Shown: one piece after another, positions 1-64,000 of the stretch | Numbering within the stretch: the stretch's first letter is position 1 | How the letters are laid out: the number at the start of each line of letters is the position of its first letter | DNA from: Actinomycetota bacterium | Lineage (GTDB): Bacteria; Actinomycetota; UBA4738; HRBIN12 | Reading direction: 5' to 3' | DNA length: 64,000 nt | Assembly: GCA_040882605.1 (NCBI GenBank) | Contig: JBBEAY010000023.1 | Span: 76,786-140,785, forward strand | Translations under genes and position numbers: made by a program | Notes under the pieces: model-generated | Database searches by the model: none | What the model was told of the DNA's origin: nothing | What the model saw: the letters and a program-made list of their open reading frames with translations, nothing else

Positions 1-356
1 TCGAGGCCGGCTACATCTACCTCGCACAGCCTCCGTTGTACCTGTTGAAGCAGGGAAAGGAAGAGCTCTATTTCTACACCGAACGCCAGTGGGACGAATT
101 CCGCAAGAACGCGAACGGCCAAGGGTCCAACAAGAAGCTCGGTGATCCGCAGCGGTTCAAGGGCCTCGGCGAGATGGACGCGATCCAGCTCTGGGACACG
201 ACGATGGACCCCGAGCATCGCACCCTGCTGCAGGTCACGCTCGACGACGCAGTCACCGCCGACCGCCTGTTCAGCGTGCTGATGGGTGACGACGTGCCCT
301 CGCGCAAGCATTTCATCGAGTCAAACGCGAAGTACGTCCAGAACCTCGACATCTAG
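1..356 (+). CDS. gyrB: DNA gyrase subunit B, C-terminal fragment (gene starts upstream of the window)
   Basis: The frame is open from the window edge ([13 protein letters not shown]...). It has the GyrB C-terminal signature [26 protein letters not shown] and ends 17 nt before gyrA. Confidence 0.95.
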
Positions 357-372
357 GAGCTGATCGCACACC

Positions 373-2823
373 GTGGCCCAGGAAGGTCTCTTCGCAGGCA
401 ACGTCGAGCAGGTGCAGCTCGAGGACGAGATCCAACGTTCCTACCTCGACTACGCGATGTCGGTCATCGTGGGTCGGGCGCTGCCCGATGTGCGCGACGG
501 TCTGAAGCCGGTGCACAAGCGCATCCTCTGGGCGATGCTCGAGGCCGGCTACCGGCCCGACCGTCCGCACCGCAAGAGCGCAGCCGTGATCGGCGACGTT
601 CTGAAGAAGTACCACCCGCACGGCGACCAGTCGGTGTACGACGCCTTGGTGCGCATGGCGCAGGACTGGTCGCTGCGCTACCCGCTCGTCGACGGCCACG
701 GCAACTTCGGCTCCGTCGACGGCGACCCGGCAGCCGCTTACAGATACACGGAAGCGCGGCTGGCGCCGATGGCGATGGAGCTGCTGCGCGACATCGAGTC
801 CGAGACCGTCGAGTTCGTGCCCAACTTCGACGGGTACGAGCAGCAGCCGACGGTGTTGCCGGCACGCTTCCCGAACCTGCTCGTGAACGGCGCCGGAGGC
901 ATCGCGGTCGGCATGGCCACGAACATCCCGCCGCACAACCTTAACGAGGTCATCGACGGCGTCGTCCACTACCTCGATAACCCCGAGGCGACGCCATCGG
1001 AGCTGATGAAGTTCATCAAGGCGCCCGACTTCCCGACGGGAGCCACGATCATGGGGCGCCAAGGCGTCCGCGACGCGTACGAGACCGGTCGAGGTTCGCT
1101 GAAGGTGCGCGCGGTGACCGAGATCGAGGAGAGCACGAACGGCAAGAACAAGATCGTCGTCACGGAGCTCCCGTACCAGGTGAACAAGGCGCGCCTCGCG
1201 GAGAAGATCGCCGAGCTCGTGAAGACCCAGAAGATCAAGGACATCGCCGACCTGAAGGACGAGTCGAACCGCGAGGGCATGCGCCTCGTGATCGAGACCA
1301 AGCGGGGCGCGAACCCGCAAGTCGTGCTGAACCAGCTCTACAAGCATACGCAGCTGCAGGAGAGCTTCGGCATCATCATGCTCGCGCTCGTCGACGGGAT
1401 CCCTCGTACGTTGAACCTCTCGGAGATGGTCGGTTACTACGTCGACCATCAGGTCGACGTCGTCACGCGCCGAAGCCGCTTCGACCTGCGAAAGGCCGAG
1501 GAGCGCGACCACATCGTGCTCGGCCTGCTCATCGCGCTCGATCACCTCGACGAAGTGATCAAGATCATCCGCGCCTCGGCCAACGCCGATGCGGCTCGCA
1601 AGAAGCTCATGAGCACGTTCACGCTCAGCGAGATCCAGGCGAACCATATCCTCGATATGCCGCTTCGCCGGCTCACCAAGCTCGCCCGCACCGAGCTCGA
1701 GAAGGAGCACACCGAGCTGCTCGAGCGCATCGCCTACTTCACCTCGCTGCTCGAAGACCCCGTCAAGCTGCGTGAGGTCATCAAGGTCGAGCTGCTCGAG
1801 ATCAGGAAGAAGCACGGCGACGGCCGCCGCACCACGGTCAGGGCCGACGAGGGCGACTTCGACGTCGAAGACCTTATCGCCGAGGAAGACGTGATCATCT
1901 CGGTCAGCCGCGCCGGCTACGTGAAGCGGCTTCCTGTCGATGCCTTCAAGAAGCAGCTCCGCGGCGGAAAGGGCGTTCGGGGCCAGAACCTCAAAGAGGA
2001 AGACGTGGTGAAGCACGTCTTCACGACCACCACGCACCACTGGATGCTTTTCTTCACCACCAAGGGCCGCGTGTATCGCGTGAAGGCCCACGAGATCCCC
2101 GAGTCCGGTCGCGTCGCGCGCGGCATGTATGCGGCGAACCTTCCGGGGGTCGCGCTCGACGGCGACGAGAAGATCAGCGCCGTGATCGACCTCAAGGAGT
2201 ACGCCGAGGGACGCTTCCTGCTGTTCGCCACCCGCAACGGCATCGTGAAGAAGACGAAGCTGCCCGAGTACGACTCGTCGCGCAGCGGACTCATCGCCGT
2301 CAAGCTCAGGGGCGATGATGAGCTTATCGACGTGCGTCTCACCGACGGCGACGACGAGGTCTTCCTCGTGTCGCGCAGGGGGCAGGCGATCCGTTTCAAG
2401 GAGTCACTCGTGCGTTCGATGGGCCGAGACGCCGGCGGCGTGATCGGTATGCGCCTTGCTGACGACGATCGCGTGCTCGTGGTGGGCCTCGCCTCAGATG
2501 GCGAGGAGATGATCAGCGTCACCGAGCAGGGCTACGGCAAGCGTTCGAAGCTGGCCGACTATCCGCTCAAGGGTCGCGGGGGCAAGGGTGTGATCGGTCA
2601 CCAGCTCACCAAGAAGACGGGTCTGCTTGCCGGTGCGTACGTCGGCACGAAGGACATCGACATGTTCGTGATCTCCTCGAGCGGGCAGGTCGTGCGGGTC
2701 GGCGCTGGAGACATCCGCCGAGTAGGCCGATCGAGCCAGGGCGTGCGTACGATGCGAGTCGAGGACGACGCGAACGTGGTGGCGCTCGCGCCCGTGATCA
2801 TCCAGATGGACGACGAGGAGTAA
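373..2823 (+). CDS. gyrA: DNA gyrase subunit A
   Basis: 816 aa with a GTG start. Contains [30 protein letters not shown], the [10 protein letters not shown] active-site Tyr region, and a C-terminal beta-pinwheel repeat region. Confidence 0.97.
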
Positions 2824-2825
2824 CC

Positions 2826-2854
2826 CGCCGCCTCTCGATCAGCAGACGGCGGCG
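2826..2854. terminator. GC-rich hairpin between convergent gyrA and the M23 peptidase gene (possible bidirectional terminator)
   Basis: CGCCGCC (2826-2832) pairs with GGCGGCG (2848-2854). The right arm lies inside the last codons of the minus-strand gene. There is no U-tract. Confidence 0.3.
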
Positions 2855-3648
2855 AGGTACATGAACGGGTCGACGGCCGCACCGTCGCCCGGGTGCCACT
2901 CGAAGTGGTCGTGCGGCGCCGTCGCGTTGCCCGTCATGCCCACATAACCGACCACGTCGCCGGCCTTCACGGCGCCGAGCTTCCCGTAGGCCGACAGATG
3001 CGCGTTGTACGCGTACCCCCCCGCACCGTAGATCTTGACTTGCATCCCCCCCAGATCGCTCGACGAGGCCTCGGCGTTCCCGTCGAAGGGCGCCACGATC
3101 GGCGTACCGGTGGACGCGGCGATGTCGTTGCCCTGGTGCACGTGGCGGGGCGTGCCCGGCATCTCGCGGATCACTCCGAAGTTGGCGGCGATCGTGACGC
3201 TCCCTGCCACGGGGCACCGCTGCAATGGAAGCGAGTCGATCCATGACGCGAGCTGGGTGCGCCGGCCGCGCAGGGCTCGCACACGGGCGCGGGTCGACCT
3301 GATCAGGTCGCGCTCCTGGGTCCGAATCTCGGAGATGCGGTCGAGCTGCTGCCTGCGGAACCCTCGGTACCGGTCGCGGTCGCCGACCTGGGCGACGCCG
3401 GGCGAGTGATCGAGGAGATCCTGTGTCGACCGGATGCGCTGATGCAGCGTCACGCGACGCGCCCGCCGGGTCTGCTGGATCTCGCCGATGCGTTCGTGCA
3501 GGTCGTGCTTCTGACGAAGGGCGACCTGCACCGACGACTCAGCGTTGGCCGCAGCAACCAGGCCTGTCACCATGAGACTTCCTACCAATGCGATCGCAGC
3601 AAACTGACGTGGCCGACGTGCTTTCATGAACCCCCCGCTCTCCTTCAT
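2839..3648 (-). CDS. M23 family metallopeptidase with signal/anchor and coiled-coil N-terminal region
   Basis: C-terminal LytM-type motifs (HQGNDIAASTGTPIVAPFDG ... GMTGNATAPHDHFEW) and an N-terminal hydrophobic segment. It is a paralogue of 48776-49669. The start could instead be 3627. Confidence 0.85.
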   Translation of the reverse strand: MKESGGFMKARRPRQFAAIALVGSLMVTGLVAAANAESSVQVALRQKHDLHERIGEIQQTRRARRVTLHQRIRSTQDLLDHSPGVAQVGDRDRYRGFRRQQLDRISEIRTQERDLIRSTRARVRALRGRRTQLASWIDSLPLQRCPVAGSVTIAANFGVIREMPGTPRHVHQGNDIAASTGTPIVAPFDGNAEASSSDLGGMQVKIYGAGGYAYNAHLSAYGKLGAVKAGDVVGYVGMTGNATAPHDHFEWHPGDGAAVDPFMYLAAVC

Positions 3649-4100
3649 CTTCCGTAGACCTGCTGGGTATCGGCCGGCGACATCCAGGCCTTGAGCGCGG
3701 GGGAGGAAGTACTACGTAGTCATCGGTGCGCTGCATGTGGGATCGACGTACGTCATGCTCCGCCAGGTGGATCCGGGCGTTGCGTGGGGTGTGGGAACCA
3801 TGGTGGGGTCGGGTGCGGTCTTCTCCGTGGGCATCTTCGGCGTGCGATCGGGGGTAAACGTGACGCCTTGGACCGTCGTGCTGGCGATCGCGGGCGCCGG
3901 CCTCACTGCCGGGGCGCTACTCGTGCAGCACGCACCGGGCTGGCGTCGTGGCTGATCGCTCCGCCCGTAGGCGCGGTGCTGGGGGTCGCGAACGTTCGTG
4001 CGCTCTTCGGCCCCAGAGGGCGGCTTCGGATGTGAGCGTTGCGGGTACTGGACCCGACCAGGGCGTAACCTTATAGCTTCGACCAGGGCTTCGAACTTCC

Positions 4101-4706
4101 ATGAACGAGGAGTTGATGAATACGGCCGACGAATCCACTTCGAGGCGTTCGCCCGCGCCGTCGCGCGAGGAGGGCACCGAAACCCAGATCTCCGGGCGGG
4201 TCGCGACGGCCGTCGACGCGCCTCCTCCGCCGCCGAGCGCCACGCGAGCTGCATCAGCGGGTGCTCGCCCGCCCGCCCGAGCCGAGCGGCCGGCTCTTGC
4301 GACCAGGATCGCGCGGGCCCGGGCGTCGTCACCGCGCCGAACAAGGGTCGTAGTGCGCAAGATCGGACCGCTCTCGGTCCTCAAGTTCTCGCTGCTCTTC
4401 TATCTGTGCCTGATGCTGATCGTGCTGTTCGCCTTGACGATCGTTTACGGAGTGCTCTCGGCAGCGGGGGCGGTCGATTCGTTCGAGAGAGTCCTCGGGA
4501 ACTTGCGCACGGGTCCGACGAGCACAGGCGGCGCCGTGCCGTTCGAGATCGACGGGCGCGTGGTGTTCGCCTGGGGTCTCGTCGCCGGGCTCGTCTCAGT
4601 GGTCATCTGGTCCCTGATCTCCGTCTTCGTGGCGCTGCTGTACAACTTGATCACCGACATCATCGGCGGGGTCGAGATCACCCTCACCGACAAGCCCCGA
4701 ACCTGA
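4101..4706 (+). CDS. DUF3566-type membrane protein (the conserved actinobacterial gene downstream of gyrA)
   Basis: Disordered Pro/Ala/Arg-rich N-terminus followed by two long TM segments (KIGPLSVLKFSLLFYLCLMLIVLF ... LYNLITDIIGGVEITL). Its position matches Rv0007-type genes. Confidence 0.8.
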   Translation: MNEELMNTADESTSRRSPAPSREEGTETQISGRVATAVDAPPPPPSATRAASAGARPPARAERPALATRIARARASSPRRTRVVVRKIGPLSVLKFSLLFYLCLMLIVLFALTIVYGVLSAAGAVDSFERVLGNLRTGPTSTGGAVPFEIDGRVVFAWGLVAGLVSVVIWSLISVFVALLYNLITDIIGGVEITLTDKPRT

Positions 4707-4802
4707 TCGTTCCCGCTCTCGGTCGGTTTGACAGGCGTTTCGCGCGGTGACTACGCTGCGCCGGGCCTGGAGCAGCGAAGCGGTAGGCTCTGCGAAACAG
4801 GA

Positions 4803-4877
4803 GGGCCTGTAGCTCAGCCCGGTTAGAGCGCTTCCCTGATAAGGAAGAGGTCGATGGTTCAAGTCCATCCAGGCCCA
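4803..4877 (+). tRNA. tRNA-Ile (anticodon GAU)
   Basis: Cloverleaf read by eye: acceptor GGGCCTG/CAGGCCC, D arm GCTC/GAGC, anticodon loop CTGATAA, T arm GATGG-TTCAAGT-CCATC. CCA is not encoded. Confidence 0.93.
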
Positions 4878-4899
4878 CCCCCGGAAGGAGGGCTCACCC

Positions 4900-5088
4900 A
4901 TGACAGATGAAGCCACCGTGACGGTCGAGGCCGTCGAAGAGAAGAAGGGCGGATTCTTGAAGAAGCTCATGAAGCTCGCCGCCATCGGCGCCATCGTCGC
5001 CGCGATCATGGCGTTCGTAAAGCGTCGCCGTGGCGATGACCTCGACGACGTGGAGTGGCAGGAGTTGCCGCCGCCCGCCGGCGGTTGA
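4900..5088 (+). CDS. small single-TM membrane protein (position of DLW-39-like genes after tRNA-Ile)
   Basis: 62 aa with a GGAGGG RBS about 8 nt upstream. It has one hydrophobic helix (LMKLAAIGAIVAAIMAFV), an acidic tail and high GC3. Confidence 0.55.
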   Translation: MTDEATVTVEAVEEKKGGFLKKLMKLAAIGAIVAAIMAFVKRRRGDDLDDVEWQELPPPAGG

Positions 5089-5233
5089 CGCCACCGAGGA
5101 CGAAGCACGAGCCGGCGCCCGTCGGCATCAGATCCACGTGAGGGCCCGCCGCTCAGGCGGGTCTTCCGCGTTATCCGCGCGTTGCAGAGAGCGAAGCCGG
5201 GGTGCGGGCCGAACGCCATTAGACTCCGCCGCG

Positions 5234-6067
5234 ATGAGCGGCTCGGCCTGGCAACTCGCGCATGACGCGGCCGCCGCCTGCGGCGTGCGGCTGCGGGCAC
5301 TCACCTCGCTCGAGGACGCCGACGCCATCGTGCGGGTCATGGTGGCAACCTGGGGCGAAGAGATTCCGCGGGAGACGATCTGTGCTCTCGCCGGCTCGGG
5401 GAACGTGCCGTGGGGCGCGCTCGACGGCGACGAGCTGATCGGGTACGTGCTCGGGTGGGTGGCGGTCGAACCTTCCGATGGACTGCACGAGCATTCACAC
5501 ATGCTCGCGGCGCTTCCCGACAGGCGCCATCGCGGTGTCGGGTACGCGTTGAAGCTCGCCCAGCGCGCCTCGTGCCTCGATCGCGGCATCGGCCTCGTGC
5601 GGTGGACGTTCGACCCGCTCGTCGCGCGAAACGCGCACCTCAACATCAACAAGCTGGGCGCGCGGTGCGACCGGTTCCATCGGGACTACTACGGACAGAT
5701 GCCCGACGCGATCAACGCGGGCGACCGCAGCGACCGACTCGTCGTGCGTTGGCATCTGAACCAGCCGCTCGGCCCGCCGCAGACGCCTGCAGATGCGACG
5801 CTGGCGGTGCGAAGCGCCGGCCCGACCGACGCGCCAACGCCTGCGGTAGTCGCCGGCGCGCAAGGGGCCGACACCGTGGCGATCCAGGTTCCGGCCGATC
5901 ACGCTGCGGTGCGGGCGGCCGACCCCGGCCTTGGCGTGGCGTGGCGTGAGGTCGTCGGTGCGGCGCTCGAGTCGTGTATCGACCGCGGGCTCTCGGTCGT
6001 CGCCTTCGATCCCGATCGTGAAGGTGGGCGGCCCACCTACTTCCTCGCCAGGGAGGCATCGTCGTGA
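5234..6067 (+). CDS. GNAT-family acyltransferase
   Basis: Acyl-CoA-binding-like core LAALPDRRHRGVGYALKLAQR. The ATG at 5234 is preferred over the long Arg-rich extension from 5030. The stop overlaps the next gene's start (GTGA). Confidence 0.75.
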   Translation: MSGSAWQLAHDAAAACGVRLRALTSLEDADAIVRVMVATWGEEIPRETICALAGSGNVPWGALDGDELIGYVLGWVAVEPSDGLHEHSHMLAALPDRRHRGVGYALKLAQRASCLDRGIGLVRWTFDPLVARNAHLNINKLGARCDRFHRDYYGQMPDAINAGDRSDRLVVRWHLNQPLGPPQTPADATLAVRSAGPTDAPTPAVVAGAQGADTVAIQVPADHAAVRAADPGLGVAWREVVGAALESCIDRGLSVVAFDPDREGGRPTYFLAREASS

Positions 6068-7176
6068 GCACGGTACGGGTGGTCGAACTGCGCCTGATCG
6101 GGTTGCCACTCGTGCGACCTTTCCGTACCAGCTTCGGCACTTCGACCGAGAAGGTTTGCATCGTGGTGCGGCTCGAGACCGATCGCGCGGAAGGATGGGG
6201 GGAATGCGTCGCCGACATCGGGCCGGGCTACAGCGAGGAGTTCAACGACGGCGCGTGGTTGGTGATGCGGGACCATCTCGTGCCCGCCCTGATGCGGGCC
6301 GGTGACATCGCGATCGACGATCTCGACCACGTGCTCGGGCATGTGCGAGGCAATCCGATGGCGAAGGCTGCGCTCGTCGACGCGTTCCTCGACGCCGAGC
6401 TCCGTGCCCGAGGCGTGTCGTTGGCGACCTGGTTGGGGGCCGATCGCGACCGGGTCGCCTGCGGCGTGTCGATCGGCATCGCCGACACTACCGAGGCCCT
6501 GCTCGAACAGGTCGGCGACTACCTGGCCGAGGGTTATCAGCGGATCAAGCTCAAGATCGAACCGGGCATCGACGTCGAGCGGGTCGCCGCCGTCCGAAGA
6601 GCCCATCCGGACATCGCGCTCAGCGTCGATGCGAACGCCGCGTACACGATCGAGGACATCGAAGTCTTCCGCGCGCTCGATGCCTACGACCTGCTCATGA
6701 TCGAGCAGCCGCTGCACCATGCCGACCTGGTTCGTCACGCGGAGCTGCAGCGGGCGATCACGAGCGACCTCTGCCTCGACGAGTCGATCCGCTCGGGGGC
6801 CGATGCCGCCGCCGCGATCGAGCTCGGCAGCTGTCGCATCGTGAACATCAAGCAGGGAAGGGTGGGAGGCGTGCCAGAAGCAAGGCGCGTGCATGACGTG
6901 TGCCTTGCCGCCGCCACGCCCGTCTGGTGCGGCGGCATGCTTGAGACCGGCATCGGACGAGCCCAGAACCTGGCCCTCGCTGCCATGGAAGGCTTCACGC
7001 TCGCGGGCGACACGAGTGCGAGTGCGCGGTACTTCCCCGACGACCTCACGGCGCCGTTCGTGATGGCCCCCGACGGCACGATGGCGGTCCCGCGAGGTCC
7101 GGGCATCGGGGTCACCCCGCGACCCGACCGGCTCATGGAAACGACGCTTCGCCTCGAGACGGTCGGATCGAGGTGA
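6064..7176 (+). CDS. enolase-superfamily o-succinylbenzoate synthase / N-succinylamino-acid racemase family protein
   Basis: KxK motif (YQRIKLKIEP), metal ligands (SVDANAAY, MIEQPL, LCLDES) and the second catalytic Lys (NIKQGRVGG). Confidence 0.9.
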   Translation: MSTVRVVELRLIGLPLVRPFRTSFGTSTEKVCIVVRLETDRAEGWGECVADIGPGYSEEFNDGAWLVMRDHLVPALMRAGDIAIDDLDHVLGHVRGNPMAKAALVDAFLDAELRARGVSLATWLGADRDRVACGVSIGIADTTEALLEQVGDYLAEGYQRIKLKIEPGIDVERVAAVRRAHPDIALSVDANAAYTIEDIEVFRALDAYDLLMIEQPLHHADLVRHAELQRAITSDLCLDESIRSGADAAAAIELGSCRIVNIKQGRVGGVPEARRVHDVCLAAATPVWCGGMLETGIGRAQNLALAAMEGFTLAGDTSASARYFPDDLTAPFVMAPDGTMAVPRGPGIGVTPRPDRLMETTLRLETVGSR

Positions 7177-7266
7177 AGCGCGCGTACTCCCGGGCGCCGA
7201 GGAAAGTGTGACAAGAAGCCGATCCCGATTTGACCGTCGGGAGGGGACCCCCGTATGGTGCGTCGT

Positions 7267-7304
7267 GAGAGACCGCTGGGGCCCCCGGGTTCCGGCGGTT
7301 TCTC
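7267..7304 (+). terminator. 10-bp hairpin downstream of the OSBS/NSAR gene (terminator or leader structure)
   Basis: GAGAGACCGC (7267-7276) pairs with GCGGTTTCTC (7295-7304, one G:U). A T-rich stretch GCTTTCT follows. Confidence 0.35.
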
Positions 7305-7472
7305 GCTTTCTGAGAGCCCTCATGCTCCGCGCCTCCATCTTCCCGACGTGCTTGAGCCGAGCCTCCTCAGGGGCGACCATACTCAGGCGCGCCGCCCGCA
7401 GCTTCTTGTTGGCTGCCCCGGTGGCGTACGGTCGCCGTACCGTTGCCGCGCGATGCGGACCTGAGGAGCGAG

Positions 7473-8033
7473 ATGAAGAAGCGAGTCGTGCAAGCGGGGG
7501 AGTTCGAGGTCGTCGACGACGACGGCAAGGTGCGTGTGCGCATCGGCTTGTCGAACGACGACGACCCCTTCCTCTCGCTGCTCGCGCCCGACGGTCAGGT
7601 GCGCATGCGCTTCGGACTCTCGGCTGACGGTGCGGCCGGACTCGCGGTCGGCGACGAGAACGGCAAGGTGCGCGCGACGGTGGGGCTATCGAGCGATGGA
7701 AGCGCCAGCCTCGCCTTCGGAGACAAGAACGGGCGCATCCGCGCGAAGTTCGGCCTCGCCCCCGAGGCCTCGCCGACGATGGGCATGCAGGTGACCGACG
7801 GCGAGTTGTCGCAGGTGTACTCGCTCGCCGAACAGGGTTCCCCGACGCTCGGGCTCTACGACCACGCGGGCAAGGTGCGCGTGCGACTGGGGCTCGCCGC
7901 CGAGGGCTCGCCGGTGCTGCGCTTGCTCGATCGAAACGGTGAGCTCCGGGCGATCGTGGGTCTGGCCGGCGACGGTTCGCCCTTCGTGCAGTTCCTCGAC
8001 GAAGCGAAAGAGCCGGGCTGGACGATGCGATGA
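7473..8033 (+). CDS. tandem-repeat protein (about seven 22-24 aa repeats), function unknown
   Basis: GAGGAG RBS 4 nt upstream of the ATG at 7473. Repeats follow the form D-x-(N/D)G-K/E-(V/I/L)R-x-x-(F/V/L)GL-x-x-(D/E)G-(S/A)-P/A-x-L. No signal peptide is apparent. The gene ends 10 nt before the next gene. Confidence 0.7.
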   Translation: MKKRVVQAGEFEVVDDDGKVRVRIGLSNDDDPFLSLLAPDGQVRMRFGLSADGAAGLAVGDENGKVRATVGLSSDGSASLAFGDKNGRIRAKFGLAPEASPTMGMQVTDGELSQVYSLAEQGSPTLGLYDHAGKVRVRLGLAAEGSPVLRLLDRNGELRAIVGLAGDGSPFVQFLDEAKEPGWTMR

Positions 8034-8043
8034 CCGGCCGGAT

Positions 8044-8553
8044 ATGACCGGTTGGTGGGCACTGGCCTTCGTGGTGCTGTGGCTGCTCGTCGTCGTGCTC
8101 TGCGTCGTGGTGATCGCGCTGGCCCGCCAGGTCGGCACCCTGCACCTTCGCCTCGGCCCTCGTGGGGCGCTCGAGATCGACGACGAGGGACCGGCGCTCG
8201 GCGAGCCGCTGCGAACGGTCGAAGCGGTCTCCGCCGACGGCGCCAAGGTGGCGCTCGGAGGGACCGGCCGCCCCCGGCTCGTGCTGTTCGCGTCGCAGAC
8301 GTGCGCCATCTGCCGCGAGGTGTCGCCTGGCATGCCCGCGGCAGCCGCGGCCGGCCGGCTCGATGCGATCGTGGTGCACGACCCTGAGGCCGAGAGCGCC
8401 TACGGCGTGCCGGGCACCCCGTTCGTGATCGTGCTCGACGAGCGGGGTGTGGTGCGCGCCAAGGGCACGGTGAACAACCTCGAGCAGGTCGAGGGGCTCG
8501 TCGACTCCGCCAACCGACGCATCACGGAGGATCGCCGGCAGTGGGCAAGCTGA
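8044..8553 (+). CDS. MauD-like membrane-anchored thioredoxin-fold protein
   Basis: N-terminal TM anchor (WWALAFVVLWLLVVVLCVVVIAL) and a CxxC motif in thioredoxin context (LVLFASQTCAICREV). The architecture matches methylamine utilization protein MauD. Confidence 0.75.
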   Translation: MTGWWALAFVVLWLLVVVLCVVVIALARQVGTLHLRLGPRGALEIDDEGPALGEPLRTVEAVSADGAKVALGGTGRPRLVLFASQTCAICREVSPGMPAAAAAGRLDAIVVHDPEAESAYGVPGTPFVIVLDERGVVRAKGTVNNLEQVEGLVDSANRRITEDRRQWAS

Positions 8554-9077
8554 CGTCGATCGAACGAGCGGAACGAACCCTTGCGACGCGCACCAGCCGC
8601 CGCAGCTTCCTGGGACGTGTGGGTCGCGGTGTGGTGGCGCTCGCGGGCGGTGGTCTCGTTGCGACCGCGCTCTCGCCCGACCGGGCCCAGGCTTACCACC
8701 TCTGTGGTCACACCTACACGACGGGGTCGTGCCCCCACCCCTTCGCGCCACTGTCCCGCACCGACCGGTACGGCTACCCGATGCACCCCGAGTACGGCTA
8801 CTCGGTCGACGATTCCGGTGACAGGTATGTCGACCCGTCGACCCAGACGCGCAGCAAGACGTGCGAGCAGACGGTGCCGCGCGAGTACCCGTTCAGCGGC
8901 TCCCCGCGCTACGGGGGCGGATGGACCAGATGCTGCAAGGGGCGTCTTCGCCACATCCAGGACTGCTGCTCACGCTCCGACATCCGCATCAACGGCGACT
9001 ACGCCGTTCGCGGATATTGCCCGCGTCCGCTCAAGGTCTTCTGCATCACGTACCGGGAGCTCAACAAGACGTGTTGA
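8541..9077 (+). CDS. Tat-exported, Cys-rich methylamine dehydrogenase light-chain (MauA)-like protein
   Basis: Twin-arginine motif TSRRSFLGRVG, ten Cys in the mature part, and segments GHTYTTGSCPHP, WTRCCKG, DCCSRSDIRINGD, GYCPRPLKVFCITY that resemble the MauA-family core (YRDCCG). The GTG start overlaps the preceding gene by 13 nt. Confidence 0.7.
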   Translation: MGKLTSIERAERTLATRTSRRSFLGRVGRGVVALAGGGLVATALSPDRAQAYHLCGHTYTTGSCPHPFAPLSRTDRYGYPMHPEYGYSVDDSGDRYVDPSTQTRSKTCEQTVPREYPFSGSPRYGGGWTRCCKGRLRHIQDCCSRSDIRINGDYAVRGYCPRPLKVFCITYRELNKTC

Positions 9078-9187
9078 CCGGCGCGCTGGGCGGCGCCTTG
9101 GGCGGCGACGCGCTCGCGGTGGCTCTGCTCGCCGTGCTCGTCGCCGCATCGGCGATCGCCGGATGGTCGGCGCTCTACGGCCCCTGA
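9071..9187 (+). CDS. candidate 38-aa hydrophobic micro-protein
   Basis: The GTG overlaps the MauA-like stop (GTGTTGA). The sequence VLTGALGGALGGDALAVALLAVLVAASAIAGWSALYGP has very high GC3. It fills the otherwise unexplained 120-nt gap and ends 9 nt before the next ATG. Confidence 0.4.
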   Translation: MLTGALGGALGGDALAVALLAVLVAASAIAGWSALYGP

Positions 9188-9196
9188 GGCCTGTCG

Positions 9197-10321
9197 ATGG
9201 TGGAGACCATCACCCCTGTCGTGTACGGGGGACGCCTCAGGTGGGCCGTGGCGCTCGCGCTGCACGTCGTGGGCGCGACGGCGACCGCCGCACTCTTCGG
9301 CGCCGGACTAGGTGTGCTCGGGGTGTTCCTCGAGGCGCCGTGGGGCAGGGCGGGCATGGCTGCCCTCGCCGCTGTGGCCGTCGTGTACACGTTCGGGGAG
9401 CTTCCTCGCGTGACCGCCGCCGTGCCGCAGCTCCGCCGCCAGGTGCCCGATTGGTGGCGAGGCTTCTTCTCGTGGCCGATCGCCGCCGCGCTGTACGGCG
9501 CCGGGCTCGGCATCGGGTTCTTCACCTTCCTGTCACACGGCACGTTGGTCGTGGTCTCCTTCGCTGCGCTCGCATCGGGCGACCCGCTCCTCGGTGCCGT
9601 GGTGGTTGGCGCCTTCGGGCTCACGCGAGGGCTCTCGGCCGCTCGTGCTGCCCATGTTCGTTCGCAGGAAGACTCGCGACGCCTGGTCGACAGGCTCGCA
9701 GCAGCACCCGAGCGCCGGCGAGCGATCGCGAACGGCGCGGCGTCGGCCGCAGTGGCCGTGCTCGCTTCGGCCCAGGCCGTGCGCGCCGGCGACGGATGGG
9801 CCTCGCTCGCGACGGCCGGCCTCGCGATCGCCTTCGCGTGGGCGGCCGCGTCGAAGGTGTTCGACGCGCAAGCCTGGCGCCGAACGCTCGCCGCACACGG
9901 GCTCGCGCGCAGCGTCGAGGGGGCAGCGACGTTCGCGGTTCCTGCGGCCGAGATCGCGGTGCCGTTGCTGGCCGCCTCCGGGCTGACGAGGGCCGCGGGC
10001 ATCTGGGCCCTGACCCTGTTGACCGTGCTCACCGCCGAAGCGCTGCGGGCCTGGCGCCGGTTCGGTCCGCAGGTGCCGTGCGGATGTTTCGGAGGACGCG
10101 AACCCGTCGCGCCACCCGTGCTGTTGTTGCGCAATGGGGGGCTCGCCGTCGTCGCGCTCGTGGTCACCATGCGCGAAGCGCCACAGCCTCTCCTGTCTTG
10201 GCCCGCGTGGCCGGGACCCGGCGAGGTGCTGCCGATGGCGCTGACCTTGGCCGGACTCGGCGTGGCAGGCTTCACGGCGTGGACGGCGGTCAGATGGCTG
10301 GGCCAGGGCAAGCGGGCGTGA
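9197..10321 (+). CDS. polytopic membrane protein with a C-terminal MauE/DoxX-like domain fused to an N-terminal 4-5 TM domain of unknown function
   Basis: The C-terminal half carries the MauE-type pattern, including PCGCFGG. The N-terminal half is hydrophobic and has no Cys. Confidence 0.8.
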   Translation: MVETITPVVYGGRLRWAVALALHVVGATATAALFGAGLGVLGVFLEAPWGRAGMAALAAVAVVYTFGELPRVTAAVPQLRRQVPDWWRGFFSWPIAAALYGAGLGIGFFTFLSHGTLVVVSFAALASGDPLLGAVVVGAFGLTRGLSAARAAHVRSQEDSRRLVDRLAAAPERRRAIANGAASAAVAVLASAQAVRAGDGWASLATAGLAIAFAWAAASKVFDAQAWRRTLAAHGLARSVEGAATFAVPAAEIAVPLLAASGLTRAAGIWALTLLTVLTAEALRAWRRFGPQVPCGCFGGREPVAPPVLLLRNGGLAVVALVVTMREAPQPLLSWPAWPGPGEVLPMALTLAGLGVAGFTAWTAVRWLGQGKRA

Positions 10322-10908
10322 CCGAACGATCGGTCGTGCCGTTCCTCGTCGGGGTGCTGCTCGTGCTCGCGGCGGTCATCGCCGTGGCTGCGCCGGGGTT
10401 CCACGGCGACATCGCAGACCCCAACGACACGAAAGGCGCGCTCGACGTGCAGCGTGTGCGCATCGACCACGAAGGCGGCACCGAGGTTACCGTGATCACG
10501 TTTGCCGAGTGGACCGCCGCCTCGATCTGGGATCGCGGTAACGCCTACGTCTTCCTCGATACCGAGGCCGACGCCGCGCCTGAGTATTTCGTGCTCGTGC
10601 GAAGCACCGGCGCCGAGCTGCAGGCGATGCTTTGGCGCGACCGGCGTGATCGGCGCGACGTGTACCTGCGCAAGGTCGCAGTTCGCCGCAAGTCGCCCGA
10701 CGGCGTGTCGGTCGCGCTGCCGATCAAGTCGTTGGACTTCGGGCCTTCACGCGATTCCTACTTCTGGTGGGCCACGACTAGCTTCACCGGAAGATCGTGC
10801 CGGCGGACGTGCCTCGACCGCGCTCCCGACGAGGGGTCCGTCGAGCAATGGCGCCCCGGTATGTCACCCAGCCCGCCCAGCCCATCACCGAGCGTCGCCG
10901 GGCCGTAA
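10318..10908 (+). CDS. membrane-anchored extracytoplasmic protein, unknown function
   Basis: The GTG start overlaps the upstream stop (GTGA). It has an N-terminal TM helix (VVPFLVGVLLVLAAVIAVAAP), a soluble domain and a Pro/Ser-rich tail. Only the 3-prime part of the long 8581-10908 ORF is taken as coding. Confidence 0.6.
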   Translation: MTERSVVPFLVGVLLVLAAVIAVAAPGFHGDIADPNDTKGALDVQRVRIDHEGGTEVTVITFAEWTAASIWDRGNAYVFLDTEADAAPEYFVLVRSTGAELQAMLWRDRRDRRDVYLRKVAVRRKSPDGVSVALPIKSLDFGPSRDSYFWWATTSFTGRSCRRTCLDRAPDEGSVEQWRPGMSPSPPSPSPSVAGP

Positions 10909-11235
10909 CGTTCCTGAGATCGCCGTCTCTTCGATCTCGAAGATCGAGGTGACTCGCACGAGCGCGGGTCCCGCAGGGAACTCGCTGAAACCGAACCCCG
11001 ATGGTGCGCACGGCGCCGGCGCTCCGAGGTCGACGCCCTCGATCGATGCGGCTGCGTCGGCTTCGCGGAAGTCGTGTATCGCGTACCACTCGCGGGCGCC
11101 AGCGCGCGTTTCGCCGGTCGTCCGCACGCCGGCGGCAGCGAACAGCCCACGAACGAGCGGGCGCAGCACGCGGCCCTCGAGACCGATATCGTGGCGCCCG
11201 GCCGGGGTCGTGTGTCCTCGTAGGCTACGCATCCG

Positions 11236-13275
11236 ATGGCATCGACCGACGAAGCGCTCGAGGGAGTCTTCGCGCGATGGCGTCGGCGCACGCAGGCGCC
11301 GGGTGTCGCTTGGGGGCTGGTCCGCGGCGGAGAGCTCGTCGCCGGCGGGGGCCTCGGCACGCTGAGGGTCGAACGAGACACGCGGCATACCCCGGACGTG
11401 GACAGCGTCTTCCGCATCGCGTCGATGACGAAGAGCTTCACCGGCGCGGCGATGATGACCCTGGTGGCCGCCGGCAGGATCGGCCTCGATGACCCCGTCG
11501 CGATGCACGTGCCCGAGCTCGAAGGGTGGCGCGGTCCCACGACTGACGGTCCGCCGCTCACCGTGCGCCACCTCGTGTCGATGGAATCGGGGCTGCCGAC
11601 CGACGACGCATGGGCCGATCGTCACATCGACCTCACCGACGAGCAGATGGACGCCCTGATCGCCACCGGCGCCGAGTTCGCCTGGACCCCCGGCGTGCGT
11701 TTCGAGTACTCGAACCTCGGGTGGGGTCTGGTCGGCAGGGTGATCGAGCGCGTCGCTGGGGTGCGCCCACAATCGCTCGTGTCGTCGGCCCTGCTGGAAC
11801 CTCTGGGCATGGCGCGGACGACGTGGGTGCGGCCCGCGTCGGGCGAGGTCGCGGAGCCCTATCGCCTGCAGGACGGTGAGTGGATGCATGAGGCCGACCC
11901 GCTCGGCGACGGCACCATCGCGCCGATGGGCGGCATCTGGACCACCGTGCGCGACCTGGCGCGTTGGGTGGGGGTCTTCACCGACGCGTTCCCGCCACGA
12001 AGCGAGCCCGACGACGGCCCGCTTCCACGTTGGGCCCGACGCGAGATGCAACAGCTCCGCCGCGTCGACGAGCTGGCGCGACTCCGGCCCTCGCCCAACG
12101 GGCCGTCACGGGTGGCCGTCACCGGCTACGGCATCGGCCTCGCCGTGCGCATCGACGAGCGTCTCGGCATCTCGGTCGGCCACAGCGGGGGCTTGCCGGG
12201 CTACGGCTCACACATGCGCTGGCTGCCCGAGCACGGCGTTGGGGTCATCGCGCTCGCGAACGTGACCTACGCCAACATGCAAGCGGCCTGCGTCGAGGCC
12301 CTCGAGGTGCTCGCCGATCTCGACGACCTCGGTCCGGCGCATGCCATCGAAGCGTCACCGGCGCTCTCTCGAGCAAGTATCGAGGCTACCGCGCTGCTCT
12401 CGTCCTGGAACGATGCCGATGCCGGCGCGATGTTCGCCGACAACGCCGTTCTCAACGAGTCGTTCGAGCGCCGCGCCGAAGATGCTGCCCGTTTGGCGTC
12501 GCGCCACGGTCCGCTCGAGGCCGCCCCCTCGCTCGAGCCCGAGACCCCGCTGCGTGGTTCCTTCACCGTGGGGGGTGGCGCGATGCGAGTCGAGATCGGG
12601 CTGAACCATGAGGGCCTGGTGCAGTGGCTCGACGTCGAGGATCGCACGGCGCCGTCGACAGCCCCGATCGTGGTCGACGAGGCGATGCTTCGCGAGGCGG
12701 AAGGCACCGCCTACGTGATCGTGCGGCCGGTCGCCGACCTCGCAGACGCGTTCGCGCGATGGCAAGGGGAAGCGCTCGACAAGCTCCGCGGTGCTCGGGC
12801 GATGGTGCCGAGCGCGCACGCCACGCTCAAGGCGTTCGGCTCGTCTGGCTCACCCCTGACCTCCGATGACGAGGCGCGCATCGTTGCCGCCGTCTCCGAC
12901 TGGGCGACCTCGCAGGCGCCGATCGAGATGCGTGCCGAGAGCCTCGGTGTCTTCGACGAAGGCGGAGCGATCCCCGTCGTGCGCCTCGTGCGCACGCCGA
13001 CGCTCGACTCGGCGATGAGCGATCTGTGGGCCAGGGTCGAGCGAGAGGCCCTTGTATCGGCATACAGCGACGAGATCGGCATCGAGGCGTGGATCGCGCA
13101 CCTTTCACTGGCGTACGTCCACGGGGCTTCCTCCCGGGCTTCGGGAGAGCTACTCGCCTGGGCCGCGAACGTCGACGTGGGGGCGGCCACCTGCCTCGCG
13201 GCTCAGGCCGAGGTCGTTGCCTATGACGCGGCAGGGGAACGGCGACTGGGCGTCTTCGGCCTCGGCGGAAGCTGA
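11236..13275 (+). CDS. serine hydrolase (class C beta-lactamase/esterase family) fused to a C-terminal 2H-phosphoesterase (LigT-like) domain
   Basis: SxxK (IASMTKSF), YxN (FEYSNLGWG) and HSG (GHSGGLPGY) motifs in the N-terminal 380 aa. Two HxT/S motifs (SAHATLKAFG and IAHLSLAYV) lie in the last 170 aa. Confidence 0.85.
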   Translation: MASTDEALEGVFARWRRRTQAPGVAWGLVRGGELVAGGGLGTLRVERDTRHTPDVDSVFRIASMTKSFTGAAMMTLVAAGRIGLDDPVAMHVPELEGWRGPTTDGPPLTVRHLVSMESGLPTDDAWADRHIDLTDEQMDALIATGAEFAWTPGVRFEYSNLGWGLVGRVIERVAGVRPQSLVSSALLEPLGMARTTWVRPASGEVAEPYRLQDGEWMHEADPLGDGTIAPMGGIWTTVRDLARWVGVFTDAFPPRSEPDDGPLPRWARREMQQLRRVDELARLRPSPNGPSRVAVTGYGIGLAVRIDERLGISVGHSGGLPGYGSHMRWLPEHGVGVIALANVTYANMQAACVEALEVLADLDDLGPAHAIEASPALSRASIEATALLSSWNDADAGAMFADNAVLNESFERRAEDAARLASRHGPLEAAPSLEPETPLRGSFTVGGGAMRVEIGLNHEGLVQWLDVEDRTAPSTAPIVVDEAMLREAEGTAYVIVRPVADLADAFARWQGEALDKLRGARAMVPSAHATLKAFGSSGSPLTSDDEARIVAAVSDWATSQAPIEMRAESLGVFDEGGAIPVVRLVRTPTLDSAMSDLWARVEREALVSAYSDEIGIEAWIAHLSLAYVHGASSRASGELLAWAANVDVGAATCLAAQAEVVAYDAAGERRLGVFGLGGS

Positions 13276-13340
13276 ACGTCCGAACTCCCGCCGCCGACCC
13301 GCGAGCCGGACCGGGGAAACGAGCGGGCTATAGTCGAACG

Positions 13341-13838
13341 ATGGCCCTGTTCGAACCGGTGTTCGACGCTCTCGGAGCGGCCGGTGTTCGCTACGTCGTC
13401 GTCGGTGGTGTCGCGGTCGTGCTCTACGGACACGCGAGGCTCACCGCCGATCTCGACATCGCGATTGATCTGACGCCCGAAGCAGCGAGCGTCGCGATGG
13501 CGGCTTTGGGAGACCTCGGTCTGCGACCGCGGCTCCCCGTCGATCCTGCCGGCTTCGCCGATCCGGCGGTCCGCGCCAACTGGATCGACGAACGGGGCAA
13601 GGTGTTCTCGATGTGGGATCCCGAGGAACCGTTGCTCTCGGTCGATGTCTTCGTCGAGAACCCGATCGATTTCGAGGAGCTCTGGGAACGGTCGGAGACC
13701 GTCGAGCTCGGCGACTCTCGGCCCCGCGTCGCGTCGATCGCCGACCTGATCCGGCTCAAGCGGCTCGCGGCTCGGCCGCAAGATCACACGGATATCCAAG
13801 CTCTCGAAGCGATCGACGCGACACGTGCGAAACGATGA
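13341..13838 (+). CDS. nucleotidyltransferase-fold protein (MNT/AbiEii-like superfamily)
   Basis: GVRYVVVGGVAVVLYGHARLTADLDIAID is a minimal NTase G-x-n-D-x-D pattern. 165 aa. Confidence 0.65.
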   Translation: MALFEPVFDALGAAGVRYVVVGGVAVVLYGHARLTADLDIAIDLTPEAASVAMAALGDLGLRPRLPVDPAGFADPAVRANWIDERGKVFSMWDPEEPLLSVDVFVENPIDFEELWERSETVELGDSRPRVASIADLIRLKRLAARPQDHTDIQALEAIDATRAKR

Positions 13839-14032
13839 CCAGCGCCAGCGAGCCCCGACCGGACGGATGGGCGGACCACCGAAGCATGCAGCTCGAGTCC
13901 GCCCTGGCGACCACGCCGCATGAACGGCTCACGTGGCTGGAAGAGGCGATCCGGTTCGCGTTCGCGGCGGGCGCGCTTCCGCGACGCGAGCACTCGACCG
14001 ACCGGGTCCCACCGCTCGAAGAAGACTCCTGA
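13835..14032 (+). CDS. small helical protein translationally coupled to the NTase-fold gene
   Basis: ATGA start/stop overlap with the upstream gene. 65 aa. Contains TPHERLTWLEEAIRFAFAAG. Confidence 0.45.
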   Translation: MTSASEPRPDGWADHRSMQLESALATTPHERLTWLEEAIRFAFAAGALPRREHSTDRVPPLEEDS

Positions 14033-14166
14033 GCGCCGGCGGTGCCAGGCGCCCGAGGTCCTATGCCAGCCCGGCGCCTCGCTCGGTCGGCGCTGGTGGA
14101 AAGCGCAGGATGACTGTCAGCTTCGGTCCAGAGTTCCAGCGTAGGCCCCACGCCTGAAGCGCCCGT

Positions 14167-14409
14167 TCACGAGTCCACGAAGTCAGACGCCGTGGCGTCA
14201 CCCTCGTCGGATGGTGGGGCGTGATCCGTGAGCTTTCGGAGCCACTCAGCGGGCCACACGACAAGGGCGTTCGAGCTCTCCCAGACCACACGGACGGGAC
14301 CGTCTCCATCGACCGCCAAGACGGCGCCTTTCTCCGCCGCCGTGGGCCATCCTTGGACCGGAGCAGAGGGTCCGGCGAACTCGACGAGGTCACCGGGAAG
14401 GACTTCCAT
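14167..14409 (-). CDS. hypothetical small protein (SH3-like/DUF4926-like appearance)
   Basis: 80 aa from the internal ATG (MEVLPGDLVEF...) with high GC3. The family assignment is an impression only. Confidence 0.4.
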   Translation of the reverse strand: MEVLPGDLVEFAGPSAPVQGWPTAAEKGAVLAVDGDGPVRVVWESSNALVVWPAEWLRKLTDHAPPSDEGDATASDFVDS

Positions 14410-14589
14410 GATTCCCTTATCGGCACCTCGTGTCGGCCAGTTGAGTGATGCCGGTGTCCCCTCATCGACCGACAAGGGGTCCGCCGGATGATCCGCAGGG
14501 GCTTGCCTCGGCACCGCCTATGACGTGCCTGGCCTAGACCGCGCTCACGGGCGATGGCGCAGCACGCGTTGAGGGGTCTTCGGCCGGCG

Positions 14590-15834
14590 TTACGGGCGTC
14601 GTGTTCGCCACGCTGAGGCGATGAGGACGACCTGCAGCAGTACCGTGGCGAGCACGAGGGTCCAGCCCGCCTTCGCGGCTGCGGCCCAGACGCCCCTCGC
14701 GGCGGGGCCGGCGACCGCCGCCGCGACGACGAGCACCACTCCGGTATTCCACGCGAGCGCGCGAACGAGGATCCGCGCTTCTGCGCGCTCCCGAACCGCG
14801 TCCCGAGAAGGGCCGAATGGCCTTAACTGAGGCGCGAGGTAGCCGAGCGACGCGGTGATCGCCTGCGCGAGCACCCCGAGGAACATCGCCGCGCCCAACG
14901 GCTCGAGCCACCGCCACGTTCCGGTCGCGACGACAGCGACGTCGACCCATGCGACGAGCGGGAACCACACGACCGTGGCGAGGATCGGCCACCGGCCGGG
15001 TGACTGCGCGGCGAGCATCGTGCGGAACACCGGTACACACACGACCGTGACCGACCACGCGAAGAGAGCGAGTCCCACCGTGGCAACCAGTCGGCACACC
15101 GTGCTCAGGGTGCCGGAGAACCCGGTCCCGAGGAGCGCGACCACGGCGATCGTAAGCGCCGTCGCGCCCAACCTCAGTGCTCGAGCGGCGCGATCGTCGG
15201 CACCCTCCCTGATCCGCGTGCGACCGATCGTCGGGCCGAAGAAGACCACGGTCGCGAGCAGCGTGAGTCCGGCCCACCCCAAGAGATTCACGTGCAGATG
15301 CGCGGTTCTCGCGGCGAAGATCCATCGCCCATCGAGCACCCCCGTTCCGATCAGGACTCCGAGCACTGCCCCGTGCAGGAACGCCCCGTGCGCCCGCTCG
15401 TACATCCGAACCACCCACGCGAATCGAGGCCCGAGCGCGGACCGCCGGAGACGGCTCAGCCGCAGGTACGAGGCGAGCACCACTAAGGTCAGCAACGTCG
15501 CACCGCCGGCTACCGACCAAGGCGCGGCCGACGGAATGCCCCAGAGCACCGCCAACACACTCGCGTTCGTGGCCGCGAGTTGCCACCTCGGTGTCGTGCC
15601 CGGCTGATGCGTCAGCGCGCGCGAGAAGTGGTCGCTCAGCCCGAGAACCAGGTTCGTCACGATGCCGAGCGTGAACAGATGCACGGCGAGCCACCGTCCG
15701 CCTGGTAGCTGCCCACCCCCCAACACCCACGCCACCGTCGCGACCCCGTAGCCCGCGGCGACGAGCGCGACGGGCCTCAGCCGTTCGAACGGGCCGCGGC
15801 CTTCAGCAGGTGTATCTCGGCGCAGAGACATCAC
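14590..15834 (-). CDS. polytopic (about 12 TM) membrane protein, NnrS-like; paralogue of 37117-38346
   Basis: It shares WLAVHLFTLG, AHLHVNLLGWAGLTLLATVVFFGPT and a C-terminal GYLAP segment with the second copy. The conserved His-containing helices recall the NnrS HAHEMLFGF motif. Confidence 0.75.
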   Translation of the reverse strand: MMSLRRDTPAEGRGPFERLRPVALVAAGYGVATVAWVLGGGQLPGGRWLAVHLFTLGIVTNLVLGLSDHFSRALTHQPGTTPRWQLAATNASVLAVLWGIPSAAPWSVAGGATLLTLVVLASYLRLSRLRRSALGPRFAWVVRMYERAHGAFLHGAVLGVLIGTGVLDGRWIFAARTAHLHVNLLGWAGLTLLATVVFFGPTIGRTRIREGADDRAARALRLGATALTIAVVALLGTGFSGTLSTVCRLVATVGLALFAWSVTVVCVPVFRTMLAAQSPGRWPILATVVWFPLVAWVDVAVVATGTWRWLEPLGAAMFLGVLAQAITASLGYLAPQLRPFGPSRDAVRERAEARILVRALAWNTGVVLVVAAAVAGPAARGVWAAAAKAGWTLVLATVLLQVVLIASAWRTRRP

Positions 15835-15843
15835 GTCTGGTCT

Positions 15844-16002
15844 TCAGGAATCCACCGGCTGGCGGAGGATCGTCTTCAGTCGCTCCGGCCGTGCGGCGTG
15901 GATCCCGAGGTAGATCGAGTGGTCAGATCCTCCACGCCCCGTGAGCCCTCTGTAGCGCTTCGTCAAGCCGCGAACCTCGATGACCGCCTCGTGCGTCGAC
16001 AT
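15844..16002 (-). CDS. candidate 52-aa ORF immediately upstream of the NnrS-like gene
   Basis: MSTHEAVIEVRGLTKRYRG... has high GC3, and its stop lies 9 nt before the downstream start. The first 19 aa resemble an ABC-ATPase N-terminus, but no Walker A follows. Confidence 0.3.
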   Translation of the reverse strand: MSTHEAVIEVRGLTKRYRGLTGRGGSDHSIYLGIHAARPERLKTILRQPVDS

Positions 16003-16134
16003 CTCACGGGCGAACCTACTCCACCGGCACCGAAGCGCCTGATCCCGCAAGTCCCGGCACGAGAAGACCGCTCAGCACGTCGCGCCCGACTCTTCCGGCG
16101 GTAGCCTCGCTTCGAGACACGAAAGGGGGACGCC

Positions 16135-16362
16135 ATGACGGACACGAGGTCTCAGTTCATCACCGATGGTGTTGCCATCCATGAACACGAGAGTGGCGTG
16201 CCGCGGCACGGCTTGTCCGAGCTGCAGGCGACGGTCGTGACCGACGACGACCCTTTGATCTCGGGCAAGATCGCCTGGGCGCACCTGAAGGAGTTCTCGG
16301 ACTACTACGATCGGCTCACGACGATGGAGCAAGAAGCAGAGGCGAGTTCCTTCGACCGCTGA
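16135..16362 (+). CDS. hypothetical 75-aa protein
   Basis: AAGGGGGA RBS 6 nt upstream of the ATG and coding-like composition. Confidence 0.5.
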   Translation: MTDTRSQFITDGVAIHEHESGVPRHGLSELQATVVTDDDPLISGKIAWAHLKEFSDYYDRLTTMEQEAEASSFDR

Positions 16363-16384
16363 GTCCGACCGCCGACGCGATCCT

Positions 16385-18085
16385 ATGTCGAAGGATTCCG
16401 ATGCGAACCCTGAACCGGGTTTGCGCTGGACGTTCCCGGTCTTCCGTTCCCTCGACGGCTACCGAAGGTCGTGGCTCGGCCGGGATCTGGTCGCCGGGAG
16501 CCTCATCGCCGCCGTGGCGATCCCGCTCAGCATGGGCATGGCCGAGGTGGCGGGCCTGCCGCCGGTCGTGGGGCTGTATAGCTGCGTGCTCCCTCTCGTC
16601 GCGTACGCGCTGCTCGGATCGAGCCGCCAGGTTGTCGTCGCGCTCGACGCCTCGACCGCCGCGATGCTCGCTGCCGCAGTGACTCCGCTCGCCGCAGGGC
16701 GGCCCGCGACCTACGCCGCGCTCGCGGGGCTCGTCGCCGTGTTGGTCGGCGTGATCCTGCTGGTGGCTGGTGTGCTCCGCCTCGGGTTCCTGGGGGACCT
16801 GCTCTCGCATCCCGTGCTGCTGGGGTATCAAGCGGGGCTCGCCGTCGTCGTCGCCGCTACCCAGCTTCCCAAGGTGCTCGGTTTCGATCTGAGGGCGAGC
16901 AGCAGCATCCAACAGCTCGGTGAGATCGCCCGCCGACTCGGCGAGACGAACGTGCCCACGCTGATCGTGGGTCTCGCATGCGTGGGAGTGATCGTCGGTG
17001 CACGCGTGTGGAGCGCCACCGTGCCGGGAGCACTCATCGCCGTGGCGCTCGCGACGGTGGCCGTCGATGTCTTCGACATGCAAACCCACGGTGTCGAGGT
17101 GCTCGGCGCACTCCCGTCGGGGTTGCCCGGCCTGACATGGCCTCCGTTCCGAGCGGAGGATCTCGCCTCCATCGCATTGCCGGCGGCGGGCATCGCACTG
17201 ATCGCCGCCGCCGACACGATCGTGTGCTCGCGGGTGTTCGCTGAACGCGGCGGCTACCGGGTCGACACGAACCGCGACCTCGTCGGGCTCGGAAGCGCCA
17301 ACCTCGCCTCGGGCCTGTCGGGCGGCATCTCGGTCAGCGCGAGTGCGGCCCGCACGGCCGTCGCGGAGTCGGTGGGGTCACGCTCGCAGATCGCAGGGGT
17401 GACGGCGGCCGTGCTGATGGCCGGGGTGTTGCTCTTCCTCACCGACCTGCTTCGGAGCCTGCCCATCGCGGCCCTTGCGGCCGTGGTGCTCGTGGCGGTG
17501 CTCCGGCTCATCGACCTCTCCGCGCTGGCGGCGCTGTGGCGGATCCGTCGCACCGAGTTGCTGATCGCCCTCGCGACGACCGTTGGCGCCATCATCGTCG
17601 GGCTGCTCGAGGGGATCGTGATCGCGGTGGTGCTGTCGATCCTCGACTTCATGAGACGCCGAGTCACACCTCACGAAGCCGTCATCGGGCTCGTCACTGA
17701 CCGGCAGGGGTTCTTCGACATCGATCGCTACCCCGGCGCGATCACCGAGCCGGGTCTCGTCGTGTACCGCTTCGACGGACCGCTCTTCTACGCCAACTCG
17801 GAGCGGTTCCTCGAGAGCGCGCGACGTCTCGTCGAGCAGGTCGACGTGAGGTGGTTCGTCGTCGACGCCTCGGCGATCTCCGATGTCGACGCTACCGCCG
17901 CGCGTATGCTCGTCGAGCTGCACCGGGAACTCGACGATCACGGGATCGCGCTGGCGCTGGTCGACCTCCTTGCCGGCGTCCGGGACATCCTTGAACGCGC
18001 CGACGTGCTCGAGCGCCTCGGCCCGCAGATGGTGTTCGACACGGCGGAAGACGCCGTCACGGCGTTTCGCGCGTCGGCCGATTGA
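16385..18085 (+). CDS. SulP-family anion (sulfate) permease with C-terminal STAS domain
   Basis: 566 aa with the typical SulP N-terminal motif (LVAGSLIAAVAIPLSMGMAEVAGLPPVVGLYS) and a STAS region (VVYRFDGPLFYANSERF). Confidence 0.93.
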   Translation: MSKDSDANPEPGLRWTFPVFRSLDGYRRSWLGRDLVAGSLIAAVAIPLSMGMAEVAGLPPVVGLYSCVLPLVAYALLGSSRQVVVALDASTAAMLAAAVTPLAAGRPATYAALAGLVAVLVGVILLVAGVLRLGFLGDLLSHPVLLGYQAGLAVVVAATQLPKVLGFDLRASSSIQQLGEIARRLGETNVPTLIVGLACVGVIVGARVWSATVPGALIAVALATVAVDVFDMQTHGVEVLGALPSGLPGLTWPPFRAEDLASIALPAAGIALIAAADTIVCSRVFAERGGYRVDTNRDLVGLGSANLASGLSGGISVSASAARTAVAESVGSRSQIAGVTAAVLMAGVLLFLTDLLRSLPIAALAAVVLVAVLRLIDLSALAALWRIRRTELLIALATTVGAIIVGLLEGIVIAVVLSILDFMRRRVTPHEAVIGLVTDRQGFFDIDRYPGAITEPGLVVYRFDGPLFYANSERFLESARRLVEQVDVRWFVVDASAISDVDATAARMLVELHRELDDHGIALALVDLLAGVRDILERADVLERLGPQMVFDTAEDAVTAFRASAD

Positions 18086-18471
18086 GTTTCGAGCTCTCTG
18101 GGAGCGACGATCTCAGTCGGCGAGCACCTCGGCTATCTGCTCACCGGCGCCTGGACCGGCCTCGTCGGGATCGCCGTCCTGCAGGGCGTTGCGGTCGCGA
18201 CCTGGCTCGGTTGGGTGGCGCTCCCGATCGGAGCTGGTCTGGTTCTCGCCTCGGCCGAGTTCCTAGGTCCGAACGAGGAGAAGGGATGGGAGCTCGCAGG
18301 CAAGGCGGCGCTGCGCGAACGACAGACGAGAGAGGGCCGGCGCAACTCCTGGGGGTTCTGGGAATCTCCATGTTCCGCAGAAGGACCGGTACCAGACCAG
18401 ATTCCGCCACCAGGTCTGCGCTCTCAACCCTATGATTCCCGATCGGTCGTCAGTGTGGCGGCAACTTCAGG

Positions 18472-20403
18472 ATGGGGGAGAGAGCAACGCGTTCTATCAA
18501 GTCGGCCAAGGGCTCGGGCGGTCACCAGGTGCACGCGGCCGGGAGGTTCCGCTCACCAGGAAATCTGACCTTCCTCTGGCTCGGCGCGTCGGTGGTCGGC
18601 GTCGTGGCCGGTGCTCTCCTGTGGTTGGCGGGTATGGAGGGCGCCGCCGATCTGGCGTGGGCCGTGACGACGACCATCGCATCGGTGCCGCTGCTCATAG
18701 GGGTCGTGGCCGGCCTCGTCAAACGGACCGCGGGTGTGGATATCATCGCGGCGCTCGCGATCGTGGGCTCGCTGGCGCTCGGTGAGTACCTGGCGGGCGC
18801 CATCATCGCGCTCATGCTCGCGAGCGGACGGGCACTTGAGACCTTCGCCAATCGGCGGGCCCGACGCGATCTCTCGTCCTTGCTCGAGCGGGCACCCCGC
18901 ACGGTCACCCGGTACGAAGACGGCCGACTGGTGTCCCTGCCTGTCGGAGATGTTCACGAAGGGAACCTTCTCCTCGTCAAGTCGGGGGATGTGGTCCCCG
19001 TGGACGGCGTCGTGGAAGGATCTCCTGCGGTCCTCGATGACTCGGCGCTGTCCGGGGAATCACGGCCCGTGGTGCGCGATGCTGGAGCCCCGGTGAGTTC
19101 CGGGGCGGTGAACGCCGGTTCTGCATTCGATCTGCGAGCCACCGCGACAGCCGAGCGGAGCACGTACGCCGGCATCGTTCGGTTGGTGCGAGAGGCTGAG
19201 GCCTCCAAAGCTCCGGCCGCACGCCTCGCCGACCGCTACGCGGCGATCTTCGTGCCTGTGGCGTTGGCGCTCGCAGGCGCTGCATGGGCGGTGTCGGGCG
19301 ACCCCAGCAGAGCGCTCTCGGTGCTCGTGGTCGCGACCCCTTGTCCTCTGATCCTGGCGGTACCCGTTGCGATCGTGGCTGGCATCTCTCGCGCCGCCAG
19401 ACTCGGCATCATCGTCAAGGGCGGGGGCGCACTGGAGACACTGGGCCGCGGCCGAGTCCTGCTGTTCGACAAGACGGGAACGCTCACGATGGGGATGCCT
19501 CACGTGGCGGATGTTGAGGCCTTCGGTGAGATCGACCCGGCGGAGCTGCTCCGCTTGGCAGCCTCCCTGGACCAGGTCTCATCACACGTGTTCGCCGGGG
19601 CGATCGTCGCTGCCGCACACGAGCGAGAGCTCCCGCTCAGCTTCCCCGAGACCGTCGATGAGAGGCATGGAGCCGGGATCAGAGGCCATGTCGATGGGCG
19701 GGCGGTGGCGGTAGGCACGGCGGATCATGTGAGGGCCGAAACGCCCCTTCCGGCTCGTGCGCACGACGTGCGCGCCCGCTGCGAGCTCGATGGTTCCTCG
19801 TGCGCTTTCGTGGGTCTCGATGGCTCGGTGTCCGGCGCCATCGTGATCGACGACCCCGTTCGACCGGAGGCGCCAGGGGTGATCAGATCGCTGCGACGAG
19901 CGGGGATCGAGCGAGTGATCATGGTCACGGGAGACCACTCCGATGTGGCGCGGTCGGTCGCGGCCTCTCTGGGCGTCGACCAAGTCCTCTCCGAGCTCTC
20001 TCCCCAGGAGAAGATCGAGGCTGCTGAGGCCGAACGACGCGGCGGCCTCACGACGATCATGGTCGGTGACGGGATCAACGACGCGCCTGCCCTGGCTGCG
20101 GCTGATGTCGGGGTCGCGATGGGTGCGCGAGGTGCGACGGCTTCTTCCGAAGCCGCCGACGTCGTCCTCGTGGCGGACCGACTCGACCGGCTGGTCGACG
20201 CCGTGACCATCGCACAGCGGTCCAGGTCGATCGCCATCCAGAGCGCGGTCCTCGGCATGGGGCTCGCGTTCGGGTTCATGCTCCTCGGCGCCTTCGGGCT
20301 TTTCGGGCCCGTGGGAGGCGCTGTCGTGCAAGAGTTCATCGACGTAGCCGCCATCCTCAATGCGTTGCGAGCGCTGGGCGATCAGCGCCGATCTCGGAGG
20401 TAG
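18472..20403 (+). CDS. P1B-type heavy-metal P-type ATPase with a TPCP transmembrane motif and no N-terminal metal-binding domain
   Basis: Contains FDKTGTLT, VGDGINDAPAL and the TM motif VVATPCPLILAVP. No CxxC HMA domain and no C-terminal extension. Confidence 0.93.
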   Translation: MGERATRSIKSAKGSGGHQVHAAGRFRSPGNLTFLWLGASVVGVVAGALLWLAGMEGAADLAWAVTTTIASVPLLIGVVAGLVKRTAGVDIIAALAIVGSLALGEYLAGAIIALMLASGRALETFANRRARRDLSSLLERAPRTVTRYEDGRLVSLPVGDVHEGNLLLVKSGDVVPVDGVVEGSPAVLDDSALSGESRPVVRDAGAPVSSGAVNAGSAFDLRATATAERSTYAGIVRLVREAEASKAPAARLADRYAAIFVPVALALAGAAWAVSGDPSRALSVLVVATPCPLILAVPVAIVAGISRAARLGIIVKGGGALETLGRGRVLLFDKTGTLTMGMPHVADVEAFGEIDPAELLRLAASLDQVSSHVFAGAIVAAAHERELPLSFPETVDERHGAGIRGHVDGRAVAVGTADHVRAETPLPARAHDVRARCELDGSSCAFVGLDGSVSGAIVIDDPVRPEAPGVIRSLRRAGIERVIMVTGDHSDVARSVAASLGVDQVLSELSPQEKIEAAEAERRGGLTTIMVGDGINDAPALAAADVGVAMGARGATASSEAADVVLVADRLDRLVDAVTIAQRSRSIAIQSAVLGMGLAFGFMLLGAFGLFGPVGGAVVQEFIDVAAILNALRALGDQRRSRR

Positions 20404-20834
20404 ACGAACCAATGGACGAGGCCGACCAAGAGTGCTCCGCCGGACGGGAGCGAAGTCTTCGCGGCAGCGATCGACAGAGCGGTCGCACCGACTGCGCCGT
20501 CGGACTGTTTCCACCATTCGGGCAGCCACACCATGAGCGCGATGCCGAGGGCACCGATTAGGTTGCCGACGTAGACCGGGGCCCAGTCCCCGGACCCTGG
20601 CGTCGAGCCGGTGAGGATCGTCGTCGACAGGACGGCCGCGAGACCGATGAACGCCCAGGCCAGGACTCCGACACGAAGGTCGATAAGACGGGTGCGTTCG
20701 CCTTCGCGACCCCGCGTCTCAACGAGAGCCGAGGTCTCGTTCGGGGCGAAGGAGAGCGCTCGCACCACTGGCCGGATGGCCCGACGGTGATGGGTCGCGG
20801 CCTCCCGAACACGGGCCACTCGGCCCTGACTCAT
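20382..20834 (-). CDS. hypothetical membrane protein
   Basis: 150 aa with 3 predicted TM helices. Its 3-prime end overlaps the convergent ATPase gene by 22 nt. Confidence 0.5.
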   Translation of the reverse strand: MSQGRVARVREAATHHRRAIRPVVRALSFAPNETSALVETRGREGERTRLIDLRVGVLAWAFIGLAAVLSTTILTGSTPGSGDWAPVYVGNLIGALGIALMVWLPEWWKQSDGAVGATALSIAAAKTSLPSGGALLVGLVHWFVYLRDRR

Positions 20835-20909
20835 GGACCCGCTTCGACCAAAATGACGAGAGAGGTCCGGCCGTGGGCCCGGGCGTGATCCGAGAGGAGG
20901 ACGAGGACG

Positions 20910-21590
20910 ATGACACGGCTCGTACGTGATGTCATGAAGCCTGAGGCGATCTCGATCGGGCGGGGTGCCGCATTCTAAGGATGTCGCCCGGTTGATGTCC
21001 CATCACCGGCTGAGTGCCCTGCCGGTCGTCGACGACGACGAGCGTGTGGTCGGGGTCGTGTCAGAGACCGATCTCATCGTGCGTGACGAGACGTTCGGGC
21101 GACCGCATGTGGTCGAGGGTCGCAGGGTCCGATCGCTACGTCGGAAGGAGCCCAGGCCGTTGCGGTCCACGACCTGATGACAGCGCCCGCGATCACGATC
21201 GGACCCGAGGCGTGCCTGGCGGAGGCAGCCGGCCTGATGCGCAGACATAGGGCGAAGATCCTGCCCGTCTGCGACCCGAGCGGTCGTCTCCTCGGAGTGG
21301 TGTCGCGGTTGGATCTCGTTCGTGAGTTCCTGCGTGACGATGCAGAGATCGCCGAAGAAGTGACCCACGTGCTGCAGCGAGAGATGTCGATCCCTGCGAG
21401 TGCGGTCCACGCAACTGTGAACGAGGGTATCGTGACCCTCGAAGGCCAGGTCGAACGCTGTTCGCAGGTTCCGTCGATCGTCGACCGAGTCCGACGCATC
21501 GCTGGAACGGTCGAGGTAGTCACCAGGCTCAATCGGATCGAGGATGACACGCTCCTCGAGTTCGGCCCTCTTCCCAGGGTTGGATGGTGA
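20910..21590 (+). pseudogene. CBS-pair + BON domain protein interrupted by two frameshifts
   Basis: Three consecutive frames carry parts of one protein. MTRLVRDVMKPEAISIGRGAAF stops at 20976-20978. KDVARLMSHHRLSALPVVDDDERVVGVVSETDLI follows in frame +1. AVAVHDLMTAPAITIGPE...VTLEGQVE...VVTRL (second CBS plus BON) follows in the 21177 frame. Confidence 0.7.
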
Positions 21591-21609
21591 TCACCACGGA
21601 ACGAGCGGG

Positions 21610-24426
21610 GTGCACGTGGCGAACGAGAATCATCGCGTAGCTATCCCACCGTCCCCACCTGAGCCCTCCCTGACCCTGAAGGTCGCCGCCAGGCTCGAGA
21701 TCAAGGCGCTGATGCAACTCCTCCGGACACGGGCGGAGGGCCTGTCGGCGGAGGAAGCGGCAGCGGTCCTCCACCTCGTTGGTCCCAACCGTCTTCCCCA
21801 ACCGGCGGGCCGCGGTCTCATCGCGAAGCTGGTGTCTCAACTGACGCACTTCTTCGCGGTGATGCTCTGGCTGGCGTCCGTCCTCGCGATGATCGGCGGC
21901 ATGCCGCAGCTGGGGATCGCGATCGTCCTCGTCGTCCTCGTCAACGGTGTCTTCAGCTTCGCGCAGGAAGAACGGGCGGCAAAGGCAGCAGCGGCGATCG
22001 TGGAGCTGATGCCGGCGGTGGCCGACGTCATGCGAGACGGTCGCAGGTCTCGCGTCGACGCCGAGGCACTCGTGCCGGGCGACATCGTCCTCCTCGGGGA
22101 AGGCAACCGGATCTCGGCCGACGCCCGGCTGATCGCCACGGACGGGCTCTTGGTCGACACGTCGACCCTGACAGGGGAGTCGGTGCCCGTGGCGCGGACG
22201 GCCTCGGTACTAGACAGCAACCCGGAGCCATCGTCCGACGCCGAGAATCTGGTGTTCGCCGGGACGCACGTGGTCGCGGGATCCGCAGCGGCTATCGTGT
22301 TGCGAACCGGCTCTGCGACCGTGCTCGGGAGCATCGCGCAGATGACGGGGAACGTGGTCCGCCGACCCACCCCACTTCAGACGGACCTCCACCGCACGGT
22401 GAAGATCGTTGCTGCGTTCGCCGTCACCGCGGGCGTGCTCTTCTTCGGGGTGTCCCTCGGGCTCGGAACCCCCGTGCGGGACGGGTTCCTGTTCGCGGTC
22501 GGCGTGATCGTCGCGCTCGTGCCCGAAGGACTGTTGCCGACCGTCACGCTCGCGCTGGCCATGAGCGCGTTGCGGATGTCCCGCAGGGGAGCACTGGTTC
22601 GTCGATCCGAGTCGGTCGAGACCCTCGGGGCCACCACGGTCATCTGCTCCGACAAGACGGGGACGATGACGACGAACCAGATGACGGTTCGGGTGCTTGC
22701 GACGGAGATGGACCTGATCGAGGCCACCGGACTCGGTTGGCGACCGGGGGGTTCACTCTTCGCGCGGGGTCGCCCGGTCTCCGCGACTGATCAGGTCCGT
22801 CTGTCGCCGATCCTGCGGGCGGCCGCGCTGTGCGGTGACGCCGAGCTCGAGGAAGGGGAGGGCAAGTGGCGCTGCGTCGGGGACCCGACGGAGGGGGCGC
22901 TCGTCGCGTTCGCTCGGAAGGGAGGCGTCGGTCGCGAGGAGGAAGCAAGGCGCACTCCACGCGTTCGGAGCTTTCCCTTCGATTCGCGTCGGATGCGGAT
23001 GAGCACGCTGCACGCCCTGCCGGACGGCTCGTTCGAGCTCTTGGTAAAGGGAGCGCCAGAATCGGTGCTGCACGGATGCAGCCTCGAGCTCGTCGGCGAT
23101 CAGAACGAACCGATGGATGCCGCTCGCACCGCTGGCGTGCTCGCTCGAGTTGATGCGTTGTCAGGCCACGGCCTCCGCGTCTTGGCTCTTGCTAGGAGAG
23201 CGGTGACCCCCTCTGCCGCTCCCGGTTCCTCGGCGGATGCCGAGTGTTCGATGACGCTCCTTGGTCTCGTCGGGTTGGAGGATCCGATCCGCCCGGAGGT
23301 GCCTTCGGCGATAGCGCGCTGCCGTGAGGCGGGGATCAGGGTCGTGATGGTCACCGGGGACCATCCACACACCGCCTCGTCGGTTGCCCGGTCCGTGGGT
23401 ATCGACGGCGATCGTCTCCTGCTGGGCTCAGCACTTCCAGAGGACGATGACGAGCTTCGCGACGCCCTGGCCGATGTCCGTCTCGGCATCCTCGCGCGGA
23501 TCGGTCCAGAGCAGAAACTGCGGATCGCGGCGGCCTTGCAGCGAGCCGGCCACGTCGTCGCGATGACGGGCGACGGTGTGAACGACGCCCCGGCACTTCG
23601 GCAAGCCGACATCGGTGTCGCGATGGGCATCACGGGCACCGATGTCGCGAGGGAAGCTGCCGACCTGGTCCTGCTCGATGACAACTTCGCGCACATCGTC
23701 GAGGCCGTCGAGGAAGGTCGAGGCGCCTTCGACAACACGCGGCACTTCCTCACCTACCACCTCACGGACAACGTCGCGGAGCTCGCTCCCTTCGTCGTGT
23801 GGGCGCTCTCCGGCGGCAGGATCCCACTGCTGTTGACCGTGCTTCAGGTGCTTGCCCTCGACATCGGGACCGACCTGTTGCCCGCCTTGGCGCTGGGCGC
23901 TGAACGGCCGGCGCCCGGCACGATGCAGCGTCATCCGCGCAGCGGATTTGAACACCTGCTGGATCGATCCGTGCTTCTGCGTGCCTTTGGTTGGCTCGGG
24001 CCCATCGAGGCGATCGTGTCGATCGGTGCTGCCCTCGTGACTGCTGCGGCGTTGTTCGGGTGGAGTGTCGGTGAGTCCCTTCCCTCCACCGGACGGGAGT
24101 TGGCCACCATGAGCGGCGTTCTCTTCTCGTCCATCGTGTCGATGCAGATGGCCAACGCTTTCGGTTGCCGCAGCGACACGGCCTCGGCCCTCAGCGACGT
24201 CCTCGGGAACCGGCTGCTGCTCATCGCGGTCGGGGTAGAGGCGTTCGCGCTCGCCGGCTTCCTATACGTGCCGGTGATTTCGCGAGCGCTCGGGGGCGGG
24301 TCTCCGACGGCTGTCGGTTGGCTGATCGTGTTGACGACTCCTCTGATCCTGGCCGGCGCGGAAGAAGCGAGGAAGGCCTGGTCGCGCCGGTGCCACCGCG
24401 GACGCGGAAGGACCCACCTCCTCTAG
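21610..24426 (+). CDS. P2-type cation-transporting P-type ATPase (CtpF/Ca-ATPase-like)
   Basis: Contains ICSDKTGTMTTNQM, the TM4 PEGL motif and MTGDGVNDAPAL. The start is uncertain (GTG at 21610 or 21616, chosen to avoid overlap with the upstream BON domain). Confidence 0.9.
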   Translation: MHVANENHRVAIPPSPPEPSLTLKVAARLEIKALMQLLRTRAEGLSAEEAAAVLHLVGPNRLPQPAGRGLIAKLVSQLTHFFAVMLWLASVLAMIGGMPQLGIAIVLVVLVNGVFSFAQEERAAKAAAAIVELMPAVADVMRDGRRSRVDAEALVPGDIVLLGEGNRISADARLIATDGLLVDTSTLTGESVPVARTASVLDSNPEPSSDAENLVFAGTHVVAGSAAAIVLRTGSATVLGSIAQMTGNVVRRPTPLQTDLHRTVKIVAAFAVTAGVLFFGVSLGLGTPVRDGFLFAVGVIVALVPEGLLPTVTLALAMSALRMSRRGALVRRSESVETLGATTVICSDKTGTMTTNQMTVRVLATEMDLIEATGLGWRPGGSLFARGRPVSATDQVRLSPILRAAALCGDAELEEGEGKWRCVGDPTEGALVAFARKGGVGREEEARRTPRVRSFPFDSRRMRMSTLHALPDGSFELLVKGAPESVLHGCSLELVGDQNEPMDAARTAGVLARVDALSGHGLRVLALARRAVTPSAAPGSSADAECSMTLLGLVGLEDPIRPEVPSAIARCREAGIRVVMVTGDHPHTASSVARSVGIDGDRLLLGSALPEDDDELRDALADVRLGILARIGPEQKLRIAAALQRAGHVVAMTGDGVNDAPALRQADIGVAMGITGTDVAREAADLVLLDDNFAHIVEAVEEGRGAFDNTRHFLTYHLTDNVAELAPFVVWALSGGRIPLLLTVLQVLALDIGTDLLPALALGAERPAPGTMQRHPRSGFEHLLDRSVLLRAFGWLGPIEAIVSIGAALVTAAALFGWSVGESLPSTGRELATMSGVLFSSIVSMQMANAFGCRSDTASALSDVLGNRLLLIAVGVEAFALAGFLYVPVISRALGGGSPTAVGWLIVLTTPLILAGAEEARKAWSRRCHRGRGRTHLL

Positions 24427-24478
24427 GAGGTGGGTCCGGGTCGGAGGTGGTGTCCTTCCTGGTCGGTGCTCGACCTCC

Positions 24479-25813
24479 TCAGATCGCGTAGGAGTGTTCG
24501 ACTCCGACGAGGATCGGTGCGAGCACATCCTTCAGCCTCGGCGATCCTGTTTCCTCCAGTCGGTATGTCACGCGCGCGGTCGGCTGCTGGATCTGGATCA
24601 CGTGACGGAGATCCATCGGTGTGCCGATCACCACCGTGTCGCACGGTGTCTGCGCGATCGTCTCCTCCAGCTCCTTGAGCTGGCTGGGGGAGTAACCCTG
24701 TGCTGGAAGCACGGCGCCGACGTCGTAGCGCTCGAACACCTCCGCGATCGTGCCGTGCGCGTAGGGGCGAGGGTCGACGATCTCGGCTGCGCCGGCCCGT
24801 TGGGCTGCCACGGTCCCGGCGCCGAACTTCATGCCCCCGTGGGTCAGCGTTGGTCCGTCTTCGACGACCAGCACACGCTTGCCTGTCACGAGCTCGGGCT
24901 CGTCCAGCGTCAGCGCGCTGTTCGCGTGCAGGATGTCGGCCTCGGGATTCAGCTCTCGGACCGAGGCCTCCACCTCGAGCACCTTCTCGGGCGAAGCGAC
25001 GTCCACCTTGTTGATCAGCACGACGTCGGCCATACGGACGTTGGCCTCACCAGGGTGGTAGGCGCGCTCGTGGCCCGGGCGTAGCGGATCGGTGATCGTG
25101 ATGTGGACGTCGGGTCGGTAGAACGGCAGGTCGTTGTTGCCGCCGTCCCACAGCAGGACATCGCACTCCTGCTGCGCGTCCTCGAGGATCGCGCCGTAGT
25201 CGACGCCCGCGTACACGATCGTGCCCTCACGGATGTGTGCTTCGTACTCTTCCCGTTCCTCCACCGTGACGCCCGCTGTGTCCAGATCCTGGAGCGTGGC
25301 GAAGCGTTGGACGCGCTCGGCAACCAGGTCGCCGTAGGGCATCGGGTGTCGCACCGCGACCACACGCAGACCTTCGTGCTTCAGCAGGTCGGCGATGTAC
25401 CTCGTCGTCTGGCTCTTGCCGCAACCGGTTCGCACGGCGCAGATGGCTACCACCGGCACCGAGGCAGTGAGCATCGTTGCCTCCGGCCCGAGCAGCGTGA
25501 AGTTGGCGCCCGCCGCCATGACCTCGCTCGCCTTGTGCATCACGTACTCGTACGACACGTCGGAGTACGCGAACACGACATCGTCGACCTTCCGGTCCGC
25601 GATGAGGTCCGCGAGCTCCTCTTCAGGGTGGATCTCGATGCCGTTCGGATACCGTGGCCCGGCGAGCTGCGCCGGGTAGACGCGGTCGTCGATGAACGGG
25701 ATCTGGGCCGCCGTGAAGGCGACCACCTCGGTCAGCGGGTCGTCCCGGTAGACCACGTTGAAGTTGTGGAAGTCGCGACCCGCGGCTCCCATGATGATGA
25801 TTCGTCGCTGCAT
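24479..25813 (-). CDS. cyclic 2,3-diphosphoglycerate synthase-like P-loop protein
   Basis: N-terminus RIIIMGAAGRDFHNFNVVYRDDP and P-loop GCGKSQTT. The ATG at 25813 is favoured because AGGAAGGGG lies 9 nt upstream (the ORF opens at 25822). Confidence 0.85.
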   Translation of the reverse strand: MQRRIIIMGAAGRDFHNFNVVYRDDPLTEVVAFTAAQIPFIDDRVYPAQLAGPRYPNGIEIHPEEELADLIADRKVDDVVFAYSDVSYEYVMHKASEVMAAGANFTLLGPEATMLTASVPVVAICAVRTGCGKSQTTRYIADLLKHEGLRVVAVRHPMPYGDLVAERVQRFATLQDLDTAGVTVEEREEYEAHIREGTIVYAGVDYGAILEDAQQECDVLLWDGGNNDLPFYRPDVHITITDPLRPGHERAYHPGEANVRMADVVLINKVDVASPEKVLEVEASVRELNPEADILHANSALTLDEPELVTGKRVLVVEDGPTLTHGGMKFGAGTVAAQRAGAAEIVDPRPYAHGTIAEVFERYDVGAVLPAQGYSPSQLKELEETIAQTPCDTVVIGTPMDLRHVIQIQQPTARVTYRLEETGSPRLKDVLAPILVGVEHSYAI

Positions 25814-25826
25814 GACCACCATCCCC

Positions 25827-25872
25827 TTCCTGTAGGTGATGCCTTCACGTTCCTGTAGGTGATGCCTTCACG
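25827..25872. repeat. perfect 23-bp tandem duplication (2 copies) in the 5-prime leader of the cpgS-like gene
   Basis: TTCCTGTAGGTGATGCCTTCACG occurs at 25827-25849 and again at 25850-25872. Confidence 0.95.
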
Positions 25873-26187
25873 CTAGGCGCGCGAGCATCGCTCAGCCCGG
25901 GTCGATGGTCCCGAAGGTAGACGGACTGCTGGCCCTGGGTCCCTCGTGGTCGGTGCTGCGGTCGATCCGTTCCTGGCCGAGTGGGCCCCGGGAGCGTCGG
26001 TGCGGTGTCTCGAGCGTCATGACCGCCTTCCTTGTCCGCCCCCAGGATGCGCGCCTCGAGGGGCCCACAGCGACCGGGTGGCCCCCAGCCGGTGGGACCT
26101 TCAGCAGGGGGCCGGGTGGTGTCCGGCTCTTACGCTCAGAGCAGGAAGGGAGGAGCGACCTCTCCGCCCATGAGAAGGAGGGACAGA

Positions 26188-26985
26188 ATGACACCGCGTG
26201 TCGCACGTCCCACTGTTCGACCTCGATCCGAGCTCAAGCGCGAGATGGGCTTGTAGACCGCCACCGCGATGGTGGTCGGCAACATGATCGGGTCCGGGGT
26301 GTTCCTGCTTCCTGCGGCTCTCGCAGGGGTCGCGCTCGTCTACGGCTCCAGCGCCCTGCTGGCGTGGGTGGTCACCGGCGTGGGAGCGATGCTCCTGGCC
26401 GGCGTGTTCGCGACGATGGGTCGCGCTTACCCGAAGACCGGCGGACCGTACGCATACGCACGCCGAGCGTTCGGCGACTTCGTCGGGTTCCAGACGGCGT
26501 GGGGCTACTGGATCGCCGCCTGGGTCGGCAACGCAGCGATCGCGACGGCGTTCGTCGGCTACACCACTGTGGTGTGGCCGGGGCTCGCTGACAGCAACCT
26601 CGCCATGGCGCTGCTCGCGGTCGGCTCGATCTGGCTGCTCACCTTCGTCAACATCCTGGGGGTGCGTGAGGGAGGTCGGGTCCAGGTTGCGACGACGATC
26701 CTGAAGTTCGTGCCGCTCGCCTTGATCGCCGTGATCGGCCTCTTCTCGATAGACACGGCTCACTTCACACCGTTCCTCGAAGCTACGGGGTCGACCGGAC
26801 GCAACGCCCTCACGTTGCTCGAGGGCATCACCGCGGCAGTGGGCTTGACCCTGTGGGCGTTCATCGGGCTCGAGTCGGCGACCGTGCCGGCCGAGGAGGT
26901 GAAAGATCCGGGGCGGACGATCCCCAGGGCGACGTACCTGGGAACGGCCGTCACGACCCTGATCTACATCGTCGCGACCTCCTGT
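26188..26985 (+). pseudogene. APC-family amino acid permease remnant (in-frame TAG plus 3-prime truncation)
   Basis: GAAGGAGGGA RBS and ATG at 26188. An in-frame TAG at 26254-26256 sits inside the conserved N-terminus (LKREMGL*TATAMVVGNMIGSGVFLLP). Permease-like sequence ends near TLIYIVAT, at about 7 TM instead of 12. Confidence 0.72.
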
Positions 26986-27064
26986 CCCCGACGATGCTCG
27001 ATCCTTTGCTCCGCGGTACGGAGTGGGGCAGGGTCTCTGATCGCTCCGAACGGGGGTGAGTTCG

Positions 27065-28414
27065 ATGTTCCGCGACCGTGTGGAGGCCGGGCGCCGCCTC
27101 GGCGAGCGGCTCAGGCAGTTCCGGGCCAGTTCGCCCGTGATCCTCGGGCTTCCCAGGGGAGGGGTGCCGGTCGCGGCGGAAGTGGCTCGGGCGCTTGAAG
27201 CGCCGCTGGACGTCCTCGTCGTCCGGAAGCTGGGCGTCCCCTGGCACCCCGAGCTCGGCTTCGGAGCGATCGGAGAGAGCGGCGTCACCGTCGTGGATGA
27301 AGAGGTCGTCGCGATGGCCCGGATCAGACCGTCGGAGATGGAGGACGTCATCCGTGCGGAAAGTGCGGAGCTCGAGCGGCGGGTTCGCCTCTACCGCGGA
27401 GATCGTTCACCCGTCCCGTTGCAGGGTCGCACCGTGATCGTCGTCGACGACGGCATCGCCACCGGAGTCACGGTCCGGGCGGCGATCGAGGTGTTGCGGC
27501 GCAGGGGCGCGGGCCACGTCGTGTTGGCGGTGCCGGCGGCGCCGCCGCGTGCCGTCGAGGCGCTGCGGTCCCTCGCTGACGAGATGGTCGTGCTCAAGTC
27601 GGAGGAGGCGTTCTTCGCGGTTGGCCAGTTCTACGACGAGTTCCCACAGGTCACGGATGAGGAAGTGACCCGGGTCCTGTCGGAGCCCGACGGCGAGCTC
27701 ACGTCGGTCGGGGCCGACGGCCCCTTCGTGCGGAGCTGCGACATCGACCTCGGTTCGGTCAGTCTCATGGGCGATCTGGCGATGCCTGCCCGGGCGACCG
27801 GTCTCGTCCTGTTCGCCCACGGCAGCGGCAGCAGTCGCCACAGCCCGAGGAACCGTTCGGTCGCGCGCAGACTGAACGAGGCGGGACTTGGGACGTTGCT
27901 CTTCGACCTGCTGAAGGCCGAGGAGGAACTCGACCGCTCGAACGTGTTCGATATCGGCCTCCTGGCGGATCGCCTCGTCGAGACGACTGGATGGCTTCGC
28001 CGTCAGCCGGAGGCTGCCGGCCTGCCGGTCGGCTACTTCGGGGCGAGCACCGGAGCCGCTGCCGCTCTGATCGCAGCCGCAAAGCTGAGCAACACGATCG
28101 GGGCCGTCGTCTCTCGGGGCGGGCGACCCGATCTGGCTGGATCCCGCCTCGCCGACGTGCGTGCGGCCACGCTGCTGATCGTCGGGGGCCAGGATCGAGT
28201 CGTCCTCGGGCTGAACAGGGACGCGCAGGCACTGCTCGGCGCCCCGAGCGAGCTGCAGGTCGTGCCCGGAGCGACGCACTTGTTCGAGGAGCCGGGCGCG
28301 CTTGAGCGGGTCGCCGTGCTCGCCGCCGGATGGTTCACGCGGTATCTAGCAGGCGTCGCGGCGGAACCTGTAGGGTCGGAAACTCCGATCCGCCTCCAGC
28401 TCGCCGATCCGTAG
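27065..28414 (+). CDS. phosphoribosyltransferase domain fused to dienelactone-hydrolase-like alpha/beta hydrolase (Rv0571c-like)
   Basis: PRPP motif VIVVDDGIATGVT, N-terminus FRDRVEAGRRLGERL, and a C-terminal hydrolase region LVLFAHGSGSSRHSPRN. Confidence 0.88.
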   Translation: MFRDRVEAGRRLGERLRQFRASSPVILGLPRGGVPVAAEVARALEAPLDVLVVRKLGVPWHPELGFGAIGESGVTVVDEEVVAMARIRPSEMEDVIRAESAELERRVRLYRGDRSPVPLQGRTVIVVDDGIATGVTVRAAIEVLRRRGAGHVVLAVPAAPPRAVEALRSLADEMVVLKSEEAFFAVGQFYDEFPQVTDEEVTRVLSEPDGELTSVGADGPFVRSCDIDLGSVSLMGDLAMPARATGLVLFAHGSGSSRHSPRNRSVARRLNEAGLGTLLFDLLKAEEELDRSNVFDIGLLADRLVETTGWLRRQPEAAGLPVGYFGASTGAAAALIAAAKLSNTIGAVVSRGGRPDLAGSRLADVRAATLLIVGGQDRVVLGLNRDAQALLGAPSELQVVPGATHLFEEPGALERVAVLAAGWFTRYLAGVAAEPVGSETPIRLQLADP

Positions 28415-28517
28415 CATGCGCGGAAGCTGTTTCTCCTCTCCCTGATCGTCCGCGCGGTGGCTCGCTGTGTCGCGAGCTCGGCGGATGACGGCTCCAAGGA
28501 CTGCGGGTCGGGTCCTT

Positions 28518-28539
28518 CGGCCCCCCGGTTGGGGGGCCG
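28518..28539 (+). terminator. GC-rich hairpin (9-bp stem) downstream of the PRT/hydrolase gene
   Basis: CGGCCCCCC-GGTT-GGGGGGCCG. No U-tract. Confidence 0.35.
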
Positions 28540-28597
28540 AAGCCCCTTCCGCTGGCCGTTCCCCCGACCTACCGTCGTGGGCGAAGGGAGGACGAAG

Positions 28598-28879
28598 ATG
28601 GCACGGAAGCTGGACCGATGGAAGCAGTTCAGGCCCTGCCCTCAGTGCAACTACAACTTCGGCACAGGAGAGGGCGAACGGGGTTGCTCCTGGGGCGAGT
28701 GCCCGTACCTTCCTGAGGAGTTGAACGTGTTCTGCGACTCCTGCAGGTTCGACTTCCTCACTATGGAGGGGAACCCCCCATGTCCCGACCCCGCGACCTG
28801 TGAACATGGCGTGGAGCCCCGATCCCACGTCGAAAACGTGCGCGAGTGGATGAGGACCCTAGACATCGCGGTGCCGTAG
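28598..28879 (+). CDS. small Cys-rich (8 Cys) probable metal-binding protein
   Basis: GGGAGGA RBS 6 nt upstream. Contains CPQC...C...C...CDSC...C...C. 93 aa. Confidence 0.55.
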   Translation: MARKLDRWKQFRPCPQCNYNFGTGEGERGCSWGECPYLPEELNVFCDSCRFDFLTMEGNPPCPDPATCEHGVEPRSHVENVREWMRTLDIAVP

Positions 28880-29058
28880 TGCATCGGGAGATGCCATGAG
28901 GACGTGCCCCGGGTGCGGCTATCGTGGCGGCCCCAATACTGCCGGTCCTAGGCCGACGACGAACTGCCAGCACGTCCCCGATCGGCCGCGCGATCTGCCG
29001 GTTGATCCGTCTTGGTCGCCGCCGCGGACCTATGCCGACGATGACCCGATCGGGCCGC

Positions 29059-29352
29059 ATGCGGAAGGGGGCTGCGAACCAGGTAGCGCACGGACACATC
29101 TCCCTTGCCCTCGACGTTCGATGGCCGCCGCCGGCCGGCGACGAGTGGCTGTACCGCGCGGCCTGCGCCCTGGACTGCGGGAAGTTCTTCGGGCGGTTCC
29201 ATATCGATCCCGCAACGGACCTGCAGGTCGGTCACGAGATGGTCCTCGTGCAGTGGCGGCGCGGGAGGAAGCTCGTGGTCTGGCCGCCCCCCGTGTCCAA
29301 GGCTAGGCCCTGTACCCGAGGCCGCGATGGACTGGTGGCAGTGGGGGTGTGA
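29059..29352 (+). CDS. hypothetical protein; possibly the 3-prime part of a frameshifted gene starting at 28896
   Basis: High GC3 in this frame from about 29060 onward. The preceding segment 28896-29060 is coding-like in a different frame (MRTCPGCGYRGG..., with a GGGAG RBS). Confidence 0.3.
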   Translation: MRKGAANQVAHGHISLALDVRWPPPAGDEWLYRAACALDCGKFFGRFHIDPATDLQVGHEMVLVQWRRGRKLVVWPPPVSKARPCTRGRDGLVAVGV

Positions 29353-29367
29353 ACGACGAGGACTAAC

Positions 29368-30324
29368 ATGGAAGCCATGCAGGTCTACCACCTGACGATT
29401 CAGGAGAACGGGCACTCGGTACGGTTCGTCTACGAGGACCGTGATGAGGCGCTGGCGCGCCTCGCCGATGCGATCGCCGCCGGGCTCGACGCAAAGCTCG
29501 ACGAGGTTGTGCGCGCGCCGGCGTTCCCGAAGCCGACCGAGAGGTTGCCGGACGAGATCGTGCCCGTTCGCCACCAAGGCGAGAGGCTCGGGGCGGTCTC
29601 GATCGAGAAGAAGCCGGGCGAGTCCCTCACCCCGCCCGAGCGGATGCTTGTCTCTGACCTCGGCTCGCAGGCGGGCCTCGGGCGTGGAAACGCGGCGCTC
29701 ATCGCCGATCTTCGCGACTCCCGCCAACGCCTAGTCGCCGCTCAGGACGACGAACGTCGCAAGCTGGAGCGGAGTCTCCACGGAGCGCAGCAGCATGTCG
29801 GCGCGCTAGCGGTGAAGCTCCGGCTCGCGGAGTCCCTCGCGGAGCGCGACCCGTCCGCCACCAAGACGATGCTCACGGATCTTCGGACCGAGACGGGGGA
29901 GGCGCTGGAGAGCCTCCGTGACCTCGCCCGGGGGATCTACCCACCCCTGCTCGCCGACAAGGGGCTGGCGGCCGCTTTGGAGTCGCAGGCTCGCAAGGGT
30001 TCGGTGCCGACCGAGGTCAGATCCGAGGGGATCGGGCGCTACCCCCCGGACGTGGAATCGGCCGTCTACTTCTGCGCCCTGGAGGCGCTGAACAACGTCG
30101 CGAAGTACGCGGGCGCCACCCGAGCGGAGGTTCGCCTCGCCCAGGCCGACGGGGAACTCACCTTCGAGGTCTCCGACGACGGCGACGGGTTCGATCCTGC
30201 CCAGACCGGCTACGGGACCGGTCTGCAGGGCATGGCCGACCGACTGGATGCGATAGGCGGGACACTCAGGGTTCACTCGCAGCCTGGGAAGGGCGCGCAG
30301 GTCACAGGGCGAGTTCCCGTCTAG
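29368..30324 (+). CDS. cytoplasmic HisKA_3-type sensor histidine kinase with a short, apparently truncated sensor region
   Basis: Dimerisation/H-box AAQDDERRKLERSLHGAQQH (atypical, lacking the usual HD) and an HATPase_c domain (VYFCALEALNNVAKYA ... DDGDGF ... GLQGMADRL). Confidence 0.82.
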   Translation: MEAMQVYHLTIQENGHSVRFVYEDRDEALARLADAIAAGLDAKLDEVVRAPAFPKPTERLPDEIVPVRHQGERLGAVSIEKKPGESLTPPERMLVSDLGSQAGLGRGNAALIADLRDSRQRLVAAQDDERRKLERSLHGAQQHVGALAVKLRLAESLAERDPSATKTMLTDLRTETGEALESLRDLARGIYPPLLADKGLAAALESQARKGSVPTEVRSEGIGRYPPDVESAVYFCALEALNNVAKYAGATRAEVRLAQADGELTFEVSDDGDGFDPAQTGYGTGLQGMADRLDAIGGTLRVHSQPGKGAQVTGRVPV

Positions 30325-30433
30325 GCGGTACCTGCCGACGCGCTACCTCGGTGCATATCTGGAGCTCTTCCTTCAACTCATTCGAGGAGGAGTCGGCCGT
30401 CCTCAGGCTCGCTCCTGACCGTTCCGAGACCGA

Positions 30434-30991
30434 TCACGCCACGTCGACCATCGGCACGGCGGCGGTCCGCCGGACGTGGCGGAAGCCGAGGAATGCGAAG
30501 ACCGCGAGCGCGACTCCGGCAACGATGAGCGCCATGCCCACGTACAGAGCGATGGTCGCCACCGTCCACCATCCGTAGGCGTTCAGCAGGATCGATCGGA
30601 GCGCCTCGCCCTTGAACAGGGTGTCGGCTTTCCCTTGGAGCTCCGCAGCCGTGTCAGGATCGAGTCCCTCCTCCCGGGCGGCTGCGCTCGTCTCCGAGTA
30701 GGTCTTGCCCTCGTTCACTTCTGCGAGGTGCCCTCCGATGTACCGGGCGAAGCCTTCGGCCTCAGGTCCGGTGTCGACCGTCTGACCGGCGAAGTCGCCG
30801 AGCTGCTCCTGCTCCTCAGGGGTCATCGCATCGAGAGGTGGGAACACCACTCTCTCCGGCCGCAGCCGATCCTGCACGTTGTCCCTGCCGAAGTCACCCC
30901 CGTACACGGCAGCGGCGCCGATCACGATGAGGGCGATCGCCACAACCGCTCCCGCTGCGCTTACGATCCGGTCCCAGCTCGTCCTGTCCAT
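30434..30991 (-). CDS. two-TM membrane protein with a large external loop, unknown function
   Basis: TM helices sit at both ends (AVVAIALIVIGAAAV and VATIALYVGMALIVAGVALAVFAFLGF). Confidence 0.65.
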   Translation of the reverse strand: MDRTSWDRIVSAAGAVVAIALIVIGAAAVYGGDFGRDNVQDRLRPERVVFPPLDAMTPEEQEQLGDFAGQTVDTGPEAEGFARYIGGHLAEVNEGKTYSETSAAAREEGLDPDTAAELQGKADTLFKGEALRSILLNAYGWWTVATIALYVGMALIVAGVALAVFAFLGFRHVRRTAAVPMVDVA

Positions 30992-31461
30992 GTGGCATCT
31001 CCTCCCTTTCGCATCGCATCACGATGCGTGCGGTCCTTCGATGTTCAAGTGTCTCTGGGTGGCGTCCGATCCCGGGGTGCCGGACGGCCCTCGCTTCTCG
31101 GGACCTTCGACCCGGTGCGCACACGCTCATCAGGCCATGCTGGCTGACGAGGAGGCGAGATCATGCGCTACATGGGTGAGTGCACCGGCTTCTCGTCAAC
31201 AGAGCCCCGCCTCGAAGGTCTGGTCGGCGCGCCGTCGACGAGAGAACCCGGTCCGATGTTCGCTGTCGGGATTCACGGGCGTGGCGCGACCGTGGTGCGT
31301 CCTTCCCCGCGGCGGGCGTTGCCGCGCCAAGGATCTGTAACGCCTCCGGCCGGAGGAGCCAACGGCCGAACGAACAGAAGGTCCCGGAGCGGCAGGGTCG
31401 GACGCCCCTCACGGCGACCCCGTTCCTCGGCCAGACTAGGGATAGGAGGGAGGTGAATGCC

Positions 31462-31878
31462 ATGTTCAAGAAGATCTTCTTGGCGGTCGACGGCTCCGAG
31501 AGTAGCGGGCGGGCCACGAAGCTCGCCGCCGATCTCGCGAAGGCGTCGGGTGGCGAGGTGGTCGTATTCCACGCTCGTGAGCGGGAGTTCGCTGCACGCG
31601 CGGGCATCGTCGACATCGAGACGCCGACGGAGACACGCGAGCTGGTCGACGAGACCGTCAGAGGCCTCAAGGAAGCCGATGTCAACGCCCGAGGCGATGT
31701 GCGAACCGCACTGATCGGAACTGTCGCGAGAGAGATCGTCGATGTTGCGGCGGCCGAGGGCGCAGATGTGATCGTGATGGGCACCCGCGGCCTGTCCGAC
31801 TGGAGCGGACTCTTCCTCGGAAGCGTCACCCATCGGGTGATCCACGCCGCAGAGGTTCCGGTCCTCGTCACTCGGTGA
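31462..31878 (+). CDS. universal stress protein (UspA family)
   Basis: GGAGGGAGG RBS. Contains FKKIFLAVDGSESS ... VIVMGTRGLSDWSGLFLGSVTHRVIHAAEVPVLVT. Confidence 0.9.
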   Translation: MFKKIFLAVDGSESSGRATKLAADLAKASGGEVVVFHAREREFAARAGIVDIETPTETRELVDETVRGLKEADVNARGDVRTALIGTVAREIVDVAAAEGADVIVMGTRGLSDWSGLFLGSVTHRVIHAAEVPVLVTR

Positions 31879-31888
31879 ACCGTGATCT

Positions 31889-31918
31889 GGAGGCGGCAGC
31901 CATGTCGGTGCCGCCTCC
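31889..31918 (+). terminator. hairpin after the USP gene
   Basis: GGAGGCGGC (31889-31897) pairs with GCCGCCTCC (31910-31918), with a 12-nt loop. Confidence 0.45.
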
Positions 31919-32028
31919 GCGGACGCCAACACGCTGCCCCATGGTCCCGGGGGGTACAGGGGTGAACGACGGGTTCGCGGAAGGTATACCGGGCCGCAGT
32001 CAGCGATCTGACGGGAAGGGGAGGCGAC

Positions 32029-32232
32029 ATGAAGGCGACCGTGGGCGACAAGCTGGTGATCCAAGGCCATCACATCGGTGAGCATGAGCGGGACGCGGAG
32101 ATCCTCGAGATCCACGGGGAGGAGGGGACCCCTCCGTTCCTCGTCCGGTGGTCGGACACGGGCCATGAGGGCCTCGTGTTCCCGGGACCCGATGCATCGA
32201 TCGAGCATCCCGGCGGGTCTCTGCCGAGCTGA
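32029..32232 (+). CDS. DUF1918 domain protein (Rv0569/Rv2302-like)
   Basis: MKATVGDKLVIQGHHIGEHERDAEILEIHGEEGTPPFLVRWSDTGHEGLVFPGPDA matches the DUF1918 pattern. GGGAAGGGGAGG RBS. Confidence 0.8.
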   Translation: MKATVGDKLVIQGHHIGEHERDAEILEIHGEEGTPPFLVRWSDTGHEGLVFPGPDASIEHPGGSLPS

Positions 32233-32348
32233 TCCGATGCGTAGCTCGCCTGAGTATCCGTCGCCTGGACCGAGGGTTCTCATGGAACCCTCGGTCGGTC
32301 TTGAAGACTCTTCCCTCGCTGCTTCCGCGGCGCGGGTACGCTGCGACG

Positions 32349-33494
32349 ATGTCCGCGGGCACCCCTTCGAGCCAACGGGACCAGGCGCTGATCGAAGCAG
32401 GCATGATCCTTGCATCGGAGCTGTCACTCGACGCGGTGTTGCAGCGCATCGTCGAGTTGGCGGTCGAGATCACCGATGCGCGGTACGGGGCTCTCGGGGT
32501 CTTGACGCCTGACCATCGGGCGATCGAGGAGTTCATCACCGTGGGCGTGACGCTCGAAGAGCGGGCAGCGATCGGTGACCCCCCCGTCGGCCACGGGGTT
32601 TTGGGGGTCCTCATCGAGGACATATGCCCGCTCCGCCTCCCCGACATCGGGAAGGATCCTCGTTCGGTGGGATTCCCTGCCAACCATCCACCCATGCGGT
32701 CGTTCCTCGGCGCTCCGGTGGTGGCCCGCGGAACCGTGTTCGGCAACATCTACCTCACAGAGAAGAAAGACGCGTCAGAGTTCAGCGAGCAGGACCAGGA
32801 CGCGCTCGTCGTGCTCGCTTCCCAGGCCGGCATCGCGATCGAGAATGCGCGGCTCTACGAAGAGGCGCAGCGAGCCCAACGGAAGCTGGCACGTCTCGAG
32901 CTGTTCGAGGAGCGGGAGCGCATCGCGAAGGAGCTGCACGACGGGGTGATCCAGTCGCTGTTCGCCGTCGGCATGGGACTGCAGGGGATCGCAGCAGCGA
33001 CCGATGACCCCGAGGTCGCTCGCCGCCTCGAGGGCGCCGTCGAGGAGGTCGATAGGGCGATCCGCGACCTGCGGAACTACATCTTCGGCTTGCGCCCGGG
33101 CATCCTGGCCGACAGACACCTCGGCCAGGCATTGCAGCAGCTGGCGCAGGAGTTCCAGACCAAGACCGAGGTCGTCACGATCGTCGATCTCGATCCCGCC
33201 CTCGCATCGGCCCTCGCCTCGAAGGCGCCCGATGTCGTGCAGCTGACCCGCGAGGCGCTCTCGAACGTCGGCCGCCATGCGGGGGCGACGACGTGCCGAG
33301 TGTCACTTCGCCGCAAGGACGACGGCGCCGTGCTCGAGATCGACGACGACGGCGCCGGCTTCGACGTCGACGGGCCTCACTCGGGCATGGGGCTCGCGAA
33401 CCTCGAGAGTCGCGTGGCGGGCCTCGGTGGGTCGTTCACCATCCAAAGCACCAAGGGAGAGGGCACGACCGTGCGTGCCCTCATCCCCTTGTAG
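32349..33494 (+). CDS. GAF-domain sensor histidine kinase (DevS/DosS-like, HisKA_3)
   Basis: GAF region (SLDAVLQRIVELAVEITDARYGALGVL ... FLGAPVVARGTVFGNIYLTEK), H-box ERERIAKELHDGVIQSLF, and an HATPase_c domain. Confidence 0.9.
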   Translation: MSAGTPSSQRDQALIEAGMILASELSLDAVLQRIVELAVEITDARYGALGVLTPDHRAIEEFITVGVTLEERAAIGDPPVGHGVLGVLIEDICPLRLPDIGKDPRSVGFPANHPPMRSFLGAPVVARGTVFGNIYLTEKKDASEFSEQDQDALVVLASQAGIAIENARLYEEAQRAQRKLARLELFEERERIAKELHDGVIQSLFAVGMGLQGIAAATDDPEVARRLEGAVEEVDRAIRDLRNYIFGLRPGILADRHLGQALQQLAQEFQTKTEVVTIVDLDPALASALASKAPDVVQLTREALSNVGRHAGATTCRVSLRRKDDGAVLEIDDDGAGFDVDGPHSGMGLANLESRVAGLGGSFTIQSTKGEGTTVRALIPL

Positions 33495-33515
33495 CGTCAC
33501 GAACAGTCCGTCCGG

Positions 33516-34877
33516 CTACGACACGACCAGCGCCGTCACCATGCCGAACATGCCCTCAGGTCCCTCGACGTGGGGAAGGATGTGGCAATGGAACGCCCAT
33601 GCCCCCGGATACACGGCGTGGACGAGCACGTCGAACCGTTGTCCCGGCGCCACCACCAGCGTGTCGGCCAGATACGGCTGAGCGAGCGGGAATCCGTCCT
33701 GGGCGACCACCTCGAAGTGATAGCCGTGCAGGTGCATCGGGTGCAGCATCGCCCCGTCGTTCGCGAGGTGCAGCAGCACCCAGTCACCGCGCTCGGCGGT
33801 GAGCGGCGCGGTCGCAGGGAACGACTTGCCGTTCAGCGTGAACCCGAGCGGACCGTCGCCGAGGAACATCGTGTACTCGCGATCGATGCCTGCCGGGGCG
33901 CCCGTGCGCAGGTGACCAGCGGCGTCGGTCGTGAAGGACGGATAGGACCAGGAGCCCTTCTCGGGCAGCACCATGAGCGCCCCGTAGAGACCCCGCCCGA
34001 CCTGTTCGGTGGAGTTGAAGTGGGAGTGGTACACGTAGAAGCCAGGCGGATCATTGATCGTGAACGTGTAGGTCCAGGAGCGCCCCGGCATGATCGGGTC
34101 CTGCGTCACGAAGGGCACGCCGTCGAACTCGTTCGGCACCGTCACGCCGTGGAAATGCAGTGTGGTCGGCTCGTCCAACTGGTTCTGCAGCACGAAGCGA
34201 ACCCTGTCCCCTTGCCGAACTCGGATCTCGGGCCCGGGGACCTGCTCGTTGAACGACATGGCATCGACGAACTTGCCCTTGGAGACTTCCCACTTGACCG
34301 GGAACGCCCACAGGTCGAACTGCTTCGTGCCATCGGGAAGGATCGTGGGCTTCAGGAGCTGACCGCCCTGCGTGTCGGTCTGATCGCCGGCCAGGAAGTC
34401 CTTCACCCCTTGCTCGTGCATCGCGGCCATCTGCTCGGCCGGCATGCTGGCCTGGGTTGGCGCCGCTGCGGTCTCCGCCCCCGCCGCGATCGTCGCGACC
34501 ATGCCGAGATCGGCGTGACCGGACACGGTGCAGAGCGCGTCGTAGCTGCCTTCGGCGAGCGGCGGCAGGTCCAACGTGGCCTGGGCACCGGGGTCGATGA
34601 CCTCGGTCTCGATCGTGGAACCGTCGACGACGACGCCGAACGTGTGAGGTGCCTCGCCTTGGTTCATCACGGTCATGCCGACCGGCGTGTCGGCGGGCAC
34701 GGCGATCGATGCCGGTTCGATCGCGAAGTCCGAGAGCATGACCTCGACGGCGGCCGGGGCGGCCTGTGCTTGCACTTCTGCTCCCGTTCCCTCGGCCGGG
34801 GACGTCGCGCTGCAGCCGGCGGCGACCAAGGTCAGTCCGACTGCACCCGCTGTGAACGCGGTTCGGATCCTGTGCAT
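33516..34877 (-). CDS. lipoprotein multicopper oxidase: N-terminal blue-copper cupredoxin domain plus a two-domain laccase-like core
   Basis: Lipobox LVAAGCS. Type-1 site HTFG...CTVSGHADLGM. MCO motifs HFHG, YHSH, HPMHLHGYHF and HCHILPHVEGPEGMFGM. Confidence 0.9.
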   Translation of the reverse strand: MHRIRTAFTAGAVGLTLVAAGCSATSPAEGTGAEVQAQAAPAAVEVMLSDFAIEPASIAVPADTPVGMTVMNQGEAPHTFGVVVDGSTIETEVIDPGAQATLDLPPLAEGSYDALCTVSGHADLGMVATIAAGAETAAAPTQASMPAEQMAAMHEQGVKDFLAGDQTDTQGGQLLKPTILPDGTKQFDLWAFPVKWEVSKGKFVDAMSFNEQVPGPEIRVRQGDRVRFVLQNQLDEPTTLHFHGVTVPNEFDGVPFVTQDPIMPGRSWTYTFTINDPPGFYVYHSHFNSTEQVGRGLYGALMVLPEKGSWSYPSFTTDAAGHLRTGAPAGIDREYTMFLGDGPLGFTLNGKSFPATAPLTAERGDWVLLHLANDGAMLHPMHLHGYHFEVVAQDGFPLAQPYLADTLVVAPGQRFDVLVHAVYPGAWAFHCHILPHVEGPEGMFGMVTALVVS

Positions 34878-35032
34878 CGTGGTGCTCCTTCCCTACACAA
34901 GAACGGTGTGACGCCGTACGCGTCCATCGGAGTCTCGCCGCGATCGGCGCGGGGGACAGCGGCCGATGGGCCCGTGACGACAGGGACCCTCGGCCCCTCC
35001 GCCGTGCCGCGCCATGTCCGACACTGGCCCGT

Positions 35033-35512
35033 ATGTTCGCCCGGTACTTCGTCGAGATCGCTATGGACCCCGCCGGTGTCGAGGCCGCGCTGCTCGACGA
35101 CCCTCAGGCGTGGCTCCCCGGGCTTGCGAGCGAGGCCAATCAGCGTGGCGACCACCTGCTCGCCGAGGTCGGGTTCGGCCAGAGGGTCCGCGTCCGCCGT
35201 CGGGTGCGTGTCGAGCTCGGCGAACCGGTCCACGCCGCCACGAAGACCGTCGTGCCGCTGCGGTGGACCGCGGTCGATGCGGCCGGGCTGTTCCCCGAGC
35301 TCGACGCGGATCTCGAGATCGCGCCGCTCGCGCCGCGCCGCTCTCAGCTCGCGATGAGCGCCCGATACGTGCCGCCGCTCGGCGTGATGGGCCGGGCGCT
35401 CGATCGGGCCGTGCTGTCCCGCGTGGCGGAAGCGACGCTCAAGGACTTCCTCGACCGCGTGGCGGAGCGGCTGGTCGAGGTTCCTCTCGGAGAGCCGTCG
35501 GTGTCCGGCTAG
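35033..35512 (+). CDS. hypothetical protein, co-directional with and 11 nt upstream of the response regulator
   Basis: 159 aa with high GC3. No family recognised with confidence. Confidence 0.55.
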   Translation: MFARYFVEIAMDPAGVEAALLDDPQAWLPGLASEANQRGDHLLAEVGFGQRVRVRRRVRVELGEPVHAATKTVVPLRWTAVDAAGLFPELDADLEIAPLAPRRSQLAMSARYVPPLGVMGRALDRAVLSRVAEATLKDFLDRVAERLVEVPLGEPSVSG

Positions 35513-35523
35513 TATCGGGTTCG

Positions 35524-36192
35524 ATGGGTCGGACACCTCCACTGAGGATCATGCTCGTGGACGACCACGAGATCGTGCGTGACGGCATCAAGGCGATGCT
35601 CGATACCCAGGACGACGTGATCGTCACCGCGCAAGCCGGCACCGTGCAAGAGGCGATCGACGAGGCCCAACGCACGCGCCCCGATGTCGTGGTGATGGAC
35701 GTGCGGCTCGCCGATGGAAGCGGCATCGAGGCGACCCGCGAGATCCGCGCGAATCATCCCGAGACCCGCGTGCTGATGCTGACGTCGTTCGCCGACGACG
35801 AGGCGCTGTTCGCCTCGATCATGGCGGGCGCGTCCGGCTACGTGCTGAAGCAGGTTCGCTCCGACGACCTCCTGCGTGCGATCCGTTCGGTGGGTGCAGG
35901 GGACAGCCTGCTCGATCCGAGCGTCACCAGCGCCGTGCTGGACCGGCTGCGCAAGGGCAAGCATCTGTTGAAAGACGAGAAGCTCGCACGGCTCTCTCCG
36001 CAGGAGGAGCGGATCCTCACGCTGATCGCCGACGGAGGGACGAACAGGGAGATCGGCGAGGAGCTCCGCCTCGCCGAGAAGACCGTCAAGAACTACGTCA
36101 GCTCGATCCTGTCCAAGCTCGAGGTGGCCAGACGCGCCGAAGCCGCCGCGTACCTGGCCAGCCACACCACGCTTCCCGGCACCTTCGAGTAG
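35524..36192 (+). CDS. NarL/LuxR-family response regulator (DevR/DosR-like)
   Basis: Receiver domain (LRIMLVDDHEIVRDG ... VVVMDVRLADGSG ... VLMLTSF) and a C-terminal HTH (LSPQEERILTLIADGGTNREIGEELRLAEKTVKNYVSSILSKL). Confidence 0.93.
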   Translation: MGRTPPLRIMLVDDHEIVRDGIKAMLDTQDDVIVTAQAGTVQEAIDEAQRTRPDVVVMDVRLADGSGIEATREIRANHPETRVLMLTSFADDEALFASIMAGASGYVLKQVRSDDLLRAIRSVGAGDSLLDPSVTSAVLDRLRKGKHLLKDEKLARLSPQEERILTLIADGGTNREIGEELRLAEKTVKNYVSSILSKLEVARRAEAAAYLASHTTLPGTFE

Positions 36193-36328
36193 CTCCCTGC
36201 GCGGTCCGAAGGTCCTGCGCCGACCTAGGCAAGTCCTGCCCAGGAAGGGTCGTCCGACCGGTGCCGCCGCCTCCCACCTCGCACATGCTGCGGGTATGGA
36301 TATGGACACAGAAAGGGAGGTGGGAACG

Positions 36329-36946
36329 ATGCAGACGACGCGGGACGTGACCGCGGTCGAGATGCCCCCGATGGAGCGGCTGGAGCCGATCCACACCAAG
36401 GGGTTGCAGCGGGTCTTCGGGTTCCTGCGGGTGGCGATGGGATGGACGTTCCTCTGGGCGTTCGTCGACAAGCTGTTCGGGCTTGGGTTCGCCACTGGCC
36501 GCGACGCCGAGACCGGCGCGATCGTGTTCGGCAGCGCCGACGCATGGGTCAACGGTGGGTCTCCGACCGCCGGTGTCCTCGGCTTCGCGCTCAAGGGCCC
36601 GTTCAAGGGCTTCTACGAGACGATCACTGGGGCGCAGATGGGTGCCGCAGGCCCGATGGCCGCAGGCTGGGTCGACTGGGTGTTCATGCTCTCGATGCTG
36701 GGGATCGGCCTCGCGCTGATCCTGGGGATCGGTGTCAGGCTCGCCGCCCTCGGCGGCATCGCGTGGATGGCGATCTTCTACACCGCCACGGCGATCTGGC
36801 CCGACAACAACCCGATCCTCGACAATCACATCATCGAGGCAGGCGTGTTGACGGGGCTGTTCCTGGCCAACGCGGGCCGCTACTACGGGCTCGGCAAGGC
36901 CTGGCAGGGCCTGGGGTTCGTCAAGGATCGGAAGTACCTGTACTGA
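36329..36946 (+). CDS. DoxX/DoxD-like membrane protein
   Basis: AGGGAGG RBS 8 nt before the ATG at 36329. It has 4 TM helices with a DoxX-like pattern (FGFLRVAMGWTFLWAFVDK ... LGGIAWMAIFY). Confidence 0.72.
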   Translation: MQTTRDVTAVEMPPMERLEPIHTKGLQRVFGFLRVAMGWTFLWAFVDKLFGLGFATGRDAETGAIVFGSADAWVNGGSPTAGVLGFALKGPFKGFYETITGAQMGAAGPMAAGWVDWVFMLSMLGIGLALILGIGVRLAALGGIAWMAIFYTATAIWPDNNPILDNHIIEAGVLTGLFLANAGRYYGLGKAWQGLGFVKDRKYLY

Positions 36947-36964
36947 GATCCGTCGAACGGACCG

Positions 36965-36991
36965 AAGGGCGGGGCCTGAGGCCCCGCCCTT
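36965..36991 (+). terminator. 12-bp perfect hairpin after the DoxX-like gene
   Basis: AAGGGCGGGGCC-TGA-GGCCCCGCCCTT. Confidence 0.5.
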
Positions 36992-37022
36992 CACCGCGTG
37001 CCGGTGGCGAACCAGAGGAGGC

Positions 37023-37115
37023 ATGATGGCGAAGCTGAGGTTCGACGTCTCGACGTCGTCCAGCACCGAGGTCGTCGAGGAGTCGCTCGACAAATGGGCA
37101 GTCCCGATCGACTGA
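37023..37115 (+). CDS. candidate 30-aa micro-ORF preceding the NnrS-like gene
   Basis: A strong GAGGAGG RBS lies 2-5 nt before ATGATG. The sequence is MMAKLRFDVSTSSSTEVVEESLDKWAVPID. The stop TGA at 37113-37115 is followed one nt later by the GTG of the next gene. Confidence 0.4.
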   Translation: MMAKLRFDVSTSSSTEVVEESLDKWAVPID

Positions 37116-37116
37116 C

Positions 37117-38346
37117 GTGCGGCCGAGGATGACCACCGCCGTGTACCAGACGGTTGCGCGCGCCTGGCTGACGCTTGCCGGGGTCTCGCTCCTGCTCCCT
37201 CCCGAACGGCGGGTGGGCATCTGGCTGCCGCTTCACTTGACGCTCGCGGGCGCCGTGACGACCGCCATCTCGGGAGCGATGCAGAACTTCATGCTTGCAC
37301 TCACCGCGACACCGGCGCCCCCCGCCGGGGTGAGCTGGGCGCAGCTCGGCCTGGTCGTGGTGGGTACGACCTCGATCGTCGTCGGGGTGCCCTTCTCGAT
37401 CCCCTGGCTCGTGGTCGTCGGCGGGACCGCGTTCGTCGCGGCGACCGGGATCCTCGCGTGGATGCTGTGGCGCTCGTGGGGGCGCGCCCTGAACAAGCGG
37501 CACGCCTTACCGATGGCCGCCTACGGGGCGGCAGTGCTGGCCGCGTTGATCGGCGGAACGCTCGGTGCGTTGCTCGGGAGTCACAGCGTCGCCGGCGCGA
37601 CGTACGTGCACGTGAGGCGAGCGCACATGACGCTCAACGTGCTCGGCTTCGCGTCCCTCACCGTGGTCGGGACGCTCGTGACGCTGTTGCCGACCGTCCT
37701 GCGCGTGCGCATGCCTCGCTGGAGAGGTCAGGTCGCAATGGCGCTGTTCGTCGGCGGGCTGCTCATGCAGCTCCTCGGTTGGGGTCTGGACCTCACGCCG
37801 ATGCTCGCCGCGGGCGGCATCGCCTACGCGGCCGGATCGCTCAGCCTCGCCTGGCTCGTCATCTCGGTGCTCCGCGTCGAACGTCGATGGAAGGCGCCGT
37901 TGGCGGCCCTGCACATGGTGGCGGCGGCCGCCTGGTTCGTATCGGGGTCGTTGGCGTTCGCCTGGGCACTGATGCATGGACCCGAGGGGTTCGATGCCTT
38001 CCGCTCGAACTTCCTCGTCGCGTTCGTCGGGGGCTGGCTCATCCAGGTGCTGCTCGGCGCCTGGTCGTACCTGCTGCCGAACGCGAGACCGGCGCATCCG
38101 GACATGCGACGGCGCTGGCTTGCGGCGTTCGAGATGGCGGCGCCGTTGCAACTGATCCTGCTCAACGCCGGGCTCGTGCTGATGGCGTTGCGGGGTGCAG
38201 GCTGGGCGAGCCACGAGATCGGCGACGCCGGCGTGCTCCTGGCGTTCACCGGCGCGGGCCTGGCGCTCGCCAAGGCATGGTTCTTCCCGCTGTTGGGCCT
38301 CGGGCCGGTGGACTCGGACCGCGCGCGAGCCATCTGGGGCGGGTGA
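37117..38346 (+). CDS. polytopic membrane protein, NnrS-like; paralogue of 14590-15834
   Basis: Contains WLPLHLTLAG and AHMTLNVLGFASLTVVGTLVTLLPT, with 11-12 predicted TM helices. Confidence 0.75.
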   Translation: MRPRMTTAVYQTVARAWLTLAGVSLLLPPERRVGIWLPLHLTLAGAVTTAISGAMQNFMLALTATPAPPAGVSWAQLGLVVVGTTSIVVGVPFSIPWLVVVGGTAFVAATGILAWMLWRSWGRALNKRHALPMAAYGAAVLAALIGGTLGALLGSHSVAGATYVHVRRAHMTLNVLGFASLTVVGTLVTLLPTVLRVRMPRWRGQVAMALFVGGLLMQLLGWGLDLTPMLAAGGIAYAAGSLSLAWLVISVLRVERRWKAPLAALHMVAAAAWFVSGSLAFAWALMHGPEGFDAFRSNFLVAFVGGWLIQVLLGAWSYLLPNARPAHPDMRRRWLAAFEMAAPLQLILLNAGLVLMALRGAGWASHEIGDAGVLLAFTGAGLALAKAWFFPLLGLGPVDSDRARAIWGG

Positions 38347-38366
38347 CCCCGGCGCTACCTGGGGCT

Positions 38367-38810
38367 CTAGTCCGGATCCCGCCGGGAGGAATGACGGGCC
38401 GCCTCGGCCAGGCCGTTGTCACGGATGTCGGCCAAGGTGATCGAGCCCATCACCGACTGCAAGCCCGGCTTGATCTCCGCCCACTGGAAGTGCAAGGGAC
38501 ACGGGTTCTGCGGTTCGCATTCTTCGCGCCAGAAGATACATGTCTCCCAGATGACGTCGTTGCCCTCGACGGCGGCGAGGATCTCGCTCAGCGACACGAT
38601 CGTGGCCTCGCGGTCGAGCCGATAGCCGCGGCCGCGCACCGAGGAGATCACTCCGCCGCTCGCGAGCCGCCGCATGATCTTGGAAAGGAACGGCGCGGGC
38701 AGGTCTGCCTCGGCGGCGAGTTCCCTCGCCTCGACGAGCTCCCCGGGCGGACGAGTGGCGAGCGCGCTGAGCGCCTCGATGGCGTAGCGGCTCTCTCGTG
38801 ACAGGCGCAT
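38367..38810 (-). CDS. Rrf2-family transcriptional regulator with three-Cys cluster motif (NsrR/IscR-like)
   Basis: MRLSRESRYAIEALSALA..., a wHTH region, and the Cys triad CIFWREECEPQNPC. Confidence 0.9.
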   Translation of the reverse strand: MRLSRESRYAIEALSALATRPPGELVEARELAAEADLPAPFLSKIMRRLASGGVISSVRGRGYRLDREATIVSLSEILAAVEGNDVIWETCIFWREECEPQNPCPLHFQWAEIKPGLQSVMGSITLADIRDNGLAEAARHSSRRDPD

Positions 38811-38858
38811 GTGTCGTCTCTCTCGCTGGTGGGCGTGCCGATCGACGCCCCTTCCTTC

Positions 38859-39707
38859 CTATAGATCCATCCGCGGCAGCGCCCATCGTGCCACAAGCAG
38901 CGGGAGGACGGTCCACGCGACCAAGTCCCCGACGAGCAGGATCACCGTCCCCACCGCGCCGAACGTGGCGATCAGGTACGCGCCGAACGGCCCGAGCGCC
39001 GTGCCCTGGAAGTTCGTGCCGAGCAGGGCGAGGATGCGACCGGCCTCGAGCGGGTTCAGCAGGATCGCGCCGAGCAGCCCCGAGGGGCCCATGTGCACGC
39101 TCGGCGCCAGCGCCGCGAGCGCGAGATCCACGCCGAGCGAGAACAGGATCCAGAGCGCCACGGCCACCGACACAGCCTGGACGCGGCTGCCGACCAGGGA
39201 AGAGATCGCGACGCCGATCGCCACGCTCGCGGCAGCCACGCCGAGCGTCGCACCGATCAGGGTCATCAGGGCCGGCACGTCGCCGCTCTTGGCGACCCCC
39301 GCCATGATCAGCAAGGCGGATCCGAACCCGATCCCCAGGGTCGTCCAGAGTGAACCGGTGAGCCCGAGGAACGCGCCCGTTGCGACCTGGGACCGCCGGA
39401 GCGGCTGCGCGCAGATCATCGCGAGCATGCCCTGCTCTCGCGCACCGACGAGCGACCCGGCGCCGAGCAGCAGCCCCATCAGAGATGGCAGCAGGACGCC
39501 CAGGTTCACCAGGGTCGCCGACGCGGGGCCGATTCCCGAGAGCCCCAGCTCGCGCACGGTTCGGAACGCGAGCAGCGTCACGACCACGCAGAGGACGCCG
39601 AAGACGGCGGCCATCGTGAGAACCCAGCGGGCCCGCACCGAGCTGCGGTACTCCCACGACGCGATCACGCGGGTCGGTCCGGGCGTCGACGACGCGCTCA
39701 TGAGCAT
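38859..39707 (-). CDS. nosY: ABC-2 type permease, NosY-like
   Basis: 6-TM ABC-2 permease directly downstream of, and overlapping, the NosF-like ATPase gene within the nos cluster. Confidence 0.8.
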   Translation of the reverse strand: MLMSASSTPGPTRVIASWEYRSSVRARWVLTMAAVFGVLCVVVTLLAFRTVRELGLSGIGPASATLVNLGVLLPSLMGLLLGAGSLVGAREQGMLAMICAQPLRRSQVATGAFLGLTGSLWTTLGIGFGSALLIMAGVAKSGDVPALMTLIGATLGVAAASVAIGVAISSLVGSRVQAVSVAVALWILFSLGVDLALAALAPSVHMGPSGLLGAILLNPLEAGRILALLGTNFQGTALGPFGAYLIATFGAVGTVILLVGDLVAWTVLPLLVARWALPRMDL

Positions 39708-40414
39708 GCCTCCAGGGATCCGTCGGCGCAGGGCGTCGCCGCTTCCGCCAGCCGTTGCACCGTGAGTTCCTCCTCGAGCACGAGTCGGCCGTCGTCGACG
39801 TGCAGCGCCCGGTCCGCGACCCCCCGCAGCTCCGAGGGGGAGGGACTCGACACGATCGAGGTGACGCCTTCACGGTCCCGCAGGGTCTGCAGCATCGTCC
39901 AGAACTCCGCCCGCCCACTCTCGTCGAGGGACGCGGCGGGCTCGTCGAGCAGGAGCAGTTTCGGGCGACCGAGCAGCGCGACCGCCAGGGACACCCGGTG
40001 TCGCTGACCTCCGGAGAGCATGCCGATCAGGTCGCTGTCGGGCCGCACGAACCCCTCGGGCAGCGGGACGTCGTCCCGGTCGGCCCTTCGCAGCGCCGCG
40101 AAGAAGTCGAGGACCTCGCCGATCGTCGAGGCCTCGGGCATCGACACGCTCTGCGGGAGGAACCCGATGATTCGGCGCGAACCGGGTCGGGCATCGAGGA
40201 CCTCGCCGTCGAGACGAGCCGTCCCGTCGAACCGCGACAGCCCGGCGAGACACTTCAGGAGCGTGCTCTTGCCGCTGCCGTTGGGTCCGCCGAGCGCAAC
40301 GATCACGCCGGGCGGAAGGGAGAAGCTCACGTCGTGCAGACCCCACCCGCCGCGGTACGCCTTGGTCAGGTGCTCCACCTCGAGCAACGCCTGGGCCCGC
40401 GCGAACTCAGGCAC
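39698..40414 (-). CDS. nosF: ABC transporter ATP-binding protein, NosF-like
   Basis: Walker A GPNGSGKST, signature LSGGQRHR and Walker B LLLLDEP. The GTG at 40414 overlaps the nosD stop by 8 nt (the ORF opens at 40447). Confidence 0.88.
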   Translation of the reverse strand: MPEFARAQALLEVEHLTKAYRGGWGLHDVSFSLPPGVIVALGGPNGSGKSTLLKCLAGLSRFDGTARLDGEVLDARPGSRRIIGFLPQSVSMPEASTIGEVLDFFAALRRADRDDVPLPEGFVRPDSDLIGMLSGGQRHRVSLAVALLGRPKLLLLDEPAASLDESGRAEFWTMLQTLRDREGVTSIVSSPSPSELRGVADRALHVDDGRLVLEEELTVQRLAEAATPCADGSLEACS

Positions 40415-41909
40415 CGGCCATCGCCACTCTCCGCGGCCGGCGCGCACGCATCAGGAGCCAGGCGCATCCTGCCGTCATCAACAGCCCCGGGATCCACAAG
40501 GGCACCAGGCCGCCTTCTGGGTCGCCCCGCAGCGCCGGCCCCCGCGAAGCCATGAGCGGCACCTCGTCGCGGACGATGGTCTCGATCGGCGACCACTTGT
40601 CCTCGACCGAGGACAGCAGGCGGAACGCCGGGCCTGACTCGAGCGCCTGCAGGATCGGCTCCTCGGCCACGAGCTGGCTCATCCGCCCGCTCTCCACGTG
40701 GGCGAGGTCGCCGGTGCCGTCGCCGGCGGCGTCGAACCCGCTGTAGTCGCTCCAGTAGTTGCCGATGCCTTCCTCGGACCATTCGACCTGCGCGTATCCC
40801 TCTCCTCCCAGCGTCACCTGGGTGGAGTTCTCGACGAACCCGTTTCCCGTGAAGACGGCATCAGCTGACGGGTAGAGGAGGACGCCGATCTGATTCATCG
40901 CGATCGTGTTGTCGATGAGTCGGGTGGGAGCTCCTCCCGTGCGGCCAGCGTCATCGATGTGCAGCCCCACCCGGTTGTCGGCGATCACGTTGCGGGTCAG
41001 CGTGACGTCGCCGGCGTCCTTGACGAGCACGCCGAACCCGGTCGAGGCGCTCCCCGACTCGAGGATCGTGTTGTCGGACATCTCGACCGGCCCGCCGTAC
41101 ATCAGCACGACGCCTGACAGGTTTCCACGCAGCGTCTGGCGCCGGATCGCGAGGTCCTCCGAATACATGTCATGGATCGCATAGCGGCTGTCGTGCACCG
41201 TGTTGTTGTCCAGTGTCGCTCCCGTGCCGTAGGACAGGTAGATACCGTCGCGGACCGTATCGATCGTGGAATCGCGCACCAAGGCGTCGATGGTGTTCCA
41301 CAGCCAGATCCCGTCGCCGCGGATCTGCGCGGCGGGGGCCACGTCTCCCACGTCATGTCCGGCGTGCTCGCCGGTGTCGACTACGTGCAGCTCACCGGTG
41401 ATCATGCCCTCCCCGAGGATCGATGCGTCGTCGATCACCACGTCTGCGGAGCCGCGCACGGTGATGCCGATGTAGCAGTCCTGCACGTCGACGTCCTCGA
41501 TCACCGCCCGGTCGGCCTCGTTGATCATCACACCCGACGGTGTCCCGACGGGCCCCCGCCCCGAGTCGCGGATCGAGAAGCCCCGCACCGTCACGTCGGG
41601 CGCCACGACCCTGAGCACCGAACCCATGCCGGCGCCGTCGAGGATCGGCCGGCCCTGCCCGACGAGCGTGAGCGGCCGGTCGATGCGGATCTGCCCCACG
41701 TACACGGCCTCGGGAACCTCCACCATCGATCCCGGCTCCGCGTCATCGATCATGGCCTGGAGGTGCTCGGCGGGCATCGAGACCATCCCGTTGGGCGTGG
41801 TCGTCAGGTCCCCCATGTCGTGCCCGGCCCCGTCGGTCGCGCCCGCACCGACGGGGAGCGAAAGTGCCGCCGCCAGGAACAGCACCGCCAGCGCATGGAT
41901 CGGCCTCAT
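40407..41909 (-). CDS. nosD: periplasmic right-handed beta-helix copper-binding protein NosD
   Basis: Signal peptide MRPIHALAVLFLAAALSLPVGAGA, repeated parallel-beta-helix segments (NxxxxNxxGI-type), and a C-terminal TM helix. The start overlaps the upstream stop (ATGA). Confidence 0.88.
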   Translation of the reverse strand: MRPIHALAVLFLAAALSLPVGAGATDGAGHDMGDLTTTPNGMVSMPAEHLQAMIDDAEPGSMVEVPEAVYVGQIRIDRPLTLVGQGRPILDGAGMGSVLRVVAPDVTVRGFSIRDSGRGPVGTPSGVMINEADRAVIEDVDVQDCYIGITVRGSADVVIDDASILGEGMITGELHVVDTGEHAGHDVGDVAPAAQIRGDGIWLWNTIDALVRDSTIDTVRDGIYLSYGTGATLDNNTVHDSRYAIHDMYSEDLAIRRQTLRGNLSGVVLMYGGPVEMSDNTILESGSASTGFGVLVKDAGDVTLTRNVIADNRVGLHIDDAGRTGGAPTRLIDNTIAMNQIGVLLYPSADAVFTGNGFVENSTQVTLGGEGYAQVEWSEEGIGNYWSDYSGFDAAGDGTGDLAHVESGRMSQLVAEEPILQALESGPAFRLLSSVEDKWSPIETIVRDEVPLMASRGPALRGDPEGGLVPLWIPGLLMTAGCAWLLMRARRPRRVAMAGA

Positions 41910-42553
41910 GCTCGGCTCGACTCCTTCGGCTCCCACACCACGATGGGGCGATGGATCCACCATCCTCGCGCACGGTGAGCGAGCGGTACCGCGAACGAGA
42001 GCAGGAGCGCCGCCCCGAACAGGCACCAGAGCGCGGGCCCCGGGTACGACCAGGTCGTGAAGTTGAGCACCTTGGTCGGACCCACCACAAGGGGGGTGAA
42101 CGGGTCGAGGCGGATCGCTGCGTCGCCGGTCACGCTGTGCCCGTACTGCCACAGCCGGAACTGCACGTCCGCCAGGGCCCCGATCGGGATCGACCAGAGC
42201 CCGAGCCGCGCGAGCCGCGCGAGGAGGTAGCCACGTGACAGGGCCGTCGCGACCGCGACCGCGGTCAGCCCGAGCAGGATCACCGGCCCCCACAGCTTCA
42301 TCTCGGCAGCGTCGGCATCGGTGAACGCCTGCATCCCCACGTAGTGGTTGAGCTCGTTGATCTCACGGATGTCGCCCTCCACGCCGTGCCCGTAGGCGGT
42401 CAGGGACAGTCCTGCCGGATACTGCGGCGCCGAGAGCCGGGCCTCCCAGATCGGCAGGCGCCAGGCGAGGATGACGAGGACGGCGGCGGCCACACCCAGC
42501 CCGATCCGGATCAACCTCGGCCCGATCTCGGTGCGGGTCCGCTCGGCCGCCAT
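41906..42553 (-). CDS. 4-TM membrane protein, NosB-like
   Basis: It sits between the nosZ/cupredoxin genes and nosD. It has an external loop LSAPQYPAGLSLTAYGHGVEGDIREINELNHYVGMQ. The assignment rests on position and on my recollection of clade II nos clusters. Confidence 0.6.
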   Translation of the reverse strand: MAAERTRTEIGPRLIRIGLGVAAAVLVILAWRLPIWEARLSAPQYPAGLSLTAYGHGVEGDIREINELNHYVGMQAFTDADAAEMKLWGPVILLGLTAVAVATALSRGYLLARLARLGLWSIPIGALADVQFRLWQYGHSVTGDAAIRLDPFTPLVVGPTKVLNFTTWSYPGPALWCLFGAALLLSFAVPLAHRARGWWIHRPIVVWEPKESSRA

Positions 42554-42572
42554 CCTCGGTCACCTCTTGCCG

Positions 42573-43040
42573 CTACTGCACCGTGAGCGTGCCGACCATC
42601 GAGGTCGTGTGCACCACGCAGTCGTAGGTGTAGGTCCCCGCGGCGAGGGCCGGGATCTCGTAGTCGGTTTCAGCCGGCCCTGTGGTCACCGCGTCGTCGG
42701 CCGGCGCGAACACCGGCGTCCCGCTGTTGTCCGTGCCCTCGAAGATCTGCACGTTGTGCGGGATCCCCGGGTCGTCGTTCACGAAGTGGATCGTGAACGA
42801 CGTGTCGGCCGTCGCCGTGATCGCGGTCTCGGCGAAGCCGGTGGTCGCCGAGTTCGCCGGTGCCGTCAGCGCGATCGCGTCGGTCGCCGCGGGGGCGCTC
42901 GACGTGTCGGTCGCCGCGGGGGCGCTCGACGTGTCGGTCACCGTCGAGCCGCCGCCCCCGCCGCAAGCGGCGAACACGAGGACCGCGACCGCCGCAAGGG
43001 CGGTGAGGGCGGTGAGGTGGTTTATCCGGTGGGTGCGCAT
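42573..43040 (-). CDS. lipoprotein cupredoxin (type-1 blue copper protein)
   Basis: Lipobox LVFAACGG, a low-complexity linker, and ligands HNVQ ... CVVHTTSM. 155 aa, taken from the internal ATG of the 42573-43772 ORF. Confidence 0.85.
   Translation of the reverse strand: MRTHRINHLTALTALAAVAVLVFAACGGGGGSTVTDTSSAPAATDTSSAPAATDAIALTAPANSATTGFAETAITATADTSFTIHFVNDDPGIPHNVQIFEGTDNSGTPVFAPADDAVTTGPAETDYEIPALAAGTYTYDCVVHTTSMVGTLTVQ
42879..42932. repeat. perfect 27-bp tandem duplication inside the cupredoxin linker (encodes TDTSSAPAA twice)
   Basis: GTCGGTCGCCGCGGGGGCGCTCGACGT occurs at 42879-42905 and again at 42906-42932. Confidence 0.95.
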
Positions 43041-43072
43041 AGCGATGAACTCCCTTTCTCGATCGGATGTGG

Positions 43073-45178
43073 TCACTGCGGGGCGACCTGCAGCCAGCCC
43101 TGCATCTCCAGGTGAAGCGCCGAGCAGAACTCCGTGCAGTACATCCCGAAGGATCCGGCGCGATCCATCGGGACGCTGATGTTGACGACCTCGCCAGGGT
43201 CGATGCTGGCCTCGATGTTGTACTGCGGGATCGCGAAGCCGTGGGTCGCGTCGGGGGTCTGCTCGATGTTCGTGATGTGCACGTGCAGGGTGTCTCCCTG
43301 CTTCGTTTCGACGATGTCGGGAGTGAAGTGCGACCGCATCGCGGTCATGTACACGTGCACGTCCCTGCCCTTGCGTTCGATCCGCTCCCCTCCCGCCGCC
43401 GTGGCGAACGGCGACGCCGCAAACGTCAGCGGATCGGTGCCCACCTCGTAGACCTGGATGACGTTCTTGAGCTTGTCCCGGTGGATCATCTGGACGTAGT
43501 GCGGCTCGCCCATGCCGATCGGCATATCGGACAGGATCTCCATCTGAGGGGTCGTCAGGTCCACCAGTTGGAAGTTCTGCGGGTGGAGCGTTCCGACCGG
43601 CGGGAAACGGTCGATCGACCACTTGTTGAGCGCCACCAGGTATCGGCCGTCCGGCTCGACGGTGTCGCCCTGGGCCGTGCACAGGTGACCGATGTTGTAC
43701 TGCACCGGCAGCTTGTCGATCAGCTTGAAGGCGTCGGCGCCCTCCTTGCCGGCCTTCGGTCCCAGCGACCATTTGGCGACCGCGGAGTCCACGAACAGCG
43801 ACGTGTACGCGTTGCCCTCGTTGTCGAACTGGGTGTGCAGAGGCCCTGCGCCGAGCTCGACCTGCGCCTCGAGGACGGACTCCAGCTTCAGGATCGGGAC
43901 GCCGAACGGATCGCTCCCCTGGTAGTCCTGCTTCGAGATCGCCTCCTTGATCCGGTCCATCGAGTACACGGAGGCACTGGGGTCGAGCTTGCCGCTGACG
44001 CAGACGTAGTCGCCCGTCGGGCTCACATCCACGCCGTGCGGGTTCCGGGGCTCGGGGACGAAGTGCAGGATCCCCTCGCTGACGGCCACCTCGAGCGGGA
44101 TGACGCTCATCCCGCGCAGGGTCGTCAGCCCGCGACCGGCCTTGAAGACCTCCTCGGCCCTCTGCCAGTCGATGATGTGCATGAAGTCGTAGTCGTTCTT
44201 GGTAGTGGTGGCCTCCAGCGCGCCGGCCGGGTTCAGCGTCCCGTCCACGTTCATGTCACCGCCGATGGCCATCTCCGTGTTGTACGAGTTGATGAACCCG
44301 TAGCCGAAGCTCGTGAGCTTCCCGGCGTCGGCCAGGTCCTGCGTGTAGGGGGGCAGCTCGATCTGGAAGCTCTGCGCCTGGTCGAACCGGCCGGTCTTCT
44401 GGTCGATGGCCAACCATGTCGAGAAGCCGCGGAAGTCCTCCTTGTACCGCGACAGCGGCGCATAGCCGCTCTCGGTCACGGCGGTCGGCGTCATGGTCGA
44501 GATGTGCACGTATTCCGAGTTCGGGGTGACGAAGCACCCGCCGTGCGAGGTGGACAGGTTGGGGACGTCGAAGATCTGCTTGGTCTTGAAGTCGCGGAGG
44601 TCGACCATCCCGATCCGGCCGTTGGCACGGTCGTTGATGTAGAGCCAGCGCCCGTCGTAGGCGCCCTCGGTCTCCGACAGGGCCGGATGGTGCGTGTCGC
44701 CCCATGCGAGCGGATTCGACTTGGCCGGGTCGGAGCCCTCGCCCAGCACGATGTTGCCCTGGTCTGTCCCGTAACCATATCCCTGCCAGGAGTCCGGCGA
44801 GAACACGGGGATCACCTTGAGCAGACGCATCGACGGGACGCCGAACACGTATACCTGGCCCGAGTGACCGCCTGACGACATGAGGAAGTACTCGTCGAAC
44901 TCGCCGCTCGGGACATAGGTCTTCAGCGCGGCCTGCGCCGCGGCCCCGTCGAGGCCACGTTCGTTGGCCACGTCGGACAGATCGCCGCCGCTGGAGGAGC
45001 CGAAGCCGACCCTGGTGCCCGCCACGCCGACGGCCGCCCCGCCGGCGAGCATGCCGAGCGCGGTGCGCCGTGACACGACCGAGCCGTGCTTGGTCACGAC
45101 TTTGCGTTCGGGCGCCTTCGGGGTCTGCGCAGGGTGCTCGTTCGCGCCCGGGGCGCCCCGCTTGTCGTCCGTACCCAT
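43073..45178 (-). CDS. nosZ: nitrous-oxide reductase NosZ
   Basis: 701 aa with an RR-containing signal (VVSRRTALGMLAGGAAVGVAG). It has beta-propeller CuZ region motifs (WGDTHHPALSETEGAYDGRWLYINDRANGRIG) and the C-terminal CuA site CTEFCSALHLEM. Confidence 0.95.
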   Translation of the reverse strand: MGTDDKRGAPGANEHPAQTPKAPERKVVTKHGSVVSRRTALGMLAGGAAVGVAGTRVGFGSSSGGDLSDVANERGLDGAAAQAALKTYVPSGEFDEYFLMSSGGHSGQVYVFGVPSMRLLKVIPVFSPDSWQGYGYGTDQGNIVLGEGSDPAKSNPLAWGDTHHPALSETEGAYDGRWLYINDRANGRIGMVDLRDFKTKQIFDVPNLSTSHGGCFVTPNSEYVHISTMTPTAVTESGYAPLSRYKEDFRGFSTWLAIDQKTGRFDQAQSFQIELPPYTQDLADAGKLTSFGYGFINSYNTEMAIGGDMNVDGTLNPAGALEATTTKNDYDFMHIIDWQRAEEVFKAGRGLTTLRGMSVIPLEVAVSEGILHFVPEPRNPHGVDVSPTGDYVCVSGKLDPSASVYSMDRIKEAISKQDYQGSDPFGVPILKLESVLEAQVELGAGPLHTQFDNEGNAYTSLFVDSAVAKWSLGPKAGKEGADAFKLIDKLPVQYNIGHLCTAQGDTVEPDGRYLVALNKWSIDRFPPVGTLHPQNFQLVDLTTPQMEILSDMPIGMGEPHYVQMIHRDKLKNVIQVYEVGTDPLTFAASPFATAAGGERIERKGRDVHVYMTAMRSHFTPDIVETKQGDTLHVHITNIEQTPDATHGFAIPQYNIEASIDPGEVVNISVPMDRAGSFGMYCTEFCSALHLEMQGWLQVAPQ

Positions 45179-45198
45179 GTGTTGCCCCCTTCCTGGAT

Positions 45199-45219
45199 CC
45201 GGTCCCTCTAAAGGACTGG
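45199..45219. promoter_or_regulatory. imperfect inverted repeat just upstream of the nosZ RBS
   Basis: CCGGTCC-N7(CTCTAAA)-GGACTGG, with one arm mismatch. It sits 21-41 nt upstream of the nosZ ATG in an unusually AT-containing patch. Confidence 0.35.
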
Positions 45220-45271
45220 TTTACTCTGTTGCCGAGCCAGGCTAACTCCCGGGGTTGGAAGGTGTAGGGGA

Positions 45272-45300
45272 CGATGGTCCCGGGTCAGGCAGGACCATCG
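45272..45300. promoter_or_regulatory. perfect 9-bp inverted repeat in the nosZ / nitronate-monooxygenase divergent intergenic region
   Basis: CGATGGTCC-N11-GGACCATCG. It shares the GGTCC/GGACC core with the repeat at 45199-45219. Confidence 0.35.
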
Positions 45301-45438
45301 GCCCGGTCTTCTCCTGGTCAAGGTGGGGCGCACGAGTCCAGCCATGAGAGGAGCCTTGGGCGTCCTACTGCCATTTCGTGCCTTCTTCGGAAAACTAGGG
45401 CTGCTAGCCTCAGTTGCGTGGGCAGTCCAACCCTGATC

Positions 45439-45570
45439 ATGATCATCGTCCTGTCCGTGCTGGTCGCGCCGGCCGCTGTCGCGCTGATCGTGATCGCCTC
45501 CGGCGGATCCCCGACCCTCGCAGGGCTTACGGGCTCGGGGCAGCTGCCGTCGAGCTCGGTGTCGCGATGA
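45439..45570 (+). CDS. candidate 43-aa hydrophobic micro-protein coupled to the nitronate monooxygenase gene
   Basis: MIIVLSVLVAPAAVALIVIASGG.... The stop overlaps the downstream ATG (ATGA). An alternative GTG start lies at 45418. Confidence 0.3.
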   Translation: MIIVLSVLVAPAAVALIVIASGGSPTLAGLTGSGQLPSSSVSR

Positions 45571-47036
45571 TCCACCGGCCGGCGATCATCCAGGGCGGGA
45601 TGGGCGTGGCGGTCTCGGGCTGGCAGCTCGCACGCGCGGTCGCGCGGATCAGTCAGCTCGGGGTGGTCTCCGGCACGGCCCTCGACGTGGTGCTCGCCCG
45701 CCGGCTGCAGCTCGGCGACCCCGACGGCGACGTCCGGAGGGCCATGGCGGCCTTCCCCGAGCCCGCCGTGGCCGAGCGGATCCTCGCCGACTACTTCGTG
45801 GAGGGTGGGATCGACGACGGCCGGTCATTCAAGGCCGTGCCGATGTTCGCCGCCGAGCCGCACCGTCGGAGCCTCGATCTCGCCACGATGGGTGGGTTCG
45901 TGGAGGTGTGGCTCGCGAAGGAGGGGCACGACGGGATCGTGGGGATCAACTTCCTCGAGAAGATCCAGATGCCGACGCCGCCAACGCTGTACGGGGCGTT
46001 CCTCGCGGGTGTCGACGTCGTGCTGGTGGGCGCCGGGATCCCGCGCGAGATCCCGCGGCTGCTCGACGGCCTCGCCGGGCACGAGCCCGTCGTGCTGCCG
46101 CTGCATGTCGCCGACGGCGACGGCGTCGCCCTCGGGTTCGACCCGCGGAGCGTCGTGCCGGCGCCGGGCGCGCCGCTGGCGCGCCCGGCGTTCCTCGCGA
46201 TCATCGCCTCGACGGCGCTCGCCATCAGCCTCGCGCGCAAGACTCCGGGCGTCGACGGGTTCGTGATCGAGGGGCCGACGGCCGGAGGCCACAACGCGCC
46301 GCCGCGGGGCGCGGGCGAGCTCGTCGGCGGCGAGCCCGTGTACGGACCGCGGGACGAGGTCGAGCTCGAGAAGATCCGCGAGCTCGGGCTCCCGTTCTGG
46401 CTCGCGGGCGGGCAGGCGACGCCCGAGCGGTTGCGGCGCGCGCAGGAGGCCGGCGCGGCCGGCGTCCAGGTGGGCACGGTGTTCGCGTTCTGCGAGGACT
46501 CAGGCATGGCGCCCGAGCTCCGCGCACAGGTGCTCGCCGAAGCGGAGGCCGGCCGGGTCACGGTCTTCACCGATCCTCTCGCCTCTCCCACCGGGTTCCC
46601 GTTCAAGGTGGTGGCGCTGGAGGGCACGCTCTCGGACGACAAGGTCGTGGAGGCGCGCGAGCGCCGGTGCGACCTCGGGTACCTCCGAGAGGTGTACGTG
46701 GCCCCCGACGGACGTCTCGGCTACCGCTGCCCGGCGGAGCCCATCGAGGACTACGTGCGCAAGGGCGGTGACCCGTCCGACACGGCGGGCCGCAAATGCA
46801 TCTGCAACAGCCTGGCCGCGGCGATCGGCCTGGGACAGCGCCGGCAGGGGGTCGAGGAGCCGCCGATCGTGACGGCCGGTGACGACCTCGAGGAGCTGGG
46901 TCGCCTGCTGGGCGCGGACCGTCATGCGTATACGGCCGCCGACGTGGTGGCCTACCTCCTGGGCGCCCCGCCCGCAGGGGACGGTGAGGCCGCCCGCGAC
47001 ACCGAGGCCGCCTCGGCGCCCGTCGTCTCCGCCTGA
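45567..47036 (+). CDS. nitronate monooxygenase (NMO / 2-nitropropane dioxygenase family)
   Basis: Contains IIQGGMGVAVSGWQLARAVA, GINFLEKI and FVIEGPTAGGHNAP. Confidence 0.88.
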   Translation: MIHRPAIIQGGMGVAVSGWQLARAVARISQLGVVSGTALDVVLARRLQLGDPDGDVRRAMAAFPEPAVAERILADYFVEGGIDDGRSFKAVPMFAAEPHRRSLDLATMGGFVEVWLAKEGHDGIVGINFLEKIQMPTPPTLYGAFLAGVDVVLVGAGIPREIPRLLDGLAGHEPVVLPLHVADGDGVALGFDPRSVVPAPGAPLARPAFLAIIASTALAISLARKTPGVDGFVIEGPTAGGHNAPPRGAGELVGGEPVYGPRDEVELEKIRELGLPFWLAGGQATPERLRRAQEAGAAGVQVGTVFAFCEDSGMAPELRAQVLAEAEAGRVTVFTDPLASPTGFPFKVVALEGTLSDDKVVEARERRCDLGYLREVYVAPDGRLGYRCPAEPIEDYVRKGGDPSDTAGRKCICNSLAAAIGLGQRRQGVEEPPIVTAGDDLEELGRLLGADRHAYTAADVVAYLLGAPPAGDGEAARDTEAASAPVVSA

Positions 47037-47698
47037 CCTACTCGGAGGACTTCCTTGCCCCGCGGACGCATCAGCGAAAGCCGGCGCACGAGGCGTCGGC
47101 ACTCGACCCCTTCCGGCTTCCCTTTGGCCTCGATCGTTCGACGCTCCCCAAACTCGAACGCCCCTCGCGCGGTCGCGACCGTTCGCTCGCCGACGAGGAC
47201 CTCGCCCGGCTCCGCAGCTTGCTCCAGTCGCGCCGCCACGTTGACCGGATCGCCCGTGACGAAGGAGCTGCCTTCGCGCGGCTTGCCGACGGCGACCTCG
47301 CCCGTGTTGACCCCGATCCGCAGCGTCAGTGTCTTGCCGAAGAGTTCGTGCAGGCGCCGCAGCAACGCCAGCGCCCCATGCAGCGCGCGCTCGGCGTGAT
47401 CCTCGAGCGATGCGGGGCCGAACACGGCCATCACGGCGTCGCCAGCGAATTTCTCGTCGGTCCCGCCGGCGCTTTGGATCTCTGCAGCCATGGCGTCGTA
47501 GAAGCGATCGAGCATCACTCTCGTTCGCTCCGGGTCCAGCGAGCCGCCGAGCTCGGTCGACCCGACCAGGTCGGCGAAGATGACCGTCGCGAGCTTTCGT
47601 TCGCTCTGGTCGAGACCGGCCGCTACCGGCGCGCCGCACGTCGGGCAGACGCGTGCGGCCTCGGGAACAGGAGCGCCACAGGCAGTGCATGTATCCAT
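46952..47698 (-). CDS. class III adenylate/guanylate cyclase with N-terminal zinc-ribbon, apparently C-terminally truncated
   Basis: Contains CTACGAPV...CPTCG, ATVIFADLVGSTEL, FAGDAVMAVFG and RIGVNTGEV. The last 28 codons overlap the convergent NMO gene. Confidence 0.82.
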   Translation of the reverse strand: MDTCTACGAPVPEAARVCPTCGAPVAAGLDQSERKLATVIFADLVGSTELGGSLDPERTRVMLDRFYDAMAAEIQSAGGTDEKFAGDAVMAVFGPASLEDHAERALHGALALLRRLHELFGKTLTLRIGVNTGEVAVGKPREGSSFVTGDPVNVAARLEQAAEPGEVLVGERTVATARGAFEFGERRTIEAKGKPEGVECRRLVRRLSLMRPRGKEVLRVGQAETTGAEAASVSRAASPSPAGGAPRR

Positions 47699-47936
47699 CG
47701 CGGCCGATTCTGGCCTTCGAGCCGCTGATGTTCCACCCCTACGTCAGCGAGGCTTCCGCGCTCTCGCGATCACGCTCATCGCGATCATCGCCTTCCGGGT
47801 CCGGAGGGATCAGCTCCCGCATCAGGCCTGAGGCCGCTGAAGGGTCGTCTCGGGTCGGTCGCGTGCTCGCTAGACTCGATGTCAGACGGATGCTGGAGTG
47901 GGGAGAGGATTTCTGCCACGTTTCCTGCATCCCCCT

Positions 47937-47975
47937 GGGGATGTGGAGACGCGGGACGTGGGGACGTGGGGACGT
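47937..47975 (+). repeat. octamer repeats: the first 8 nt of tRNA-Ala reiterated immediately upstream
   Basis: GGGGATGT (47937-44), CGGGACGT (47952-59), GGGGACGT (47960-67) and GGGGACGT (47968-75, which is tRNA positions 1-8). Confidence 0.9.
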
Positions 47976-48040
47976 AGCTCAATTGGTAGAGCGCCGGCTT
48001 TGCAAGCCGGAGGTCGCCGGTTCGATCCCGGTCGTCTCCA
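47968..48040 (+). tRNA. tRNA-Ala (anticodon UGC)
   Basis: Acceptor GGGGACG/CGTCTCC with the G3:U70 identity pair, anticodon loop TTTGCAA, and T arm GCCGG-TTCGATC-CCGGT. CCA is not encoded. Confidence 0.93.
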
Positions 48041-48056
48041 CTAGTTCGACAACCTG

Positions 48057-48734
48057 ATGAAGGGAGCGCTGGAGGCCGTGATCCGCCGCCTCGTTGCCCT
48101 CACGCTGCTCACAGCCGTGATCGTGGCGTGGGGATCGCCGGCCCGGGCCGGCGCGCCCGAGTATGAGTCACGCATCACGCTGATCGGGTCCGGCACGCGA
48201 GAGCTCATGGCGGGGCGCTCATGGCGTCCCGGATGCCCGGTCGGCTTCGACGATCTGCGGCTCGTTCGCATGACCTACTGGGGGTTCGACCGTGAGCCGC
48301 ACAACGGGCGAATGGTCGTGCATCGCTGGTACGCCGATGACATCGCGCGCGTGTTCCGCCGGCTCTACGACGACCGGTTCCCGATCAGGCGCATGCGGCT
48401 CGTCGATCGCTACGGCGCCGTCGACATGCGGTCGATGAAGGCCGACAACACCTCGGCGTTCAACTGCCGTTGGCGCGCCGGTGTGTGCTGTCGCTGGTCG
48501 CAGCATGCGTACGGACGCGCGCTCGACCTGAACCCCGTGCAGAACCCTTACGTGTGGAGCGGCGGAGTCTCGCCTCCGGCGGGTCGACGCTACCTCGACC
48601 GATCGAACGACCGGCGAGGCATGGTGCAACACCACGATCGCGTGTGGTGGGCATTCCATGCGGCGGGTTGGGAGTGGGGTGGTGACTGGACCAACGAGAA
48701 GGACTATCAGCACTTCTCGGTCAACGGCAAGTAG
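48057..48734 (+). CDS. secreted M15-family (VanY/D-Ala-D-Ala carboxypeptidase-like) metallopeptidase
   Basis: Signal peptide, then SQHAYGRALDLNP and EKDYQHFS zinc-ligand motifs. Confidence 0.85.
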   Translation: MKGALEAVIRRLVALTLLTAVIVAWGSPARAGAPEYESRITLIGSGTRELMAGRSWRPGCPVGFDDLRLVRMTYWGFDREPHNGRMVVHRWYADDIARVFRRLYDDRFPIRRMRLVDRYGAVDMRSMKADNTSAFNCRWRAGVCCRWSQHAYGRALDLNPVQNPYVWSGGVSPPAGRRYLDRSNDRRGMVQHHDRVWWAFHAAGWEWGGDWTNEKDYQHFSVNGK

Positions 48735-48775
48735 TCCATACGAGACTAGCGTGATGCGTTGCACGTGGTCGGTCG

Positions 48776-49669
48776 TCAGCCGCAGCTGACGCTGAGGTAG
48801 GGGTGTGGGTCGACTGCACTGCCGCCGTAAGGGTGCCACTCGAAGTGGTCGTGCGCGGTCGTGGCGTCACCTGTCGAGCCGACGTATCCGATCACCGTTC
48901 CTGCTCGCACGTACCCGAGCGTGCCGTACGACGAGAGGTGGGCGTTGTAGACGTATCCGCGCGACCCTGTAACGCGCACCTCGTACCCGCCGAGCTCGGT
49001 CGAGCTCGACGACGCGTACCCATCGAACGGCGCCACGATCGGTGTTCCCGAGTACGCGGCGATGTCGCTTCCCGTATGCCGATGCACGGGTACGTCGGGG
49101 AGCCGCACGGTGATGCCGAAGTTGTCCGCGATCGAGTGCCACCCTCGGATCGGGCAGTACCGGAAGATGCCCCACGTCGCGAGCCAGGCGTCGATCGAAC
49201 GCCGGCGGGCCTGCAAGGCGCGTACCCGGCGGGAGATGAAGCGCTCCGACCGCTCGATGCGCTTCGTCGCCTCTCTGCGCTCCTGCACCAGATCCCGGCG
49301 CATATGCACGAACCGCTCGGGGTTCGAAGTGGCGCCACGACCCGTCATGTGTCGCAAGTGGCTCGTCACGATGTCGATCACCGCGAGCAGTTCGTCGACG
49401 GTGCGCGCGCGGTCGCGCCGGAGATGCTCGATCGTGCGGTCGACCTCGGCGCGTGCGGCGAGCTGGCCCTCGAGCACCGTGCGACCGTGTGCGGGCACGG
49501 CAGCGCCGAGCGTGGCCGTCACGAACGCGACGACCACGGCGACACGGCGGAACGATCGGGGGGATGGCATGTATCTGGGGTCCCTCGGTGCTGGTGCTCC
49601 GACCGGGTATCGGAGCGAAGGACCCGAATCTTGAACCGCGCTAGGCTTCGGCACCGTGACGCGCGTCAC
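48776..49669 (-). CDS. M23 family metallopeptidase, paralogue of 2839-3648
   Basis: HTGSDIAAYSGTPIVAPFDG ... GSTGDATTAHDHFEW, with the same coiled-coil N-terminal region (RVRALQARRRSIDAWLA vs RVRALRGRRTQLASWID). Confidence 0.85.
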   Translation of the reverse strand: MTRVTVPKPSAVQDSGPSLRYPVGAPAPRDPRYMPSPRSFRRVAVVVAFVTATLGAAVPAHGRTVLEGQLAARAEVDRTIEHLRRDRARTVDELLAVIDIVTSHLRHMTGRGATSNPERFVHMRRDLVQERREATKRIERSERFISRRVRALQARRRSIDAWLATWGIFRYCPIRGWHSIADNFGITVRLPDVPVHRHTGSDIAAYSGTPIVAPFDGYASSSSTELGGYEVRVTGSRGYVYNAHLSSYGTLGYVRAGTVIGYVGSTGDATTAHDHFEWHPYGGSAVDPHPYLSVSCG

Positions 49670-49739
49670 ACCGGAGTGCAGCTTGCATGACTTGCGTGAA
49701 CACTCGCGCGAGCATTGAAGGATCGCTCAGCGAGGGCCG

Positions 49740-50192
49740 ATGATGCATGCGATGGGTCGGATCAGGCAGGGGTTCTCACGGTGGCGTCGATCGAGCCCGT
49801 CGGCGGGCAACTCGGGCGCCCCAGGACGAGACGACATCGGATGTTCGGCGAGTGAGTACGCCGACCTACGGGCGGAGCTGGTCGAGACGGCCCACGAACG
49901 CGACGTCTCCATGGCGCGCGCCTCAGCGGCAGAAGAACGTGCCCGGCTGGCCCGTGAACGACTGGAGTCCCTCGCCTCCCTGGAGCATCGGGTCGAGGTT
50001 GCGGAACGCCGCGCGCTCGACGCCGAGCGGCGCCTCGAGGAGATCGGCGATCGCGTGAATGGTTCGGGGGAGCATGGCGACACGCCTGATGAAGCTGTCG
50101 AACCCCCTGGTGGGACAACCGCGGAGTTGCGAGCGCGACTTGCCCGAGCCGCCGCCCGCAAACGCCCACACACCCGGAACCCGCTCGAGTGA
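49740..50192 (+). CDS. hypothetical coiled-coil protein
   Basis: 150 aa with Glu/Arg/Ala-rich heptad-like sequence. Start uncertain. Confidence 0.4.
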   Translation: MMHAMGRIRQGFSRWRRSSPSAGNSGAPGRDDIGCSASEYADLRAELVETAHERDVSMARASAAEERARLARERLESLASLEHRVEVAERRALDAERRLEEIGDRVNGSGEHGDTPDEAVEPPGGTTAELRARLARAAARKRPHTRNPLE

Positions 50193-50235
50193 GGGCTCAG
50201 ACGGTGAGGGCTCAGACGGCGAGGGCGTCGACGGC
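50191..50235. repeat. three tandem 15-bp units at the junction of two convergent genes
   Basis: GAGGGCTCAGACGGT / GAGGGCTCAGACGGC / GAGGGCGTCGACGGC. Confidence 0.9.
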
Positions 50236-50787
50236 GTAGGTGTCGCGAAGGCGCTGTTGCACTTCGTCAGCTGGCAGCAGCCACCGCGGATGCACACCGT
50301 GACGCTCGGCGATCGCCAGGTGCTGCTCACACAACGGGATCAGCTCGTCATGCGGGAACCATCCGACGTGCTCGGGGGCAGGCCTGCGTACTCCCGACTT
50401 CCAGAAGCAGAACTGACAGAGCAGCCGCAACCGCTGCGGGTAGGCGAACCGGGCCCGGTAGCCGTGCTCGTGCTCGATAACCCGCCCCCAGAGCGCGACG
50501 CGCCCGAGCACGGCTGGGCATCTGGTTTTGCGCAGCACCTCGAGACCGTGGGTGTCGTGCAGTCCGCACGTGCAGCCGGGGTCCGGCGCTTCGTGCCACC
50601 TCGACGTTCGGCACGACGCTTCGACGATCTCGCGAGGCCGCCAGGTGCGAGCGCGCTTGGCCACCGGGCGCAGCAACAGGCTCGAGCCGTCGCGGTGTCC
50701 GGTGAGGGCCCACGCCCGCCACGCGATGATCGGCTCGGTCGCGACACCGGTGGCGAGCCCGTCGAGCGTCGACGCCGAGCGGCTCAT
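50212..50787 (-). CDS. conserved hypothetical Cys/His-motif protein
   Basis: Contains IIAWRAWAL ... HEAPDPGCTCGLH ... VLGRVALWGRVIEHEHGYRARFAYP ... CQFC. The internal ATG (MSRSAST) is preferred. Confidence 0.55.
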   Translation of the reverse strand: MSRSASTLDGLATGVATEPIIAWRAWALTGHRDGSSLLLRPVAKRARTWRPREIVEASCRTSRWHEAPDPGCTCGLHDTHGLEVLRKTRCPAVLGRVALWGRVIEHEHGYRARFAYPQRLRLLCQFCFWKSGVRRPAPEHVGWFPHDELIPLCEQHLAIAERHGVHPRWLLPADEVQQRLRDTYAVDALAV

Positions 50788-51035
50788 CGCTGGAGGCTCA
50801 CGACTGGCGCTGCTCTGGACCAGCCGGTTCCGGCTCTCGATCGGGCTGGCGCGACGGCTCCTTCTCGGGCACGACCTCACCTGGCACAGGCAGTGTGACA
50901 GGCTCGATCTCGTTGATGCGCTTCGGTTTCCCGATGTCCATCGGCCACCTCCCTCACCTGCGAGGGTACTCCCGCCCGGACGTCCCGGTCATCTCCGGAT
51001 CATCTTCGGATCCTCTCCCCCGGATCATCTTCGGG

Positions 51036-52145
51036 TCATCTGGCGCGGAGTCGGTAGATCGAGCTGGAGTCACTGAAGTAGATGCTGCCGTTGGGACCGA
51101 CTTCCATGGAAAGGATCGAACCGCCGGGCACGGTGAGCATCGTGACCGGTCCGCTCGCAACGTCGTCGCGCGCCGCGTCGAGCACGACCCTGCGCAGCAG
51201 CCCCCCATCGCAGCAGGCACCGAAGAGCAGGTCACCCTCACGCCCGGGAAGCCCGCACCCGTTGCAGAACGCGGCGCCGGTGATGCCGATCGGGCTCGAG
51301 AAGTTGACCTCGGGCTGGCGTCGCGGGGCCGGCCCGTCCTGGTTCGTGTCGGGGCAGCTCTGGCTCGACCCCCACGCGTAGTTGTCGCCGGCCCGCACGA
51401 GGTTGATCTCGTCGTTGCACTCGGGGCCGTTCTCGGTCTCCCATAGGTCACCGGTCTCGGGGTCGAACGTGAATCCGAACGAGTTGCGGATGCCGTAGGC
51501 GAAGATCCGGCTGCGCCTGCCGTCGATCATCGGGTTCGTGACGGGCGCCGAGCCGTCGGGGTTCATGCGCAAGATCTTGCCGCGAAGGTTGCCGGTGAGA
51601 TCCTGGGCGTTCGCGGCGGAATGTCCATCGCCGACGATCGCGTAGAGCTTGCCGTCGGGGCCGAACGCGATGCGTCCGCCGTTGTGATAGGGGCTCGAGC
51701 TTGCGGGCGTCGACAGGATCGTGGTAAATGCCACTCCCTTCCCGTTCCGCTCGCGGATGCGCACGATCTGGTTGCGCAGCTTGCCGTTGATCGAGCGCGT
51801 GACGTACACGTAGACGAACGGCTTGCGGGGCCAGTTCGGATGCAACGCCACGCCGAGCGTGCCACGTTCGCCGTCTCCGTTCACACCCTTGATATCGAAG
51901 AACCGACGGTCGAAGCCGGTCTTCGGGTTGCGGAAACGCACCTCGCCGGTGCCGCGCTCGAGGTAGACGATCGCCCCGTTGGGCGTGAACGTGAACGCGG
52001 CGGATCCGTTGAGGCCGCCGGCAACCTTTACGACCCGCACGCCGCCGCCGGCCGTCGCAGGGTTGGCCGCGGTCGCGGCGATCAGCGAGACGCCGAGCGC
52101 GATCGTCAGCAGCCGCGTGATGGTGCGCAGGTGTTGATGTGCCAT
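51036..52145 (-). CDS. PQQ-dependent sugar (glucose/sorbosone) dehydrogenase, secreted
   Basis: Signal peptide, then GERGTLGVALHP, YHNGGRIAFGPDGKLY, GKILRMNPDG, AYGIRNSFGFTFDP and GPECNDEIN. GAAGAGGAGA RBS. Confidence 0.88.
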   Translation of the reverse strand: MAHQHLRTITRLLTIALGVSLIAATAANPATAGGGVRVVKVAGGLNGSAAFTFTPNGAIVYLERGTGEVRFRNPKTGFDRRFFDIKGVNGDGERGTLGVALHPNWPRKPFVYVYVTRSINGKLRNQIVRIRERNGKGVAFTTILSTPASSSPYHNGGRIAFGPDGKLYAIVGDGHSAANAQDLTGNLRGKILRMNPDGSAPVTNPMIDGRRSRIFAYGIRNSFGFTFDPETGDLWETENGPECNDEINLVRAGDNYAWGSSQSCPDTNQDGPAPRRQPEVNFSSPIGITGAAFCNGCGLPGREGDLLFGACCDGGLLRRVVLDAARDDVASGPVTMLTVPGGSILSMEVGPNGSIYFSDSSSIYRLRAR

Positions 52146-52168
52146 GTGGTCGTTCTCCTCTTCGTGTG

Positions 52169-53293
52169 TCATGCGGGCGTCAGCCGGTAGATGCCCTGCC
52201 CGTCGCTGAAGTAGATGCGGCCGTCGGGTGCGACTTCCATGGAATACACGGGTCCGGTGTAGTTCGTCATCGGCACCGTTGCCGGAGGCGAGGCGAGCGA
52301 CCAGCGCCCGGCGTCGAGAGAGGCGTGCATCACCGGGCCGACGGTTGCCTTGCAGTTGCCGTTCGCACACCCCGTGAACAGATCGCCCTGGTAGGAATCA
52401 CCGAGGCCGCAGCCGTCGCAGAACGCTGCGCCCGTGATGGCCACGGTGTCGGCGAACGTGAACCGTGGAAGCCGCTTCGGATCGGGGCCGTCGAGGTTCG
52501 TGTCTTCGGGCTGGGCAGGAGAGCCGCAGGCCTGGGTGGGCCCCCATGCGAAGTTGCCCCCTTCGACGATGCGGTTCAGCTCATCGTTGCACTCGGGGCC
52601 GTTCTCGCTCTGCCACATGCGTCCGGTGGCGGGGTCGAACGCGAAGTCGATCGAGTTGCGGTGCCCGAACGACCACACCAGCGAGCCGAACGGGTTCGAT
52701 GCCGGCGCCGAGCCGTCAGGGTTCAAGCGCAGGATCTTGCCCCGCGACTCGTCGGCGAGCGTCTGCGCCGTCGCAGGATCCTCGCCTCCGTCGCCGATCA
52801 CCACGCAGAGCTTGGCGTTGGGACCGAACGCGATGCGCCCGCCGTTGTGGTTGGCGCGCGATCCGATCGGAGAGTTCAGCAGCACCGCGCGCCCGACCAC
52901 TCGCCCGCCGTTCATGCGCAGACGCAGGAGTTGGTTCCGAAGACCCCCGTTCGCCGGCGTACGCGAGACGTACACGTAGACGAAAGGCATCTGCGGCCAG
53001 CGGGGGTGCAGGGCCACGCCGAGGGCGCCGCGTTCACCGTCGGAGCTCACCCCCGTGATGCGGTGCCAAAGGCGGTCGCGACCCGTGCGCGCATCGAGCT
53101 GGCGAAGCTCGCCGGTCGCGCGTTCGAGATAGATGATGCGTCCGTTCGGGGCGAACGTGAACCCGATGGGCTGATCGAGCGCGGCGACCGTGACCACCCG
53201 TACCGGTGGGGTTGTGCCCCCCGCGAGTGCGGGTGAGGCGAGGGTCGCGATCACGCCGAGCGCGAGCGTCAGCGCGATCAGGTGCTGCCGAAC
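52169..53293 (-). CDS. PQQ-dependent sugar dehydrogenase, tandem paralogue; start codon unresolved
   Basis: Same motif set (GERGALGVALHP, NHNGGRIAFGPNAKL, GKILRLNPDG, GHRNSIDFAFDP). No ATG, GTG or TTG lies in frame near the signal peptide (..RPHVRQHLIALTLALGV..). Confidence 0.75.
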   Translation of the reverse strand, partial: VRQHLIALTLALGVIATLASPALAGGTTPPVRVVTVAALDQPIGFTFAPNGRIIYLERATGELRQLDARTGRDRLWHRITGVSSDGERGALGVALHPRWPQMPFVYVYVSRTPANGGLRNQLLRLRMNGGRVVGRAVLLNSPIGSRANHNGGRIAFGPNAKLCVVIGDGGEDPATAQTLADESRGKILRLNPDGSAPASNPFGSLVWSFGHRNSIDFAFDPATGRMWQSENGPECNDELNRIVEGGNFAWGPTQACGSPAQPEDTNLDGPDPKRLPRFTFADTVAITGAAFCDGCGLGDSYQGDLFTGCANGNCKATVGPVMHASLDAGRWSLASPPATVPMTNYTGPVYSMEVAPDGRIYFSDGQGIYRLTPA

Positions 53294-53323
53294 ATGTGGC
53301 CGGAGATGTCGCCAAAGATGTGA

Positions 53324-55675
53324 ATGGTACGTCCGGATACGTCTTCCCCCTCTGGGAGCATGGCTCCCGTGACGACGCTTCCTCCGTCGATGTTCGGCGT
53401 CCCGGCCCTGCGCTCTGAAGACCCGAGGTTCCTCACCGGGCGGGGCCGCTACGTCGAGAACTTGACGATCGAAGGTGCGCTCCGGGCCGTATTCGCTCGT
53501 TCCATCATGCCGCATGCCGGCCTGAACGTGGTGGAGACAGCAGCCGCGCGAGCCATGCCGGGCGTCGTGGGCGTGTTTACGGCCCCCGATCTCGCCCTCG
53601 CTCGCATGCCGCCGAGTGGCAACGTGGAAGGCGCCACCGGCACGCTCGAGGGCCCGTTCGGACGAGAGGTGCTGGCTCGAGACGTAGTGCGGTTCGTGGG
53701 AGAGCCGATCGCGCTCATCGTGGCCGACACGCTCTCCCACGCCGAGGATGCCGCCGAGGTCGTGGCCGGGGACTACGAACCGCTCGATGCCGTCACCGAT
53801 GTGGAAGCCGCGCTCGCCGACGGAGCGCCACTGCTCTGGCCCGAGCACGGCTCGAACGTCGCGGCTTCGTTCTCGACGAGCTGGGACGACGACGTGCTCG
53901 CCGGGGCCGACGTCGTCGCGCGCGGCCGGTTCGTGAACCAGCGCCTCGCCCCCGTGCCCATGGAAGGCAACGCGATCGCGGTCGAGCCTCACGGCGACGG
54001 CACCTACACGGTATGGGTGTCGACCCAGATCCCGTTCGACGTGCGCGACGACCTCGCCGAGGCGCTCGACGTCGACAAGCAGGCCGTTCGCACGATCGCT
54101 CCCGATGTAGGCGGTGGCTTCGGCGCCAAGCTGCAGGTCTACCCCGAGTACCTGGCGGTCGCGGCCGCCGCCGCTCGGCTCGGCCGGCCGGTACGCTGGA
54201 TCGAGTCACGCTCCGAGGGCATGGTCGCCCTCACCCACGGCCGCGCGCAGGTGCAGCACGTCGAGATCGGTGCTCGTCGCGACGGCACGATCGTCGGTCT
54301 GCGCGCCGACCTGATCGCCGACATGGGCGCGTATCCGATCGGAGCGTTCCTGCCGAACACCACCCAGGAGATGCTCTCTGGCGTCTATGCGATCGCGCGC
54401 ATCGCCTCGCGCGGGCGAAGCGTCGTCACGAACGCGACGCCGGTCGCGCCCTATCGAGGGGCGGGAAGACCTGAGGCCACCGCCTTGATCGAGCGCGCCG
54501 TCGACCTGGTGGCCGCCGAGCTCGGCATGGACCCCATCGAGATCCGCCGTAAGAACCTGATCCCGCCCGAGGCGTTCCCCTACCGGACGGCGTCGGGCAC
54601 CGTCTACGACGTGGGCGACTACGAGCGAGCGCTGGGCGAGGCGCTGCGGCTCGCCGGGTACGACGCCCTTCGCGCCGAGCAAGCCGCCCGCAGGCAACGC
54701 GGGGACCACCTCGCGCTCGGCATCGGCGTCGCCACCTACGTCGAGATCACGTCGTTCAGCTCGAAGGAGTTCGCCTCGGTCGAGATCCACGCTGACGGCG
54801 CGGTGACCGTGGAGACCGGCACGTCGCCGCACGGCCAGGGCCACGAGACCGCCTTCGCGCAACTCGCGTCGGGGGTGCTCGGCGTGGCGTTCGAGGCTAT
54901 CCGGGTGGTGCATTCCGACACAGGCCTCGTGAAGCGTGGCGCCGGCACCTGGGGCTCGCGGTCGCTACAGGCCGGAGGATCGTCGGTGTTCGAGCGCAGC
55001 GGCGAGGTCCTCGACAAGGCGAGGGCGCTCGCTGCCCATCTGCTGGAAGCGGACGGCACCGACCTGGAGCTCGCTCACGGCCAAGGGTTCGCCGTGCGTG
55101 GCGCCCCGGAACGAGTGATCTCCCTCTCCGAGCTTGCCGTGGCCGCCGCGGACCCCTCACGGCTTCCGCCCGGCATGGAAGCGGGGCTGCGCGCCGAGGG
55201 CGTTTACCGCGAGCCGGCCTCCACGTTCCCCTTCGGGGCGCACGTGGCCGTGGTCGAGGTCGACACCGAGACCGGCGATGTGCGCCTCGTGCGCCACGTG
55301 GCGGTCGACGACTGCGGCCGCGTGCTGAACCCCGCGCTCGTCGAGGGTCAGGTGCACGGCGGGCTCGCGCAAGGCATCGCGCAGGCCCTGTACGAAGAGG
55401 TGCGTTACGACGATGACGGCAATCCGATGACCTCGACGCTCACGACCTACGCGATGCCGAGCGCAGCCGAATTCCCGCACTTTGAGACGATGCGTACCGA
55501 GACGCCGACGCCGGTGAATCCCCTCGGTGTGAAGGGCATCGGCGAGTCGGCCACGATCGGCTCGACCCCCGCCGTGCAGAACGCCGTGATCGATGCGCTG
55601 TCGCCGTGGGGTGTGCGACACCTCGACCTTCCCTTCACGCCCGAGCGCGTCTGGCGCGCGCTCCGCAGCGCGTAG
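53324..55675 (+). CDS. xanthine dehydrogenase/CoxL-family molybdopterin-binding large subunit
   Basis: Contains RSEDPRFLTGRGRYVENL, APDVGGGFGAKL and YRGAGRPEA. The start is uncertain (ATG at 53324, 53360 or 53390). No FAD or [2Fe-2S] subunit genes are adjacent. Confidence 0.88.
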   Translation: MVRPDTSSPSGSMAPVTTLPPSMFGVPALRSEDPRFLTGRGRYVENLTIEGALRAVFARSIMPHAGLNVVETAAARAMPGVVGVFTAPDLALARMPPSGNVEGATGTLEGPFGREVLARDVVRFVGEPIALIVADTLSHAEDAAEVVAGDYEPLDAVTDVEAALADGAPLLWPEHGSNVAASFSTSWDDDVLAGADVVARGRFVNQRLAPVPMEGNAIAVEPHGDGTYTVWVSTQIPFDVRDDLAEALDVDKQAVRTIAPDVGGGFGAKLQVYPEYLAVAAAAARLGRPVRWIESRSEGMVALTHGRAQVQHVEIGARRDGTIVGLRADLIADMGAYPIGAFLPNTTQEMLSGVYAIARIASRGRSVVTNATPVAPYRGAGRPEATALIERAVDLVAAELGMDPIEIRRKNLIPPEAFPYRTASGTVYDVGDYERALGEALRLAGYDALRAEQAARRQRGDHLALGIGVATYVEITSFSSKEFASVEIHADGAVTVETGTSPHGQGHETAFAQLASGVLGVAFEAIRVVHSDTGLVKRGAGTWGSRSLQAGGSSVFERSGEVLDKARALAAHLLEADGTDLELAHGQGFAVRGAPERVISLSELAVAAADPSRLPPGMEAGLRAEGVYREPASTFPFGAHVAVVEVDTETGDVRLVRHVAVDDCGRVLNPALVEGQVHGGLAQGIAQALYEEVRYDDDGNPMTSTLTTYAMPSAAEFPHFETMRTETPTPVNPLGVKGIGESATIGSTPAVQNAVIDALSPWGVRHLDLPFTPERVWRALRSA

Positions 55676-55714
55676 GCGGTGACCCAACCGGTTGTGCCGG
55701 GTAGGCTCGCGAAC

Positions 55715-57523
55715 ATGACCGATCACATACCTGCGTGGGAGCGGCGCTTCCGCGCTCCGAACGTGTCGTTGCCGCGCTGGGCTGGGCACTCGCCCGAACG
55801 TCTCGTCTTCTGGAGCACCGAGAGCGGGGTCTACCAGGTGCACGTCTGGGACCGCGCGACCGGCGAGCGCCGGCAGGTGACCGATCACCCCGTCGGTGTG
55901 CTCGCGGGCGCGCTCACCCTCGACGGTGAGCGCGTGCTCTTCTGGCAGGACGAGACCGGCAGCGAGGCGGGTCAGTGGTACGCCGAGCCGTTCGCGGGCG
56001 GTGACGCCGAGCCCTTCCTCACCGGCGTGGCGCAGGGGTGGCACCAGGGCCTCACCCAGGCGCCGGACGTGGTCGCAGCCGGCATCAGCGATGCCGACGG
56101 CTTCGCGATCTACGTCTCGGCCGACGGCGAGCCCGCGAAAGAGATCTGGCGCAGCACCGAGGCGATCTCGATCGGCGGCGCGGAATCCGGTCGCGACGGC
56201 GAGGGCGGCCTCTCCGCCGATGGATCGATGCTCGCGCTGGAGCACGCCGAGCACGGCGACAGCATGCATCCGGCGCTGCGGGTGGTCGACCCGCGCACGG
56301 GCTCGGTGATCGCCGAGCAGGTCGACGAGGGAATGGCGCTGCATGCTTCGTGCTGGTCGCCCATCGTCGGTGATCAGCGGCTCGCCGTGACCCACGAGCG
56401 CGAGGGCGAGGAACGCCCCGCGATCTGGAACGTCGCCACCGGCACATGGACCGTGCTCGATCTCGGCCTCGACGGCCCGGTCGAGGTGGTCGCGTGGTGG
56501 CCCGACGCGTCGGCGGTGCTCGTCGCGCACAACGATGAGGGACGCGACCGGCTGTATCGATACGAGCTCGAGGCGGCGACGCTCACCCCGATCGAGCACG
56601 GAGCCGGCTCGATCGGCGGCGCTCAGGTGCGCCCCGACGGCGACGTCTGGTTTTGGCTCGCCAGTGGGGAACGCCCGCCTGTCTCGCTCGACTCCGCCGG
56701 CGCCGAAGTGGTGCGCGCACAAGGTGATCGCGCACCGGCCGGCCGGCCCTTCCACTCCTGGCATTTCGACAACGGCGAGGGCGACCGGGTGCACGGGTTC
56801 TACGTGACGCCCGAAGGCGACGGACCCTTCCCCGTGATGATGTTCGTGCACGGAGGTCCCACCGGCCAGGACACCGATTCGTGGGACCCGGAGGTGCTCG
56901 CCTACGTCGACATGGGCTTCGCGGTCGGCATGGTGAACTACCGCGGGTCGACGGGGTACGGCCGCGCATGGCGTGACCGGCTGATCGGCGACATCGGCGG
57001 CCCCGAGCTCGTCGACGTGAACGCCGGGCTCGCCGATCTCGTCACGCGTGGCATCGCCGATGCCGACCGAGCCGTCGTCGGCGGATGGTCCTGGGGCGGC
57101 TACATCACCCTCATGGAGCTTTGCAAGCACCCCGACATGTGGCTCGCCGGCGTGGCGGGTGTGCCCGTTGGCGACTACGCCCTCGGCTACGAGGATCTCT
57201 CACCCGAGCTGCAGGCCTACGATCGCGCGTTGCTCGGTGGAACGCCTGACCAGGTGCCCGAGCTCATGCGCGAGCGCAACCCGATCCACTTCGCCGACCA
57301 GATGAAGGCGCCCGCGATCTTCCTGATCGGAGAGAACGACTCGCGCTGTCCGTTCCGACAGGCGATGGCATTCGTCGACAAGCTGAAGGAGCGGAACCAT
57401 CCGCACGAGGTCGTGCTCTTCGGCACCGGTCACGGTTCCTACGACATCAACGAGGAAGTCGGTCAGATGCGCACGATCCTGGCGTTCCTTGCCAAGCACG
57501 TGTCCGGCGTCACCGTGCCCTAG
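55715..57523 (+). CDS. S9-family serine peptidase (prolyl oligopeptidase / acylaminoacyl-peptidase-like)
   Basis: N-terminal beta-propeller region, nucleophile elbow GGWSWGGY, and Asp/His regions GENDSRCP and GTGHGS. Confidence 0.88.
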   Translation: MTDHIPAWERRFRAPNVSLPRWAGHSPERLVFWSTESGVYQVHVWDRATGERRQVTDHPVGVLAGALTLDGERVLFWQDETGSEAGQWYAEPFAGGDAEPFLTGVAQGWHQGLTQAPDVVAAGISDADGFAIYVSADGEPAKEIWRSTEAISIGGAESGRDGEGGLSADGSMLALEHAEHGDSMHPALRVVDPRTGSVIAEQVDEGMALHASCWSPIVGDQRLAVTHEREGEERPAIWNVATGTWTVLDLGLDGPVEVVAWWPDASAVLVAHNDEGRDRLYRYELEAATLTPIEHGAGSIGGAQVRPDGDVWFWLASGERPPVSLDSAGAEVVRAQGDRAPAGRPFHSWHFDNGEGDRVHGFYVTPEGDGPFPVMMFVHGGPTGQDTDSWDPEVLAYVDMGFAVGMVNYRGSTGYGRAWRDRLIGDIGGPELVDVNAGLADLVTRGIADADRAVVGGWSWGGYITLMELCKHPDMWLAGVAGVPVGDYALGYEDLSPELQAYDRALLGGTPDQVPELMRERNPIHFADQMKAPAIFLIGENDSRCPFRQAMAFVDKLKERNHPHEVVLFGTGHGSYDINEEVGQMRTILAFLAKHVSGVTVP

Positions 57524-57588
57524 CGGGCTGACGGGCCGCGCATAGGTTCGCTCCGGTCGACGTGGCAGTTCCCGGGTAGCGTCCAACC

Positions 57589-58324
57589 ATGACGATCTTG
57601 GTGACGGGCGCGACGGGAGCGATCGGCGGGCGGCTCGTGGACCGGCTCGTTGCGGCAGGCGAGTTGCCCCGCATCGCATCGCGTGAGCCCTCGAAGTTGT
57701 TCGGCGAGGCAGCCGACGATGCGGGGGTCAAACGCCTGATCTATCTCGGAGGTTTCGGTGACGACGAGGACGACCTCTCCGAGCATCTCGAGAGCCGGCA
57801 CGAGACCGGGCGCATCCTCGCCGAGACCGGTCCGCCTCTGCTCGAGTTCCGGGCATCGATGGTCGTGAGCGCTGACAGCGCTTCCTTCACGATGCTCACC
57901 GATCTCGTGAAGCGATTGCCGGCGATGGTCGTGCCGCGCTGGGTCGACACCCCGTCGCAGCCGATCGCGATCGACGACGTGCTGAGCTACCTCGTGGCCG
58001 GCCTCGACACGCCGCTCGAGTCTGGCCGGACGATCGTCGAGATCGGCGGCCCCGATGTAACCACCTACCGCCAGATGATCGAGACCGTCGCGGCCGAGCG
58101 CGGTCGCGATCCTTTAGATCGTGGGGGTGCCGCTGCTGTCGCTGAGCCTCTCCTCGCACTGGGTGGGCCTCGTTACGTCGGTCTCGTCCGCGCTTGCGAG
58201 GCCGCTGATCGAAGGCATGACGACCCCCATGGTTGTTCGCGACGACGAGGCTCGGCGACGCTTCCCCGACATCGAGCCGATGTCGTTCGTCGACGCCCTC
58301 CGCCGCGCGCTCGCCGAGCGCTGA
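57589..58324 (+). pseudogene. NmrA/SDR-like NAD(P)H-binding protein, frameshifted and apparently internally deleted
   Basis: Rossmann motif ILVTGATGAIGGRL. The frame changes near 58100-58120: RGRDPLDRGG continues as IVGVPLLSLSLSSHWVGLVT...ALAER in the 58121-58324 frame. The stretch between the first beta-alpha-beta unit and AGVKRLIYLGG looks 55-65 aa too short. Confidence 0.65.
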
Positions 58325-58332
58325 GCGTCAGC

Positions 58333-58749
58333 GTGCGCATCTGCGTCGAGGCCCATGGTCCTGCCTCGCGAGCGGAGATCTGGGCGCGGTACGCGGATCC
58401 GAGCCGGTGGCCCCAGTGGGCTCCGCAGATCAGAGCGGTTCGTGCTGAGGGACCGCTGCATCCAGGCCTCGAAGGCGTGGTCGTGGGCCCGCTCGGGGCG
58501 AGAGCCCGGTTCTGGGTGAGGGACGTCGATGAGGCCGCCGGGCGATGGTCGTGGCGTGTACGCGGCGGCCTCGGACCGTTCGCCGTTGCGATGATCATCG
58601 AGCACCACGTCGCCGACGGCTCCGCCGCGCTCGTGATCAACGGTGCCGCTCCGGCGGTGGTGGCCTACGAGCCGATCGCCAGGTTGGGCTCGCTCGTATC
58701 GTCCGTGCATGACGTAAGGCGCTTCAGGGCAGTTGCCTTGTCGTGGTAG
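58333..58749 (+). CDS. SRPBCC/polyketide-cyclase-like small protein
   Basis: GTG start. VRICVEAHGPASRAEIWARYADPSRWPQWAPQI is a typical SRPBCC N-terminus. Confidence 0.6.
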   Translation: MRICVEAHGPASRAEIWARYADPSRWPQWAPQIRAVRAEGPLHPGLEGVVVGPLGARARFWVRDVDEAAGRWSWRVRGGLGPFAVAMIIEHHVADGSAALVINGAAPAVVAYEPIARLGSLVSSVHDVRRFRAVALSW

Positions 58750-58831
58750 GGGGTTTCGGCCGGCCGGGGCGTCGTGTAAGGATTGCGCCTCGACCGTTTT
58801 CGACCGAGCCAACTTTGGGGGCGCATACCTC

Positions 58832-60193
58832 GTGGGTGAGCACGTACGGCGGCTGATGGCCGACGTCACGGCCAAGAACGCGAACGAACCGGAGTTCCTG
58901 CAGGCGGTGAGGGAGGCGGCGGGCTCGCTCGAGCTCTGCCTCGACCGTCACCCCGAGTACCGCGAGGCCAAGGTGCTCGAGCGGCTCGTGGAGCCCGAGC
59001 GTGTGATCACGTTCCGCATCGCGTGGGTCGACGATCGCGGCGAGGTCCAGGTGAATCGTGGCCATCGCGTGGAGATGTCGAGCGCCATCGGCCCGTACAA
59101 AGGCGGGCTGCGGTTCCACCCCACGGTGTATCTCGGCATGCTGAAGTTCCTCGCGTTCGAACAGGTGTTCAAGAACGCGCTCACGACGCTTCCGCTTGGC
59201 GCAGGAAAAGGGGGCGCGGACTTCGACCCCAAGGGCAAGAGCGAGCAGGAGGTCATGCGATTCTGCCAGGCGTTCATGACCGAGCTGTACCGCCACATCG
59301 GTTCGCACACCGACGTGCCGGCCGGCGACATCGGTGTGGGCAGCCGTGAGATCGGCTACCTGTTCGGGCAGTACAAGCGCATCACGAACGAGTTCACGGG
59401 TGCGATCACGGGCAAGGGGCTCGAGTGGGGAGGCTCTCTGATCCGACCAGAAGCGACCGGTTACGGCGCCGTCTACTTCGCCCAGGAGATGCTCGCGACG
59501 CGCGAGGGCTCGCTCGAGGGCAAGACGTGCCTCGTGAGCGGTTCCGGCAACGTCGCGCAGTACACCGTGGAGAAGCTGCTGCACCTCGGCGCGAAGCCGG
59601 TCACCCTGTCGGACTCGGGTGGGTTCGTGCACGACCCCGACGGCATCGACGAGGAGAAGCTCGCCTGGGTCATGGACCTGAAGAACACGCAGCGTGGTCG
59701 CATCATGGCCTATGCCGATCGCTTCCCCCGCGCGACGTTCACGCCGGCAGACCCCTCGGACGACCGGAACCCACTGTGGGAGGTGCCGGCCGAGTGCGCG
59801 TTCCCGAGTGCGACGCAGAACGAGATCAACGGCAAGGACGCCGCGAACCTGATCTCCAACGGCGTGTTCGTGGTGAGCGAGGGCGCGAACATGCCTACGG
59901 TGCCCGAAGGCGTCGACCAGTTCGTCACCGCGGGCGTGCTCTACGGTCCGGGCAAGGCCGCGAACGCCGGCGGGGTCGCGGTGAGCGGGCTCGAGATGTC
60001 GCAGAACGCGATGCGCCTGTCGTGGACGCGAGAGGGCGTCGACGAGCGTCTGCGCGAGATCATGCGACGCATCCACGGGCAGTGTCGCGACACCGCCGAG
60101 GAGTACGGGGAACCGGGCCACTACGTGCACGGCGCGAACATCGCCGGCTTCAGCAAGGTGGCAGACGCGATGCTCGCCCAAGGCGTGATCTAG
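58832..60193 (+). CDS. gdhA: NADP-specific glutamate dehydrogenase
   Basis: Contains EPEFLQAVREA, GPYKGGLRFHP and LPLGAGKGGADFDPKGKS. The GTG at 58832 gives a normal-length N-terminus (an alternative ATG lies at 58856). Confidence 0.95.
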   Translation: MGEHVRRLMADVTAKNANEPEFLQAVREAAGSLELCLDRHPEYREAKVLERLVEPERVITFRIAWVDDRGEVQVNRGHRVEMSSAIGPYKGGLRFHPTVYLGMLKFLAFEQVFKNALTTLPLGAGKGGADFDPKGKSEQEVMRFCQAFMTELYRHIGSHTDVPAGDIGVGSREIGYLFGQYKRITNEFTGAITGKGLEWGGSLIRPEATGYGAVYFAQEMLATREGSLEGKTCLVSGSGNVAQYTVEKLLHLGAKPVTLSDSGGFVHDPDGIDEEKLAWVMDLKNTQRGRIMAYADRFPRATFTPADPSDDRNPLWEVPAECAFPSATQNEINGKDAANLISNGVFVVSEGANMPTVPEGVDQFVTAGVLYGPGKAANAGGVAVSGLEMSQNAMRLSWTREGVDERLREIMRRIHGQCRDTAEEYGEPGHYVHGANIAGFSKVADAMLAQGVI

Positions 60194-60262
60194 CCTGTTT
60201 TCGCTGCGCTACCGCTTCGCTGCTTGAGCTCGTTCTCGTGTGACCGCTGTTAGCGTGGGTTC

Positions 60263-60526
60263 GTGCCTGACTGGTTGCTCGTCATCACCGCGATCTTGGT
60301 GGGTGCGCTGATCTGGCGCATCGGCATCGCGTCGTTGCGCGTGTTCTCACCCGATCCGGGCGTCGAGCCGGCGCCCGCCGAGCCCGAGGACGTCGAAGCC
60401 CTCGAGGTCTACTTCGTCTGCGGGGAATGCGGCACGGAGCTCAAGGTGTCGCGCCTGGGTGAGATGCAGATCCCTCGCCACTGCGGCGAGAGGATGCAGG
60501 TCGTCCGTCGTCCGGCCGGCATCTGA
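60263..60526 (+). CDS. small membrane-anchored zinc-ribbon protein
   Basis: N-terminal TM helix, then CGECG...HCG. 87 aa. Confidence 0.5.
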   Translation: MPDWLLVITAILVGALIWRIGIASLRVFSPDPGVEPAPAEPEDVEALEVYFVCGECGTELKVSRLGEMQIPRHCGERMQVVRRPAGI

Positions 60527-60594
60527 TCGCTTCTCGAACGAGCTTTCCTCATGCACGTCAAGGAACCGGGAACTCAGGTGGAAGAGGCAGAGCG

Positions 60595-60625
60595 TTGTCC
60601 ACACGGTGGATAACGCTGTGGAAGA
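60595..60625. promoter_or_regulatory. cluster of DnaA-box-like 9-mers between two convergent genes
   Basis: TTGTCCACA (60595-60603, + strand, a perfect match to the actinobacterial consensus). TTATCCACC lies on the - strand at 60605-60613 and TCTTCCACA on the - strand at 60617-60625. A weaker TCTTCCACC lies on the - strand at 60577-60585. Confidence 0.4.
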
Positions 60626-60685
60626 TCACATCCGTGTGATTCTCGGCGCATGTCGGCTCGAGGGGCGCGAAGCTCCGTGATCGGG

Positions 60686-60946
60686 TCAGTACCAGAAACT
60701 GGTGCCCACGAAACCTGCGCCGAGGATGCCGAGCCCGATCCAGAGCCAGGCCGACGAGGCGACTTCGTCGGTGCCGGGGATCACGCCCATGTAGTTCGCC
60801 ACGATCACGACCACGCCGAGCGCCATCAGCCCGATCAGTAGGGGGCCGTACCACCGAGGGCTCGACCGGTGTCGCTTCTTGGCTTGCTGCGGCGTGGCGC
60901 GGTAGCGCGGGGTAGATCGCTTCTGGCGACCCTTGGACTTCGGCAT
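60686..60946 (-). CDS. crgA: cell division protein CrgA
   Basis: MPKSKGRQKRSTPRY...SPRWYGPLLIGLMALGVVVIVANYMG...WLWIGLGILGAGFVGTSFWY is the typical two-TM CrgA. Confidence 0.85.
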   Translation of the reverse strand: MPKSKGRQKRSTPRYRATPQQAKKRHRSSPRWYGPLLIGLMALGVVVIVANYMGVIPGTDEVASSAWLWIGLGILGAGFVGTSFWY

Positions 60947-63258
60947 CAGTCGAAGATGCTACCCGGCACAAGGCGCATCTCGGCGACGGCTGCCGCCTCG
61001 ACCGCCGCTCGTGAGAACGGCAAGGGGTGCGTCTCGCCGGCGAGCCACAGCGGCGCCTGGTCGTTCCAGTGCGGGCTCGCCGGGTTGCCGCTGTTGCCGG
61101 CCGGAAGCACTCCGACACTCCGATCGAGGTCGGCCAGGTCGTAGACGGCCCGCCACGACGGGATCACCGCCGCAGGGAAGCCGTCTCGTGCGTCGACGCC
61201 GGTCTGCATCACCGTCTGGTCGTCGCCGTCCACGCCTGCCTCGAGGGCCACGAAGAGCGACTCGAACCCCGGGATCGAGGCGAGCGGATGCGCCAGCGTG
61301 ACTCGGTGCAGATCGCCCCAGCGCCACCCGGCCATGTCATCACCGAGCGTTTCGTGCAGCTCGACGATGGCGGCGTCGAGCGCATCCTCGAGCGTTCCGC
61401 GATCGAGCTCGCCCGCACGGAGCATCTGCGCGAGCGCGCCACACTGGAACGGCTCTCGCCACGCGTGGTAGCGGCGGAAGAGCTCTTCGCCGAGCTGTGG
61501 CGTCAGTGCGCGCCGCGCGATCTGTGCGCACCACACCTGGTAGACGGCGGTCGCTGCGGACCCGGCGGTCATGCTCGCGTCCCACGAGCCAAGCAGCACG
61601 AGCGCGGCCTGCCGGGCGGGGTCGTTACCGGCGTCGGCCCGCTCGAGCAGCAGAGGGACGCTCTCGCGAGCGGCGAGCGAGACCACGTCGGACTGAAGGG
61701 CAGCCATCGAACGCACGTCATGATCCTCGCCGCCGGCCAGCACCTCGGAGATCCTCCCTGCTCGCCACGGCGTGTGGAAGTCGTGACCGATCAGGTGCGG
61801 GTAGGCGTCGTCGTGCATGCGGTGGTTCGCGGTCACGAGGAAGCCCCGCGACGGGTCGACACCCCACGGCAGCTCATCGGGCGGCACCCACCCTGTCCAC
61901 TCGTGATCGCCGGTCCAACCGGGCGCGGGCGCGGTGCCGTCGCCGCGAGCGCGCACCGGGTACCGGCCGGTGCAGGCGTAGCCGATCGTGCCGTCGACAT
62001 CGGCGTAGACAACGTTCTGGCCCGGGCAGGCGAGTCCGTCGAGCGCGGCTTCCCGGAACGGTTCGAACGATGTGGCCTGGGCGACATCGAGCACGAGCGA
62101 CGGGCGCGTGCCGTGATCGAGGCCGACCCACGAGAGCGCGTAGACCGGCTCGCCAGGTAGCGGCGCGTACTCGGGATGCAGCGTGCCGGACACGAACGTG
62201 TCGAGCAGCGGCCCGTGGCGCGACTCGCGCACCTCGACGACACGTGGTGCGCTCTCGCCACGAACGGCGATCTCCTCACGGTGCACCGTGAGCGGTTCCC
62301 ACCCGCCGCCGTGCTCGGCGGCCGAACGGTCGTCGTTCAAGCGCTCGACGAACAGATCCTGCACGTCGCCGCTGACGTTCGTGACGCCCCAGGCGTGGTG
62401 CTCGGTGCATCCGAGCAGCACCCCAGGCGAGAACGTCAGCCCCACCCCGCGCGCCCGGTAGCCGGGGGCCGAGAGGTGACATTCGAGCCAGACGCCCGGT
62501 TGGGTCGCGAGCAGGTGGGGATCGTTCGCCAGCAGCGGCGCGCCGGTCGAGGTCCGCGACCCGGCGACCACCCATGCGTTCGAGCCCTGCCCTTTGGCGC
62601 GCGGCGCGGCGTCGAACAGCGCCCCCGCGAGCGCGCCCGGCACGACCTGGGGTGGGTCGGCGGGAAGCGGGGGCAACAGGCGCGTGACGAGCTCGTCGTC
62701 GCCAGCCTCCGCGATCCAGGCTCGGAGCAGCTCCGTGTCCCAGTTGCCCGAGAGGCCCCACGCCAGGAGCACGAACGCCGACGCCCACGCCGCCTCGTCG
62801 TCGGGCACCCAGGGGGTCGTGTCGAGCAGCGTGTACTCGATGGGCGCGGCCGGCATCGCGTCGACCCATGCACGAACGCCCGCCCGGAACCGCTCGTGCA
62901 TGCGCCGTGAGCGCTCGTCCCAGGCGGCGGCGATGCGCGCGCCCGCACGGTGCAAGCCCACCGTGCGGGCGAGCCGGTCGTCGTCGAGCGTGCGTTCGCC
63001 GAACAGCTCCGACAGGCGCCCGTTCGCCGCGCGCAAGGTGAGCTCGAGCTGGAACAGTCTCTCCCCGGCCGTGACCACGCCGTGTGCGAACCAGAGGTCG
63101 TCGAGCGATGGCGCCTCGATGTACGGGACTCCCCACGCATCGCGGCGCACGATGACGGGTTCACCTAGCCCGTCGAGCGCAAGTTCCCCTTCGGCCGGGA
63201 ACATCGATGCGGACGCCATCGCCCGGAGGTCATCAGCCGGATCATCGGGATGAGTCAC
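60946..63258 (-). CDS. penicillin acylase (Ntn-hydrolase) family protein
   Basis: Contains WGVPYIEAPSLDDLWFAHG, the beta-subunit nucleophile context GSNAWVVAGSRTSTGAPLLANDPHL, and NSGNPASPHW. Confidence 0.9.
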   Translation of the reverse strand: MTHPDDPADDLRAMASASMFPAEGELALDGLGEPVIVRRDAWGVPYIEAPSLDDLWFAHGVVTAGERLFQLELTLRAANGRLSELFGERTLDDDRLARTVGLHRAGARIAAAWDERSRRMHERFRAGVRAWVDAMPAAPIEYTLLDTTPWVPDDEAAWASAFVLLAWGLSGNWDTELLRAWIAEAGDDELVTRLLPPLPADPPQVVPGALAGALFDAAPRAKGQGSNAWVVAGSRTSTGAPLLANDPHLLATQPGVWLECHLSAPGYRARGVGLTFSPGVLLGCTEHHAWGVTNVSGDVQDLFVERLNDDRSAAEHGGGWEPLTVHREEIAVRGESAPRVVEVRESRHGPLLDTFVSGTLHPEYAPLPGEPVYALSWVGLDHGTRPSLVLDVAQATSFEPFREAALDGLACPGQNVVYADVDGTIGYACTGRYPVRARGDGTAPAPGWTGDHEWTGWVPPDELPWGVDPSRGFLVTANHRMHDDAYPHLIGHDFHTPWRAGRISEVLAGGEDHDVRSMAALQSDVVSLAARESVPLLLERADAGNDPARQAALVLLGSWDASMTAGSAATAVYQVWCAQIARRALTPQLGEELFRRYHAWREPFQCGALAQMLRAGELDRGTLEDALDAAIVELHETLGDDMAGWRWGDLHRVTLAHPLASIPGFESLFVALEAGVDGDDQTVMQTGVDARDGFPAAVIPSWRAVYDLADLDRSVGVLPAGNSGNPASPHWNDQAPLWLAGETHPLPFSRAAVEAAAVAEMRLVPGSIFD

Positions 63259-63334
63259 CCGATGAGACTATCGAGCTGCTCTCGGGTGGGAATCGGCGAA
63301 CTTGTTCGGGTCGGGCCAGGTTTGTCAGACCCGG

Positions 63335-63427
63335 TGTGGATAGTCGTCGCCGCACCCTTGCTGACCTAGGGCGAGACGTCGTCAAGCATGTGGATCTCAG
63401 GGGGAGGACTGGTGGATAAGTGGAGAA
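63335..63427 (-). promoter_or_regulatory. four co-oriented DnaA-box-like 9-mers upstream of the acylase-crgA unit
   Basis: On the minus strand: CTATCCACA (63335-43), AGATCCACA (63389-97), TTATCCACC (63411-19) and TTCTCCACT (63419-27). They lie in a visibly lower-GC intergenic region. Confidence 0.35.
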
Positions 63428-63500
63428 CAACGGTGGGATGCCGCATGCGGGTCGATAACCTAGGGCGTACGGTGGGCCGAGACCCCGAGGAAGGATAGAG

Positions 63501-63728
63501 GTGTTTTGGCTCATGACTCCTGGACCCGAGACAGATCATCGCGCGGCGGGAAGGATCCTTAAGTCGGTGGATGATCCTAGAGTGCGTGAACGTATCGGGG
63601 TTGCCGAAGAGAGGGTTCGCTCCGGCGAAGTAGACGCAAGCGAACTTTCTTCTGCCGACGAGCTGGGAGCGATGATTGACGACCTCAAGCACCCGAGACA
63701 GCTCCCGCTCGCCATGGAAGATCCGTAA
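63501..63728 (+). CDS. hypothetical small protein (antitoxin-like appearance)
   Basis: GAGGAAGGA RBS 5 nt before the GTG. The segment VAEERVRSGEVDASELSSADEL resembles antitoxin C-terminal segments. Lower GC than the rest of the window. Confidence 0.35.
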   Translation: MFWLMTPGPETDHRAAGRILKSVDDPRVRERIGVAEERVRSGEVDASELSSADELGAMIDDLKHPRQLPLAMEDP

Positions 63729-63960
63729 TCTCGCGGAGCTCCAGGCCTGGGTTTGGAACGGATCCACGTCAGACGAAGACGGCTTAGCGGTTCTGGAGTT
63801 CATCGACCAGCGCGTGTGCGAAGGCCCCGACTTCGGGGAAGTGATCGATGTCCACACTCGAGGCGCAGTTGCTCCAGGGTCAGATGTCGAAGTCATCTGG
63901 ACGTTCAACCCTGACAAGAAGTACGTAGACATCATCACCCCAGCACCACCGGGCTCTTAG
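63676..63960 (+). CDS. hypothetical small protein (toxin-like appearance), start unresolved
   Basis: The only available start is a TTG at 63676, which overlaps the upstream ORF by 53 nt. The C-terminal DVEVIWTFNPDKKYVDII is reminiscent of RelE/HigB-type toxins. Confidence 0.3.
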   Translation: MTTSSTRDSSRSPWKIRNLAELQAWVWNGSTSDEDGLAVLEFIDQRVCEGPDFGEVIDVHTRGAVAPGSDVEVIWTFNPDKKYVDIITPAPPGS

Positions 63961-64000
63961 CCCCGGTCGTCGTCGAGCTGGGTATTGCCGAGCCAGCTCT

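Follow-up and report, generated by a model that had tools for sequence, protein, structure and literature searches.

What does a bacterial operon make when it carries relatives of mauD and mauE beside a gene for a small, exported, cysteine-rich protein, in DNA where the rest of the methylamine dehydrogenase genes cannot be found? This question is raised by positions 7473-10908 of the window, the whole stretch of 64,000 nucleotides of actinomycetotal DNA that was analysed. The features of the locus are collected in Table 1. The original prediction described a tight operon of six genes and proposed that their order be sought in other Actinomycetota. The packing is indeed dense, with junctions of +10, -13, -7, +9 and -4 nt upon re-reading of the gene structure, and the order g1-g2-g3-membrane gene-g6 was found again, wherever the contig allows, in a set of 86 related loci (subfamily 1), 80 of them from species genomes. 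The predicted gene coordinates hold; the count of six does not, since two of the annotated genes share one frame and are separated by a single TGA. At E<=1e-3, the family of the cysteine-rich protein g3 comprises 577 clusters, and a gene for this protein is present in at least 580 species genomes. The existence of the operon is confirmed, and its conservation is strong, extending over hundreds of soil Actinomycetota that have not been cultured. A single promoter-like site is present in 7100-11300, against 0.1 expected from shuffling, and lies inside the 296-nt gap upstream of g1.

Table 1. Features of the operon and of its upstream region (positions in the window).
Feature	Position	Strand	Description
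Sigma-70-like promoter candidate	7230..7259	+	TTGACC-18-TATGGT; consensus match only
g1	7473..8033	+	186 aa, seven 23-aa repeats
g2	8044..8553	+	169 aa, N-terminal anchor, CAIC at nt 8302-8313
g3	8541..9077	+	178 aa, SRRSFLG Tat motif at nt 8595-8615, 10 Cys
"Micro-ORF" of the earlier annotation	9071..9187	+	38 aa; corresponds to TM1 of the membrane gene
g5 of the earlier annotation	9197..10321	+	374 aa, PCGCFGG at residues 294-300
Membrane gene (micro-ORF + g5)	9071..10321	+	416-residue polytopic protein, UGA inside
In-frame TGA, candidate Sec codon	9185..9187	+	...YGP-U-GLSMVETI...; candidate Sec39
Two hairpins, candidate SECIS	9196..9231	+	H1 9196-9211, GATGGT-GGAG-ACCATC; H2 9213-9231, CCCCTGT-CGTGT-ACGGGGG
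MauE domain	9806..10168	+	PF07291; P-C-G-C-F-G-G at nt 10076-10096
g6	10318..10908	+	196 aa, N-terminal anchor; GTGA start overlaps the membrane-gene stop

The operon is not a methylamine dehydrogenase system. A scan of 51 ORFs over the window detected neither MauB (PF06433) nor MauG (PF03150), and no amicyanin-type gene adjoins the operon, as had been proposed from the sequence; none occurs among these ORFs either. The heavy chain and MauG are also absent from six Pfam-annotated homologous neighbourhoods, and no MauG, LodB-type or QhpD-type maturase was found in any neighbourhood examined.

The membrane gene yields the principal new finding. Its assignment to the MauE family was confirmed by a match to PF07291 (E 4.8e-20, 72.6 bits for a Pfam gathering score of 27 bits) that joins g5 residues 204-324 to positions 7-126 of the 128 positions of the profile, and its homologues are named "MauE/DoxX family redox-associated membrane protein" at NCBI. 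The 38-aa micro-ORF, presented originally as a separate gene, is in the same frame as the 374-aa MauE-fusion gene, with only a conserved TGA between them. The GTG start of the micro-ORF overlaps the g3 stop, and the same arrangement is found in uninterrupted genes that carry a Cys codon instead; many homologues of this kind read straight through. Judged from these alignments, micro-ORF and MauE gene are one gene, of which the micro-ORF encodes the first transmembrane helix. The product would then consist of TM1, the UGA, a novel multi-helix membrane domain and the C-terminal MauE domain (AF2 model of residues 43-416, pLDDT 86.3). The N-terminal domain, searched in full with U replaced by C and also in its Cys forms, has no match in Pfam, DsbD and DsbD_2 included, and no detectable relative in NCBIfam or in the PDB by sequence-profile search; the best Foldseek match reaches E 0.6 with a TM score below 0.21. 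CcdA and DsbD are polytopic thiol-disulfide transporters with a Pro-Cys motif in TM1 and an extracytoplasmic thioredoxin-like partner. The S-P-C-G or G-P-U-G of the present protein resembles this Pro-Cys at the motif level only, and the domain has one conserved Cys/Sec where CcdA/DsbD have two transmembrane Cys. Membership in these families (PF02683 / PF13386) was rejected in the absence of any Pfam, PDB profile or fold match.

The TGA itself is strictly conserved. It occupies the same codon in the window and in all 84 subfamily-1 loci that reach the site, and the homologous codon of the sister subfamily 2 is TGC or TGT (...SPCG[LF]SM...). As this UGA is in frame and aligned with the Cys of homologues, it is a candidate selenocysteine codon. 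TGA is the commonest ordinary stop in the window (29 of 46), and therefore the genetic code is not reassigned. The three codons leading from the TGA to the next ATG (GGN-CTN-TCG, G-L-S) differ between loci almost exclusively in their third base; the few remaining changes replace Leu conservatively by Phe or Met, and Phe is also present in the Cys forms. Within the N-terminal domain, the U/C is the sole redox residue that is conserved. Two hairpins follow immediately, with loops that begin 14 and 32 nt 3' of the UGA. In the window their minimum free energy is -27.6 kcal/mol (z -2.46), and 97% of cells are paired. At the base of H2, compensatory CG<->GC and CG/UG/UA changes are observed, even if this covariation comes largely from one clade; H1 is devoid of covariation information because it is invariant, and its sequence is also present in three of four Cys-form metagenome matches. 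Third-position identity, taken over codons whose amino acid is >=95% conserved, amounts to 0.95-1.0 inside +9..+45, with the exception of two loop Val codons, and to 0.35-0.68 outside. No Rfam family, the SECIS families included, matches the region. On sequence grounds, a conserved UGA, Cys homologues, the coding pattern of the spacer and the hairpins are together what classically marks a gene for a selenoprotein, and the membrane gene probably encodes a selenoprotein with Sec at 9185-9187. This family is absent from the 2026 inventory of 119 selenoprotein families (PMC13188914) and from NCBIfam release 20.

The alternative that survives best supposes that no selenocysteine is made. An ancestral Cys codon would have mutated to TGA, leaving a separate 38-aa TM1 peptide and a 374-aa remainder reinitiated through translational coupling at ATG 9197, the domain working without its Cys. 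Termination followed by reinitiation is mechanistically possible, as the ATG lies 9 nt 3' of the TGA and the TGA with the following GG makes a GAGG motif at Shine-Dalgarno distance; H1 sequesters this ATG, as in some coupled genes, and gene callers do predict two genes. Neither tRNA-Sec nor SelD was detected in the window or in related loci of about 1 Mb in total, a span of +/-6-10 kb around each operon that tells nothing of the genomes as a whole, and no Cys variant inside subfamily 1 was found in the loci examined or by a pattern scan of JGI metagenomes. Against this, the spacer G-L-S would be untranslated, yet it is conserved at the amino-acid level and matches the G-[LF]-S of the Cys forms. 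H2, located 16-35 nt into the downstream ORF, is frozen at synonymous sites, which reinitiation does not need. Finally, the domain would have lost its only conserved redox residue, although the purifying selection that acts on it is strong, in more than 80 species. A split gene is considered unlikely.

The second question concerns the nature of g3. The Tat signal (SRRSFLG), the ten Cys and the single Trp attributed to it at the outset are all present: the precursor contains only W128, which is invariant together with the 10 Cys, D141-C-C and Y159-C. A C-G-H motif is invariant as well, and a C-P-H widely conserved. The proposed "MauA core pattern" has a different status. It would make g3 a very divergent relative of the TTQ light chain, carrying another Trp-derived cofactor (Cys-Trp or Trp-Tyr), and the operon a stand-alone quinoprotein system. 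The parallels, for which the MauA positions were verified on the sequence of 2bbk_L, all fall in the MauA order: C-x8-C-P-x-P for C-x7-C-P-P, W128-x2-C for W57-x3-C, D141-C-C for D76-C77-C78, Y159-C160 for W108-C109 and C168 for C121. A Tat signal and neighbouring MauD and MauE partners point in the same direction. However, PF02975 is not matched by g3 of the window nor by three other members (P0121, P0130, P0135), even at lenient E-values, and the hit to TIGR02659 (E 0.0024) covers residues 6-40 only, that is, the Tat signal peptide. No MADH or AADH chain of the PDB is found by the g3 family profile at E<=10, hhalign gives a probability of 0.6% between the g3 family and MauA, and the AF2 model of g3 (pLDDT 49.6) is unusable. 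MauA has twelve Cys in six disulfides and two Trp (W57 and W108) that form TTQ, whereas g3 has ten invariant Cys, a single Trp with the invariant Tyr159 at the second x-C, and an insertion of 55-75 residues; the lack of MauG, LodB-type and QhpD-type maturases in the neighbourhoods examined also counts against it. Homology to MauA is therefore not supported, in agreement with the outcome that the original prediction had itself named as telling against it, and the likeness appears confined to parallels at the motif level. A quinoprotein of this kind is improbable. With no family in Pfam or NCBIfam, g3 represents a new family of Tat-targeted, 10-Cys, single-Trp proteins.

The anchored thioredoxin g2 was announced as MauD-like, and this much is upheld by TIGR02661 (E 1.4e-22). 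Its 80.1 bits remain far below the equivalog cut-off of 188.6 bits, and given this score, its CAIC motif and its N-terminal hydrophobic anchor, it is MauD-like rather than a MauD equivalog. It also matches Pfam Thioredoxin_3 (E 2e-4).

The best joint explanation of these observations, to which a probability of about 0.6 is given, is that the operon makes and matures a single secreted client protein. The client would be g3, exported by the Tat pathway, and the anchored CxxC protein g2 would act, with the polytopic MauE-domain protein (C-x-C), as a membrane relay for thiol/selenol-disulfide exchange devoted to g3, forming or repairing its disulfides after export. The membrane protein would be a single product of 416 residues with G-P-U-G closing its first helix; the U would be a selenocysteine placed at the UGA under the direction of the hairpins. 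We infer the decoding of the UGA, the direction and partners of the relay and the client role of g3; the redox mechanism is suggested by analogy with the families involved. If correct, this explanation would add to the known membrane selenoproteins an uncatalogued family that is spread over hundreds of soil Actinomycetota not yet in culture.

In Paracoccus denitrificans, the presumed role of MauE and MauD is the formation of disulfides in the light chain of methylamine dehydrogenase (van der Palen et al. 1997, as cited in PMC7794033). As in the mau cluster, a MauE C-x-C domain and an anchored CxxC thioredoxin-like protein are encoded here beside a small Cys-rich protein with a Tat signal. Unlike it, the operon has no MauB, MauG, MauC or other mau gene, its putative client contains a single Trp and cannot be recognised as MauA, an additional polytopic domain with the UGA/Cys site is joined to its MauE, and its g2 falls short of MauD proper. 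Similar in gene context are the decRiPPter candidates of Streptomyces, in which orphan mauE and mauD adjoin a gene whose product is a precursor with >=8 Cys, the genomes having no other mau genes (PMC7794033). These share with the present operon an actinobacterial mauE (with mauD), the lack of the rest of the mau cluster and a Cys-rich neighbour, but their Cys-rich products were proposed as RiPP precursors, whereas g3 has 178 aa, carries a Tat signal and belongs to a conserved family, and the operon further encodes g1 with its repeats, the U/C domain of the membrane protein, and g6.

Membrane selenoproteins are already known, among them the SO_0444 Cu/Zn efflux transporter, an E1-E2 ATPase, YeeE/YedE and MerT-like proteins (PMC13188914). 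The present gene resembles bacterial selenoproteins with Cys homologues in its in-frame UGA facing Cys, its candidate stem-loop directly downstream and its redox context; Table 1 of that inventory, however, lists no G-P-U-G that closes a transmembrane helix, and Sec incorporation is here putative. That several of these selenoproteins are membrane metal transporters suggests another function, in which Tat would export g3 as a metalloprotein (Cu or Fe-S) and the U/C-x3-M of TM1 would be a site of metal binding or transport rather than of thiol redox. Tat export usually means cytoplasmic folding or cofactor insertion, g3 has the conserved C-G-H and C-P-H, and the Met of the membrane motif [C/U]-G-[LF]-S-M is invariant. 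Yet some members of subfamily 2 have Ala in place of H66 of g3, conserved Cys, His or Met ligands beyond this motif are lacking in the N-terminal domain, the obligatory partners belong to thiol-redox families (MauD-like and MauE), and the conserved core has no metallochaperone genes. Metal handling is judged slightly less probable than a quinoprotein. Least credible of all is a combination in which an uncatalogued Sec-at-TM1 MauE-fusion family and a MauD-like thioredoxin would mature, without MauG, a very diverged MauA relative with a new Trp-Tyr or Cys-Trp cross-link.

The remaining genes complete the picture of the operon. The seven repeats of g1, of 23 aa each, follow the pattern G-K-V-R-x-x-x-G-L...D-G-S-P; the protein has no signal peptide and no family in Pfam or NCBIfam, and shows a weak similarity to beta-hairpin repeat proteins of the PDB (E 0.005). 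Its gene precedes g2 in 80 of 89 loci and is missing in L003 and L004. Downstream, g6 is kept in 67 loci among those long enough, and has no Pfam or NCBIfam family either. Fusions tie these modules to one another: in Cys-form relatives, the g2 counterpart is fused to MauE. Such a MauE-MauD fusion (285 aa) adjoins the Cys-rich gene in L089, and MauE, MauD and the Cys-rich protein are joined in a single 445-aa ORF in L088, a triple fusion also represented by P0135.

The 38-codon 'micro-ORF' that lies between g3 and g5 in the six-ORF operon of the window (g1 to g6, see the table) was taken in the original prediction for a separate gene. This view is not confirmed. The micro-ORF shares the frame of g5, and only one TGA (9185-9187), followed by the codons GGC CTG TCG, parts it from the ATG that gene callers take as the start of g5. 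All 84 loci of the window type (subfamily 1, TGA form) that reach this site read …[YWFH]-G-P-TGA-G-[LFM]-S-M-[VA]-E-[TS]-I…. In the sister loci (subfamily 2, Cys form), found in Solirubrobacterales-type MAGs, the gene is uninterrupted and reads …G-A-W-S-P-C-G-[LF]-S-M-[VL]-[ED]-T, the homologous codon being TGC or TGT. The start of these Cys-form genes is a GTG that overlaps the stop of the preceding Cys-rich gene, and the window micro-ORF starts in the same manner (GTGTTGA). On the basis of the shared frame and of the Cys-form homologs, the micro-ORF is predicted to form the N-terminal transmembrane helix (TM1) of the membrane protein. The window TGA stands in place of the single conserved Cys of this N-terminal domain, hereafter the U-domain or C-domain (UGA or Cys). 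The most interesting feature of the operon thus sat in the micro-ORF, as a conserved UGA/Cys pair.

Two particularities of this region deserve mention. The clade of the window (loci L007-L019) carries a Gly/Ala-rich insertion of 9-13 residues (GALGGALGGDA) at the N-terminus of the first helix, at 9071-9115; in the other TGA-form loci the upstream segment has about 25 codons and no insertion of this type. In addition, many database proteins matching g3, among them P0128, P0136, P0141, P0183, P0191 and P0243, are frameshifted read-through chimeras spanning g2-g3-g5, one of which has W at the TGA position. As these chimeras derive from error-prone assemblies, they are not usable as evidence of gene fusion.

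Bacterial selenoprotein genes are usually recognized by a UGA/Cys pair, coding conservation on its flanks and a downstream stem-loop. The main alternative to selenocysteine is a split gene, in which translation would terminate at the TGA and reinitiate at the nearby ATG. Such a mechanism would be workable, with an ATG 9 nt after the TGA and a GAGG motif formed by TGA+GG. The codons between TGA and ATG (68 distinct sequences), however, read GGN, CTN and TCG, nearly all changes being confined to third positions; the few others turn Leu into Phe or Met, and Phe is found in the Cys forms too. This variation is that of a translated peptide, not of an untranslated spacer. The split gene is unlikely. 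A reassignment of the genetic code is ruled out, since TGA is the commonest ordinary stop codon of the window (29 of 46 ORFs) and also terminates g3.

The selenocysteine reading also draws on RNA structure. The 57 nt from the TGA onward fold into two adjacent hairpins, H1 (9196-9211) and H2 (9213-9231), with an MFE of -27.6 kcal/mol in the window (z -2.46). In the hairpin alignment 97% of the cells are paired, against 35-64% in all slid controls. Covariation is seen in H2, with CG<->GC changes in 21 sequences at the closing pair and CG/UG/UA at its neighbor, and is largely that of one clade; H1 never varies and hence gives no covariation signal. The sequence of H1 is also present in three Cys-form metagenome hits, and the hairpin is not formed in the four Cys-form loci first examined. 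No SECIS family of Rfam matches the downstream structure. Among codons with a conserved amino acid (at least 95%), six of the eight inside +9..+45 have a third-position identity of 0.95-1.0, the exceptions being the two Val codons of the loop, and six of the seven outside have 0.35-0.68. The UGA/Cys pair, the coding conservation and the hairpins together fit the routine description of a selenoprotein gene, and TGA 9185-9187 probably encodes selenocysteine (probability of roughly 0.7).

Within about 1 Mb of sequence around the operons, ARAGORN detected no tRNA-Sec and tblastn with an E. coli SelD query detected no SelD, two results that say little about whole genomes. Further TGA-joined ORF pairs with coding signal were sought in the same 1 Mb of loci, and only ordinary neighboring genes were obtained. 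No Cys variant was found inside subfamily 1, a metagenome pattern scan returning only subfamily-2 Cys forms as non-TGA variants. General background on bacterial selenoprotein genes is available (PMC13449736, PMC13188914). Among the 119 prokaryotic selenoprotein families inventoried in 2026 (PMC13188914), none is listed with a MauE domain, with this motif or in this context. MauE and methylamine-utilisation proteins go unmentioned in the deep-Sep and BSepDB papers, and neither for the U->C protein nor for the Cys forms is there a matching model in NCBIfam release 20. The UGA/Cys pair probably marks a new membrane selenoprotein family of abundant, uncultured soil Actinomycetota. If so, the bacterial selenoproteome would gain a membrane-embedded family, widespread in genomes that are all MAGs and in which annotation cuts the gene in two. 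It would moreover connect the use of selenium with the maturation of extracytoplasmic proteins, and this in a high-GC lineage that relies on UGA as its main stop. From a practical point of view, read-through is worth checking wherever a short hydrophobic ORF ends in TGA just 5' of a membrane gene.

The gene description of the original prediction was accurate. The six ORFs are closely spaced (junctions of +10, -13, -7, +9 and -4 nt) and occupy 7473-10908 of the forward strand in a frame of very high third-position G+C. The G+C fraction is about 0.64-0.72 across the 64 kb of the window, which opens with the 3' end of gyrB, and gyrA comes next. The sole promoter-like site of the operon region lies in the 296-nt gap 5' of g1.

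Coordinates of the operon ORFs and of the nitrous-oxide reductase genes in the window
Feature	Position	Strand	Description
g1	7473-8033	+	186 aa, seven 23-aa repeats
g2	8044-8553	+	169 aa, hydrophobic N-terminus, CAIC motif
g3	8541-9077	+	178 aa, SRRSFLG twin-arginine motif, ten Cys, one Trp
micro-ORF	9071-9187	+	hydrophobic, 38 codons
g5	9197-10321	+	374 aa, PCGCFGG motif
g6	10318-10908	+	196 aa, N-terminal anchor
nosZ-like	43073-45178	-	nos_propeller + cupredoxin
nosD	40407-42293	-	nitrous-oxide reductase cluster
ABC ATPase	39698-40447	-	nitrous-oxide reductase cluster
ABC-2 permease	38859-39707	-	nitrous-oxide reductase cluster
Rrf2 regulator	38367-38810	-	nitrous-oxide reductase cluster

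The observation at the origin of this work was largely right overall, and its interpretation stands in part: this is an orphan operon of the MauD/MauE type, not an amine dehydrogenase, and the MauA label given to g3 is unsupported. Indeed, PF02975 (MauA) matched neither g3 nor three divergent relatives, even at lenient thresholds, and the TIGR02659 alignment is confined to the signal peptide of g3 (residues 6-40). A g3-family profile retrieved no MADH or AADH light chain from the PDB at E<=10, and its hhalign comparison with P. denitrificans MauA, whose sequence was checked to be identical to 2bbk_L, gave a probability of 0.6%. The AF2 model of g3, built from 25 close homologs, was unusable (pLDDT 49.6) and its Foldseek matches were noise. 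The single Trp reported in g3 was found again, as the invariant W128. Several collinear parallels with MauA can nevertheless be drawn: C-x8-C-P-x-P, the invariant W128-x2-C, the invariant D141-C-C of g3 vs D76-C77-C78 of MauA, and the invariant Y159-C160 where MauA has W108-C109. These motif parallels may be a lead and are not evidence of membership. A RiPP precursor was ruled out because the conservation of g3, a Tat protein of 178 aa, extends over its whole length.

The MauE-like assignment was borne out by residues 204-324 of g5, which match Pfam MauE well over threshold (E 4.8e-20). For g2, the MauD equivalog model gave E 1.4e-22 and 80 bits, below its trusted cut-off of 188.6, along with weak thioredoxin-fold matches to other models. 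This protein is MauD-like, as proposed, and not a MauD ortholog. No Pfam or NCBIfam family was found for g1, g6 or the first ~200 residues of g5, and structure searches with g1 and g6 gave no match. The AF2 model of the 374-aa g5 part is confident (pLDDT 86.3, pTM 0.80), and Foldseek found no structural analog of it in the PDB. Membership of the N-terminal domain in DsbD/CcdA was dropped, as Pfam, PDB-profile and fold searches were all negative; S-P-C-G resembles a motif of these proteins at the motif level only, with no profile or fold search backing.

The g3 family is large, highly conserved and unnamed, with 577 clusters at E<=1e-3 and listed members 67-86% identical. With one genome scanned per species, relatives occur in at least 580 genomes, and the best 80 of them are all MAGs of uncultured Actinomycetota, obtained for the most part in soil surveys. 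Two loci with a full operon and a g3 70% identical to that of the window, L053 (CAWJVX010000007.1) and L054 (JBHGAT010000148.1), are labelled Gemmatimonadales and 'Candidatus Velamenicoccus archaeovorus', respectively; mis-binning is the probable cause, horizontal transfer being less likely.

In tblastn searches with the six window proteins, the order g1-g2-g3-g5-g6 recurred in essentially every long-enough locus, as the neighborhood check proposed earlier had sought, with g1 missing from a few. The operon lies a few genes downstream of gyrBA in several lineages, including that of the window, and in an unrelated context in another; it therefore behaves as a self-contained module. A SulP/STAS transporter gene (16385-18085) is found farther downstream in the window, and the same SulP gene comes after the operon in locus L005; two P-type ATPase genes close together (18472-20403 and 21544-24426, +) lie downstream of it. 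No MauB, MauG or amicyanin-type gene was detected among 51 ORFs scanned across the window, in agreement with the absence originally noted, or in six Pfam-annotated homologous neighborhoods. About 23 kb from the operon, a multicopper oxidase gene (33516-34877, -; Cu-oxidase_3, Cu-oxidase_2, Cupredoxin_1) encodes an additional cupredoxin domain at the N-terminus and is not an amicyanin gene.

Gene fusions in the sister lineages link the parts of the operon. In L088 (6670-8007), MauE, MauD and the Cys-rich protein, with an internal twin-arginine segment, form one ORF of 445 aa, followed by the C-domain protein. In L089 (6579-7436), a MauE-MauD fusion of 285 aa has as neighbors the C-domain protein and a Cys-rich protein of 178 aa encoded by its own gene. 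The triple fusion is found again in the database protein P0135, such ORFs measuring 445-453 aa in Solirubrobacterales-type MAGs. In the window subfamily, MauE is fused to the U-domain instead. These fusions indicate that the Cys-rich client, the CxxC thioredoxin, the MauE C-x-C domain and the U/C domain always go together. The most economical reading would be an extracytoplasmic thiol/selenol-disulfide relay dedicated to the ten-Cys client, in which the direction of electron flow, the involvement of a quinone and the roles of g1 and g6 are matters of inference. Such a relay would be analogous to what MauE/MauD have long been proposed to do for the MADH light chain (summarised in PMC7794033); in Streptomyces, orphan mauE/mauD genes are reported to adjoin genes for precursors with at least 8 Cys (PMC7794033). 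Selenocysteine apart, the operon is a compact client-plus-machinery module (Cys-rich Tat protein, MauD-like protein, MauE and new U/C domain) and an experimental handle on the biochemical roles of MauE/MauD outside methylamine metabolism.

In the Cys-form lineages, the C-domain gene is followed (L088 8657-9529, L089 8866-9519) or C-terminally extended (P0392, P0395 and P0398) by a repeat-rich extracytoplasmic protein that faintly matches a beta-propeller repeat and is unrelated to the window g6. Elsewhere in the window, the nitrous-oxide reductase cluster (38367-45178, -) shows no synteny with the operon when other loci are compared. An amino-acid permease ORF (26269-28414, +) matches just the first ~237 of 427 profile positions and overlaps the start of a phosphoribosyltransferase-domain ORF, so that it may be a pseudogene or result from a frameshift or an assembly error.

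Follow-up and report, generated by a model that had tools for sequence, protein, structure and literature searches.

How might a nos cluster that lacks the canonical electron-input and chaperone genes of both clades still serve nitrous-oxide reduction in an actinobacterium? The locus that raises this question lies in a 64-kb stretch of DNA, which was analysed as a whole and is referred to here as the window. We consider it fairly probable that the locus is a functional operon for a clade II N2O reductase, belonging to a monoderm Actinomycetota lineage not yet in culture, and that it relies on Tat export, a cupredoxin, the NosBDFY proteins and control by DosR. The operon appears to be pared down to a single enzyme for catalysis, a single electron carrier, one machine for maturation and one regulator, and is predicted to be a complete if minimal set of genes for the destruction of N2O, a greenhouse gas. 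Three elements are new here: an auracyanin-like cupredoxin as the probable dedicated donor, gene fusions that would place NosB with the maturation machine, and a DosR-box-like palindrome upstream of nosZ with a DosS/T-DosR pair nearby.

A compact cluster without the usual accessory genes

All seven genes listed in the earlier note were found on the minus strand, in the order nosZ, cupredoxin lipoprotein, four-helix nosB, nosD, nosF, nosY and Rrf2 regulator (Table 1). Their coordinates bear out the tight packing (at most 48 nt apart, or overlapping), with successive spacings from nosZ to rrf2 of +32, +19, -4, -41, -10 and +48 nt. Most starts are preceded by Shine-Dalgarno-like purine runs, the seven reading frames are intact, and third-position GC is high, matching the rest of the genome.

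Table 1. Features of the nos locus and its surroundings (positions in the window)
Feature	Position	Strand	Evidence
DosS/DosT-like sensor kinase (GAF, HisKA_3, HATPase), putative upstream regulator	32349..33494	+	PDB matches, Pfam domains
DosR/DevR-like response regulator, putative nos promoter activator	35551..36192	+	PDB match
DoxX-like protein	36296-36946		score 24.4 vs 23.6 bits, barely passing
'NnrS-like' protein (label rejected, see text)	37129-38346		
Rrf2-family regulator, three cysteines (presumed Fe-S site)	38367..38810	-	PF02082 96.6 bits
nosY, ABC-2 permease	38859..39707	-	PF12679 45.7 bits
nosF, ABC ATPase	39698..40447	-	PF00005; synteny with nosF of relatives
nosD, 500 aa, N-terminal signal, C-terminal TM anchor	40407..41909	-	PF05048 133 bits; TIGR04247 315 (cut-off 300)
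Two GHD(M/V)GD motifs of NosD	41808-41825, 41343-41360	-	sequence
nosB, 215 aa, four TM helices and extracytoplasmic beta-sheet	41906..42553	-	homology, AF2 model
Lipoprotein type-1 (blue) copper protein, auracyanin/plastocyanin-like	42573..43040	-	Pfam Copper-bind 26.5 bits (cut-off 21.2)
nosZ, clade II nitrous-oxide reductase, 701 aa, long N-terminal extension	43073..45178	-	TIGR04246, ligands
First CuZ motif DTHHPA (D161-A166), clade II form without third His	44681..44698	-	direct sequence reading
Tat-type leader core of NosZ, residues 36-60, SRRTALGMLAGGAAVGVAGTRVGFG	44999..45073	-	RR motif, h-region hydropathy
Palindrome upstream of nosZ, GGGCCGATGGTCC-N11-GGACCATCGTCCC, candidate operator	45268..45304	-	DosR-box likeness, conservation

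Pfam and NCBIfam scans of the roughly 50 genes called in the whole window gave no match to NosR, NosL, ApbE or NosG/H. No gene for a c-type cytochrome or other haem-c protein was found in the 64 kb either, the sole CxxCH among all six-frame ORFs of at least 60 aa sitting in an antisense frame. The cluster is thus real and compact, and the lack of nosR, nosL, nosX/apbE, nosG/H and cytochrome c genes, as first remarked, holds within 64 kb. As an oddity it loses some force, however, for Bacillota, likewise monoderm, are already known to carry clusters without nosR, nosX, nosG/H and often nosL (PMC3475470, PMC11388526). A gene for NosL, SCO1 or PCuAC may lie in another part of the genome.

The earlier note had looked to two neighbouring membrane proteins for the electron-input and copper-chaperone roles. 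One is DoxX-like by the narrowest of scores; for the other, the NnrS identity is rejected, a search having returned no NnrS match even at E<=10. Neither occurs in the nos neighbourhood of any relative examined, and because they are not conserved there, both make poor candidates for the missing roles.

NosZ and its leader

On sequence criteria, NosZ plainly belongs to clade II. It scores 766 bits against the clade II model TIGR04246 (cut-off 625), 405 bits against the clade I model TIGR04244, below its cut-off of 625, and 200 bits against the clade III model. Phylogenetic placement, which the earlier note had proposed, sets it deep inside clade II, beside HR12, Limnocylindria and Acidimicrobiia. 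The seven CuZ histidines (163, 164, 212, 381, 448, 498 and 560) and the CuA ligands (H646, C681, C685, H689 and M692) were all located. Within the first CuZ motif, D161, H163, H164, P165 and A166 are invariant among the aligned relatives, position 162 being T, A or S.

Judged by motif and hydropathy, the twin-arginine leader of NosZ is real and conserved among relatives. It reads S36-R-R-T-A-L, then a weakly hydrophobic Gly/Ala h-region, and the motif [ST]RRxA[LIV] is kept in 17 of the 25 aligned relatives. Mean peak hydropathy of the h-region is 1.9 with the RR motif, against 2.76 in relatives without it, and in locus L083 a tatA/E gene adjoins nosZ. RR leaders are patchy within the branch: they mark an actinobacterial group and, separately, Dehalococcoidia (TRRELI), and the actinobacterial and Chloroflexota RR groups are not sisters in the tree. 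NosZ would be exported via Tat and then either set free on the outer side of the membrane or kept there by an uncleaved leader.

Probable electron supply through a cupredoxin

The copper protein encoded after nosZ has a lipobox-like FAAC26, a Thr/Ser/Ala/Pro tether (TDTSSAPAA twice) and a full, conserved His-Cys-His-Met site (H95, C141, H144 and M148). Its best PDB profile match is auracyanin A (2AAN, E 7e-12), which we take to be a membrane-tethered electron carrier of Chloroflexus. Such a gene adjoins nosZ throughout the Actinomycetota/Chloroflexota branch of clade II as sampled here, with 30 loci showing the adjacency, but not in any sampled locus of Gemmatimonadota, Myxococcota or Planctomycetota; the sole match outside the branch is weak (E 1e-4) and lies about 4.4 kb from nosZ (locus L072). 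The complete type-1 site, the kinship with auracyanin A and the adjacency to nosZ make the route through the cupredoxin, floated at the outset, a plausible one.

By analogy, the cupredoxin is probably the dedicated electron donor of NosZ, a membrane-tethered blue copper protein that appears to replace the usual cytochrome. The route is drawn by analogy only because the quinol-oxidising step is not encoded in the 64-kb window. Menaquinol electrons would reach the tethered cupredoxin by way of a respiratory complex encoded elsewhere (of bcc or alternative complex III type), and would then pass to CuA and on to CuZ of NosZ. Since electrons would pass through it to NosZ, the cupredoxin would take the role of the Bacillota lipoprotein cytochrome NosC.

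NosB and the maturation machine

NosB matched no Pfam or NCBIfam family. Wherever a clade II locus offered enough sequence, in 78 cases, a homologue nevertheless adjoins nosZ or nosD, and in 28 of these loci it is fused in a single ORF either to NosD alone or to NosD together with NosF, the triple fusions being found in Poribacteria. In an AlphaFold2 model (mean pLDDT 86) NosB has four TM helices and a predicted claudin/TARP-like fold, a small four-helix bundle of auxiliary-subunit architecture. Its conserved and invariant residues are confined to extracytoplasmic loops, and in the alignment the TM helices hold no paired histidines or other conserved cofactor ligands. The fusions suggest that NosB belongs with the maturation machine and is not a quinol oxidase.

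As for the other components, NosY is 75-82 % identical to the product of the syntenic gene in loci L001, L002 and L081, while NosF of relatives counts 216-236 aa and the nosF start codon here probably lies downstream of 40447. NosB, NosD, NosF and NosY would together make a single membrane complex for building the CuZ centre; a dedicated NosL would be unneeded, or copper would be supplied by a chaperone encoded elsewhere.

Regulation

Each arm of the palindrome upstream of nosZ resembles the DosR box core GGGAC-N4-GTCCC, and no other perfect match to the core occurs in the window. L001, L002, L081 and L082 keep the palindrome upstream of their nosZ. All four core matches with at most one mismatch in the window are intergenic (P ~0.001); the overall number of DosR-core matches is not above the shuffled expectation, and the placement alone is unusual. 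Other sites of the palindrome type precede a Usp gene, the kinase gene and two further divergent promoters. The GAF domain of the kinase finds its best PDB matches in DosT (2VZW, E 4e-46) and in DevS (2W3D and others, E 1e-37), and the response regulator matches Mycobacterium tuberculosis DevR best, over its full length (3C3W, E 8e-51). The pair lies 7-13 kb away. Under hypoxia or NO, this neighbouring DosS/T-DosR pair would act on the candidate palindrome and switch nos transcription on.

The gene that closes the operon does encode an Rrf2-family protein with three cysteines (C91, C98 and C104), and Rrf2 genes accompany nosZ in about 30 clade II loci of several phyla. The label 'NsrR-like' found no specific support (23.8 bits against the NsrR equivalog model, cut-off 182). 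The presumed Fe-S protein would provide a second input, sensitive to redox state or NO.

Relatives and distribution

The order nosZ-cupredoxin-nosB-nosDFY(-rrf2) recurs in five loci (L001, L002, L081, L082 and L083), and two more (L084 and L085) carry fused variants. It is held across lineages whose NosZ proteins are only 65-83 % identical. The best 120 NosZ clusters listed range from 62 to 97 % identity, those named by NCBI being mostly Actinomycetota or Acidimicrobiia. The compact layout recurs in many uncultured Actinomycetota. That nosZ is uncommon in the phylum, as the earlier note had it, stands for cultured Actinobacteria (0 of 102 genomes, PMC4250227) but not for uncultured Actinomycetota and Acidimicrobiia, as judged from these best 120 matches.

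Alternative readings

Two alternatives would reassign single proteins. The cupredoxin could be a copper chaperone or store standing in for NosL, with NosZ drawing its electrons from another donor; NosL is missing from the nos cluster of all relatives examined, and the cupredoxin, like NosL, is a lipoprotein on the same membrane face as NosD. We find this unlikely, given the canonical electron-transfer ligands, nearest solved relatives (auracyanin and plastocyanin) that are electron carriers, and a window that offers no cytochrome c as alternative donor. NosB, in turn, might be the missing quinol dehydrogenase, passing menaquinol electrons to the cupredoxin. The operon has no other membrane redox protein, Wolinella needs NosB for its clade II N2O respiration according to Hein et al. 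2017 (cited in PMC11388526), and NosB-cytochrome c fusions from other organisms, cited in PMC11409646, would fit a role in electron transfer. The lack of conserved ligands in the helices, the extracytoplasmic position of the invariant residues, the small claudin-like bundle and the 28 fusions to maturation components speak against it, and we rate it as distinctly improbable.

The other two concern the cluster as a whole. The earlier note had described a mixed-clade NosZ, and one could imagine clade I export and assembly joined to clade II catalysis, as the RR leader does co-occur with DxHH and nosB. These features stand, but the hybrid does not: the HMM scores and the tree are those of clade II, nosR and nosX were not found in the window, and the patchiness of RR leaders within the branch points to signal-peptide switches, not to a hybrid enzyme. 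Nor is a Tat leader together with nosB a cross-clade oddity, the combination having been published for clade II Chloroflexota (PMC11409646). We give the hybrid very little credence. A decaying or silent remnant, in an organism that does not reduce N2O, is hardly more convincing and seems very unlikely. N2O reduction is not known for any member of this NosZ branch, and accessory genes are missing. The cultured Chloroflexota Thermoflexus hugenholtzii, likened here by phylum, has nos genes yet showed no N2O consumption (PMC8129789). Against decay stand the intact frames with their genome-like third-position GC, the conservation of every metal ligand and of the regulatory sites, and a gene order kept despite the divergence of NosZ.

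Comparison with known systems

The working operon that we favour most resembles the nosC-nosZ-ORF(nosB)-nosDYF clusters of denitrifying Bacillota such as Geobacillus thermodenitrificans, Bacillus azotoformans and thermophilic spore-formers (PMC3475470, PMC11388526). Both combine a monoderm host, a clade II NosZ, a four-helix NosB whose gene adjoins nosZ or nosD, with nosD, nosF and nosY after it, the lack of nosR, nosX and nosG/H (and, in Bacillota, often of nosL) and a lipoprotein electron carrier encoded beside nosZ. The carrier, however, is here a type-1 copper lipoprotein downstream of nosZ, and there a cytochrome c (NosC) upstream; the twin-arginine leader, the closing Rrf2 gene and the order D-F-Y rather than D-Y-F also set the present operon apart.

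Chloroflexota NosZ (OLB14, Dehalococcoidia-type) share the same large clade II branch, an RR leader, nosB and an adjacent cupredoxin. In Dehalococcoidia, by contrast, the cupredoxin gene precedes nosZ and NosB mostly comes as a fusion with NosD, and the actinobacterial leader, from a separate RR group, has an n-region of 35 residues. Auracyanin of Chloroflexus, the nearest solved relative of the cupredoxin, is a blue copper carrier tethered to the membrane, and its host has no soluble cytochromes in the periplasm; auracyanin is reduced by alternative complex III and serves the photosynthetic and aerobic chains. Its reductase is not encoded in the present window, and we know of no link between auracyanin and NosZ.

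With the clade I systems of Pseudomonas stutzeri and Paracoccus (nosRZDFYLX), the operon shares two copper centres, the NosDFY machine and, by prediction, Tat export, and in some clade I species electrons can come from cupredoxins such as pseudoazurin. It differs from them by a clade I HMM score below cut-off, the absence of nosR, nosL and nosX from the window, a CuZ motif without the third His, and the presence of NosB.

The regulatory scheme recalls mycobacterial DosS/DosT-DosR (DevSR), although to our knowledge the mycobacterial DosR dormancy regulon includes no nos operon. The kinase has one GAF domain instead of two, and the sites are paired 13-mers with 11 nt between them. The GAF domain and the response regulator are nonetheless close homologues of their mycobacterial counterparts and, as in the DosR regulon, the GGGAC-N4-GTCCC core lies in promoters, one of them upstream of a Usp gene.

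NosZ and its place in clade II

The NosZ of the window belongs to clade II, and its position is in no way intermediate. It passes the clade II model TIGR04246 with 766 bits (cut-off 625), whereas its scores with the models for clade I (TIGR04244, 405 bits, cut-off 625) and clade III (200 bits) are too low to pass. In a neighbour-joining tree of 58 loci, the window falls inside a tight actinobacterial group with bacterium HR12, Limnocylindria and Acidimicrobiia as neighbours, within a larger branch also holding Dehalococcoidia and Acidobacteriota. The earlier note had seen a mixture of clade I and clade II traits in this enzyme, a reading that the scores and the tree do not bear out. The two clade II traits it named were nevertheless read correctly: a nosB gene lies near nosZ, matching the nosZ-adjacent gene of 78 loci, and the first CuZ motif is DTHHPA (residues 161-166), the clade II form with the third histidine missing. 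Sanford et al. reportedly described such a DxHH motif without third histidine for clade II in 2012. NosZ has the full complement of seven CuZ histidines together with the CuA ligands, and these are kept across 25 aligned relatives, H448 being changed in one; within DTHHPA, only position 162 is variable in these relatives, the other five residues being invariant. The solved NosZ structures that match are all remote (270-336 bits).

The gene had been called uncommon in Actinomycetota. This stands for cultured members, since a 2014 survey found nosZ in 0 of 102 cultured Actinobacteria (PMC4250227), but not for uncultured ones, which carry nosZ among the sequence relatives listed. A cultured member of the Chloroflexota bearing nos genes showed no N2O consumption (PMC8129789). 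The NosZ branch sampled here comprises predicted N2O reductases.

A compact operon shared with relatives

Gene calls, Pfam, NCBIfam and measured gaps confirmed the seven-gene order, strand and tight spacing first read from the sequence. From nosZ to Rrf2, the head-to-tail genes are separated by +32, +19, -4, -41, -10 and +48 nt. The accessory genes reported missing, from both the clade I and the clade II sets, are indeed absent within 64 kb by domain scans: NosR, NosL, ApbE/NosX, NosG and NosH have no Pfam or NCBIfam match among the roughly 50 called genes, with PF04205/PF12801 and PF02424 searched for nosR and nosX/apbE and PF05573 for the NosL lipoprotein. Six-frame ORFs of the window contain a single CxxCH, antisense to nosB/nosD. 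Nor did precomputed Pfam hits reveal any of these accessory genes in five relatives, where 8-10 kb around nosZ was covered, and a clade I NosZ system is rejected on the lack of nosR and nosX/apbE in the window and in all five.

Gene order is identical in L081, L082 and L083, the first two also terminating in Rrf2, and Acidimicrobiia and Limnocylindrales loci read nosZ-cupredoxin-(NosB::NosD)-nosF-nosY. Because the same order and the same absences recur in relatives, the compact set is a lineage trait and not an assembly gap. In the Limnocylindrales locus L085, an AhpC/TSA-redoxin-fold gene immediately follows nosY, in the slot taken elsewhere by nosL or Rrf2. NosD carries a GHD(M/V)GD motif twice, one copy at the mature N-terminus and the other inside an insertion. 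Both are shared only with the closest relatives, L081 and L082, and missing in L083 and L084; they could form extra copper-binding loops.

Positions of the features discussed, in window coordinates unless the locus of a relative (L-number) is given
Feature	Position	Strand	Remarks
NosZ	43073-45178	-	Pfam/NCBIfam
Cupredoxin, 155 aa	42573-43040	-	Pfam/NCBIfam
NosB, membrane protein, 215 aa	41906-42553	-	One gene away from nosZ; no Pfam/NCBIfam family
NosD	40407-41909	-	Pfam/NCBIfam
GHD(M/V)GD motifs of NosD	41808-41825; 41343-41360		Residues 29-34; 184-189
NosF	39698-40447	-	Pfam/NCBIfam
NosY	38859-39707	-	Pfam/NCBIfam
Rrf2 regulator	38367-38810	-	Pfam/NCBIfam
DosR-box-like palindromes, promoter-like regions	45268-45304; 34968-34996; 25899-25927; 31100-31113; 32169-32189		First one upstream of nosZ
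Response regulator	35551-36192
Kinase, GAF domain	32349-33494
Gene with DosR-core match in its promoter	24479-25822
Multicopper oxidase	33516-34877	-
'NnrS-like' membrane protein, 405 aa	37129-38346	+
Its paralogue	14590-15684	-
P-type ATPase	18472-20403
ORF, 128 aa	20382-20768	-
Cluster with MauE-domain protein	7443-10908	+
tRNA-Ile(GAT)	4803-4879
tRNA-Ala(TGC)	47968-48041
Fused ORFs (examples)	L084:12459-14522; L065:5486-8962; L080:12033-15512
AhpC/TSA-redoxin-fold gene	L085:14362-14985
tatA/E gene	L083:9550-9720
MauE gene	L083:4751-5377

A twin-arginine leader in a clade II enzyme

The RR-type signal noticed earlier withstood comparison. Residues 36-41 of NosZ read SRRTAL, preceded by a conserved 35-residue n-region (MG-DG...), and the motif [ST]RRxA[LIV] is found in 17 of 25 aligned relatives. 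The h-regions of this RR group are Gly/Ala-rich, and R55 follows that of the window NosZ. Peak h-region hydropathy is low, at 1.66 in the window NosZ and 1.9 on average in the RR group against 2.76 in the eight non-RR relatives, which is the direction expected for Tat versus Sec signals. With the S/T-R-R-x-hydrophobic-hydrophobic motif, weak h-region and basic c-region of Tat substrates, the leader is a predicted Tat-type signal. Its SRRxAL motif and weakly hydrophobic h-region depart from the Sec-type signal peptide used to define clade II. This departure does not bar the enzyme from clade II, because Chloroflexota provide a known exception: clade II members with Tat-type leaders and nosB have been published (PMC11409646). 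The predicted leader now extends this exception to a second phylum. Dehalococcoidia NosZ bear another RR leader, TRRELI, Acidimicrobiia are mixed and the remaining phyla have Sec or lipobox signals. In one relative (L083), the RR-leader nosZ has a divergently oriented tatA/E gene as its immediate upstream neighbour. The NCBI name 'Sec-dependent nitrous-oxide reductase', taken from an HMM title, is probably wrong for these proteins.

The cupredoxin and a possible all-copper route

The cupredoxin is a type-1 blue copper protein of the plastocyanin/auracyanin family by domain and ligands. It passes PF00127 (26.5 bits, cut-off 21.2) and presents His95, Cys141, His144 and Met148 in the canonical order, all kept in relatives. 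Its signal peptide ends in FAAC and is followed by a Thr/Ser/Ala/Pro tether in which TDTSSAPAA is duplicated. With a profile of five homologues, the best solved relative is auracyanin A of Chloroflexus (E 7e-12), plastocyanins coming next. Across all loci retrieved, an HMM search placed a cupredoxin immediately downstream of nosZ in actinobacterial, HR12, Acidimicrobiia and Limnocylindria loci and immediately upstream in Dehalococcoidia and Anaerolineae loci; it detected none beside nosZ in Acidobacteriota, Gemmatimonadota, Myxococcota or Planctomycetota loci. We infer that in these lineages NosZ receives its electrons from the cupredoxin as a dedicated donor, a role that would make this copper protein the equivalent of NosC, the lipoprotein cytochrome encoded ahead of nosZ in Bacillota (PMC3475470).

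By analogy with auracyanin, the cupredoxin could be reduced by a menaquinol-oxidising respiratory complex, so that electrons would pass from menaquinol through this complex and the tethered auracyanin-like cupredoxin to NosZ. It is conceivable, though we consider it rather doubtful, that N2O respiration in Actinomycetota and Chloroflexota runs on such an all-copper, cytochrome-c-free branch, with NosB and not NosL as the membrane partner that supplies the NosDFY assembly machine with copper or docks NosZ to it. If true, NosB would gain the function that it has long lacked, and it would become clear why monoderm bacteria can do without NosL.

NosB and the maturation machine

The 215-aa membrane protein has no match in Pfam, NCBIfam or PDB sequences. 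A profile of its homologues finds a counterpart in all 78 loci with enough sequence, and this universal occurrence identifies it as the clade II marker NosB. Helix prediction and synteny agree: NosB proteins have four or six transmembrane helices, and their genes lie beside nosZ or nosD and are confined to nos clusters, a description that this protein with its four helices fits. An AlphaFold2 model (mean pLDDT 86) depicts a four-helix bundle (helices 3-32, 83-104, 110-139 and 173-200) capped by a five-stranded sheet, with only a loose likeness to claudins and TARP auxiliary subunits (TM-scores 0.35-0.47).

Two roles can be weighed for this protein, quinol dehydrogenase or subunit of the NosDFY maturation complex, and we favour the latter on sequence and model grounds. 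The invariant residues (PxW, APQYP, GD..E, LNHYxG and PFTP) are all confined to two extracytoplasmic loops, inspection of conserved residues found no histidine pairs in the helices, and the modelled fold and gene fusions point the same way. Of the 78 clade II loci, 28 encode NosB and NosD in one uninterrupted reading frame; they come from Acidimicrobiia, Chloroflexota and Acidobacteriota (among the fusion loci are L004, L006-L009, L011-L013, L015, L017-L022, L024-L032, L079 and L084). For L084, a public gene call of 687 aa and a BLASTP alignment (55 % identity across 170 residues, E 3e-44) confirmed the fusion. NosD-NosF fusions occur in four loci and NosB-NosD-NosF fusions in both Poribacteria loci. 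These fusions link NosB with the NosDFY machine. A kinship with NosL, the other candidate identity, is rejected: NosL structures are deposited in the PDB, the NosB profile retrieved no PDB chain at E<=10, NosB has no Pfam match, and the fold-search matches listed include no chain of NosL. In JGI/IMG, 'copper chaperone NosL' is nonetheless the name given to many homologues of NosB (P0129, P0133, P0135, P0137, P0140 and others), their similarity to NosL being undetectable.

Candidate regulation

The terminal regulator had been described as a three-Cys, NsrR-like protein. The three cysteines (91, 98 and 104) and the Rrf2 family hold, but the NsrR model NF008240 fails (23.8 bits, cut-off 182), and better scores are reached with the IscR and Suf-regulator models (59-61 bits). 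The assignment therefore stays at the level of the Rrf2 family. About 30 clade II loci, spread over several phyla, have an Rrf2 gene alongside nosZ.

Another regulatory system is suggested by a 37-bp palindrome upstream of nosZ, conserved in four relatives, whose arms each resemble the core of the mycobacterial DosR box and which includes a perfect GGGAC-N4-GTCCC core. At a distance of 7-13 kb from the nos operon, the window encodes homologues of the DosS/DosT-DosR (DevSR) pair: the response regulator has DevR as its best solved relative (E 8e-51) and the GAF-domain kinase matches DosT (E 4e-46) and DevS (E 1e-37). The four DosR-core matches found with one mismatch or none are all located in divergent promoters (P ~0.001, with 18 % non-coding DNA), which belong to nosZ, to the multicopper oxidase, to a Usp gene and to the gene at 24479-25822; the total number of core matches in the window is not above chance. 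In all, DosR-box-like palindromes occupy five promoter-like regions, among them those preceding the Usp gene and the gene for the kinase. The pair and its palindromes suggest a small candidate hypoxia/NO regulon including nosZ, and DosR-type control of nos through the putative operator is a lead. Simple promoter and terminator consensus scans gave nothing above chance.

Genome setting and neighbouring genes

The window comes from an uncultured Actinomycetota lineage and has a uniformly high GC content (66-72 %). It starts with the end of gyrB, after which come gyrA, a gene for a DUF3566 protein and tRNA-Ile, as is usual for origin regions of actinobacteria. The tRNA-Ile(GAT) follows gyrA-DUF3566 as in mycobacteria, where tRNA-Ala(TGC) adjoins it; here tRNA-Ala(TGC) is 43 kb off. 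Between the two sit the nos operon and the genes of the Dos pair; no integrase was found.

The DoxX-like and 'NnrS-like' membrane proteins, once proposed for the missing roles, are unlikely to belong to the nos system: in the relatives examined, no counterpart of either lies near nosZ. DoxX clears its Pfam cut-off by less than 1 bit, and the name 'NnrS-like' has to be dropped, as no PF05940 match was obtained at E<=10. The latter protein has a polytopic membrane paralogue in the window (32 % identity, E 4e-12), both without Pfam or NCBIfam match. The multicopper oxidase is not NirK, which would have marked the organism as a denitrifier (70 bits, cut-off 296, all four laccase-type HxH motifs); it is a two-domain lipoprotein with an additional N-terminal type-1 cupredoxin domain (C116, H121, M126), and its promoter holds a DosR-box-like site. 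The P-type ATPase was rejected as a copper pump for NosZ, passing the Cd/Zn-type model and falling below the Cu-type cut-off. The 128-aa ORF matches the mid-region of formate/nitrite transporters below cut-off (24.5 against 34.6 bits) and may be a gene fragment. A further cluster encodes a thioredoxin-like membrane protein, a MauE-domain protein, two unknown ORFs and a 178-aa ORF of no family whose leader is clearly of the twin-arginine type (TSRRSFLGRVG); in L083, a MauE gene lies about 5 kb from nosZ.

Significance and comparison with known systems

To our knowledge, NosZ is the sole biological N2O sink. In soil and the subsurface, Actinomycetota and Chloroflexota rank with the most abundant phyla, yet they are usually deemed N2O producers or irrelevant. 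Judged from its genes, the nos operon of these lineages is apparently conserved, minimal and self-sufficient, and their N2O consumption may be under-counted. Surveys are misled by the HMM label 'Sec-dependent' and by automatic 'nosL' calls that really hit NosB; those counting nosL from JGI/IMG names may miscount, possibly including the 'nosDYLZ' of Thermoflexus (PMC8129789). NosZ may also require fewer genes for its assembly and supply than textbooks list, a point of relevance to the engineering of N2O-reducing strains. In the literature searched, subscription reviews excepted, no actinobacterial nos cluster, cupredoxin-nosZ linkage or NosB-NosD fusion was described. The linkage, which spans two phyla, and the NosB-NosD(-NosF) fusions are worth following, the fusions being a concrete, testable lead on NosB function.

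The closest described system is the nosC-nosZ-nosB-nosDYF cluster of Bacillota. Like the window, it is devoid of nosR, nosX, nosG/H and often nosL, and its hosts do denitrify (PMC3475470, PMC11388526). The window version differs by its Tat-type leader, as predicted, by its terminal Rrf2 gene and by the use of a blue copper lipoprotein where Bacillota use a cytochrome.
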